A DNA stretch of 54,896 bases, counting the filler, from Jimgerdemannia flammicorona (taxonomy: Eukaryota), in assembly GCA_003990765.1 (NCBI GenBank). It is 3 parts of 3 records of this genome, joined end to end, with 100 filler letters (N's around TTAATTAATTAA, not from the genome) between each part and the next. Parts side by side here need not be neighbours in the genome. Positions count along the whole stretch, not along the records: positions 36,667 to 54,896 come from RBNJ01002256.1; 2 more parts are not named here. One strand, written 5' to 3'. Below are positions 1 to 54,896 of the stretch, piece by piece. Position numbers and translations under genes: made by a program. Position 1 is the first letter of the stretch; each line of letters opens with the position of its first letter. A model generated the notes under the pieces. That model made no database searches, had not been told where the DNA came from, and saw nothing but the letters and a program-made list of their open reading frames with translations.

Positions 1-251
1 AATTTCGTCAAATGGAACGTTTTCCTTAATATCTCGGCAACACGTAATCCGATTTTAATGTTATTGGTATCATTAGAAAGGCCTTATTAAGGGCTTTCAA
101 ATGACACCAAGATCATCAAATTTGGATGATTATTCATTAAGTTATTGATGTAAACATTTAATTGTCTAATTTGGAAATCAAAACAATGGTTGATTCGAAT
201 CCGATTCGAATCCATCCGAATCCCATCCGGATTGACTCGTTCGGAGCACTA
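1..251. mobile_element. Right end of a non-autonomous hAT-like DNA element (MITE) with an internal imperfect palindrome
   Basis: Ends ...GTTCGGAGCACTA at 251, the unmutated form of the TAGTACTC/GAGTACTA termini at 34783/35095 and 35591. Subterminal GAATC/CGAAT repeats at 190-235 and an imperfect hairpin at about 49-125. CpGs are retained. The left end lies outside the window. Confidence 0.55.
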
Positions 252-996
252 GTATTATATTTGAATTATAGTTTTTATGCATGGTTATATCTATTGGATT
301 TTGAAAATAAAATATCATTTGTTAAATAATGTGAATATAAAGCTAATTTACATTAAATTCACTATAGAATCAAAATTACAGTACCATTAGAAATATCTTG
401 AAAAGAAAACAAGGAGAGAAAATTATTCTGTAAGAATATTTGGATAAAGAGAGAATTATCTATAAAATTTACTAATAAATATATTCAGTTCTAAGATTGT
501 ATTCCTTTATGTTTTTAATATACTATATAGAAGAAATTTTATAAAACTAAGTTAACTGAACATAAAACTATATATAGTAAATGATATAATTATGAGAAAG
601 TACTCCAATTTTTAGAAGTTAGATGTAGTTGTGGTTGCTCTTCCAAAGTTTCCAAGAAAGTATTTACTGAGATACATAAGGTATTTCAAGCTCTTTTCAA
701 GCCTGAATAAGATATCTTTTTGATGATATAACTCAAGGCTATAGATGGTAGATCTATAAGCACTAGTTATTATCTTAAGAAGAAAGCTTGTACTAATAAA
801 AGAACTTTATATTACTGAGATTGCAATATATCTCTTTACTAAAAAAAACCTATTTAAATATATTGGAAATTGATTGTATTCATTTTGAAAATATATGAGA
901 TTATTTACTAAAAAATAGTCTTTTATTATAGCTCTATGACAATACCAAAAGAATGTCTCAGTAAAAAACTAAAATGGTAATTGACCAGAACATTAC

Positions 997-3046
997 TGTA
1001 AGAGGGTTACTTATTATAGTAACTGTTATATAGTTCTGAAAGGGTTTTTTAGAAGTTCTGGATGTTCTGGAAGACTGTTTTCTTAAGATCAAGATCAATT
1101 TCATATAGAGTACATTCTCTATGCTTATTGATTTCAAGATTAGGTTGATGTCTCAACCAAAGTCCTTATTTGGACTAGTTCTGGATATTCAGGATTTTCT
1201 ATATTTCGGGAAGTTCAAGAAACTAAGACCAGCTTAGTTGAAGAATCAGCATATCACTGCAGATAATACCCAATTAGAAAACTTCATGATGGGGTTAGGA
1301 GTGGGACCTAACAAGGAGCAGATTTACTTAAGAGTAGTTTGTGAGTTATTAAATAGATTTATTTGCTATTCATGATATTACTATACTAGGAGTAGTTGTA
1401 TGAAGAGGTATTGTGGGGAAGTATTCAGAAGTTATATTCAGATTGTTCAAGTCTTTAAGTCTGAGATTCTGAGGTCTGGGAGAGAGGGTATTTATACTAG
1501 TGAGGGGCTATCTGGACTATACTGAATATGAATATAGCACTTTAGTGCCTTACTGAGTCAGAATACAGTTATATAATATAAGTGTAATCTAACATATCAA
1601 GAGATTATCTGACTACTGAGTCAGTTCATAGTCATATCATATAAGGCTAATCTAACTATACTATGACTACTAAGCTATTTATAGATTTAGATACTGTCTG
1701 GGTAGTCTTTGATGATATTACTATCAATGACATCATCTCTGATAAAGTAGTCATCCATAAAGAGTACTTCTTGGATTACTTCTCCTTATTTACTCATATA
1801 GTAATATATTGGGACTTTGTCACCATCTTACAGGATAGCATCATCTATCTTATATACTGGGTAAGGTGTTGGTGGACAAAGGAGGGGTGTATTGTCTTCA
1901 CTTTCATCAAATTCACTATCTGCATACCTTCTATAAGTTATGGTACTATGAGTTGCTAAGTTGTAGTAAGCTGGTGGCTGTGATTCATGTTGCTCATACT
2001 TGAGTGGCAGAGTTGTTGGTTCAATCTCGAGAGTTGTCTAGAGGTACAGGTTATGTTCTTCAGTCTCTTCATTATAGTTGAAGTAATCAGAAGTGAATGC
2101 AAGTTAGTACTCATGCCAGTGGTCATTGTCCCAATAGGTCTCATAGATGGTTATGAACTGTTATAAGTTCATTGGTAAGATTGGCAGAGTGATCAGAGTT
2201 GGTAGAGATCCTTGGCTCAAGGTCATATTAGTATCAGAGGGATCATTGTCTTCTGCTTCATCTTCATTAAACTGGATTATATCAGAGATGTCCTTTATAG
2301 CATATCCGATCTGAGGTATTTGCAGAATATGGTCATTGGGGTGCGGAAAGGTTCTGTCTGTGGTTCAAATGTACTCAATATACTTGTAGTTGAGTTCTTA
2401 TATCATATCATTGATTTTGGCCATAGGACAGAGTAGCAATCATTTCAGCAGTAGTAACTTAGAGGTAGGGAATGAAGGTGCTCTATTTGTAGAAGAGCTC
2501 TTGATGTTTGCAGGCAATAAGTTTCTGGTATTGAGACATCTGGATAATGTCTATATCATAGTAGTGTTTGACCATGTCTTCTAGGAGGCAGCCAATCTAG
2601 TAGTAGCTTGAAATTTGTCTGATTTGGTAGGCCTTGCTAAGTATGTTCAGAGTATTCTATCAGGCTTCCACAAAGTAGAGAGGTGCTAGACTATGGATAT
2701 TCATAAGGGGGGGTATGGCTTGGTTGACAATGGTATTCTAAATATCAGTGCAGATATAGTTGTAGATCTCAGTAGTCATGTTTGTATATATGTTTAGGAG
2801 TTGGAGTTATTTGTTTGGTTTGTTTTAGTTCTTCTGTTTCAATGTGTCTCAGTGCTCAGTATATATACATTTGGTCCTGGTTGGTAAGATTCTGTTTGTA
2901 TAAATCTTGTATTTCATAACTTCATATTGACTCAGCTTTGTGTACTGTAACTTCAGTTTAACTCAGCTTCATGATCTTGCAGGTAATTTCCAGATTTGTT
3001 CAGAGGTTGTATATGATTTCAGTGGCTTGGGAGTTATGTGCTTATA
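997..3046 (-). repeat. 3' LTR of copy A (about 2.05 kb)
   Basis: On the minus strand it starts TATAAG (G>A form of TGTAAG) just after the polypurine tract and ends CTCTTACA at 997. Homologous to 8221-10238 and 43127-45159. Confidence 0.92.
1687..2779 (-). pseudogene. Degraded copy of the LTR-encoded ORF
   Basis: Colinear with 43383-44480 (ATG at 2779, TAA at 1687-1689). It has transition-derived stops and a net 5-bp deletion near 2706. Confidence 0.85.
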
Positions 3047-3047
3047 A

Positions 3048-3060
3048 CTCTCCACTTCTT
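3048..3060 (-). other. Polypurine tract of copy A
   Basis: Minus strand AAGAAGTGGAGAG lies immediately before the LTR and matches the copy C PPT AAGAAGGGGAGAG. Confidence 0.8.
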
Positions 3061-3479
3061 AGCTTTCAACATCCTTGTCAGGGCCTTCTAATTTTGTTCT
3101 AGTGTCATTACACTATTTGGATGATCAAAAGTCTGATAAAGTTCATTTTCCTCAAAAAGTAGCACCTTATAGTATAGTTGCCTAATGTGTTAGATTCATA
3201 TATTAAAGAGTCATATATTCAATACCATATGCTGGAAGTAGTTCTGATATCATTCACTATTGAAAAATTTCCTCTAAGGAATCTTCTTAAATATCTATGC
3301 CTTGTTTCCCACCAGTAGTATAGGAAGAATAGGCTGGCTTTCAGTTTTGCTATTTTTTCAGAGGGTTGGTATTCTTTTGTCTTGACTTGCTGAGTTTTTT
3401 TTGATTTTGTTTATGATAATTATAATATTCAGGAGAGATAATATATAGTATATACTGATAGGTGCAGGAGTGTTTGGTT

Positions 3480-6400
3480 TTAGTTGTTCAAGGAATCATA
3501 TTCCTAAACTAAGTTGGTGGTATTCTGGAGATTGGTTCTGGGTTCTCATATTACATCATATGTAGATCAGATAACCTTTCCATTTGACAAGGTACTTGTG
3601 ATGGTTCTTGTAGCTATATTTGTTAAGGATTTACTCAACTTCATATTCTTCTTGATTATTAATAATGACAGGTGTAGGTGGTTCTGTAGTTCAGTTTGAG
3701 AATAGCTCATTATTGTTTTCATTGTATTGCTTGAGACATTGGACATTGAAGACTGGGTGAATCTTAATGGTGTTTGGTAGTGCCAATTTGTAGGAGGTTG
3801 GAGAAACTTGTATAATAACTTTAAATGATCTAATAAATTTGCTGTTTAGCTTGGTAGATGGTCTGTACTTGAGGTTATCAACTCACTATCCTCAGATGTC
3901 CAGTAGAACCTTTTCTCTGATATTGAAAGTTTCTTCTCAGTGGTATTGGTTAATATACTGTAATGTTGTTCTTGGGCTCATAATAAGTTCTCAATTGCAA
4001 TCTGGCTTAAGTTGTGCATTCAGAGTAGAAATTCTTCAACAGCTTCGACTGTAGAGAGTTCATCAGTAGTCTGGATAAGTGTCAGAGAGGTGTTTGAGTT
4101 TTGTCCAGTATCGGCAAAGAATAGAGTTATTCCAAGAGAGGCTTGTTTTCTGTTGTTATAGACAAACTTTACTATAGTGAGATGTTCATACCAATTATCT
4201 TATCTGTAGGAAATATAGTTCCTTAGTATTTGTTCCAGAGTTCAGTTCATTCTTTCAGTTTGGCTATCAGTTTCAGGGTGAAAGGCTATAGATAGTACAA
4301 GTTTTGTCCCAAGGTATACATGGAGGGCTTTCCAAAAGTGGCTGGTGAATTTTGGATCTCAGTCACTAACAATGATCTTAGGAAGACCATAATAGCAGAA
4401 GATATTGTTAAACAAAAGTATAGCTATGTCTGGTGCTATTACAGTAGTAGTAGTTGGCACAAAGTGGGCTTATTTGCTGAGATAGTCCATGAAGACAATA
4501 ATTGTATCTTTTTCATTCTTGGTTCAGGGTAGTTGTACAATGAAGTCTATAAAGATTTATTCCCAATTAGTGAATAGTACTGGGATGGGGTGGAGTAGGC
4601 CAGGTTTTGCTAATATTGAGGACTTATTGCATTAGCAGCCATCACAGAAAGTGATATAGGTCTTTAGCTAATCTGCTATATAGGGCCAATAGAAGTTTCA
4701 GAAGATAACTTCATAGTATTTATCAAATTCTAAATATCCAGCTATAGGGGCATCATGACATTTGAATAGGATAGTCCTTCAGAGGTCTTGGTTGTTTGGA
4801 ACATACAATCTGTCCTTATAGTAGATAGTATTATCCTTCAGTTGGTATTGATGATACTGGGTATGCTTATCAGTATCATCACTGCTCAGGATTTCTTAGA
4901 GTACTTAAGCTTCCTTATCATCAGCACATACTGTGATAATTTATTCTATAATAGAGTTTATGACTAAGGTGAGAGTTTGGATGACTTCTTTGATTGGTGA
5001 TCTGGAGATTGTATTAGCAACAATATTTTTCTTACCTAGTCAATATTGAATTTTGTAGTCAAAGTTGGTGAGAACTTTCATCCATCTGGCTTACTTTCAA
5101 GAAAGAGTAGCCTGAGTCTTGATGTTGAATAATGACTTGTGGTCAGTCAATACAGTGAAGTGTACTCCTTCTAGGTATGGTCACTATTTGATCAGAGTAT
5201 CTATAATGACTAACATTTCTTTCTTATGAGTTATATAGTTGATTTTGATATCATTGAACTTATGGGAATGATAGGCCACAGGGTGTCCTTCTTGCATAAG
5301 TACTGCTCCAAGAGCTAGGTCAGAGGCACCAGTAGTAACTTCATATAGTAGGACAGAGTTTGCCACTTGAAGTACTGAAGTAGTTATCAAGATATCTTTC
5401 AGTGCTTAAAAGGCTGCATCTTGTTCAGGTTCCCAATTTATAAGATTGTTGAAGTCTTTTCTTATTTCATAGTCCAGAGCTGTTCTTCTGTCTTGCTATG
5501 CTTGGTCATTTGAGTAAGGGTGATTGCAATTTTGGTAAAGTTTGCAATAAATCGTCAGTAGTAGTTTACTAATCCCAGGAATAACTGGAGGTCTTTCAGC
5601 TTCTTCAGTCTGGGCCAATCTTTGATTGTAGAGATTTTGCTGTAGTCCACTTTGATTCTATTTAGTGTAATAATATGTCCAAGGAATTGAATTTCTTTCA
5701 GGAGAAATTTGCATTTGCTGAGTTTTGCAAAGAGTCAGTTTTCTCAGAGTTTCAGTAGTACTAGTTCAAGGTGTTCAAGATGTTCCTCTAGGGTTTTGCT
5801 GAAGGCTAGGATATCAACAATGTAGACAACAACAAATTTGTCCAAGAATGGGTGCAGAATAGTATTCATCAGGGTCTGGAAGGTTGCTGGAGTATTAGTT
5901 AAGCTGAAAGGTATAACCAGAAACTCAAAGTGTCTATAGCAAGTTTAGAAGGCTGTCTTGTAGATGTCTTCTTCTTTTATGGCAATTTGTTAGTAACTAT
6001 TTTACAGATCAAAAGAGCTTATGAATTGTGGGTTGGTAAGTCTATCAAATATTTCATTGATTCTGAGTAGTGGGTAACAGTTCTTGATGATCTGTTCATT
6101 GAGGTCATAGTAATCAATGCACATTCATAGGTCTCTTCCTTTCTTCACAACAAAGAGGACTGGTATACCATAGGGTGATATACTGGGTCTAATAAATCCT
6201 TATTCTAGGAGTTTATTAATTTCTTTCTTGAGTGCATCAATTTCTCTCAGAGATATGTGGTAGATTGACTTGAAGGCTGGCTTAGCATATGGGATGGTCT
6301 TGATGGCATAGTCTACTGCTTGTTTAGATGGTAGGCCTTTTGAAAGTTTCTTTGAGAATATGTCTTGGAATTTCTAGAGTAGGGGTCTGATATGGCTGTC

Positions 6401-8220
6401 AACTTTGGAAAAGTCTTCTTCAGAGTTCTCAGGTTCTTCTTTGGATGGGTGGATGGAGATGGCAAAGAGAGGGTATTTCTTGGCTAATTTCTTGAGTTGT
6501 AGCTTATTAATATAGATAATCTTTGGTCCAGGGTTATTGGAACTAAGTGGGTCCTTTTTACCTTATAGTTTGAAGTTGTGGCATCCTTTTTTGATAGTCA
6601 GAGAATGGTTTATCCAATTGATCATGAGGTTCTCTTATTTTAATCATAAGGTCCTAAGGATGATTTTATTATCAGGAAGTAGTATAATTTGAAGGATAAC
6701 ATATACTTGGTAGTCACTGATTTGAAAGGGCAGATTGTAGACTTCCTTGCTAATAACATGTGAGGTTCCATCAGCTGTGGCAACTACTTGAGTTTGTTGT
6801 ACTGGAGATGTCAGAACCTTGAGTCTGTTGGCTATTTTTTCATTGATGAAGTTGCCTGAGGCACTACTGTCTATCATAATCTTAACAGGTGCTCAGTTGA
6901 CAAAAGCTTGAAGTGTAAGCAGTTTGTCTGATCCAATGGTAGTAATTTCAGTTGTAGAAACTTTCCTTCTGTTGGTTCTTCTTTGAGCTAGTTCATTGAT
7001 ACAAGAGAAGCAATTGTCAATTATTCGAGAAGAATATATTCCAATACCATGGGGATATTGGCCACTTGGTACATATCTGTCTTTGATTTTCTTATAGAAT
7101 TGTTCTTTCTTATTTATGGTAGATAGGGCTGGGGCCTTGTTTGATGAGCCAAATCCTTTAGATCCTTGGATGGTAGATAGTAGTTCAGAGACTTCCTTGA
7201 TTGTCAGAGTTAACTTGATTTTTTCAAATAGGATCTAAGTAATGCAAAAACCAATAAAGATCTTGAAGGGTATCCAACTATGGTTTCAGATAAGAACAAT
7301 AATTTCACCTGTATAATCTTTGTTAATGACTCCTTCTTCTACTGAGAGTCCTTTCAGTGCTAGGCTGCTGTGACAGCATATTCTTCCAACATGTCCTTCA
7401 GAGATTTGGATACTGATTCTTGTATAGATTTGCTTGACTTCTCAGTTGGAAACTGTAGCTTCTTTGGCTATATATAGGTCATGTCCAGCTGCCTTTTGAC
7501 TTCCTTTAGTTGGGGCCTTGGCAGTTTGCCTTAACTTGACAAAGTCTAGTATTCTGGTAGTCAGATTATTGAGGTGGTGTAGAGTAGTAACAGTTGCTCA
7601 TATTGCTGTTTGGAGTTTTTGGTTAGAGCAGGTACTAGCCATATATCCTGTCTTTCGGCAATAGAAGTATACCCCACTTCTTCAAAGTTCATTTCTTTCT
7701 CCTTCAGTGAGTTTCTTAAAGATACTCAGCTGGGTGGGTTTATGATTTCTAGGTGTCCATGAGGTGGATGTAGAGGGAGCTTGGGATGCTTCATACTTGG
7801 GTTCTTCTTTCTTGGTTCAAGTCTTTTTCTTGTTGTTAAATTATCTTCAAGGCAGAATTGGTCTAGCTGTTAGAATTCACTTGACTATAGTCTTGATTCT
7901 TACCAGGTATTATTGTTGGTGATTACAATCAACTGGGCAGCCTTGTTCTCAGATTTTTCTTATAAGTCATTTGAGTAGTGCATCAAATAAATGGTCTGCT
8001 CTTGTACCATTTCATGCTTTATCATTGGCAATGTATTCTAGGCTAACAGTATTCAGAAGTGACTCGAGTTTTGTACAGAAGGTTTCAAATTCCTCCTTAC
8101 CATATATATCGAATTTGAGATTGTAGAGTTTAACTTGAGATTTGGCAATCATGGTTTCACTGCAGTATTGAGAAATTATAAGTTATTTGAGTCCAGGGGC
8201 TGCAGAATAAGCTCTATATC
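3480..8220 (-). pseudogene. gag(part)-dUTPase-PR-RT-RH-IN-chromodomain pseudogene of copy A
   Basis: Aligns by eye to 37987-42701 and has many in-frame stops caused by C>T/G>A changes. Confidence 0.9.
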
Positions 8221-10238
8221 TATAAGTGCACAACCTCCAAGCCACTGAAATCACACACAACCTCTGAACAAATCTGGAAATTACCTGCAAGATCACAAAG
8301 CTGAGTCAAACTGAAGTCACAGCATACAAAGCTGAGTCAATATAAAGTCACAGAACACAAGATTTACACAAACAGAATCTTACTAATCAGGACCAAATAC
8401 ATATATACTGAGCATTGAGATATGCCAAAATAGAGAACCAAAATAAACAATCCCAACTCCTGAATATATACAAATATGACCACCAAGATCTATAACTATA
8501 TCTGCACTGATATTTGAAATGCTATTATCAACCAAGCCACACCCCCTCTGCCCATCATGAATATCCATAGCTTAGCACCCCTCTACTTTATGGAAGCCTG
8601 ATGGAATACCCTGAATATGCTTAGTGAAGTCTACTGAATCAGATAAATCTCAAGCTACTACCAGATTGGCTGCCTCCTAGAAGATATGGTCAAATACTAT
8701 CATGATACAGACATTACCCAGATGTCTTAATATCAGAAACTCATTGTCCACAAATATTGAGAACTCTTCTATGAGTATAGTACTTTTATTTCCTGTCTCC
8801 AAGTTACTACCACTGAAATAATTACTACTCCATCCTATGGTCAAATCGATGATATGATATAAGAACTCAACCACAAGTACCTTGAATACATTCAGATTAC
8901 AGACAGAACCTTCCTGCATCCTGATGACCATATCCTGCAAATGCCCCAAGTTGGATATGCTATGAAGGATATCTATGATATAATCTGGTTTAACAAAGAT
9001 GAAGCAGAAGATAATGATCCCTCTGATACTGACATGACCTCAAGCCAAGGATCCCTGCTAATCCTGATTATACCACTAACATTGCCAATGAACTTACAAC
9101 AGTTCATAACTACCTATAAAACTTATTGGGACAATGACCACTGGTATAAGTACTAACTCACATTTACTCCTGATTACTTCAACTACAATAAAGAGACTGA
9201 AGAACACAATCTGTATCTTCAGACAACTCTTAAGATTAAACCAACAACTCCACTATTGGAGTATGAGCAATATGAAACACAGCTACTAGCTTACTATAAC
9301 CCAGCAACTCATAGTGCTGTAACTTATAGGAGATACACAGATAGTAAATCTGATGAAAGTGAAGACAATACACCCCTCCTTCACCCACCAATGTCTTATC
9401 CAGCATATGAGACAGATGATGCTATCCTGTGGGATAGTGATGAAGTCCCAATATATTATTACCTCAGTGAATAAGGAGAATTAATCCACAAATAACTGTT
9501 CCTAGATAACTACTTCATTAGAGATAATGCCATCAATGGTGATATCATCAAGGACTACCCAGATAGTATCTAAATCTATAGATAGCTTAGTAGTTATAGT
9601 ATAGTTAGATTAGCCTTATATGACCTGACTGTGAACTGACTCAGTAGTCAGATGATCCCTTGACATGCCAGATCACACTTGTACTATGTAACTGCATTCT
9701 GACTTAGCAAGGCACTAAGTGCTATATCTATATTTAGCATAGTTCAGATAGCCCCTTACTAGTATAAATACCTCCTCCCCCAGACCTCAGAATCTCAGAC
9801 TCAAATATACAAGAATATTCCTGAGTATTTCCCCATAATATCCCTTCACATAACTACTCATAGTATAGCAATAATATGAATAGCAAATAAACCTATTAAA
9901 TTACTCTTAAGTAAATCTACTCCCTGTTAGGTCTCACTCCTAACCCTATCATGAAATTTCCTAATTGGGTATTGTCTGCAGCAATATACCAATTCAACTA
10001 AACTGGTCTTAGTTTCTTAAACTTTCTGAAATATAGAAAATCCTGAATATCTAGAAATAGTCCAAATAAGGACTTTAGTTGAGATGTCAACCTGATCTTG
10101 AAATCAATAAGTATAGAGAATGTACTCTATATAAAATTGATCTTGACTTTAAGAAAACAGTCTTCTAGAATATTCAGAACTTCTAGAAAACTCTTCCAGA
10201 ACTATATAACAGTTACCCTAACAAGTAACTCTCTTACA
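8221..10238 (+). repeat. 5' LTR of copy B (2018 bp)
   Basis: Starts TATAAGTGCACAACC (copy C: TGTAAGCGCACAACC), ends CTCTTACA, and is followed by a PBS-like sequence and the gag leader. Confidence 0.92.
8476..9573 (+). pseudogene. Degraded copy of the LTR-encoded ORF
   Basis: Exactly 1098 bp from ATG to TAA, the same length as 43383-44480. ORF fragments 8941-9156 and 9256-9474 match the copy C protein. Stops are transition-derived. Confidence 0.9.
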
Positions 10239-10241
10239 ACT

Positions 10242-10253
10242 TGATAGCAGCAG
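10242..10253 (+). other. Putative primer-binding site of copy B
   Basis: TGATAGCAGCAG lies 3 nt after the LTR end and reverts to TGGTAGC..., resembling initiator tRNA-Met PBSs. The tRNA identity is inference. Confidence 0.55.
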
Positions 10254-10276
10254 TTTACAATCCAATTTCACTTCAA

Positions 10277-13200
10277 GATGCTTCCTCACCCTGCTACAAA
10301 CTCTTCTGAGAATTCCTATAAGTTGGTATAAAGCCCAACCTCTGAACTGGAATTTATTCTGAACCATCTGACAATCTGGAGAGAATTGAACTTGATATAT
10401 AAGGACAATTTGACCTCTATATTTGCAACAAGTGGGACAAACTTCATTTGAAGAAAGAAGTATTCCAGTTAAATCAGCAGATAGGTGAAACCCTATACAC
10501 CAAACTCCTTACACTATACCCAGCAAGTCAAGATGAAGAAGGTCTTATAGAAGCCTTCTTTACTCTGCTCAATAAGAGTTTTATTAGCTCCACAAATCCA
10601 AGTGACCTAGGATAACTATCAGCAGTCTTTCTGGCCTTAGTTCCTCACAAAGCCCAAGTCTCTGTAGCCAAGTAGCTCAACTCTACCAACTTTCACCACA
10701 CCAGGACCAAGACTGCATTATACTACCACTTCCAGAATTGCAAGGCCTGCTATATTCTTAAGGAAGAAGCAAGAGAAACTCTCTATCAATGACCTGACCC
10801 CAAACCAGAAGCAGGCCCTGCTATAGCTCTATCTGAACTTGAAGTCAATACTGAACCAGAACTTGACTTTGAATTAAGTCCATCTGAAATCAGATATATA
10901 ACTGATTCTGTCTACTTTAATGCCAAGCAAACCCAACTACATGGGGACCAAGCTGAAGAGGAGGAGGAGTATTTCAGTGAATTCAATCCCAGATATACTA
11001 CTGAAGAAGATATACCTCCATCAGGACAGAATACACCCACATAGCAACAGACAGCTATCTATTGAGCCCTCACTCCAGACCCACAACTATTACTTCAGCA
11101 ACTTATATAGACTCAAAGAACACCCTCACACTCTGCACCAGTACCTCAAGTTGTACCAGTAATACTACTACCAGCAGTCCAATCACCTCTAGTAAACAAT
11201 ATGGCAAATCAACAGATTCTAGACCTCATAGCCTAGCAATAATGGCAGAAATCATTACTGCCTTAGCTGAATAGACCTGACCTACCAAAAATCTGAGCCT
11301 ATCTACCTTCAATGGTACTGTACAAGAAGTCCAAAGCTTCATTAGTATAGTTGATACTAACTTTGAAGCCAATCAATGAACCAATGAGTGAGTTGCTGAC
11401 TGTCTTCTAATAAACAATCAAGACCACACTCTCAAACAACTCTTTGCTACTACTACAGCCTATGCTTGTTGAGTTGTTATATTCTTCCAAGGACCCACTG
11501 AAGAATAGTAGTGAACCCTTCCTGAAAAACCCCTCACATAGGACACCCGACCTGCAGTAGTTGCCCAAAATGCAGTAAATAATACCCCAGAATATGGAGC
11601 CCATCCTGCAGCCTTTGGACTGAAACAACTCATGATTGCTCAATACTACAGTGAAACCATGATTGCTCAATACTATAGTGAAACCATGATTGCTGAATCT
11701 TGAGTAAAACTCCACAACCTCAAATTTGATGTACATGGTAAGAAAGAATTTGAAACCTTCTGTACAAAACTTGAGTCACTCCTGAACACTGTTGGCCTAG
11801 GATATATTGCCAATGATGAAGCATGAAATGGTACCAGAGCAGACCATCTATTTAATGTACTATCTGAATGACTTATAAGAAAAATCTGAGAACAAAGATA
11901 CCTGGTTGGTTGTGATTACCAATAATGGTGCCTGATAAGAATCAAGACTATGGTCAAGTGAATCCTAACAGCTGGACCAATTCTGCCTCAAAGACAATTC
12001 AATAATAAGAAAAAGACTTAGATCAAGAAAGAAGAACCCAAGCATGAAGCATCCTGAGCTCCCTCTACATCCACCTCTTGGACACTCTGAAATCATGAAC
12101 CCACCTAGCTGAGTACCTTCAAGAAACTCACTGAAGGAGAAAGAAATAAACTTTGAAGAAGTGGAGCATGCTTCTATTGCCAAAAGACAGGACATATGGC
12201 CAGTGTCTGCCCTAATTGCAAACCCTGAACAGCAACACAAGCAACTGTTACTACTCTGTACCACTTCAATAACCTGACTACCAGAACACTGGACTTTGTC
12301 AAGTTAAGGCAAACTGCCAAGGCCCCAACCAAAGGAAGTCAAAAAGCAGCTAGATATGATCTATATGCAGCTGAAGAAGCTACAGTTTCCAACCAAGAAG
12401 TCAAGCAAGTCTATACAGGAATCAGTATCCAAATCTCTGAAGGATATGTTGAAAGAATATGCTATCGCAGCAGCCTAGTATTGAAAGAACTCTCAGTAGA
12501 AGAAGGAGTTATTGATAAAGATTACACAGGTGAAATTATTGTCCTCATCTGAAACCATAGTTGAATACTCTTCAAGATCTCCATTGATTTCTGTATTACC
12601 TAGATCCTATTTAAAAAAATTGAGTCAACCCTGATAGTCAAGGAAGTCCCTGAACTACTACCCACTATCTGAGGATCCAAAGGATTTGGCTCATCAAACA
12701 AGGCCCCAGTCCAACCTACTATGAGCAAAGAAGAATAATTCTACAAGAAAATTGAAGATGGATATATACCAAGTAGCTGATGCCCCCATGGTATTGGAAT
12801 GTACTCTTCCTGAATAATTGATGATTGCTTCTCTTGTGTCAATGAACTGGCTTAAAAGAGAACCAATAGAAGGAAAGCTCCTACAACTGAAATCACCACC
12901 ATTGGATCAGACAAACTACTTACACTTTAAGCTTTTGTCAACCAAGTACCTGTCAAGATTATGATAGACAGTAGTGCCTCAGGCAACTTCATCAATGAAG
13001 AAACAGTGAATAGACTCAAGGTCCTGACATCTCTGGTATAACAAACTCAAGCAGTTGTTACAGCTGATAGAACCTCTCATGTTATTAGTAAGAAAATCTG
13101 CAACCTGCCCTTCTGAATTGGTGACTACTGAGTACATATTACCCTTCAGATCATACCACTTCCTGACAATGAAATCATCCTTGGAACCCCATGGTTAAAA

Positions 13201-15190
13201 TAAGAGAACCCCATGATCAATTGGGTAAACCATTCTCTGACCATCAAGAAAGAATACCACAACTTCAAACTGTAAGGTGAAAAAGACTCAGTCAGCTCTA
13301 GTGACCCTGGACTAAAGATCACCTATATCAACAAGCTACAGCTCAAGAAATTAGTCAAGAAATATCCTCTCTTTATCATCTCCATCCACCCATCCAAAGG
13401 AGAACCCAAGAACTCTGAAGAAAACTTTTCCAAAGTTAACAGTCATGTTAGATCTCTACTCCAGAAATTCTAAGATATATTTCCAAAGAAACTCCCAAAA
13501 GGCCTACCTCCTAAACAAGTAGTAGACTATGCTATTAAGACTATTTCAGATGCCAAGCCAGCCTTCAAATCAATCTACCACATATCTTCAAGAGAAATTG
13601 ATGTACTCAAGAAAGAAATCAATAAACTTCTAGAACAAGGATTTATCAGACCCAGTATATCACCCTATGGTGCACCAGTCCTCTTTGTTGTGAAGAAAGG
13701 AGGAGATCTATAAATGTACATTGATTACCATAACCTCAATGAACAGACTATCAAGAACTGTTGCCCACTGCTCAGAATTGATGAAATATTTGATAGGCTT
13801 ACCAACCCACAATTTATAAGCTCTTTTGACCTGTGAAATGAGTACTGACAGATTGCTATGAAAGAAGAAGACATCTACAAGACAGCCTTCCAAACTCACT
13901 ATAGACACTTCAAGTTCCTGGTTATGCCTTTCAGCTTAACTAATGCTCCTGCAACCTTCTAGACTCTGATGAATACTATTCTGTACTCATATCTAGACAA
14001 ATTTGTTGTTGTCTATATTGATGATATCCTAGTCTTCAGCAAAACTCTAGAGGAACATCTTAAACACCTTAAACTAGTACTACTGAAACTCCAAGAAAAC
14101 TGACTCTTTGTAAAACTCAGCAAATGTGAATTCCTTCTAAAGGAAATCCAATTCCTTAGATACATTATTATGCTGAATAGAATCAAAGTAGACCCCAGCA
14201 AAGTCACTGCAATCAAGAATTGGCCCAGATCCAAGAAGCTGAAAGACCTCCAGTCATTCCTAGGATTAGCAAACTATTACAGGCAATTTATTGCCAACTT
14301 TGCCAAAATCACTACTGCTCTTACCTAAATGACCAAGTACAGCAATAAAGAAGAACAACTCTGGACCACAAAACAAGAAAAAGACTTCAACAATCTTGTA
14401 AATTGGGGACTCAAATAAGATATAGCCTTTTAAGTACTAAAAGATGCCTTGATAACTACTCCAGTACTCTAAGTGGTAAACCCTACCCTACTATATGAAG
14501 TTACTATAGATGCCTCTGACCTAGCCCTTGGAGCAGTACTCATGCAAGAAGAACACCTTGTGGCCTATTACTCTTGAAAGTTCAATGATGCTAAAATCAA
14601 CTATGCAACTCATGAGAAGGAAATGTTAGCCATCATAGACACTCTGATCAAATGGCAACTCTACCTAGAAGAAGCACACTTCACCATATTGACTGACCAC
14701 AAGTTATTAGTCAATATCAAGACCCAGGCTACTCTTTCTCAAAAGCAAGCCAGATGGATGAAAGTTCTCACCAACTTTGACTATGAAATCCAGTACTGCC
14801 CTGGTAAGAAAAATATTGTTATAAATATAATCTTGAGACTACTAATTGAAGAAGTTATCCAAACCCTCATCCTGGTTACAAACTCTGTTATGGAATAAAT
14901 TATTACAGTATATACTAATGATAAGAAAGCTCAAGTACTCCAAGAAATCCTGAGCAGTGATGATACTGATAAGCATACCTGGTACCATCAATACCAACTG
15001 AAGGACAATGCTATCTACTATAAGGACAGATTGTATGTTCCAAATAACCAAGACCTTCAAAGGACTATCCTATTCAAATATCATGATGCTCCTACAGCTG
15101 AACATTTAGGATTTGACAAATGCTACAAAGTTATCTCCCAAAACTTCTATTGGCCCTACATGGTAGATCAGCTAAAGATCTACATCACTT
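10277..15190 (+). pseudogene. Leader frame plus gag-pol pseudogene of copy B
   Basis: gag ATG (MANQQ) is at 11201, preceded by the same 924-bp in-frame leader as copy C. Many stops. 27-bp tandem duplication at 11631-11684. Confidence 0.88.
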
Positions 15191-16563
15191 TTTTTTTTTT
15201 TATTTTTTTTTTTTATAGTCACTTGGACTCTCATTTATTACCCATCTATTAATAAGTTTACAGTACACCCTCTCACTATCTGATCCCCATAAGGGTGCCA
15301 CTTCTCCCACCTACATGAACAAAGACCACTTTCTCACCTATAACTCCAATTCTCTCCCCACTCTGCTTACTGATTTTCTCTATCAAATGATGCCTTTGAT
15401 CCCCCTGCAACCCCCAACCAAGCTACCAGCCTGTTAAGGTGTCTTCCATAAGACTACACTACCTCAGCAGCCTGACCTCTGAGCCAAGTCTCAAAAACAA
15501 ATAACCAGTGACTGGTCAGCCCCACCCAAATGGCCAAGGCCTAGCCTAATGTTAGCCATTCCTTCCCCACCCCCTCCTCCAATCTATCCCTTAAATCCTT
15601 CCATCACCCCCACACTCCAGCTCCCCTACACACTACCCCCAAATGCTCCCCAATGTTCTGCCAAAAGGTACTAAGTACCTCACACTCTCCTAGCTAATGT
15701 TTAGATATCTGCACATATCCCCCTTCCTGCCCTACATTATAACACTCTTCACAGTTAAAGCAACCTCCCTCGATAAGGTGACCTGAACAGAAGTTGAGCA
15801 TGACATTCTGCCTCAGCATATACCACCAGACCACCCAGTACTTTGGCAGCAGCCACCTCCTCACCTTAGCACTCTAGGCCCAAATGTTACACTAGTCTCA
15901 CTCCTCACTGATTCCTACTCCTTGCCAACTGCTAGGCCACAGGTCCTGGCCTGGTCCCCATTGGCATTTGATCTCATCACCAATGTCAAACTCAATTAAG
16001 GGAATGCCACCCAGTAACACTTGGTCCCATCTCCACATTGCTGGGTCCCAAGCTGCCTCCTCTTTATTTCTCTGCCACCTAATTCCAATATGATGCACCC
16101 CTTCTGCCACTCCCCACCAGAAGCCTTTGTATCACAATTGTTCAGTGTTCTAAAGGCCCACAAGTGCTAGGAGATCACCAGTCAAACCCTTGGAGAGAAT
16201 CTCATCTCTCAGACTTTCTGCAGTAGGGGGACCCAACCACCCCCTCTTAACTCCACTGCTCTCTTCAGCCACCATGCTCTCAAGCAGTGCAGCCTCTTAG
16301 GAAAGTCAACCAGCCCAAGTCCCCCACTTGCTACTGGTAAGGATAAGACCTCCCAGCTGATCTGACTCTACCTTCCAGCTCAGATCCACCCCTTGGCCCA
16401 CATCATCAATTACTTCACCACCCAAGCTGGGAAGTCCAGATGATAAGCCAGATACCACAACTTTGGCAGCCAATAGACATTCAGAATCAAAACACATCCT
16501 GCCAGAGATAATTGGCAGCCCCCCCAACTCCACAGAGCCTCCTCCCAGATACCAACCTGCTGC
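15191..16563 (-). mobile_element. L1/Tx1-like LINE, 3' fragment (about 1.35 kb)
   Basis: Poly(T) followed by TATAGTCACTTGGACT; colinear with 26517-27893 (ORF2 C-terminal region). Confidence 0.9.
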
Positions 16564-16716
16564 GAGGGGAGAATTAGAGTGGTGGGTAGGTGGGTTGTCC
16601 TTCGGCAGGGGAGTGGGGTGGGTGGGGAAGGGGACCCGAGGGGTATTGGTTAGGGTGGATGGAGGCATTTATGTATTATCTATAGAGTGTGCGTAATAAA
16701 GGTAAGTCCAAGTGAC

Positions 16717-16755
<39 letters not shown>
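16564..16755 (+). mobile_element. Extremely 5'-truncated LINE 3' tip of a related subfamily
   Basis: Encodes GRIRVVGRWVV...RGIG*, homologous to the ORF2 end GRVGVVGERVV...GIG*. Followed by AATAAA, AGTCCAAGTGACTATA and poly(A) at 16720-16755. Confidence 0.85.
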
Positions 16756-16757
<2 letters not shown>

Positions 16758-17515
16758 AATTATTACATCTCTCTCTTCTTAAGAATTATATAATATCTTT
16801 ATTGAATTTTAAAATTATATAAAAATAACTATACTTAACTAAAATTTCTCAAAATTATAATAAGTATTACAATAAAGAGTTAATTACTTTATTTAGGTAA
16901 GAGCTAAAAGCTTAGCTACACCTTATAAGAAGTAATTCTTGTTATCTAGATATATAATATCTACTAGTGATATACTTACTATATTTATATATAAAAATAT
17001 ATTAAGTAAATAAGTTGAGATTAGAGATGAATACTGTTTTTTTTTATTTAAAATCTTGAGATTAATCAGTAGTTCTCAGATAGTATTATATTAAGAGTAG
17101 TTTATCTATTTAATTAGATACTCAGATCAGTAATAGTAAATTCTCTTATTAAGAATTTTTTTAACTTCATACTTAATATAGTATTTAATAATCACAAAGA
17201 TAGATAGTTTGAGAATTCAATCAGAATAAGATAGTGAATGATTTCAGATCTTGAGATAGGATATATAGAAAACTAAATAGACTTATATATAGTGACAGTC
17301 AAAAGTATATCAATATTTAGTTATTATTAATATTTTAATTATATTATACTTTCAATCTAAATTCTATTTAACCAAAATTTTAAACATTAATAAAATAGCC
17401 TTTAAACTTTTGAATAGTATATGTTTTATTATATTTAGATAATTATGGACATTAATATAACTATTTTAAGTTAAATTATCCATTAGTACTATTTTGACCC
17501 TTCTCAATATATAGA

Positions 17516-17518
<3 letters not shown>

Positions 17519-17605
<87 letters not shown>
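17519..17605 (-). repeat. 87-nt poly(T) tract, possibly a solitary poly(A) retro-insertion
   Basis: Pure T run flanked by the direct repeat ATATAGAC (17509-17516 and 17607-17614), with no LINE body next to it. Confidence 0.55.
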
Positions 17606-17606
<1 letters not shown>

Positions 17607-17697
17607 ATATAGACATTTTGCATGCTATTAATATCTATTATTGTTTCAGATATTCTTTACAACTCTACAATGTTTTTGTATAATATCAATTTAGTTT

Positions 17698-18050
17698 CAT
17701 TGTTCTGATTTCCAAATTAGATTACTTAATGTTTTTCTCAATAACTTAGTGAGTTTTTAGTTGATTTTGATGATCCTGATGCTATTGGAAAGTTATTCTC
17801 AAGAGCTTTTCAAAGATATCAAGGACATTAAAATCAGATGAAAATTTACTGAGTTATCAAGGAAAACATCCAACTTACTGAGTTCAAATGAACATTTTCC
17901 TCAAAATCTCAGTGAATTTTCATCCGATTTTAACGTTTATAATATCATTGTGAAGCTCTCTATAATAGCTTTCCAATGACATCAAGATCATCAAAATTGG
18001 ATGAAAACTCACTGAGTTATTGAGGAAAATGGTTGGTGGTCTAATTGGTA
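17698..18050. repeat. Two tandem imperfect palindromic units of the same family as 1-190
   Basis: CCGATTTTAA...GACATCAAGATCATCAAAATTGGATG matches 49-128. CATTGTTCTGATTTCCAAATTAGA is close to the reverse complement of 165-188. Confidence 0.7.
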
Positions 18051-18235
18051 GAATAATGGTGAGTATCAATAACATAAAAAGAACTCTCAAAAAGGCCAGT
18101 ATATATATGTAAGCAAAAAAAAAAACTGCTTTTGCTGCCTTGTCACATCAAGGCACAATACAAATTTGCAATATAAAGATTGAACCATGATAACCGTAAA
18201 TGGATATAGGCAAGACACAACCTTAAAACCAAACC

Positions 18236-18335
18236 NNNNNNNNNNNNNNNNNNNNNNNNNNNNNNNNNNNNNNNNNNNNTTAATTAATTAANNNNNNNNN
18301 NNNNNNNNNNNNNNNNNNNNNNNNNNNNNNNNNNN
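18236..18335. other. Assembly gap with artificial linker
   Basis: 44 N + TTAATTAATTAA (stops in all six frames) + 44 N. Confidence 0.97.
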
Positions 18336-19470
18336 CCTAGACTATATAGGCCAAAACCCTCCCCCACCACCCACCAAGCACTGCCCCCCCATTAATCTAG
18401 GCTAGCTATTGTCCAGCAGCTCAACCATGCCAGGCACAGCAGGGCCAATAGGCCCGCACCTCATTCTGTGCACTATGCTCTCCCTACCATCAGGGGAAAT
18501 CCAACCATATGCCAATGACTGAAAGCGCATGCCTGAGAACTCAACATATGTATGTACAAGGCCACACCCAAGCTGAATAGAATAGCCCCTGCCACCCCAA
18601 AGAGAATGACAGGCAAATAAAAAAACCCTCATCAAAGCACAACATGGTGGGTAGGGCCTGGTTCTCCCAGTTGAGGTGAGTAAAGGACTTATATGTGAGG
18701 TGGGAGGAAACCCCCAATACCCCACTACTCAAGCCGTGGGCCTCGATCACGTTGCCATGTCAGCTCCCAGTTCCAGTTGAGTGCAGCCAAGATGCCTGAA
18801 ATGGGTAGCCTTGGGCCTCCCGACCCCCCCTGACGACTGGGGCCCAACCCTGCTGACCACCAAAAGAAGCTGATAGTGACACCTACCACCTAACTACGCC
18901 ACACCAATCAAAAGGCCCCACCAAAGCAGTACCTGCCCCAGCCCTGATGACTGCCCCCAGCCTGACACCCTACTGGTTCACCATTATCACCCTTCCACCT
19001 ATCTGTGATGGCCATCTCCCCTCCCATCCTGACAACACCTGAAAAGCAGTCACCTATGCCAGAACCACACTCGCCAGGAAGCTTGCCAAAGCCAGAGGGC
19101 CCCACCACAGGCACCGAGGACCTGCAGGTAACCTACACTGAGCACTTGATGCCCAAGGTCGGCCGACTCCCTATGTAGCCTGAGATACATCAAGACAACA
19201 CCTTGTTGGCGACGGCAAAAGGAAGAAAGTGCTGCACCAAAACCAGTACACCCCAGATACAGCCGAAGGCACCAGAATCTGCAAAAAAGTGGAGGAAGCA
19301 CCAATCCGACACCAATAAAGGGGCAACTCATCACCATTTCCCTCCTCCCACCATGCCCCTGCAGGCACAGCAAACCAACCTGAGATAGAGGGGGTAATAA
19401 TAGGGGAAAGGGGACTCAGAAGGTCGCCTACCAAACCTTGTGACCAGTAAGGTAGCGGAGAAAGGAGCTG
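18336..19470 (-). mobile_element. Unidentified GC-rich element with a LINE-family-like 5' end (possibly non-autonomous)
   Basis: The minus strand begins CCTTTCTCCGCTACC...GGTCACAAGGTTTGG, resembling the LINE 5' ends at 54518, about 32390 and about 52357. It has the same G-rich sense skew but no ORF1 homology that I can see. It interrupts the Gypsy family 2 pol. Confidence 0.45.
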
Positions 19471-19985
19471 TATCTTTATATTCTTCTATTAACTTCTATA
19501 TCTATTATTACTGATTCTTGGTTAGAGTTGTCTTGATGTCAATGACTTTGATTGTTGAGTTTTTCTCTCTGATACTATCAGTCTCACTAGAGAGGACTTA
19601 CTATTTCTCAAAAATTCAAAAACTTCTTTCTCATAGATATCTATCAGTAGTTCAAAATATCCCAGTATTATTTTTTTTGAGAATTATTACTACTTCAAAG
19701 CCCAGGTTTCAAATAGGAATATAAATTAGTAATATCTGAATATAGATTCATTCATCAGCTAGGAGGAGATAATACTTTTTTTAGAGTTTCATTAATAGCT
19801 CAAATATCAGATTGTTGACATCTATGAGTAGATATATATCAAGACCTCTTTATTGATATGGTTAAAAGAGTATATCTTCTTTTGCTTGAATAAGACAGCA
19901 GATATATGATCTCATTTAGCAGAACTGAGCTACTATTGCTAAGTAGACTTTAATAGATATGTAGTAGTTGAGGAGTTCTATTATT

Positions 19986-20360
19986 GCTTCCAAATTTTCC
20001 TTATTCTCTTCTAGTATTGTTCAGTTGATTTTTCTCTTAAATAGTAAGCTGTGATATCTTGATAAATAGAATTTGACAGATAGCTTTCAAGGAATTGAAG
20101 GTTTGATAGTTTCTACTACTATTGCAAATAATGACCTTCAGAGGATCTCAATAATTCTGGTCAATGATTCCTCCTTCTACTGTAATTTCTTTAGCTATCA
20201 GAGATAATCTTGATACTAGTTATCTATAGTATCTATGTGGTATAGTAAGTACAATCTGAAGGTCAAAGATTCTAGTAGTCCTAGGATAGAGTATTGCCTG
20301 ATAGAAGAGATAGAGAATATATCCTACTGATCCTTCTATTTGCACAAGAGAGAGTTGTAC
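19986..20360 (-). pseudogene. dUTPase domain remnant in Gypsy family 2
   Basis: Manual translation gives EGSVGYILY...SRLSLIAKEITVEGGIIDQNY*DPLKVII...AICQILF...RRE*GKFGS, i.e. trimeric dUTPase motifs 1-5 with transition damage. Confidence 0.8.
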
Positions 20361-23300
20361 TCAAGACAATAGCAGTTTGACTTAGATAATTAACTGGGTC
20401 TTGAGAAATGATGTCTCTGTAGTTGCTACTGCAGAAGAGAATTCTATATATTCTGGCTTAAAGAATAATCAATATACTCCAGTCTTTGGATTTCTTATAT
20501 AGTTGAATCTAGTTCTTCTAAGTAGATCTAAGGCTTCTATAAAGGAGAAAGTGAGATTGACTTCTTGTTTACCTTAGTATAGTCAGCAATACCAATAGAT
20601 GATAGTAAGAATTTCTAATAGCAGATCCCAGATAGAGGTCTTGTTCTTAGCTTTGCAGTCTCCTTTATAATTGATCTCTTTATATTTTTGACAGGCCTAG
20701 TAAATTTGAGATTCTTATAAGATGGAATCCTTTCTTTTAACTTTGCTCTTATAGATATATTCACTGAGATAGTTACTTTGATGCTTATATCAGTAGTAGA
20801 TAAAGGTTTTTTCATAATTACAGTATCCTTGCCTGATAAATTCCTCATTCTGCTATTTGATTTCCATATTTATTGGGTACTTCTTTTGATATTTGTCATA
20901 AGTAGATAAAGTGATCTAGAGGACTCAGATGATGATATAGATACTGTTGTTATTGTCTTTGATTATGAGGTTCTCCAAAGGTTGATGAGAGAGGATCTTT
21001 TGTTCTTCTTTTAGATCTTTTTGAAAACTTTAGGAATAGGTAGTTGTGTTCATATAAGGACTGGGGCTCATTTTAACTCATCTTTATTTTCAATTACTAG
21101 TATTGGAACCTTCTTGAGATTAAGGATTTAGCAGTTACTACAGTCATCTCTTGGTGAGTAAAAATGATTGTAGTATTCACATATGCCTAGGTAGAAGGCT
21201 TGTATAATTTAGTTTTTCTTCAGAGGTAGTAGTGGTTATATAGATGGTTCTATAAATTTATATACTACTTCTTCACTAATAGTCTAATTAATGCTTTCTT
21301 CTAAGCTTTCAGTATTGATTACTCCAACAAAAAAAGTCTTCTTGGCTACCTTCAGAGTCTCTAAGAGTATCAAAATCACTTCTTAGCTCTTGCAGAAAAT
21401 TTGCTTTACTTTTATTCTCAGTGATAGTAAGTATATCTCTATGTCCTTACCATTCTATCTCAGAGGCTTGACTTGATTTTCTTGATCCTTTTGACTCAAT
21501 TGGTATCTTGTACTTTTGTCCATAGAAGGTGAAGACTAGGAGTTGCTTCTTAATATTTACATTAGCTCCAACTTGGTATAACCAAGCAGTTCTCAGGATC
21601 AGATCATAGGAGATTACTGGGATTACAATAGCTTAAGATATATTGAGACAGGTTTTTCTAACTTAAATGAATATATCTCTAACTAGTCCAAGGGGGGTAG
21701 ATGCTAATCCATCTATCATAATAACTCTTACTTTGGTTTCTTCATCAATTTTCCATCTAATTCTTTCTAATATTTGTATAGTAATGATACAAACTACTGC
21801 TCCAATATCAACAAAAATTTGGGTATTTTCACCATATACTTTTCTATTAGCTAGTCTTGTAAATTGATGTTCTTAGCACTGATATTCATAAACTGCATAA
21901 ATAGTACTAGACTCCAGTATATATAGTTCTTAGACAGAGATTCTCTTAGTATTTTCTTTGGCTTTCTTGAGGAATTTTTGCCTAACTTCTGGTGTATTCT
22001 TAAAGACTTGTTTGAATGTAGGGCCTATATTCTAAGTACAAAGATATTCTCAAAGTAATACTGCTTCATAGAGTTTACTACTCCCTCAATGTCTAGGTCT
22101 CTTAGAGTGAATTCTCTTATTTCTATTGAGTATTTCATTAGCTAAAGATTCTATACTTATATGTTCTTCTCCTTTGAGCTCAGGCAGAGAGATACTTCTT
22201 AATACTCTTGATAGGCTAGCTTCTGGTTCAGAGGTGTCTCTTCTAACTCTCTTATTATTTTTCTGAGATATATCTAAGGAGGAATAGTTATGTCTCAGAT
22301 GTTTACCTATAGATATGGTTACTGGTAATAGTGGTAGAAGTGGAGTTATTGGGAGTCTTTCTCATTCTCTGGTCTGAGCAGATACTATATCCCAAGTTAC
22401 CTTAGAGGGAAAGGCTTCAAAGTATGAATAGATATCATCTTGGCCATAAAACTAGGCAGCTTCTTCTTCTATTTCTTGAGTCTCTTCATCTATCTAAATG
22501 AGGTTGACATTTCTATTATTAGATAGAGTCTGTTTTTTTGAATATATAATCTTGGTTTCCACAGTTAAAGTAAGTTGAGATATAGAAATCTATTACTGAT
22601 AAATTTATAGTTATAACTAATAGAGTCTGAGTAGAGTTTCTATTATCTTGCTGCCAGTAGTCTGATCTATTATCTTGATAATAATCTTACTGTCTTCCTT
22701 CTTAGTTCTTTAACTAAGTAACTATAATGGCTAGATCTTTTATTTATTTAGTAAGTATTATTATAGAGTTCTCTTGAGTTCTTAGTAGAGGCTACTGTTG
22801 TTATCTATACTGAGTTAAAATTAAGAGTAGGGGTCTGGTCTCATAGTTGGTCAACTGGGCTCTCAAGTAGACATTCTTCTGTTTTGGAGTCATTCTGCAA
22901 GTCTTTGAGATTTTAGCTTAAGCTAGTTCTCAATATTCCTGTACCTACTGGGGGGATCTATAGTCTGCTTCCCAGTATCCTTGTGTTTCAGCAACTTGTT
23001 ACTTGATACTTCAATAGTCCAACCTAATAATTTATCTTCAAAGCTCTGGAAATATTCTATTGAGAAAGGTGGTTGAGGCTAGAGCTAGTTGAACTATAGA
23101 TTGTAAGTTTGTCTTGATCATCTGAGCTTGAATTGATAGTAGAAGCTTTTTGGGGTTTTATTGGTAGCTTGGCTCATATAGATCAAAGCTTCTTATACTT
23201 TCTGTTGATGCTCAAGACCATTGAACTGAGTGCAGAGCTAAGTCTTAGATATTATATCTATTTATATAGTCTCTATTTACTTGAAGATTGTTGACTTGTT

Positions 23301-24388
23301 CTGTTATATAGATTTCTCTTCTAATTTACTTTACTTGGTTGTACTTCTATAGGGCAGAGCCTCTCAGAAGTAATTCTATAATTCTGAGTCTTCTCTATAT
23401 ATCTCACTGCTTGGCTACTGCTTGTACTTTAATTTCTCTAAGGAATTCCTCAATATCTTCACTATCTGTACTATGAAATCTGAAGATAGCTCATCTCTGG
23501 TTCATTTTTACTATCTGAGTCTGATTCTAGGATAGAGTATCTTGATGATCCTTAAGATGGAGATGGTAGAGGTGCTTGATGAACTGGTGGTGCTGGCAGG
23601 AGATAGTGTCTTAGTGAGAATATAAGACGTCTGTCTCTTCTAATTAAAGCTGGAGTAAAGGTTCTTGATAGTGGTAGTTCTCTGATTAAGTGATAGTAGT
23701 CACTAAATACTGAGGTTCTGAGAGGGCTTGAGCTTTTTGTTTCTTGTGGATAGTAATGGAGTATAAGGGATTAGAGTACTAAGATTCTAATAATAGGAAT
23801 AGAACTGATGTAGCTAATGTTCAGTTTGTCTGCCCCTTGCTGTTATGAAGTAGTGGGGTTCTATTTATCTTATCAGGGGTCTATATTTCTGTCTAAGTAG
23901 TGATAAAGATTGAATTCATCTCTTGGGTGGTCTGATTGATTTCTCCAATTGTTATCTTTCTCTTATTCTGGAAGATAAGAATGGTAATCTTCTTCTCTTT
24001 CGGATATTTCAAAATATACTTGATCCAGTAGTATGGCTCAGATAATAACAGTAGTAATATAGTCACTTCTGTCTAAATCTCTTCTATAGATTAGGGTCTA
24101 GTATTCTTTAGGAAAATCTTCTTCTTATTATGGGTCTTGGGTCTGTATAGGCTCAGGTTGTCCTCTGAGACATCTTCTTTCTCTTGAGGTTAAACTATAG
24201 TCTGGGTCACTTCTTTCTTCTGACTCAGTTTCTTGACTACTGGTTCTGAATAGGGTGAGAGCTGTCCCAATAATAATGTATACTTCTCTTCCTAAAGCAG
24301 ACTACTGTTGGCTAATTTCTTCTAAATTCTCTATTATAGATAGCTACTGATTTCTTGAGCTAAATAGTCAAGTCTTTAGAAAACTTTT

Positions 24389-24403
24389 CCAGTTGAGCCT
24401 CCA
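24389..24403 (-). other. Putative PBS of Gypsy family 2
   Basis: TGGAGGCTCAACTGG lies 3 nt after TGTAACA. TGGAGGC resembles tRNA-Thr-type PBSs (inference). Confidence 0.5.
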
Positions 24404-25280
24404 AAATGTTACATGTAATTTGTATAGATTGTTTTTTGAATTGCATAACTTAATGTACCACTGGTTATTTATATGCTATTTATCTCTTCTACTAATAATG
24501 TTCTGGCTCAATGTTCACTTTAACTACTATTCAATTTATTTACACTTCTCACATCAAGTTGGAGTTTACATATTATAAGTCATTAGTCATATGACTGAAT
24601 ATTCAGAATAGTGAAAGGTGAAAGAATATATATTATAGATTCTTTATATTTCTTGGCAATCTAGCATATCCTTAACAGATTGGTAATTGTTCTGATATTT
24701 ATGACTAAGTTTTCTAATAAGTTTTCTGGATCTTATATCTGATTTCTATAGCAGCTTAACTAACTTATATTTTGAGTTTCATGATGATTTTCTGAAGTGG
24801 TATTACTAACTATAGTAGTGTTTCCTAGTCTTATATCTAATTTCATTGCTTTTGATTTTCCTGACAATTGTTTCATAGGTTCTCTATATTTCCTAGTAGT
24901 ATTCTAATATTTTTCAGAGTCTTATATCTTAAGTTTTGGGTCTTGTATCCAATTCTCTATAATAGCAGCAGTTCATATCTTAAATTTTATAATAATTTTC
25001 AAGATAGTGGCAAAATAGCAAGAATAATTCTTTAACTCTTAGAGATAGTATATTTTTCTATAAACTCTTTTTACTTTAGACTTCATCTAATTGAGGTTTT
25101 TTTACTACAGATCAGGGAGTATTTATATAACTTTCAGGCTAAGAATAAGACTAGGTAATTTGTTATAACTCACAATTACTAGAAGATACTATTTCATATA
25201 CTTTTGGAAATCAAGTGACTAACCAGCTAAATAAGATATGTAAGACTAATTTTATATTTGTAATGAATTTGGCTAGTTAA

Positions 25281-25380
25281 TAAGTAGTCACTATTTGTAC
25301 AACTAACCAACTTGCTCAAATTTAGCTAATTAGATAATTACTATTTGTGCAACTAATTAACTTACTCAAATTTGACTAAT
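25281..25380. repeat. Two-copy tandem repeat of about 50 bp
   Basis: ACTATTTGT(A/G)CAACTAA..AACTT.CTCAAATTT..CTAAT is repeated at 50-bp spacing. Confidence 0.6.
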
Positions 25381-26593
25381 AGAGCTATTCTTATACAACT
25401 TGAAATTCAATATAACTGAGATTTTGTCATTCTCCTCATTTTCTTCAGAGAGTCTAGCCAAATTATTTTCTACAACTTTTACAGTTATGCTGAGATTAGT
25501 GAAGAGCTCTGTGGATGATAAAAGAGGACTTATATACTCCTCCAGAAGGTTGTTAAGATTTCCTTTCCATGAAATAAGTAGTTCACTCTACTCTAGTTCT
25601 TGAGGTCTCCAATCAATAGTGTTATCATCTATAAGTAGAGTATATCTATAGAATTCTAAGGGTAGTAGACTCTTAGAGAGGGGCCTTAGAACAATGCAAT
25701 CAGACCTTAGAGAAACTGATCTGAGTTGTCCTCTAAAATGGAGTTCTAAAGGTCTTGAACCTCATCACTCTTGACCATAATAGTAGACAGAGCTTCTTCT
25801 GTAACTATTTCTTCAAGATGGTCTATATAGTGGCTTATCAGTTCTTATATATCTAAAACCTTGACATATTTTAAGTTGGGAATGGTCCAGAGTATATGTC
25901 TGAATATCTAGTAGACTTCTTAGCCAACTTCTGTTCATATTAATCTAGATATATAGTATCTATAATTTCTTGAGAGCTGGTCTATGAGAAGTCTTAGTGG
26001 AGATGATATCTCAACTCATATTTCTACTATATCTAGAGATACTCAGTAGTAGTAGAGATTTTTGTTTCTATTTTATAGTAGTTGAGGATATAGTAATATG
26101 GGTCTCTTGTAAAGAGGTTGGCTTAGAGTCTTTCTTGTATACATTCTTATAGCTCTTTTGATATTAGAGAATATTTAATATTGAACTAATAGACCTTAGT
26201 AGTTTCTTGATCTTACTGTTTAGTAGATAGCACACATTTTGTTTTATATTGAGTTTCTTATTTATAGATATATAATGTCTTGTACTTCTTTTTGATACTT
26301 CTTTTATAACCTAAGGGTCTTTTTCTTTAATCTAGAGAGTAGAGTCACCTGATTTAGAATAGTATACTACTGAGAATACTATGAGTCACAATGAGTTTAG
26401 ATGCAGATCATTTTCAAGCCAAGATGAGTCATAGTTGAGTCATAATTTATAACTGGAGACTTATGAAGTCTGGGCAGTCCCTGACTTCTGATGTCATCAG
26501 TTTCAAAGGTATCATTTTTTTTTTTTTTTTTATAGTCCCTTGGACTCCATCTTTATTACCAGTCTATGAATAAGTATACAATAACACCCCCCT

Positions 26594-29500
26594 CTACCCT
26601 ATCCCCATCATGGGACCCCTCCCCACCTCTTCATGTATAAAGACCACCCTCTCACCAACAACTCCAACTCTCCCACCACTCTGACCACAGATTTTCACCA
26701 CCAAGTGGCGCCTCCGACCCCCCTGCAGCCCCCAACCAAGCCACCAGCCTGTCAAGGTATCCTCCATAAGGCACTGCCACCATGATACCTGGCTCCCCAA
26801 GCCCTGTCGCCTCCCCTCCTCAAATACAAATAGCCAGTGACTGGCCAGCCCAACCCAAATAGCCAATGCCCAGCCTAGAGTAATCCACTCCTCCCCTACC
26901 CCTCCTATCAATCAATCCCTCAGATTCTCCCACCTCCCCCGTACATCATCACCCCTATGCCTTACCCCCAAGCAGTCCCCAATGGCCTGCCAAAAGTCAC
27001 CCAACACCTCACATTCCCCAAGCCAATGTTCTGGTATCTGTACAAATCCCCCTTCCTGCCCTACATTATGGCACTCCTCACAGTCAAAGTAGTCCCCTAC
27101 AACAAGGTGTCCTGAGTGGAAGTTAAGCATCACATTCCTTCTCAGTACATGCCACCAGACCACCCAGTACTTTGGCAGCATCCAATTTTTCACCATAGCA
27201 CTCTAGGTCCAAACCCCCTGCCAGTCCCACTCCTCACCAATTCCGACTCCTTGCCAACCACTTGGCCACAGATCCTGGCCTGGTCCCCTTTGGTATTCGA
27301 TTCCATCACCAATGTTGAACTCCAGTAAAGGCATGCCTCCTAGAAGAATGCCATCCCATCTCCATATCACCAGGCCCCAAGCCCTCTCCCCCTCATCCCC
27401 TTACCAGCGAATACCAATGCGGTATGCCCCCTCAGCTATCCCCTACCAGAAGCCTTTATATCGCAGTTGCCCAGTATTCTGAAGTCCAACTAATGAAAGA
27501 AGATCACCAGTCAAGCCTCTCAGTGATGTCCACCTCTCCCATACCATCTGCAGCAGGGGAACCCAGCCCCCTCCACACAACTCCACTGCCCTCCTAAGCC
27601 ACCATGCCCTCAAACAGTGTAGTCTTTTGGGGAAGTCCACCAGCCTAAGACCACCTCTCGCCACTGGTAGGGACAGCATCTCCCAACCAATCTGACTCTG
27701 TCTGCCAGCCCAAATCCATCCCTTGGCCACCTTCACCAATTACTTCACCACCCAGGCTGGGAAGTCCAGATGATAAGCCAAATACCACAGTTTTGGCAGC
27801 CAGTATACATTCAAAATCGAGACCCTTCCTGCCAGAGAGAAGTGTCTTCCCCCCCAACCCCACAGGTCCTCCTCCCAAATTCCAATCCTCTGCTCCCACC
27901 ACAGTCTAGACAGAACAGACCTATAAACTGACAAATATATACCCAAGTACCACACTGCCTCTCCGGTGGGGACAATTGTTCCAATAACCTCTCTGCCCAC
28001 CAGTCCATTGCCCAGTATCATCGTTTCGCACTTGTGCCAATTCAGCTTCACCCCAGAGTTCTCCTCATACCACTCCACTGTCTTTTTGAGCTCCTTGACA
28101 TCTGCAGTTACACCCAAACCAACCACCATGTCATCTGCAAAGGCTCCAACTTTCCAGCCAATTCTATAGATAGAAAGCCCCACAATCCTCCACTGAATTT
28201 GGTCTATTAGAGGCTCCAAGGAAAGTGCATACAGAATGGGGGACAGTGGGTCCCCCTGGGGCACTCCCCTACCCAGAGGGAATGCTACCCCTCTATGCCC
28301 ATTACACACAAGCGCAGCCCTACTCCTTTCCAGTAGACTGACCATCACCACCCAAAATGAGACTAGAACTCCAATCCTATCCAACACTTTCACCAGCCAG
28401 ACTCACCGTACCCGGTCATAAGCCTTCTCCTGGTCCAAGAAGACAAGACGCCCATCCAGTCCACAGGCTCGAGCACCTTCAATAACTCCATATACCCAGG
28501 TCGTGCCATCTTGAATAAGCTGACCCCCTATGAAGCCCCTCTGCTCAATACTCACAATTTGCTAGACCACCTTCTGCAGCCTTGCAACCACCACCTTAGT
28601 CACCAACTTTCTGTCCATATCTAGCAACATTATCAGCTGCCAGTTCTTCCAATCCTCTCGCCTTCCCTTGTTCTTATAAAGCAGTGTCACCAGCCCAAGA
28701 TCCTGCTCCCCCACCCATCTCCCTGACTGCAAAATGGAGTCACACAGTGCCATCAACTCTCCCAATATGCCCGGGACTCCAACCATTCTCTTCCAGAAGT
28801 CCCAGGGGAGGCCATCCTCCCCAGGCGCCATACCCAAGGCTGTCGCGGCAAGAACCTGGTGGATCTCGTCCTCCTTTACAGACATCATCAGGTCACCTAA
28901 TCCCTCAGCTCATGGAGGGTGCCAATCTTCTAATATTTGGTCAATGGCCATAGCATCTGCCCCACCCTCCTCCTCACTCCACAATCCACTCCATCATGCC
29001 TTTAGTGTTCCAAGGATATTCTGTACACCATGCACTAGTCTACCATCTGAGTTAAGTACCTCTTCCCACTGCTGCTGTACCCTCCTCACTCGAAGCGTCC
29101 TCATAAGAAACTTGGAAGGCCTCTCCCCTTCCTCCAGCCCCTGCCAACGAAGCCATGCCACCAGGCCTTACACCCTCGACTCTTCCTCTTCCTGCAGTAC
29201 CTGTTGTAGTTCCCCAACCTCCATCTTTATCCTTATTATTCTCCAATCCTCTTCTCCCTCCACTACTGCCAGACTCACCCACTCCTCCAGAAGCCTAGCC
29301 AATCTAGTAGAAGCCCAATGCACTCTCTGCCTTCGCTGCCTCCCAGCTACTCTGCCAGCCTCGCTCCAATATATCCTGGCCATCTCTTTCATCCTCCTCC
29401 ACCGAACCCCAATTGTGGCCCCTTCCTGCTGCCAATTTACCACCTTCATCTGAATGTCTTTTGCCCACTCCTTCCACTGGGACTCATCATCCAACAAGGA

Positions 29501-30250
29501 GGAATTTAGGTGCCAATGTCCAGGCCCATCACCACTTCCCCCAAAACACCCCTGTCCCAAAAGGCCCCAGTGATCGGACCACAGACACCATTCTACCTCT
29601 AGCACCTTCCAAACATCACGGCCCCAACAGTTGGCCATCAGAATCCAGTCAATCCTTGTCCCCAGACCTCCAGCCCAATGCATATATACCCTCCTGTCCC
29701 CCCAGTACTCCCTACCAGCATCCACCAGTGCTCCTAGTCTTTCAACCTCCTCCCATATTGCCAGCCCCCCACTCCTGCTCTCAGCACCTCATCCTCTATC
29801 AGTTCTATCCATCCATACATCCCAAACCATATTGAAATCTCCTCCAAGTATATCCAACCCAGCCTCAGCAAGGATTCCACTCTCCAGGAGCCCTTTCACC
29901 CAATCCACATGCTCCCCCCACACAGCAGGGCAGTAACAGGAGCCAACTGTAACTGGCTCCCAACCTGCATGAATCCACTCATCCCAGACCAGTCTCTCCC
30001 CCCAGCTCCTCACATTCTGTATCTCCCCTCTGCCTTTTCGAACCAGAATCCTGACCTTGCTGTTCCAAATCGCTATGCCACCCCATTCCCTAGTCCATTC
30101 CATCCTATCAGAATCATCCTCACACCTAACATCCTGCAAGAGGAAGAGATTGGCCTCCAATCCCTTCAACCAAATAAAAATGTTCCTGTGTCTAACTGTA
30201 TCCCTTAGCCCATTCACGTTCAAAGAAAAAATGTTGGTTGTACTATTCAT
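26594..30250 (-). pseudogene. LINE ORF2: APE endonuclease, RT and C-terminal CCHC (about 1218 aa, in-frame stops)
   Basis: All ORF pieces share one frame: SLNVNGL, ILGGDFN, RIDWIL, SDH, APGEDGLP, LDQEKAYDRV, GVPQGDPLSP, AFADD, YLGI, CEEC...H...C. Confidence 0.93.
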
Positions 30251-30280
30251 AATGAAATATGGTTTGTTTGTAATCAATCC

Positions 30281-32311
30281 CTACTGCTCCATGCCCATCT
30301 CCTCCTGTGCCATGTCCAGATTATGTTCAGCCATCACCTCCTCCTCTTCAGCCCTCTGAACCTCCAGTCCAGCCAACAGCTCATTCATCTCCTCATCAGC
30401 CTTCTCCTCAAACTCCTCTCTATACTCAATGCAAGCCTCCTGCCAAAGCTGCAACCCATGATGCCTGTTCCAACAGTACTCAGCCTTCTCCCCAGCGATA
30501 ACTGCCAACTCTGCCTCTCTCTCCTTGTCTACCTCATACCCTTCCTCCTCCAGATATACTACGAGAATTTCCACCTTCAGTGCCATCGCCACTCCTTCCC
30601 CCTGCAAAATTCTTGCCCAGTGCTCGTCACCCATCCCATGCAAGTCCACCTCCCCCAGCTCTTCTGCCACCAGGTTGTTTATCATCCGGCACATCCAAAG
30701 TAGGTTCCCCACCTCCTTCCCACCAGGGGTTGCCAGCCTCCCTCCGTCCAGCATCATAGTATCAGCCCCAGCACTCGTATCCTCATCCCACACCTCCAGG
30801 ACATCCACCAGTTCCTCCTCTCCAGCCGCCACTATCTGGTCCCCATCCATTACCTCCGGAATGCTGAATTTCACCTGCTGGGTCCCCAGCATCATCATGT
30901 CCTCCCCAGATTTGTTCCTAGAAGCCGGGCCACACCTAATGAGAGGAGAAGGGGTGGGGGAGTTCTCCCAGACTTCCTCCCAAACCTCCAAGATGCCATC
31001 TATATATGGGTTACTAATCGTCACCTCTTTTGCCTTCCCTGTCTTTGTCCCATCATTTCCACTCCTCTCACCAGCCCAGACACTTGCTCCAGCCCCTTCT
31101 GCACCTGTCGTTATGCTTGCACCCTTCTGTGGTCTACCTCCCAGTTTAGCCAGCAAATCCTTCTGCTACTTCTGCCCCTGAGCCCTTTCCCACTGCACCT
31201 TGTCTACATGAATCCTCTTTCCATCTACTCCCTCCAGGTGTGTTGACTCCTCGAAAGTCTTCCAGACCTTGGCATGCCGTTCCACAGCCCCATCCAGCTC
31301 CTCTAGCGCTTCCAACAAATCCTCCTCCTCTTTTTCACTTCCTTTCACCCGCATCACCTTGCACAGGAATGCACCCCAAACCATCGCTGAAGGCCAGTCC
31401 CTCGTCTTCCCAGTAGCCTCTTTTCTGGCCAGCCGAATCCTCACATCCATGTCCCCAGTCCTGAGTGTGGTCCCTTTCCAGACCCTGAATCCGATATCCA
31501 CTACCTCGCCATACTCCGCCGTGATATCCTCTACTCTCTTCCTCGTCTCTATCACCGTCACCATAGGGACCCCTTTCACCAGCAGTTGGACCACCCTTGG
31601 ATCCCATTTCAAACACCTCGCCATCGGAATACACACCTCTCCAACCACCAACCCAACCCTCAGTGCCTCCTCCAGTGGTTCGACCTCCTCAAAACCCACT
31701 TCCACCCCCTCCAGTCTCTTCAGGAACTTCACCAAAGCTGCTCCAGCCACCTGCTTAGCGATAAGCCCCAACACCATTTTTGCTGTCACTGCTAAGCCCC
31801 AGAAACACAGTGTGACTGCGAATGCCAAGATCAACTTCTTGAGTAACAGAGCCACTGCCAGTCCCGTTACACCATCTGCCAGATCTCTGGGCCTCGTGCC
31901 CTTCCCACCACTCGGCTCACCATCAGCAGTCCCATCTAGATTTTTTTCCAGATCGCCTGTCACACCCCCATCAGCAGTCCTCGCCCCAGCCACTACCCCC
32001 CCAGCTCCATCCCTATGGCCCTCCAGAGAGGTACCCCCAAGAGGTTGCTACCTGGTAGCCTTCACCGGTACCTTCCCCCCTCGCAGCCAGCTCTCCAGTC
32101 CAGCCCCTTACTGACCCCCCTTCACCTTCTCTGCAAAGCTCACCCTGCCAGACTCTTGACCTCCAGCTCCACCCCCTCCTCCACCATGGCCTCCCACCAG
32201 CAGGCCCCTCATACTTCCCCCCAAGCCAGGGCCTCTCCCCACTTGCTGCCATTCAAACGCTCCAGGGCCACCCTGCCCAGTATGCACCTCCGGATGCTCG
32301 TTGGTTGCTAT
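30281..32311 (-). pseudogene. LINE ORF1 (about 676 aa; RRM-like middle, acidic coiled-coil-like C-terminus)
   Basis: 31166-31993 and 30281-31156 are in one frame. The start is mutated to ATA at 32311, and (M)ATNEHPEVHTGQGGPGAFEW aligns with MVSNEQTGGQAGQGGSHAFDW at 54598. Confidence 0.85.
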
Positions 32312-33171
32312 AATACTAGTAGCTTTTCTCCAGAAACTGTGTCAAAAGTGTTGCCCAAAGATTGTGTAACCTGAATGTTACCAGAGAAAGATATTCAAAG
32401 GTATCATTATAATATATATATTATTTTACTATATACTTAGTATATTATATTTAATAAAGACTCTAACTTATATAAATACTCTCTATACTGATTATATTAT
32501 AATCTTAGCTCTGCTTTCTCTTCTCAAAAATAAAAAATTATTTTTATTAAAGAATTCCCAGATCTGACTTATTAATAATTCTAAGTCTAATCAACTTAGA
32601 ATACAAATATAGTATCTCTACTTAGTATAAGATCTTGAAAGTGATACTGAAACTATATCTCAGTAATAGATATTTGGAACTTAGTACTTTTCTTACAGAA
32701 CTTAGAACTTAGAGCTGATAGTCTATCTAAATTATATATTTACAATATATTAAATATATTAGCATATAGTTTTATTATAATTTAATAGTAGTGAAAGTTT
32801 CTTCTACCTCTCTCAAGAACTTACTACAAGTATAGATAACCTTATAAGAACTCAATTAGTATTACTAATACTAATAGTGATAGTTAAAGAATATCTTCAT
32901 CCTGACTACTCCTCAGAATCAAGCTAAATAAGCTAATAGAATTATCACTAAATAGACTAAAATCTATACCAACTAAGAGAAATTTAACAAACTCAACAAT
33001 AAGACTATATAAGAGTATTTAATATATTTATAATACTTAATAAAGAAGTCACTCATACCAAAGATATCAAAGAAGAGTTTAAAAGTTAATTAGTAGCTAC
33101 TTTTATAAGAAATATATAAGATCTATTAAAGTTATAAGTAAATATTTTCTAAATTTTCTCTCTGATGATAG

Positions 33172-34501
33172 TGTGACAAACCAAAATGTACCACCTGAAT
33201 TATATCTTAACTAGATGATGTGAACAATTAGCCAAGATGATATAAATACACAGCATAGTAACCAGTAACTATTGCTATGGAAAACTGTATAAATAGCCAG
33301 ACATATCAGAAAGGGTCTGTTTACCTATACAGACTCTGTATACTGTATAGACTCTGTATACTGTACAGGTCCTATACACCATACAGACTCTGTACACCTG
33401 CTATAAGTAGCAGATCTATAGTTAGTTACATAGCAACTAGATAGTAACCAACTTGTATAAATTACCCCAGAGACAAGAGTGAATAAACCTCAGTCCGAAA
33501 AGTTGAAGTAAACCAAAGAAGCCTCTAAAGATTGAGCATTGGTCTCTTTTCCCCACTCTGGTCCACTTTCTGATACAAAGATTGATTGGTTTGCTTGCCA
33601 GATAAGCCTGAAGAATTTGAGTTTGCCACCTAAGTTCAAGGAAGAACTTTACTGCCATTTTCCAGTTATCCACTGTATCCCTAGAGAGCCTGCCTTTCTT
33701 ACCACAAGCCAGTCTTTCTGATGTAACTTCACAGTAGAGCCAGTCTATGATGTAACCCTACACAAATGAAGCCAGTCTTTGATATAACTTGCCAAGAATC
33801 TGAGTTAATTCCCAGTTAAGCCGCCATTTTCAAGAAGTCCACCGATTCAGAAAGAATCTGCATCATCCACCATTTTCAAGTTATCTGCATTCCCAGAAGA
33901 ACCCACACCATTTGAGTAGTATTCTCAGTTGAAGCCAAATCCATGACATCCAAGTTATTCATCATTCTCAGTGAGCTCAATACAGAAGAAACTGCACCAT
34001 ACATTCTCAGTGAACCCGAGAAGAATCTGCCACCAGTATAATTCCCAGTAAGAAGAATCCGCGCCATCTTCTATTTCCAAACCACTACTTTTGGAAAATC
34101 CATGCCAAATCGAGTTATCCACCAAATTGCCAGATCATCATGTATAAGAAACCCATGCTACACAAAGATCATCATACTACACAAGAGATTATCATGCCAG
34201 AAATTATATACTTTTGGAGACTGCTATCACCCAGGAAGGAAACTACTCATACTACATACAAATTCTACCATTTCTAGTTGACCCAAGAAGGAAAGACACA
34301 AATCACTACTACACCCAGAGAACTATCCCAATAAGGAAACTGCTTACAGATATCCAGCTTTGATTATTATATCACTAAACACCAAGGACCTCAGGAATTT
34401 TAGAATATTTTGTTGCTTTTTGACAAAGTAACTAGGGGCTCAAGCCAAACTACATCAACTTCCAATCTTGTAATTTGCCTCCATTGAGCTGGCATGTTAC
34501 A
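33172..34501 (+). mobile_element. Solo LTR of another family (1330 bp)
   Basis: TGTGACA...TGTTACA termini, a 4-bp direct repeat ATAG on both sides (33168-33171, 34502-34505), TATAAATA at about 33288 and internal tandem AGACTCTGTATACTGTA repeats. GC content is higher than in the flanks. Confidence 0.65.
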
Positions 34502-34782
34502 ATAGCTACTATAAAGCCAAGGTCTTTCTAAACTATAAGAGATGTTAGACCAATTAGAGAAAATCCTACCTCTATCACTAAGTTCTCTATATAAGTAAAG
34601 ATAATCTAATACTAAGAACTATAGGTTATTAGACTCAGTAAAGCCCTTACTATATTATCTTGATCTAGGAGAGTAATTGAAAAAATATCTAAACCTAATA
34701 CTGATGGTCTTGATACTGTTACAAACATATTATCAAAAATATCAAGTCTATCTAAAATTACTATAGAAGATCTAGTAATAAT

Positions 34783-35095
34783 TAGTACTCTTAAACAAAT
34801 TGAATCAATTTAAATCAAATCAAATTGATAGTTATTTGAATCAAATTGAATTAAATTTAAATTAAATCAAAGGTCTGATTTAAACCCCATTTTTAGAAAT
34901 ATAATAACTTGATAAAAATATATTCAAATTTAATAATATTTAGCTTGTTAGATTTATCTTATATAGGAAATCTAATAAGCTAAGACTATTAAATTTAGAT
35001 ATATATATATATAGTTATTATATTTCAAAAAATAGAGTTCAAATTAAATTGAATTTAAATCAAATTCAATTCAATTTAATTTATTGAGAGTACTA
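34783..35095. mobile_element. Complete hAT-like palindromic MITE (313 bp), hypermutated
   Basis: TIRs TAGTACTC...GAGTACTA. The 8-bp flanks GTAATAAT and GCAGTAAC differ only by C>T/G>A, consistent with an 8-bp TSD. Subterminal AAATC/GAATT repeats and a central hairpin. Confidence 0.7.
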
Positions 35096-35590
35096 GCAGT
35101 AACTCTATCAAGATTATCAACTTACAATTTAGTTATAAAATTTATCCATCTTAGTGATATTATAGAAAAAACAACTATTATACTATGATACTAGTACTAT
35201 CTTTAAGATAACAGTATCTGAAGTAAGATCACTACTATTTTATTACTCAGATAATGAGAATATTGAAGTAATATCTATAGATAAAAGATAGTAGCTCTGA
35301 CTGACTAAGTAGCTATCCTTATCTAAGCTCTTTATATTAGTATTAAAGAAAACAAATCTATAAAAGATCTTCAATTTATACTATTTGAAGAAAAAGTAAA
35401 CCAAGTAACAGTATTCTTTAAATAAGTTAATACTAACTATTATGCTAATAGATAGAATGACTACTGTAACCCAGACAGCACTTTCATTAATAATGAGTAC
35501 TATGAAATTAAAGATCTCTATATAACTGTAGACTTATAAGTAGAGAAAGTTACTACTTATTTTATAGATACAGTTGCCCAGTAGTAGTAT

Positions 35591-36566
35591 TAGTACTCTG
35601 AATGAATTAAATTTATTCAAATAAGATTCAAATTAGATTTATCTCATGATCTAATCTAGATCAATCTGGATCAATTTAGATAAATGTGAATTTTTGAATT
35701 TGAATTTTTGATAATATTATCTCTTTTTTATACATATTTGAACATATTTAAATATATTTGACATACTATCTACCTTTGTATCTACTATCTTTATTACAAT
35801 ATCATATTCCTTCTTCTCCTCAGAGAGGTTATTACTTGATATATATACTACTCATTTCAGTATATTCTATCACTCACTTCAGTCATTCAATACTCACCTC
35901 ACATAAGATTATTACATAGAAATCACCTATATAAGGAATGCTTATGCTATATAAATCACTGCTATATTTAAAGAATTGTTCTAATAAGAAAATCACCAGA
36001 TTTACTTACAGATATCCAGCTTTGACTATTATATTACTAAATATTAACAAGGAATCTTAGAACATTTTATTACTTTATTATCTTAATTTATTACTCATTT
36101 TAACATATCTTGACTCATTACTTAATCCAATATATGTATCTCAACTCATCACTTATTTTAATATATCTTGACTTGTCATTTGTTCTAATATATCTTAACT
36201 CATCACTCATTCTAATATACCTCACTGCTTATTTTAGTCAGTAGAGAAGAAAAAAAGAAACAGAAGGTTTAGAGTTTTTAAAATTCTTCTTATTATATAT
36301 CTGAAATCTCACTCTATCTTCCTGTCTTTCAAAGCTTCTTTTTTTTAAGAAAAAGAGAGAGGGGGGGGTCTGATGCTTAATATATTCTCTACTACTTATT
36401 CTAGTATCTTCTATCACTTATTCAAACCATTCAATATTATCTTGACTTATTACTTACCCCTCTATATTACCTATTTCAACAGGTCTTGACTCATCACTTG
36501 TTTCAATATATCTTGACTCATCACTTATTCCAATATGTCTTACTACTTATTTCAGTCAGTAAAAAA
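35591..36566. repeat. MITE-family left terminus followed by solo-LTR-related sequence and 27-bp tandem repeats
   Basis: TAGTACTCTGAATGAA at 35591. CTTACAGATATCCAGCTTTGA is shared by 36005 and 34343. TCTTGACTCATCACTTATTCCAATATA-type repeats occur at about 36100-36230 and 36435-36545. Confidence 0.5.
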
Positions 36567-36666
36567 NNNNNNNNNNNNNNNNNNNNNNNNNNNNNNNNNN
36601 NNNNNNNNNNTTAATTAATTAANNNNNNNNNNNNNNNNNNNNNNNNNNNNNNNNNNNNNNNNNNNN
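36567..36666. other. Assembly gap with artificial linker
   Basis: 44 N + TTAATTAATTAA + 44 N. Confidence 0.97.
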
Positions 36667-36668
36667 AA

Positions 36669-37592
36669 GATGCTTCCTCACCCTGCTACAAACCCCTCTG
36701 AGAATTCCTACAAGTTGGTATAAAGCCCAACCTCTGAACTGGAATTTATCCTGAACTATCTGACAATCTGGAGAGAATTGAATCTGACGTACAAGGACAA
36801 TTTGACCTCTACACCTGCAATAAGTGGGACAAACTCCATTCTAAGAAAGAAGTACTCCGGTTAAACCAGCAAATAGGCGAAACCCTATTCACTGAACTCC
36901 TTGCTCTATACCCAGCAAGTCAAGATGAAGAAGGTCTTATTGAAGCCTTCTTTACCCTTCTCAACAAGAGTTTTGTCAGCTCCACAAATCCGAGCGATCT
37001 AGGACAACCAGCAGCAGTCTTTCTAGCCTTAGTTCCTCACGAAGCCCAAGCCTCTGTAGCCAAGTAGCTCAACTCTACCAACTTTCACCGTACCAGAACC
37101 AAGACTGCCTTATACTACCGATTCCAGAACAGCAAGGCCCGCCATATCCTCAAAGAAGAAGCAAGAGAAATCCTTCATCAACTACCTGACCCCGAACCTG
37201 AAGCAGGTCCTGCTACAGCCCTACCTGAATCTGAAACTAATACTGAACCTGAACTTGACTTTGAATTAAGCCCATCTGAAATCAGATATACAACTGATTC
37301 CATCTACTTTGATGCTGAGCAAACCCAATTACACAGAGACCAAACTGAAGAAGAGGAGGAGTATCTTACCGAATTCAATCCTGGATACACCACTGAAGGA
37401 GACACACACCCATCAGGACAGAATACACCTACACAGCAACAAACAGCTATCTATCAAGCCCTCACTCCAGATCTACAACTACTACTCCAGCAACTTACAC
37501 AGACCCAAAGAACCCTATCACACTCTGCACCAGTACCTCAAGTAGTACCAGTAACACTACTACCAGCAGTCCAACTACCTCTAGCAATCAAT
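36669..37592 (+). pseudogene. 308-codon Met-free frame contiguous with gag (putative N-terminal extension)
   Basis: In frame with ATG 37593. It has only three stops (2 TGA, 1 TAG), and the translation is protein-like: helical, then acidic, then Q/P-rich. Confidence 0.5.
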
Positions 37593-40500
37593 ATGGCAAA
37601 CCAACAGATTCTAGACCTCACAGCCCAAGTAGCTATAATGGCAGCAACTATTACTGCCTTAGCTGAACAGACCCAACCTACCAAAAATCTGAGCCTACCT
37701 ACCTTTAATGGTACTGCACAAGAAGTCCAAAGCTTCATTAGTGTAGTTGACACCAACTTTGAAGCCAATCAATGGACCAATGAGCAAGTTGCTGACTGCG
37801 TTCTGACAAACAATCAAGACCACACGCTGGAACAACTCTTTGCTACCACTACAGCCTATGTCCGCCGAGTTGTTACATTCTTCCGAGGACCTGCCGAAGA
37901 ATGGTGGCGAACCCTTTCTGAAAAACCCCTCACATGGGATACCTGACCTGCAGTAGTTGCTCAGAATGCAGCAAACAATGCCCCAGGATATGGAGCCCAT
38001 CCTGCAGCCCCTGGACTCAAATAACTCATGATTGCCCAATACCGCAGCGAAACCATGATTGCTGAATCTCAAGTAAAACTCCGCAACCTCAAATTCGACA
38101 TACATGGCAAAGAAGAATTTGAAACCTTCTGTACAAAACTCGAGTCACTCCTGAATACTGTTGGCCTAGGATACATTGCCAACGATGAAGCACGAAATAG
38201 TACAAGAGCAGACCATTTATTTGATGCCCTGCCTGAATGGCTTACTAGAAAAATCCGAGAACAAGGCCACCCAGTTGGTTGTGATCACCAACAATGGTGC
38301 CTAGCAAGAATCAAGACCATGGTCAAGCGAATCCTAACAGCTGGACCAATTCTGCCCCGAAGGCAATTCAATAACAAGGAAAAGACTTGGACCAAGAAAG
38401 AAGAACCCAGGCATGAAGCATCTTGAGCTCCCTCCACATCCACCTCTTGGACACCCAGAAATCATGAACCCACCCAGCCAAGTACCTTCAAGAAACTTAC
38501 TGAAGGCAAAAGAAATGAACTTTGAAGAAGCAGAGCATGCTTCTATTGCCAAAAGACAGAACACATGGCCAGTACCTGCCCCAACCGAAAACCCCAAACA
38601 GCAACACGAGCAACTGTTACCACTCTGCACCACCTCAACAACCTGACCACCAGAACACTAGACTTTGTCAAGTTAAGACAAACTGCTAAGGCCCCAACCA
38701 AAGGAAGTCAAAAAGTAGCTAGATATGACCTGTATGCCGCCGAAGAAGCCACAGTTTCCAACCGAGAAGTCAAACAAGTCTACACAGGAATCAGTATCCA
38801 AATCCCTGAAGGACATATTGGAAGAATATGCTGTCGCAGCAGCCTAGCACTGAAAGAACTCTCAGTAGAAGGAGGAGTCATTGACGAGGATTACACAGGC
38901 GAAATTATTGTCCTTATTCGAAACCACAGTTGGACACCCTTCAAGATCCCTATTGGCTTCTGCATTGCCCAGATTCTATTCGAAAAAATCGAGTCAACCC
39001 TGACAGTCAAAGAAGTCCCTGAATTATTGCCCACCATCCGAGGATCCAAAGGATTTGGCTCATCAAACAAGGCCCCAGCCCAACCTACCACAAGCAAAGA
39101 AGAACAATTCTACAAGAAGATCGAAGATAGATATGTACCAAGTGGCCGATGCCCTCATAGTATTGGAATGTACTCTTCCCGAATGATTGATGATTGCTTC
39201 TCTTGTGTCAACGAACTGGCTCAAAGAAGAATCAACAGAAGAAAAGCTCCTACAACTGAAATCACTAGCATTGGATCAGACAAACTGCTCACTCTTAAAG
39301 CTTTTGTCAACGGAGCACCTGTCAAGATTATAATAGACAGTGGTGCCTCAGGCAATTTCATCAATGAGGAGACAGCCAACAGACTCAAGGTCTTCACCTC
39401 CCCAGTACAGCAAACTCAAGCAGTTGCTACAGCTGATGGAACCTCACATGTTATTAGCAAAGAAGTCCGCAATCTACCCTTCTGAATTGGCGACTACCGA
39501 GTACATGTTACCCTCCAAATCGTACCACTTCCTGACAATGAAATCATCCTTGGGACTCTATGGTTAAAACAAGAGAACCCCATGATTGATTGGGTAAACC
39601 ATTCTCTGACCATCAAGAAAGGACACCACAACTTCAAACTACAAGGCGAAAAGGACCCACTCAACTCTGGTGACTCTGGACCAAAGATCACCCACATTAA
39701 CAAGCTACAACTCAAGAAATTGGCCAAGAAATGCCCTCTCTTCGCCATCTCCATCTGACCATCCAAAGGAGAACCTGAGAACTCTGAAGAAGATTTTTTC
39801 AAAGTTGACAGCCATGTCAGACCACTACTTCAGAAATTCCAAAACATATTCCCAAAGAAGCTCCCGAAAGGCCTACCTCCCAAACGAGCAGTAGACCATG
39901 CAATCAAGACTATCCCAGATGCCAAACCAGCCTTCAAGTCAATCTATCACATGTCTCCGAGAGAAATTGATGCACTCAAGAAGGAAATCGACGAACTCCT
40001 AGAACAAGGATTCATCAGACCTAGCGTATCACCCTATGGTGCACCAGTCCTCTTTGTTGTCAAGAAAGGAGGAGACCTACGAATGTGCATTGACTACCAC
40101 GATCTCAATGAACAGACCATCAAGAATTGTTGCCCACTACCGAGGATCGATGAAATATTCGATAGACTTACCAACTCACAATTCATGAGCTCTTTTGACC
40201 TGCGAAATAGTTACTGGCAAATTGCCATGAAAGAAGAAGATATCTACAAGACAGCCTTCCGAACTTGCTATGGACACTTCGAGTTCCTGGTTATGCCCTT
40301 TGGCTTAACTAATGCTCCAGCAACCTTCCAGACACTGATGAATACTATTCTGCATCCATACTTAGACAAATTCGTTGTTGTCTACATTGACAACATCCTA
40401 GTCTTCAGCAAAACCCTGGAGGAACATCTCGAACACCTTGAACTAGTACTACTGAAACTCCGAGAAAACCGACTCTTTGCAAAACTCAGCAAGTGTGAAT

Positions 40501-42701
40501 TTCTTCTGAAAGAAATTCAATTCCTTGGACACATTGTCACTCCAAATGGAATCAAAGTGGACCCCAGCAAAATCTCTGCAATCAAAGATTGGCCCAGACC
40601 GAAGAAGCTGAAAGACCTCCAGTCATTCCTGGGATTAGCAAACTATTACAGGCGATTTGTTGCCAACTTCGCTAAAATCGCTACTGCCCTCAACCAAATG
40701 ACCAAGCACAACAACAAACAAGAGAAAGACTTCAACAATCTTGAAAATTGGGGACCCAAACAAGATACTGCCTTCCAAGCACTGAAAGATGCTCTGATAA
40801 CTACACCAGTACTTCAAGCGGCAAACCCTGCCCTACCATATGAAGTCACCACTGATGCCTCTGACCTAGCTCTTAGAGCAGTACTCATGCAAGAAGGACA
40901 CCCTGTGGCCTATCACTCCTGCAAGTTCAATGATGCCGAAATCAACTACGCAACTCACGAGAAGGAAATGCTAGCCATCATAGACACTCTGATCAAATGG
41001 CGACCATACCTAGAAGGAGCACACTTCACTGTATTGACTGACTACAAGTCATTAGTCAACATCAAGACACAGGCTACCCTTTCCCGAAAGCAAGCTAGAT
41101 GGATGAAAGTCCTCACCAACTTTGACTATGAAATTCAGTACCGCCCTGGCAAGGAAAATATTGTTGCCGATGTAATCTCCAGACCACCAATCGAAGAGAT
41201 TATCCAAACTCTGACCTTGGTTACTAACACTATCATGGAACAAATCATTGCAGCATGTGTTGATGATAAAGAAGCTCAAACACTCCAAGAAATCCTGAAC
41301 AATGATGATGCTGACAAGTATACCCGGTACAATCAATACCAACTCAAGGACAATACTATCTACTACAAGGACAGATTGTATGTTCCAAACAACTGAGACC
41401 TCCGAAGGACTATCTTATTCGAATGTCATGATGCCCCTACAGCTGGACATTTAGGATTTGATAAATGTTACGAAGTTATCTCCCAAAACTTCTATTGGTC
41501 CCATATGGCAGATCAGCTCAAGACCTACATCACTTCCTGTGATGCCTGCCAATGAAACAAGTCCTCAACATTAGCAAAACCCGGCTTACTTCACCCTATC
41601 CCAGTACTATCCACAAATTGGGAACAAATCTCTATGGACTTCATTATACAACTACCCCAAACCAAGAACGGGAAAAATGCAATTGTTGTCTTTGTGGACT
41701 ATCTCAGCAAACAAGCCCACCTTGTGCCTACTACCACTACTGCAACAGCACCAGACATAGCCACACTCTTGTTTGACAACATCTTCTGCTATCATGATCT
41801 TCCCAAGATCATTGTTAGTGACCGAGACCTGAAATTCACCAGCCATTTTTGGAAAGCCCTCCATGCACACCTTGGAACGAAACTTGCACTATCCACAGCC
41901 TTTCATCCTGAAACCGATGGCCAAACCAAAAGAATGAACTGAACTCTGGAACAAATGCTAAGGAACTATGTCTCCTACAGACAAGATGATTGGCATGAAC
42001 ACCTCACCGCAGTCGAGTTTGCCTATAACAATAGCAAGCAAGCCTCTCTAGGAATGACCCCATTCTTCACTAATACTGGACAAAACCCAAACACCCCTTT
42101 GACACTTATCCAAACCACTGAAGAACCCTCCACAGTCGAAGCCGTTGAAGAATTCCTACTCCGAATGCGCAATCTAAGCCAGATCGCAATTGAGAATTTA
42201 TCACGAGCACAAGAACAACAGTCACAGTATGTTAACCAACACCGCCGAGAAGAAACCTTTGATATTGGAGAAAAAGTTCTACTGGACATCAGAGGATACT
42301 GAGTTGACAACCTCAAGTACAGACCATCTACAAAGCTGAACAGTAAGTTCATTGGACCATTTGAAGTCGTTACATAAGTCTCTCCAACCTCCTACAAACT
42401 GGCACTACCAGACACCATTAAGATTCATCCAGTCTTTAATGTTCAATGTCTCAAGCGATACAATGACAATGATGACGAGCTATTTCCAAATTGGACCACC
42501 AAACCACCTGCACCTGTCATTATTAATGACCAAGAAGAGTATGAAGTTGAACAAATTCTCAACAAGCATAGCAACAAGAACCATCCTGAGTACCTTGTCA
42601 AATGGAAAGGTTACCCGATCCATGATGCAACCTGGGAACCCAAGACCAATCTCCAGAATGCTACCAACCTAGTTCAGGAATATGATTCCTTGAACAACTA
42701 G
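37593..42701 (+). pseudogene. Single-frame Gag-dUTPase-PR-RT-RNaseH-IN-chromodomain polyprotein (about 1700 codons, about 11 nonsense transitions, no frameshift)
   Basis: All ORF pieces start at positions divisible by 3. Motifs: CFYCQKTEHMASTC (38538-38579), [29 protein letters not shown] (YIDD in copy B), TDASD, H..GH...CDAC, MDFI...SDRD...FHPETDGQT, GPF, EEYEVEQIL...YLVKWKGY....ATWEP. Confidence 0.95.
38658..39065 (+). other. dut: dUTPase domain between the Gag zinc knuckle and the protease
   Basis: Motifs 1-5: ARYDL (G in copy A), RSSLA, GGVIDEDYTGEI, IAQ, RGSKGFGSS. Confidence 0.95.
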
Positions 42702-43112
42702 AACCAAATACTCTGTACCTATCCATACATACTATATATTACCCTCCTGAACATTATAACTATCACGAACCAAGTCAAGAACTCAGCAAAACAAGATAAG
42801 AATACCGACCCTCTGGAAAAATAGCAAAACTGAAAGCAAGCGTATTCTCCCTGTACCACTGGTGGGAAATAAGGCATAGACATTTAAGAAGATTCCTTAG
42901 AGGAAATTCTCCAGTAGTGAATGACATCAGAATCACTTCCGGCGCACGGTATTGAATACACGACCCTTTAACGTGTGAATCCAACGTATTAGGCAACTGT
43001 ACTACAAGCATGCCACTTTCTGAGAAAATGGACCTTACCGGACTTTTGACCTCCCAAATGGTGTAACAACACTAGAACAAATTAGAAGGCCCCGACGAGG
43101 ACGTCGAAAGCT

Positions 43113-43125
43113 AAGAAGGGGAGAG
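43113..43125 (+). other. Polypurine tract of copy C
   Basis: AAGAAGGGGAGAG lies 1 nt before TGTAAG. Confidence 0.88.
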
Positions 43126-43325
43126 TTGTAAGCGCACAACCTCCAAGCCACCGAAATTACACGTCACCCTCTGAACAAGCCACTGAAATACATATGACCT
43201 CTGAACTAATCTGGAAATCACCTGCTTGATCACAAAGCTGAGTCAATACGAAGTCACAGAACACAAGATCTACACAAACGGAACCTTACCAATCAGGACC
43301 AAATGCATATATACTAAGCACCGAG

Positions 43326-44480
43326 ATGCGTCGAATCAGAGAACCAAAACAAACAACAACCACAACTTCCAAACACACAAACATGACCACTGAGATCTAC
43401 AACCATATCTGCGCTGACATTTGGAATGCCATTGTCAACCGAGCCACACCCCCTTTGCCCCTCATGAATATCCATAGCCTGGCACCCCTCTACTTCATGG
43501 AAGCCCGATGGAACGCCCTGAACATGCTTAGCGAGGTCCACCGAATCGGACAAATCTCAAGCTACTACCAGATTGGCCGCCTCCTAGATGACATGGTCGA
43601 ACACCACCATGATATAGATATTACCCAGATGTCTCAACACCAGAAGCTCATCGCCCACAAACATCGAGAACTCTTCTATGAGTACAACACCTTTATTTCC
43701 CGCCTCCGAGTTACTACCAGCGAAATGGTTGCTATCCTGTCCTATGGCCAAATCGATGACATGATACAAGAACTCAACCACAAGTACCTCGAATACGTCC
43801 AGACTACAGACAGAACCTTCCCGCACCCTGATGACCATATTCTGCAAATGCCTCAAGTCGGATACGCCATGAAGGACATCTACGATATAATCCACTTCGA
43901 CGAAGATGAAGTAGAAGACAATGATTTCTCTAATGCTGACATAACCTCTAGCCAAGGATCTCTGCCAACCCTGATCACTCTGCCAACCTTGCCGATGAAC
44001 TTACAACAGTTCATAACAGTATACGAGACTTATTGGGACAATGACCACTGGCACGAATACCAATCCGCATTTACCCCCAATTACTTCAATTACAATGAAG
44101 AGACCAGAGAACACAACCTGTACCTCCAAATAACCCTAGAGATCGAACCAACAACCCCACCATCTGAGTATGAGCGACATGAACCACAGCCACTGGCTTA
44201 CTACAACTCTGCGACTCATAGTGCTGTAACCTATAGAAGGTATGCAGATAGCAAATCTGATGAAAGCGAAGACAATACACCCATCCTTTGCCCACCAACA
44301 CCTTATCCAGCATATGAAACAGACGATGCTATCCTGTGGGATGGAGATGAAGTTCCAATGTATTATTACCTCAGCGAACAAGGAGAAGTAATCCGTGAAC
44401 CATTATTCCTAGATGACTACTTCATCAGAGATGATACAATCAATGGTGATGTCATCAAAGACTACCCAGATAGTGCCTAA
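43326..44480 (+). CDS. LTR-encoded protein of unknown function (384 aa; conserved start probably ATG 43383, 365 aa)
   Basis: Intact ORF lying wholly inside the LTR. Its length is conserved in copy B. The protein is acidic and Tyr/His/Asp-rich, with no obvious signal peptide or transmembrane segment. Confidence 0.8.
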   Translation: MRRIREPKQTTTTTSKHTNMTTEIYNHICADIWNAIVNRATPPLPLMNIHSLAPLYFMEARWNALNMLSEVHRIGQISSYYQIGRLLDDMVEHHHDIDITQMSQHQKLIAHKHRELFYEYNTFISRLRVTTSEMVAILSYGQIDDMIQELNHKYLEYVQTTDRTFPHPDDHILQMPQVGYAMKDIYDIIHFDEDEVEDNDFSNADITSSQGSLPTLITLPTLPMNLQQFITVYETYWDNDHWHEYQSAFTPNYFNYNEETREHNLYLQITLEIEPTTPPSEYERHEPQPLAYYNSATHSAVTYRRYADSKSDESEDNTPILCPPTPYPAYETDDAILWDGDEVPMYYYLSEQGEVIREPLFLDDYFIRDDTINGDVIKDYPDSA

Positions 44481-44671
44481 AAACCTATAAATAGTCTAGC
44501 AGTCATAGTATAGATAGATTAGCCTTGTACGATGTGACTGTGAACTGACTCAGCAGTCAGACGATCTCTTGACATGTCAGATCACACTTGTACTATGTGA
44601 CTGCATTCCGACTCAGCAAGACACTTAGTGCTACATCCATATTCAGCATAGTCCAGATAGCCCCTCACTAG

Positions 44672-44679
44672 TATAAATA
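44672..44679 (+). promoter_or_regulatory. LTR TATA box
   Basis: TATAAATA followed by a C-rich tract, conserved in all three LTRs (9763 on +; about 1490-1497 on -). Confidence 0.7.
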
Positions 44680-44796
44680 CCCCCTCCCCCAGACCTCAGA
44701 ATCTCAGACTTGAACAATCCGAACACAACTCCTGAGCACTTCCCCACAATATCCCTTTACACAAATACTCCTAGTATAGCAATATCATGAATAGCA

Positions 44797-44802
44797 AATA
44801 AA
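44797..44802 (+). promoter_or_regulatory. Candidate LTR polyadenylation signal
   Basis: AATAAA about 120 nt downstream of the TATA box, conserved in all three LTRs. Confidence 0.5.
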
Positions 44803-46354
44803 CCTATTCTATAACCCACAAACCACTCTTAAGTAAATCCGCTCCCTGTTAGGTCCTACTCCTAACCCTGTCACGAAATTTCCTAATTGGGTATTGTCTG
44901 TAGCAATATGCCAATTCAACTAAGCTGGTCTTAGTTTCTTGAACTTCCTGAAATACAGAAAATCCTGAACATCCAGAACTAGTCTGGAAAAGAACTTTGG
45001 TTGAGACATCAACCCGATCTTGAAATCAATAAGCGTAGAGGACGTACTCTATACGAAATTGATCTTGACCATAAGAAAACAGTCTTCCAGAATATCCAGA
45101 ACTTCCAGAAAACCTTCTAGAACTATGTAATGGCTACCCTAAAAAGTAACCCTCTTACAATAAGAGTTAAAATACCAGAACTCCAATATATTCTCTCTTA
45201 TATAATTACTTTTCTTTAATAGGCTTCTCTATTTCATTTCATTTATTTTTATTTTGGAGGCTGAAAAGTAATAGATAGAATAAAGAAGAGGAGAGAAAAG
45301 AGTAATTGAATAGAGATTAATAGAATCTATCTAGTATCTTGCAGATCTCACCAAACTATATTAATACCTTTCTTTATCTTCTCTATCCCTATGACTTTAC
45401 AGAACCTGTTTAATATCTATCTTCATCTAGTCTATAATTAGTACTATAAGTAAGCCTGTCTCATTTAGCATTAATAATATATCTTGTTCTATACCTATAT
45501 TGTCATTCTGATAAAGAATAGCAACTGTGAAACTCTGTAGTTATCTTGATATATATATACTTATAACAGTACAGAACATATATTAAGAATATAGGTAGGA
45601 GACAAGATAGAGATGAGCAGAGCAGAATGGCTATTATGTAGGTAGAAAGAGAGTTGTAAGTAAGATTGTAGATAGAGACAGGGTTAGTATGAAGTCTAGA
45701 TCAGTTTAACTCAATATGATAATTATAGAGTTGAAATAAAAACATAGTATGGCCATAGCCATATCAATATATAAATAAATTAAATAAAGAGATTATTGAT
45801 AAAAAAAGACTTCATTATAAGTTTTATGAAGATTGTACTAGTAGGTTTTATGATAGGACTAAGTTATATATTATAATATAACAGATGCTTAACTTAGAAA
45901 ATATAATAAATTTCTTTATCTAGGTTTCTTGATCTTCTTAAGTTCAAAGATATATCTGCCTATAAGTAATTTAGTTTTTTTGAACTATTTTGATCTGAGG
46001 TTTATTTACTCTAAAATACTAGATTATTTATATAAGTTTTTTTAACTATATGATGACTAAGTTATGAGTCAGTTATTGCAATCCTCAATATTATTAAGAT
46101 TTCAATTTATTGTAATCTCAATATTATTGACAATTATATTTGAGAATCAGATTCAGATACTACAATCAAATATCTATCTCCTTGATTGTTCTTAATTTGA
46201 ATCATATATCACAATATATAAATAAAATAATACTAAGTATCATTACTATACTTTAATCACTCTAACTCACATTATAATATATATTAGCACTACCACTATT
46301 CTGATCACTATACTGATAACTCTAATAGGCAAATCACTCATACTAACAAATAGA

Positions 46355-49300
46355 CTCTTTCTGATATATCTCATATTATACAAATATATATCACCTACTT
46401 TTATACCATTTTTTGGAGAAATATCTTAAGAATATATCCTCAAATTAGAGTTCTACAGAGTATACTAAGCAGGATAGACTCAGTGCATTCAGCTAGCAGT
46501 ATGTGGGGAGGGGTCAGAGAGTAGGTTTGGAGATGCTGAGTACTTTGTTTTTTTTTTTTTTTTTTTTTTATAGTCTCTTAGACTTCTTTCTTTATTAATA
46601 TACCTATCTATCTTATATAATATACTGAACCCTCCCCTTATCTGATCCTCCTAGAAGGCCCCCTCTCCTCCTATACTCTCTCAATTAAAGACTACTAGAT
46701 TATTAATCATTGCTACCTGCCCATCACTCTGTTCACAGATCCCTTCTACCAGATAGTGATAGCACTCACTCTGGGGGCTCCAACCAACCCACTACCCTTT
46801 CAGCAAATCTCCCATCAACTCCTTCCATCTTAATAACTTCTCCTGCAGACCCAGCTATCACCTCTCTTCAAAAACAAAGAGTCAATATCCAGCCAACCCA
46901 ACTTATACAGCTAAAACCCACCCTACAGTGAGCCATTTATTGTCTACACTATCTACTAACCTAGATTTCAAATCTTTCCAGTAATCTCTCTCCCCATCTG
47001 GTCTCCTCTTTACACCCAGCTGGTCTCCTACTACTATCCAAAAGTTTCTCAGAACCTTACACTCTTCTAGCCAATATTCTGGTATCTGTACAAATCTCCC
47101 AACTTATTTCACATTGTAATACTCCTCACACTCTAATTGTCCACTAACTACTAAATGATAAGTATGAAAATTCAACATGATATTCCTCTGCAGTATCTGT
47201 TATCATACTATCCAAAACTTGGAAGGAAGCCACCTCCACACCTCAGCACTCTATAACCAGATATCTACTCAGTCTCATTCTTTACCAATCCTCACTGTCT
47301 GTCAACTGCTTGGTCAAAGATCCTGACCAAGTCCCTGCTGACACTCTACTCCATTACTAATATCAAACTCAGTAAGTAGAGTACTTCCCAAAAGCAATCT
47401 GTCTTACTGCCACATAGCTGGTCCCCATAGCATCTTCCCCTTATTACTATGCTAGTGCAGACCAATACAGTGTACTCCATCCACTACCCCCTACCAGAAG
47501 TCTTTATACCTTAGCTGTCAGCTCCCACCCAGGTTTACCAGAGATAGCAAATCTCTTGAGGACCCTTGTGGGGAGAATCTCATCTCCCACACCTTCTGTA
47601 TTAGTGGCACCCAACTCTCTCCCTACAGTTCAATAGTCTATTTCAATCACTAAGCTCTCAGGCAGTACAGCCTTCTAGGAAAATCCACCAGTCCTAGTCC
47701 CTCATGAACCACTGACATTACAAGGGTATCTCAACTGATCTGAGACCATCTCTCTGTCCAAATCCAGTCCCTTACCAGTTTCATTAGTCTCTTTACCACC
47801 CAAGCTAGAAAATCCAAGTGATGAGCAATATACCATAGCTTGGGGAATCAGTAGATATTCAGAATTAATACCTGGTCTACTAGAGAGATATATTGACCTC
47901 ACCAACCTCTAAGAGCTTTCTCCCAGATATCCACCCTACTCTCCCACCACACTCATGATAAGACAGATCCATATACTGAAAGGTAGATATCTAAATACTG
48001 CACTACTTCTTCTGTCAGGACAATTGTTCCAATGATATCTCCTCCTACTAGCTCATTTTCCAACACCATTGTCTCACACTTATGCCAGTTGAGTTTTGCT
48101 CTAGAGTGTGTCTCATACCATTCCACCATTTCCTTAAGTACCCTAACATCTGCTACTAAACCAAGTCCAACTACTATGTCATCTACAAAGGCCCCCACCT
48201 TCTATACTACACTATAGATAGAGAGCCCTACTACCTTCTATCAAATCCTATCTATTAAAGGTTCTAATGAAAGAGTATAGAGAATCAGAGACAGTGGATC
48301 TCCCTGAGGAACCCCTCTCCCCAAGGAGAATACTAGACCCCAGTGACCATTGCACATCAGAACCACCCTACTACCCTCTAACAGATTCAATATAGAAGCT
48401 CAAAATTATAGAGAAATACTAATTCTATTCAGTACCTTGCCCAGCCACACCTGCCAAATACAGTCATAAACCTTCTCTTGGTCTAAAAAAAATAGTCTTC
48501 TATTCAATTCACTAGCCTGTGCCCCTTCAATGATAGTATAAACTTAGGCCATTCTATCTCTTATAAGTCTACCTCCAACAAAGCTCTGCTGCTCCTCACC
48601 TAGTACCTATTGGATAACCTTCTATAATCTCATGACAATCACCTTAGTTACCAACTTTCTATCTATATCCAGAAACATTATTAGTCTCTAGTTCTTCCAG
48701 TCCTCCCTCCTTCTCTTGTCCTTGTACAATAAGGCCACCAACTCTAAGTCCTGCTCTCCAACCTACTCACTCTTCAGAAGAATGAGGTCACATAGGGCTG
48801 CCATCTCTCCTAACATACCAGGGACCTTTGCCATCTTCTTTCAAAAGTTCCAAGGTAGCCCATCTTCTCCTAGTGCTATCCTAAGCTTAGTTGCTGCAAG
48901 AACTCTCTGGATCTCCTCCTCTTAGACTGGTAGGATCAAGTCTCTAAGGCCCTCTACTTGTAGCAGTTCCCAATCCTCCAGTATATCTCCAATTGCCTCC
49001 TCATCAGCACCCCCTTTCTCCTCACTCTACAGACCCCTTCACCACTCCTTTAGTAACCCCAAGATCTGTTGCATGCCATATACCATTTCTCTCTCAGCAT
49101 CAAGGACTCCATCCCATCAATATCACACCCTTCTAGCCTAGAGGAGCCTTGACAAGTATCTAGTAGGCCTCTCTTCCTCCTCAAGCCCCTGTTACCTCAG
49201 CCTAGCTACCATTTCTTTCATATATATCTCCTTCTCCTCTCTTAATACCTGTTATAGCTCTACTACTTCCAATTTTGCTCATACCAACCTCTAATCATCC

Positions 49301-52300
49301 ACCTCTCCAGAACTTATCAAATCTGTCCATTCCATCTGCAGACTCAACAACCTATTAGAAGTACACCTTACCCTTTTCTGTCTCTATCTCCCAGCATCCC
49401 TACCAGCCTCTCAGTAAACCTGTATAGTCTCTTTCAACTTTATCCAATAGGCACCCACTGGTGCACCCTTATGTATCCATCTAACAATCTTTGCTTGAAT
49501 GTCCTTCACTGCTCTAATAAACCCCAGTAATCCGACTATGGGCACCACTCCACCTCTAAAGACTTCCAAATATCTATACCTTAGCATTCAGCTATCAGGA
49601 TCTAGTCAATCCTTATATCTAGTCTATTCATCTAGTGTGTAGATCCACTTTTCTCCCCACTATCTTCTGCCTATATCCCTCAAAGAGCTAAGGGTCTCCA
49701 CCTCCTTCCATGCATCTAGGCCCCCACTTCTTCCACCAGCACTCCTTTCTCCATCAGTTCAATCTAACTGAAGATTCTACACCATATTGAAGTCTCCTCC
49801 CAGAACATCTACCCTCTCCTCCAGGAGCACACCCTCTTCTAACATACCCTTAATCCATGCAATCCACTCATCCCTAGCTGCTGGACAGTAGCAGGAGCCA
49901 ACTCTCACTAGCTCTCACCCAGGTCGATGCCATTCCCCCTAAACCAAATGGTCTCTCTAGCTCCTGATTCCATCTAAATCCCCTCTACTACCCTATATCA
50001 AAATTGCCACTTTGTCAATCCAAGCTATAGCCCTACCTCATTCTCTAGTCTACTCTACTTAATCCTCCTCATCTTCACAATGTACATCCTGCAACAAAAA
50101 GAGATCAGCCTTCAATCCCTTAAGCTAAGTAAAAATGTTCTTATACTGCTCAGATCTCTGTAACTCATTCATATTTAGAGAAAAAATATTAGTTGTACTG
50201 TTTATTAAGAATAATATTTAGAAGTAGTATAATGTTCATCCTCTACAAATCCATGGTCATCCCCTTCTATACTAAGTCTAAGTTACATTTGGCAGCCAAT
50301 TCCTTCTCTTCAGCCTTCTTTACCTCTAATCTAGCCAGAAGTTCAGCTATCTCCCCATTCTCTTTTTAAGTTCTCATGATACTCCAGGCAGGCCTCTTGT
50401 TAGAGTTACAAACCATGATGCTCTGCCCAATAGTAGGCAGCCCTCTCACTAGCAACAACTGCCAGTTCAGCCTCTCTTTCCTTATCAATCTCATATTTCT
50501 CCTTCTCTAGAAAAATTACAAGCATCTCTGCCTTCAGTGTCTCCATAACCCTATTACCATGCAGAATCCTCACCCAATACTCCTCACTCATCACTCTCAG
50601 GTCCACTTCTCTCAACTCTTCTACTATAAAGTTATTCATCATCTGGCTCATCTACAGTAGGTTCCCCACCTCTTTCCCTCCTAGTGATGCTGGCCTCCCA
50701 GCACTCAGTATTGTAGTATCTGCTCCTATACTTATAGTCTCATCTCACTTCTCCTCCAGGACATCCACCAGCTCATCCTTGCCAACTGCCACCATCTGTC
50801 CTCCTTTTACTATATCAGGAACTCCAAAATGTACTTGCTGAGTACTACACATAACTACATCTGCTGCCACCTTGCTCTTCATTGCTGGGCCCCTCCTAAT
50901 AAGGGGTGGAGTATCTTCCAAGACTTGTTTCCAGACCTCAAACATACCATCTACATAAGGGTTATTGTGTGGTACCTTCCCAGCTCCATCCAGGCCCTCC
51001 TTCATCTCTCCTCCTCTCTTACTAGCCCAGATACTTGCTTTGGTACCCCCAGACCCCTCAATACCACCAGACTCCTCAGTGCCACCAGCCTTCTTCTTTG
51101 CCCCTCCCTCTATGCTCATTAACAACTCCCTCTGCCTCTTGCACCCTTGAGCTACTATCTCTTATCATTGTGAATATGTTTTCCATCTATAATCTCCAAA
51201 TGCATTGACTCTATATATATCTTCCATGTCTTTACCCTCTACTCTACTACTCCACTCATCTCCTCCAGAGCCTCCAACAGATCCTCCTCCTCCTTCTCAC
51301 TCTCTTTCACTCTTGACATCTTACAGATGAAGGCTCTCCACATCATCACTGAAGGCCAGTTACTCATCTTTTCTATAATCTCTCTCTCAGCCAGTCTAAT
51401 CCAGATGTCAACATCTCTTGTTCTGAAAGAGGTCTTCTCCTATATCTGAAATCCAATATCAACTATATTACCATACTCTGCCATCACCTTCTCCACCCTC
51501 CTCCTGGTCTCAATCTTTGTCACTATAGGCACCCCCTTTACCAGTAGCTGGACCACTCTAGGGTTCCATCTCAAGCATTACACCATAGGTACCACCACCT
51601 CACCTATAGCTACTCTAGTCTTTAATACCTCCTCTAGTAGGCCTGCTTCCTCAAAACCTACTTCAACTCCCTCCAGTCTCTTTAGGAACTTCACTGAGAC
51701 AGCACTAGCCACTTGCTTTGAGATAATCCCTAGGACTATTTTTGCTATCACTACCAAGCTCTGAAAGCACAGAGTTACTATAAACTCTGAGATCAACTTC
51801 TTGAGTAATGGTGCCACCACTAGCCCCATCATACTATTAGCCAGGTCTCTCTTCCTTTTCAGTCCTATTAATCCAGCTCTCCCATCAGTAGTTACATCTG
51901 GATTTTTTTCCAGATTCTCAGTCATACTACCATTAGTAGTCTCCCCCCTACCTCCAGCTACTACTATACCAGCCCTTCTACCTACCAGCCCAGATGCTGA
52001 ACCCCCTGCCTCTACTTCTCTCTACTTCTCCTTCTCCCCTGCCTGACCTCTCCTAGATCCAACAGACCATTCTCTCTTCTTCAGCACATCTGCAAAGCTC
52101 CTCTCTCTCTGCTCTCCTATCTCTCCTTTAGTACCACTTTCACTACCCAAGCTGTCCTGCCCACTCAGACCACCAAAAGACCCCATCTCTAGTCTATACC
52201 CTCATCTGATAGTTTGCCAGTCAAAGGCCCCAGATCTACCTGATCTGGTATGTGTGTCAGCTTGTATGTTATTCACTATATCCTTAGTATCTTTCTCTAA

Positions 52301-54500
52301 TAAATAGCTCAAAAGTATGTTTTGAAGTTTGAATTATATGAGTGGTAGTGGGGAAAGATGCCACTGGCTGAGTACTTTGTCAAGAGGAAGGGGGGATAGT
52401 AGTGAAGGAGGAGGAGATATGGGGCAGTTAGGGGAGAAGTGGTTGACCTTCACTGATAAGGTCAAGATAGGATCTTAGGTGATGGGACTGGATGGATGGC
52501 TGGAGCTGGGAAAGGAGAAGGCAGATGCTAGAGAAAAAGAGAGAGCCCCTCTGGAGGGTCAGAGTAGAAGGGCCAGCAGTGCAGTAGCTGAAGGAGTGAC
52601 TGCTGATAGAAGTGTGATGGGCAATCTGGAAAAAAATCTAGATAGGACTACTGATAATAGACTGAGCTATGGGAAGGATATGAGGCCTAGTGATCTGGCT
52701 GATAGTATAATGGGTCTGGCAGTAACCCTATTACTCAAGAAGTCAATCTCAGAATTTATAGTTACTTTGTACTTCTGGGGCTTGGCAGTGATGGTGAAAA
52801 TAATCTTGGGGCTAATTGCAAAATAGATAAATAGTGCAATATCTGTAAAGTTTCTGAGGAGTCTAGAAGGAGTAGAGGTGGATTTTGAGAAGGCTGGACT
52901 ATTGGAGGATGTATTGAAGGCTGAGTTGACAGTTGGTAAGATATGTATCTCAATAGTATGCTACTTGAGGTAGAATCCTAGGGTGGTATAACTTCTGATA
53001 AAAGAGGTTCCTATAATAACTGCTGTAGAGATAAGGAGAAGAGTAGAGGAAGTCTTAGCTAAATATAGAGTGGTGGTCAATGTTGGGTTCAAGGTCTGAG
53101 AAGAGACCTCCTTTTGGACAGAGAATATTGATATCTAGATTCAGTTAACAAAGAGAGAGGCTACAGAGAAGGCTTATGATTGGCCTTCAGTGATGGTGTA
53201 GAGAGCCTTTATATGTAAGATAATAAGGATAAATGAGAGTGAGGAGAAGGAAGAGGACCTATTGGAGACACTGGAGGAGTTAAGTAGTATAGTAAAGTAG
53301 AGGGTGAGAGCTTGGAAGGCATATATGATATCAATATATTTAGAGATTATTGATGGGAGATATGTCTGTATTAATAAGGAGCTATAGTGGACATTCTTAG
53401 AGAAGACTTTAATATGGTCTGGGATACATTAGTGGATAGAACTGACAGAGGATAGGGGGTTGAGGACAGGAGTAGAGGTCTGGAGATATGAGAGAAAGTA
53501 GAGAGACTGAGCTCTCTAGTAGATACTGGCAGAGAGTTCTAGAGAGATAGGAGGATATATATACACTAGACAAATGGTCTGGAGATGAGGATTAACTGGA
53601 TGCTGATAGCAGACTGCTGGGGTTTAGATGTTTGGAAGTTACTGGAGGCTGAGTGATATCTATGGTCTGATTACTAGAAGCCATTAGGGCAGGGTCATTT
53701 CAGGGAGAGTGGGGATGAGCCTGGATATTGGTATCTCAATTCCTCTTTATTGGCTGAGAAGGTGTTGTGAGACAAGTGGGTAGAGGACATTCAGCAAAGT
53801 ATAGAGGGTTGGATATGGGGGGTGCCACAGTTGGTATCTGATGGATGAGATTGAAGGAGACTGCTAGAGTTTACTAAAGTAATACTGGTAAGGCAGTAGA
53901 AAGACAGAGGAGGAGGAGGGTGATCTGGGCTTCTGCTAGATTGGTGGGGCTTTTGGAAGATTGAGCAGAGCTCTTAGCCCTAGAGGGGATAGAGGACTGG
54001 AGGGTGAGGTGGGTGAAGCTAGAGGTTATAGAGTTATAACAGATATTGAGAGAGGAGGAGGAGATATAAGTGTGGAGTCTGGCTGTATGGTTATGCTGAT
54101 AGGAGCTGGAGGAGAGAGAGAGGCCATCTAAGTACTTTTTGAGAACCCTTTAGGTGAGGAGAGTGAGGCAGAGATGGGAGGGGGTTCTTGATTCTGATAG
54201 TCTACTGGTGCATGGTTTACAGGATATCTTGAGCTTGTTGAAGAAGAGATGGAGTGATTTGTAGAGTAAAGAGGAGGGTGGGGCTAATGCTGCTGTTATA
54301 GAACATACTTTAGAGGAATAGTACCCACTGCAAGTAGATAGACTGGGCAGCTTGGTGGGGCCTGTTCAGAAGGAGGAAATTTGTTAGATTCTTGCCACAA
54401 CTATGCCAGATATGGCACTAGAAGAGAATGGTCTGTTCTGAAACTTTTGAAAGAAGATGGTAGATATCCCTAGAGTACTGAGAGAGGTGATAGCACTTTG
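46355..54500 (+). mobile_element. Old LINE of the same family, split by the minus-strand LINE and internally deleted
   Basis: The ORF1 N-terminus remnant (about 46435-46548) resumes at 52381 after the TSD (ORF 52479-52826 is homologous to 31166-31993). Near 53388 it jumps from mid-ORF1 to the APE DILGGDFN region. It ends in early RT, where the next LINE starts. Confidence 0.8.
46549..52366 (-). mobile_element. Full-length hypermutated L1/Tx1-like LINE (5.8 kb)
   Basis: 14-bp TSD GCTGAGTACTTTGT at 46535-46548 and 52367-52380, and a poly(T) tail. ORF remnants 51578-51925, 50745-51125 and 50406-50651 (ORF1) and 47953-48198 (AFVDD, RT). Confidence 0.92.
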
Positions 54501-54896
54501 TCAAAACCGAATGGTCACCTTTCACCGGTAACATTCAGGTGACACAAGATTTGGACAACACTTTCTGCGAAGTTTTTGGTGAAAAGCTACTATCAACATG
54601 GTGAGCAACGAGCAAACTGGGGGGCAGGCCGGCCAGGGGGGCAGCCATGCCTTCGACTGGCAGCAGGTTGGGAGGAAACGAGGAGATGGTTTGGGGATTC
54701 CAGGGCCATCTGTGGTGGGCGGTGGCGCTGGAGGTAGAGGGAGAGGTGGACTGAGGCAGAGAGGTGGGGGGAGGGCGACCTTTGCCGACAGGGTCAGGAT
54801 GGGGAAGATGGCCATAGGGCTGGATGGTTGGTTGGGACTGGGGAAGGCGATGCCGGGTTCAGCAGGAGGGCAGGGAGGGTCCCCCATGGGAGCCTC
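54501..54896 (+). mobile_element. 5' end of a young, CpG-retaining LINE of the same family
   Basis: CTTTCACCGGTAACATTCAGGTGACACAAG from 54519 matches the 5' end of the 26517-32393 element. It runs off the window. Confidence 0.88.
54598..54896 (+). CDS. LINE ORF1 N-terminus (partial, open to the window end)
   Basis: MVSNEQTGGQAGQGGSHAFDWQQVG...TFADRVRMGKMAIGLDGWL, with no stop; homologous to the other ORF1 copies. Confidence 0.82.
   Translation, partial: MVSNEQTGGQAGQGGSHAFDWQQVGRKRGDGLGIPGPSVVGGGAGGRGRGGLRQRGGGRATFADRVRMGKMAIGLDGWLGLGKAMPGSAGGQGGSPMGA

Follow-up and report, generated by a model that had tools for sequence, protein, structure and literature searches.

Retrotransposon LTRs are normally short and non-coding and are treated as control regions. 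In retroviruses, on the other hand, genes are known to be located in or to reach into this part of the genome. MMTV, a vertebrate retrovirus, has its superantigen gene sag in the U3 of the LTR, and the product is a type II membrane glycoprotein. HIV nef and foamy-virus bel/bet are 3' accessory non-structural genes extending into U3, and foamy viruses use an internal promoter. A gene of another kind is found in Cassandra, a non-autonomous TRIM element of plants, the LTRs of which contain a 5S rRNA gene, i.e., a Pol III RNA gene.

Among the retrotransposons, additional ORFs (aORFs) are represented by Grande gene23 and by those of RIRE2, Retand, Ogre, Boty and the bdelloid elements, and in the excerpts of the papers considered they occupy the internal region, on either strand, ahead of gag or in the interval from pol to the 3' LTR, none of them within an LTR (PMC7264820, PMC6431247, PMC5408684). 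In fungi, dUTPase-bearing chromoviruses include Tmt1 of Tuber, PosPlaTy3 of Postia and the elements of Phanerochaete, and a figure legend in the excerpted source lists 'add. ORF' in some fungal elements (PMC2864245). In the portions of the literature that were consulted, a protein-coding ORF inside a retrotransposon LTR was not found described.

Here we describe such an ORF from Jimgerdemannia flammicorona. The window, the whole stretch of DNA that was analysed, is 54.9 kb in length (54,896 nt) and contains three LTR copies, designated A, B and C. We consider it reasonably probable that positions 43383-44480, within the LTR of copy C, represent a real, element-specific protein gene, located in U3, kept by selection and probably equipped with its own promoter.

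The locus shares several features with MMTV sag: an entire ORF, a few hundred codons in length, is contained in a long LTR ahead of the LTR promoter, both this promoter and the surrounding U3 being putative here; it is copied whenever the LTR is, and its mRNA would have to be either spliced or started internally. Unlike Sag, the ORF protein has no hydrophobic segment and no match to any Pfam family, that of Sag included, and unlike MMTV the host element is a retrotransposon that lacks env and probably comes from a fungus. While nef and bel/bet start in the internal region and overlap U3, the whole gene and its putative promoter are here inside the LTR. Similarly to Cassandra, there is a functional-looking gene in the LTR, so that each element would have two copies and solo LTRs would have it too, but in this case it is a predicted Pol II gene for a protein, and the element has full gag-pol. 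The ORF also resembles the aORFs, which in the excerpts considered are family-specific extra ORFs, often homologue-less and kept in most copies; unlike those of the internal region, it falls within the LTR, the ends of which are at 43127 and 45159. As far as the source excerpts describe them, Tmt1, PosPlaTy3 and the Phanerochaete elements are likewise Ty3/Gypsy elements with a chromodomain and a dUTPase in the polyprotein, whereas the best RT-RNase H identities found for the present element are only ~50%. The LTR is 2,033 bp long, as compared with the 339-443 bp given for the LTRs of Podospora crapaud in the part of the paper considered (PMC10787394).

The 3' LTR of copy C (43127-45159, plus strand) was delineated by sequence inspection and three-way alignment. 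It begins with TGTAAG (43127-43132) and finishes with CTTACA (45154-45159), thus having TG...CA with short inverted ends, and both termini could be read directly where the initial annotation had placed them. The polypurine tract GAAAGCTAAGAAGGGGAGAG (43106-43125, plus strand) lies one base before it and also precedes the 3' LTR of copy A (997-3029, minus strand). The third repeat is the 5' LTR of copy B (8221-10238, plus strand). Copies A and B both start with TATAAG, a G>A change from TGTAAG, and end with CTTACA; the LTR of copy C matches copy B (8223-10238) at 82.7% and copy A (997-3029, minus strand) at 81.2%. In copy B, a PBS-like sequence TGATAGCAGCAG (10242-10253, plus strand), which we take to resemble a tRNA 3' end, is located 3 nt past the LTR and is followed by gag. 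Neither tRNA genes nor Rfam families were detected in the window. The LTR boundary is identical across copies C, B and A (TG at 43127, 8221 and 3029, respectively); in C and A it follows the polypurine tract, and in B it precedes the PBS-like site and gag. LTR status rests on this cross-copy comparison, because none of the elements in the window is flanked by LTRs at both ends, the 5' end of copy C being cut by the N spacer at 36567-36666; a 5' PBS and a 3' polypurine tract are thus found across the copies and not within one element. Judged by these sequence features, the repeat at 43127-45159, 2,033 bp in length, is a genuine LTR.

The internal region of copy C (36667-43126, plus strand) is a single frame with the Ty3/Gypsy chromovirus order of gag, PR, RT, RNase H, IN and chromodomain. 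On the plus strand it comprises gag with a CCHC knuckle (37068 to about 38580, CCHC motif at 38538), dUTPase and protease (38526-39485; Pfam dUTPase, 1.1e-31, and gag-asp_proteas/RVP_2), RT and RNase H (39759-41396; RVT_1, 2.6e-33, and RT_RNaseH, 6.6e-31), integrase (41556-41942; rve, 1.7e-8) and the chromodomain (42378-42701; Chromo, 3.2e-18). There are 13 stops among the 1988 codons of the gag-pol frame: 11 are internal, one precedes gag and one is the natural pol stop.

The LTR-borne ORF (43383-44480, plus strand) consists of 365 codons and a TAA stop (44478-44480). When counted from the first ATG, at 43326, it has 384 codons, but the in-frame extension (43326-43382, plus strand) is probably 5' UTR and not coding. 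In the three-way alignment ATG 43326 is absent from copies A and B. Since the copies differ between the two ATGs by indels that are not multiples of three, and since a related metagenomic protein fragment (P0002) begins at the Met of 43383, the second ATG is most likely the start.

Out of the three LTR copies, only C has the ORF intact. The initial annotation had reported the same ORF in copies B and A. Homologous segments are indeed present in both, and in copy B (8476-9573) the segment has the same length of 1098 bp with no indel, but neither is open: there are 10 in-frame stops in copy B, while copy A (2779-1687) has 13, together with a 1-nt insertion causing a frameshift and a 6-nt deletion. 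Steps of C>T and G>A alone can explain every one of the 10 stops of copy B and, in copy A, all but one of the 13, the exception being a TAC>TAG change that such steps do not reach. The transition spectrum of the copies is RIP-like, with CpG>CpA and no CHG signal, and is consistent with a fungal host. In a tblastn search of the window with the ORF protein, the three LTR copies were the only matches. The ORF of copy C keeps six CGA codons, at least six having been noted at the outset, next to a polyprotein with about 11 nonsense changes, which corresponds to the 11 internal stops counted here. TGA versus CGA codons stand at 9/31 for gag-pol as against 0/6 for the ORF, which is not significant (Fisher p=0.33), and the open ORF beside a broken pol was rejected as evidence of selection, and the caution with which this contrast had been called only suggestive was apt.

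The position of the ORF within the LTR can be considered in the light of the transcription signals. A TATA box, TATAAATA (44672-44679, plus strand), is invariant in all three copies and is likely the promoter of the genomic RNA, with the U3/R border shortly downstream. An AATAAA poly(A) signal (44797-44802, plus strand) is conserved in the three copies as well, and the end of R would be near 44820. The ORF ends 192 nt before TATAAATA at 44672, so that its placement upstream of this box holds. We infer that the gene lies in U3 rather than R because it is upstream of both the TATA box and the AATAAA, the likely definers of R. Directly past the stop codon there is a second TATAAATA-like motif (44486-44493, plus strand), which is kept in A and reads TATAGATA in B. 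Another TATA-like box, ATATATAC (43307-43314, plus strand), is found in all three copies 69-76 nt before ATG 43383 and is a candidate promoter of the LTR gene.

It is also conceivable, although unlikely, that the gene is real but belongs to a very long R, that is, to the 5' leader. The genomic RNA would then start below the box at 43307 and be polyadenylated after 44797, and the ORF, resembling a leader ORF repeated at both RNA ends, would be the cap-proximal first cistron. The conservation of the TATA-like box at its short distance from the ATG is in line with such an arrangement, as is the stretch from the stop codon to 44797, which has no AATAAA, and some of the contigs from sequencing runs guessed to be RNA start at 43304-43382. 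However, R would have to be ~1.45 kb, which is far above its usual length, gag-pol would become a distant downstream cistron, and the perfectly conserved TATAAATA at 44672 would be left at the usual distance before AATAAA. In addition, contig depth in two runs (X16 and X20) increases approximately 100-fold only from ~44759, and an adapter-like loose end adjoins 44724, both of which are weak hints; these runs are contigs only and their RNA nature is a guess, so starts, ends, strand and level are not readable from them. In the two runs the ORF part is also far shallower in contig depth than 44759-45030, which counts against the reading that we favour. Of the listed runs containing LTR sequence, none is on record as RNA.

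Coding constraint was assessed from the substitutions among copies A, B and C, with the hypermutation-type C>T and G>A changes left out; the resulting omega values are rough counts and not a model-based fit, obtained from three DNA copies, two of which are heavily hypermutated. Transversions in the ORF comprise 15 synonymous and 15 non-synonymous changes, the expected synonymous share being 14.5% (omega 0.17, p=4.5e-6), and the reverse transitions comprise 35 and 29, respectively (omega 0.34, p=2e-5). Omega in frame is thus 0.17-0.34, whereas the same test in control frames +1 and +2 gives 1.08-1.72. For transversions and reverse transitions, respectively, omega is 0.09 and 0.28 in RT-RNase H, 0.25 and 0.30 in dUTPase-protease, and 0.15 and 0.49 in gag; the ORF is in a range similar to the gag and pol of the element. 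Among the best-supported ORF variants in contigs of other runs (n=24), 13 are at third positions and 12 are synonymous. Purifying selection thus appears to act on the ORF in its own frame and not in the other two. Transversions in the N-terminal half number 0 synonymous and 7 non-synonymous, hence without an excess of the former, and the sole support there comes from reverse transitions (12 synonymous, 14 non-synonymous, p=0.011).

The predicted product is an acidic protein of 43 kDa (pI 4.43). The maximum 19-residue Kyte-Doolittle score is 0.81, and hence no membrane segment is predicted. Together with the lack of a Pfam match and the location inside the LTR, including a 5' LTR, this bears out the early impression that the protein is not env-like. 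No Pfam family was matched at E up to 1, and a PDB sequence search returned one noise match only (a monobody, E=0.2). In the ESM Atlas the best score for the whole protein was 0.81, which is below lead level, and residues 115-365 had no usable match. Models of very low confidence make the N-terminal ~140 residues helical; such a helical or disordered description is weak, because both AlphaFold2 models are uninformative (the mean pLDDT is 33.0 when the single sequence is used, and 31.2 when a 3-row alignment is). The region after the first ~140 residues, rich in Asp/Glu, Tyr/Phe/Trp and Pro, is the more constrained half.

The only relatives found for the ORF protein are two metagenomic protein fragments, P0001 (65% identical) and P0002 (89% identical), both compared as protein fragments only. 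P0001 has 162 identities and 204 positives over 250 residues, two in-frame gaps of 2 residues and no stop, and its C-terminal end coincides with that of the ORF protein. When neutral drift was simulated to 65% identity, 1% of 1000 runs remained stop-free, the mean being 4.5 stops; the openness of P0001 and P0002 is in part ascertainment, because they were found through gene callers, which see open frames. The search of 1.84 billion representatives gave three matches, namely these two same-family fragments and a spurious one, P0003 (E=4e-4), which was rejected as a 38-residue match recurring along a tandem-repeat protein. Metagenomes scanned with the alignment yielded 74 matched stretches, none related, and with an R/U5 18-mer 38 loci, all of them chance matches according to blastn. 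Two protein scans of viral contigs found no relative, and an 18-mer scan of them gave two loci with likeness confined to the seed; prokaryote genome contigs yielded none either. Members of the family occur in soil-metagenome runs, which would likewise fit a fungal host. In the collections searched, the ORF protein is without detectable relatives beyond its own repeat family.

Slightly less probable again than a long R is a passenger origin, in which the LTR picked up a gene of the host or of a foreign source ahead of the expansion of the family, and this gene has been hitchhiking since, without serving the element; the coding signature would then derive from recent capture or from host-level selection on a few copies. 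Gene capture by LTR retrotransposons is documented in the excerpts of the source considered (PMC7264820), no functional domain ties the protein to retrotransposition, and the N-terminal half is weakly constrained. Nevertheless, no homologue outside the repeat family was found, either in the 1.84 billion representatives or in a 5.8-billion-cluster collection. The third-position composition of the ORF is of the pol type, the differences by which element lineages are set apart show the constraint, at a strength equal to that in gag, and the 65%-identical relative retains both frame and stop position.

That there is no gene at all, and that chance or a skewed composition has left the frame open in the copy with the fewest mutations, seems very improbable. 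G and T are scarce on this strand, which makes stops less frequent; in addition, the frame is open in one of three copies and database families number zero. The composition, however, does not account for the length: none of 2000 dinucleotide-preserving shuffles of the LTR attained 365 codons, the longest stop-free run in them being 99 codons on average and 223 at most, as against 412 observed from stop to stop. Of the 16 stop-free frames of at least 150 codons in the window, the ORF frame is the second longest. The synonymous excess is specific to this frame and absent in the two control frames, nearly all stops in copies A and B are of the hypermutation type (12/13 and 10/10), and there are two independent open relatives. 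Finally, an env-position gene of the internal region, with a short true LTR starting downstream of 44480, would agree with the ORF coming after pol in copies C and A, but it is hardly tenable and such an LTR start is contradicted by copy B, the 5' LTR of which holds the whole homologous segment before the PBS-like site and gag. Its homology to C and A begins precisely at the TG next to which those copies have their polypurine tract, and upstream of that TG copy B has unrelated DNA, the inverted internal region of copy A. The view of the initial annotation that the ORF lies inside the LTR rather than in the env position is thus supported.

In the reading that we favour, an element-specific gene in U3, the gene would have been kept by purifying selection during the diversification of a dUTPase- and chromodomain-bearing Ty3/Gypsy family. 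It would occupy the 5' three-quarters of the LTR, ahead of the TATA at 44672 and the AATAAA at 44797, so that reverse transcription would copy it to both ends of each insertion, and it would persist in solo LTRs. Expression would most likely be from a small transcription unit within each LTR, leading from the TATA-like box at 43307 through the ORF, with A at -3, to the LTR's own poly(A) signal; alternatively, a spliced subgenomic RNA from the 3' LTR may be used, as for MMTV sag. The product would be a soluble, acidic 43-kDa protein acting in trans for the element family, candidate actions being the regulation of element transcription or replication, or an action on host genome defence; the roles put forward in the initial annotation, likewise candidates, were those of a transactivator, a silencing or hypermutation suppressor, and a copy-number factor.

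More tentatively, each LTR may be a self-contained cassette of promoter, ORF and poly(A) signal that encodes a new, lineage-restricted accessory protein used against the host, a possibility that we regard as doubtful though worth stating. The protein could, for example, activate the element's own promoter, or blunt the repeat-directed silencing or hypermutation that ruined copies A and B, and by riding in U3 the gene would gain two copies with every insertion and would stay on in solo LTRs. If so, this would be a dispersed, dosage-amplifying family of counter-defence or regulatory genes, and a retrotransposon analogue of MMTV sag or the lentiviral accessory genes.

A 2-kb LTR should be costly under repeat-induced hypermutation, as the LTR pair of a single element is a long duplicate. 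Solo copies of Podospora crapaud are reported, in the part of the paper considered, to escape RIP through their small size (PMC10787394). Because of this cost, retention of the gene suggests that it may bring a compensating benefit to the element. If the gene is what it appears to be, it would be a non-retroviral case of an LTR-borne accessory gene, the copy number of which would track the number of LTRs, solo LTRs included. Annotation pipelines and insertion-age estimates assume that LTRs evolve neutrally, and a selected protein gene in U3 would break this assumption for the present LTR family.

Self-comparison of the window revealed three copies of a single Ty3/Gypsy chromodomain element family. 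Copy A, on the minus strand, comprises a 3' LTR (997-3029) and an internal region (3030-8220), and copy B, on the plus strand, a 5' LTR (8221-10238) and an internal region broken off at 15190 by another repeat. Copy C, also on the plus strand, has an internal region (36667-43126) and a 3' LTR (43127-45159), its 5' LTR and PBS being missing at the spacer N44-TTAATTAATTAA-N44 (36567-36666). An identical spacer occupies 18236-18335, and both look like artificial contig joins. At 8220/8221 the LTR start of copy B directly abuts the inverted internal region of copy A, a junction that is a nested insertion or rearrangement; no remainder of copy A was found farther downstream. A second repeat family, whose plus strand is strongly C-rich (GC near 0.52 and GC skew near -0.45), occupies 26515-32031; related stretches lie at 15198-16563, at 47038-51948 and, in inverted orientation, at 52546-54501. 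The family contains an RT fragment at 27740-28402 on the minus strand (RVT_1, 7.6e-14) and several open frames of 160-300 codons on both strands with no Pfam match.

The internal region of copy C is a single plus-strand reading frame, in which gag with a CCHC knuckle comes first. Between this knuckle (38538) and the protease lies a dUTPase (PF00692, E = 1.1e-31; dUTPase and protease together span 38526-39485), and the aspartic protease is followed by RVT_1 (2.6e-33), RNase H (6.6e-31), the integrase core (1.7e-8) and the chromodomain (3.2e-18), all assigned by Pfam. Among the matches listed, which are of plant, algal and fungal origin, RT-RNase H identity does not exceed about 50-59%. Fungal chromoviruses with a dUTPase include those of Tuber (Tmt1), Postia and Phanerochaete, and a dUTPase between the gag knuckle and the protease is reported for a few fungal chromoviruses (PMC2864245).

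In copy C the 2-kb repeat starts with TGTAAG at 43127, one base beyond the purine-rich tract GAAAGCTAAGAAGGGGAGAG, and CTTACA closes it at 45159; tract and repeat start recur in copy A, the start now being TATAAG. Homology in copy B sets in at that dinucleotide (TATAAG, position 8221), the DNA upstream being the unrelated inverted internal region of copy A, and CTTACA again marks the far end, at 10238. TGATAGCAGCAG, which we take to resemble a tRNA primer-binding site with G>A changes, follows three bases on, and the leader after it aligns with copy C from 36667 onward. The same 2-kb sequence with identical ends is thus located 5' of the internal region in one copy and 3' in two others. Since the repeat flanks both sides across the copies, an ORF that occupies the env position, with a short LTR beyond it, is excluded, and the initial annotation, which had placed the ORF inside the LTR, is borne out by the 5' placement in copy B and the 3' placement in copies A and C. 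Near its 5' end the LTR of copy C carries a tandem duplication of about 33 nt (about 43147-43212; GCCACYGAAAT...CCTCTGAAC), which is missing in copies A and B and at which contigs of the sequencing runs X2 and X20 skip 32 or 60 nt.

The LTR frame stays open between 43242 and 44480, a stop-to-stop length of 412 codons, and ranks second in length among the 16 frames of the window that run for 150 codons or more without a stop. When the LTR was shuffled with dinucleotides preserved (n = 2000, six frames), the longest stop-free run was 99 codons on average and 223 at maximum, and 0/2000 shuffles reached 365 codons. The frame has ATGs at 43326 (384 codons) and 43383 (365 codons). We take 43383 as the translation start, because copies A and B lack ATG 43326, the lengths by which the intervening indels vary among the copies are no multiples of three, and the 89% identical database protein P0002 begins MTTEIYN at the Met of 43383. 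An antisense ORF of 84 codons (43584-43838, minus strand) lies opposite the LTR gene and is the only such ORF of at least 80 codons inside the LTR.

The ORF had been described as common to the LTRs of copies A and B. Indeed, the segment in copy B equals that of copy C in length, with no indel, but the frame is open in copy C only: copy B has 10 in-frame stops, and in copy A there are 13, along with an insertion of 1 nt and a deletion of 6 nt. Every one of these stops but TAC>TAG in copy A is reachable by C>T and G>A alone. Relative to copy C, C>T changes in copies A and B affect 44-62% of CpG, 23-40% of CpA, 14-23% of CpC and 7-9% of CpT, with no excess at CAG or CTG (CHG signal), and the CpG observed/expected ratio is 0.01-0.06 vs 0.4-0.6 in copy C. 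The classic RIP dinucleotide indices are shifted only mildly in copies A and B. As judged from the sequences, the transition spectrum is RIP-like, or of the methyl-cytosine-deamination type, and the pattern is consistent with a fungal host without proving one. The gag-pol frame of copy C itself contains 11 internal stops, nine of them TGA, and CGA was the likely original codon at those for which copies A and B show CAA or CGA. The LTR ORF of copy C keeps six CGA codons and has no TGA. The TGA:CGA counts (9:31 in gag-pol vs 0:6 in the LTR ORF) give a Fisher p of 0.33, so the caution that an intact ORF beside a broken polyprotein is "suggestive only" was right.

To assess coding constraint, differences of copies A and B were counted against copy C as the reference with all C>T and G>A changes omitted, and synonymous and non-synonymous counts were compared with the expectation from copy C codons. 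In its own frame the LTR ORF showed 15 synonymous and 15 non-synonymous transversions (14.5% synonymous expected; omega 0.17, p = 4.5e-6) and 35 and 29 reverse transitions (omega 0.34, p = 2e-5), all omega figures being simple counts over three copies with no fitted model. Frame +1 gave 5/23 transversions (omega 1.08) and 15/44 reverse transitions (omega 1.13), and frame +2 gave 3/22 (omega 1.71) and 17/39 (omega 1.72). The corresponding values were 28/14 (omega 0.09) and 40/24 (omega 0.28) for RT-RNase H, 6/7 (omega 0.25) and 27/15 (omega 0.30) for dUTPase-protease, and 10/7 (omega 0.15) and 19/14 (omega 0.49) for gag. The signal is stronger in the C-terminal half of the LTR ORF (15/8 transversions); the N-terminal half, with 0/7 transversions, is supported by reverse transitions only (12/14, p = 0.011). 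Per-site divergence apart from hypermutation is of similar size for the ORF (0.055), RT-RNase H (0.045) and the 3' non-coding LTR (0.042), so the element has carried the ORF since before the copies split. The structural observation made initially is real, and the LTR ORF, with an own-frame omega of 0.17-0.34 once C>T and G>A are set aside, behaves as a gene maintained by the element.

A word-indexed collection returned one match in a near-length search and one in a shorter-length search, and an exhaustive scan of 1.84 billion representatives returned three matches to the LTR ORF protein. P0001 (247 aa, 998-bp contig) is 65% identical (162/250, with 204/250 positives) over residues 134-383; the alignment shows a pair of 2-residue gaps and no stop, and the C-terminal ends coincide. 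P0002 (128 aa, 1180-bp contig) is 89% identical over residues 20-147. P0003, a tandem-repeat protein, was rejected as a relative, its 38-residue match being spurious. When neutral drift to 65% identity was simulated, just 1% of 1000 runs remained without a stop (mean 4.5 stops), but P0001 and P0002 were found because they are open, so that their openness is in part ascertainment. The LTR is also covered, with 80-99% likeness, by contigs from one soil-metagenome run and from runs of two organisms. Third codon positions account for 13 (p = 0.03) of the 24 best-supported ORF variants listed, and 12 of the 24 are synonymous. Scans of metagenome, viral and prokaryote-genome contigs yielded no further DNA copies.

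The predicted protein has a mass of 43 kDa, a pI of 4.43 and no hydrophobic segment. Helices are predicted for roughly its first 140 residues, a statement weakened by the very low confidence of both AlphaFold models (pLDDT 33.0 and 31.2); the rest is abundant in Asp/Glu, Tyr/Phe/Trp and Pro, with long blocks kept in P0001. Searches gave no Pfam family, no PDB relative and no Atlas lead. The product had not been considered env-like, and it does differ from env in lacking a hydrophobic segment and in being encoded inside the LTR. A captured cellular gene is likewise improbable, the two true relatives among 1.84 billion representatives both belonging to this repeat family.

The motifs TATAAATA (44672-44679) and AATAAA (44797-44802) are invariant across all three copies, and their spacing is the usual one if U3 meets R near 44700-44760 and R meets U5 near 44820; the gene would then reside in U3. 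In X16 and X20, two small sequencing runs that were guessed to be RNA, contig depths when summed climb from tens to thousands near 44759, and an adapter-like loose end adjoins 44724. We treat both as no more than a hint, since contigs reveal neither starts nor levels and these runs may be DNA. Depth in the two runs is some 100-fold higher over 44759-45030 than over the ORF. From 44543 or 44572 on, two X20 contigs follow the LTR, but they diverge upstream, which suggests related LTRs with a common promoter, R and U5 part but different U3.

A second conserved TATA-like box, ATATATAC (43307-43314), is located 69-76 nt upstream of ATG 43383, which has an A at -3, and the LTR has no AATAAA before 44797. 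These features lead us to favour, by somewhat better than even chances, expression of the gene from a small transcription unit that would be internal to each LTR. A putative sag-like spliced RNA from the 3' LTR is a less probable alternative. With the border signals placed downstream of the ORF, it is rather improbable that the gene lies not in U3 but in a very long R, in which case the genomic RNA would have it as its first cistron.

Genes that reside in U3 or overlap it are characteristic of retroviruses, examples being MMTV sag, nef and foamy bel. The LTR ORF protein differs from MMTV Sag, having neither a Pfam family nor a hydrophobic segment. Reviews that describe extra ORFs of LTR retrotransposons site them in the internal region (PMC7264820, PMC6431247, PMC5408684), and the LTR ORF differs from these aORFs in lying within the LTR. 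An "add. ORF" in fungal elements is named in the wording of a figure legend (PMC2864245). The LTRs of crapaud, a well-studied fungal family, measure 339-443 bp and have a variable U3, and its solo copies are reported to evade RIP through small size (PMC10787394). No account of a protein-coding gene within the LTR of a retrotransposon came up in the literature searched, which included few subscription journals, and this does not prove that none exists. The LTR gene of this family is best described as a variant joining the accessory ORFs of LTR elements and the U3-borne genes of retroviruses.
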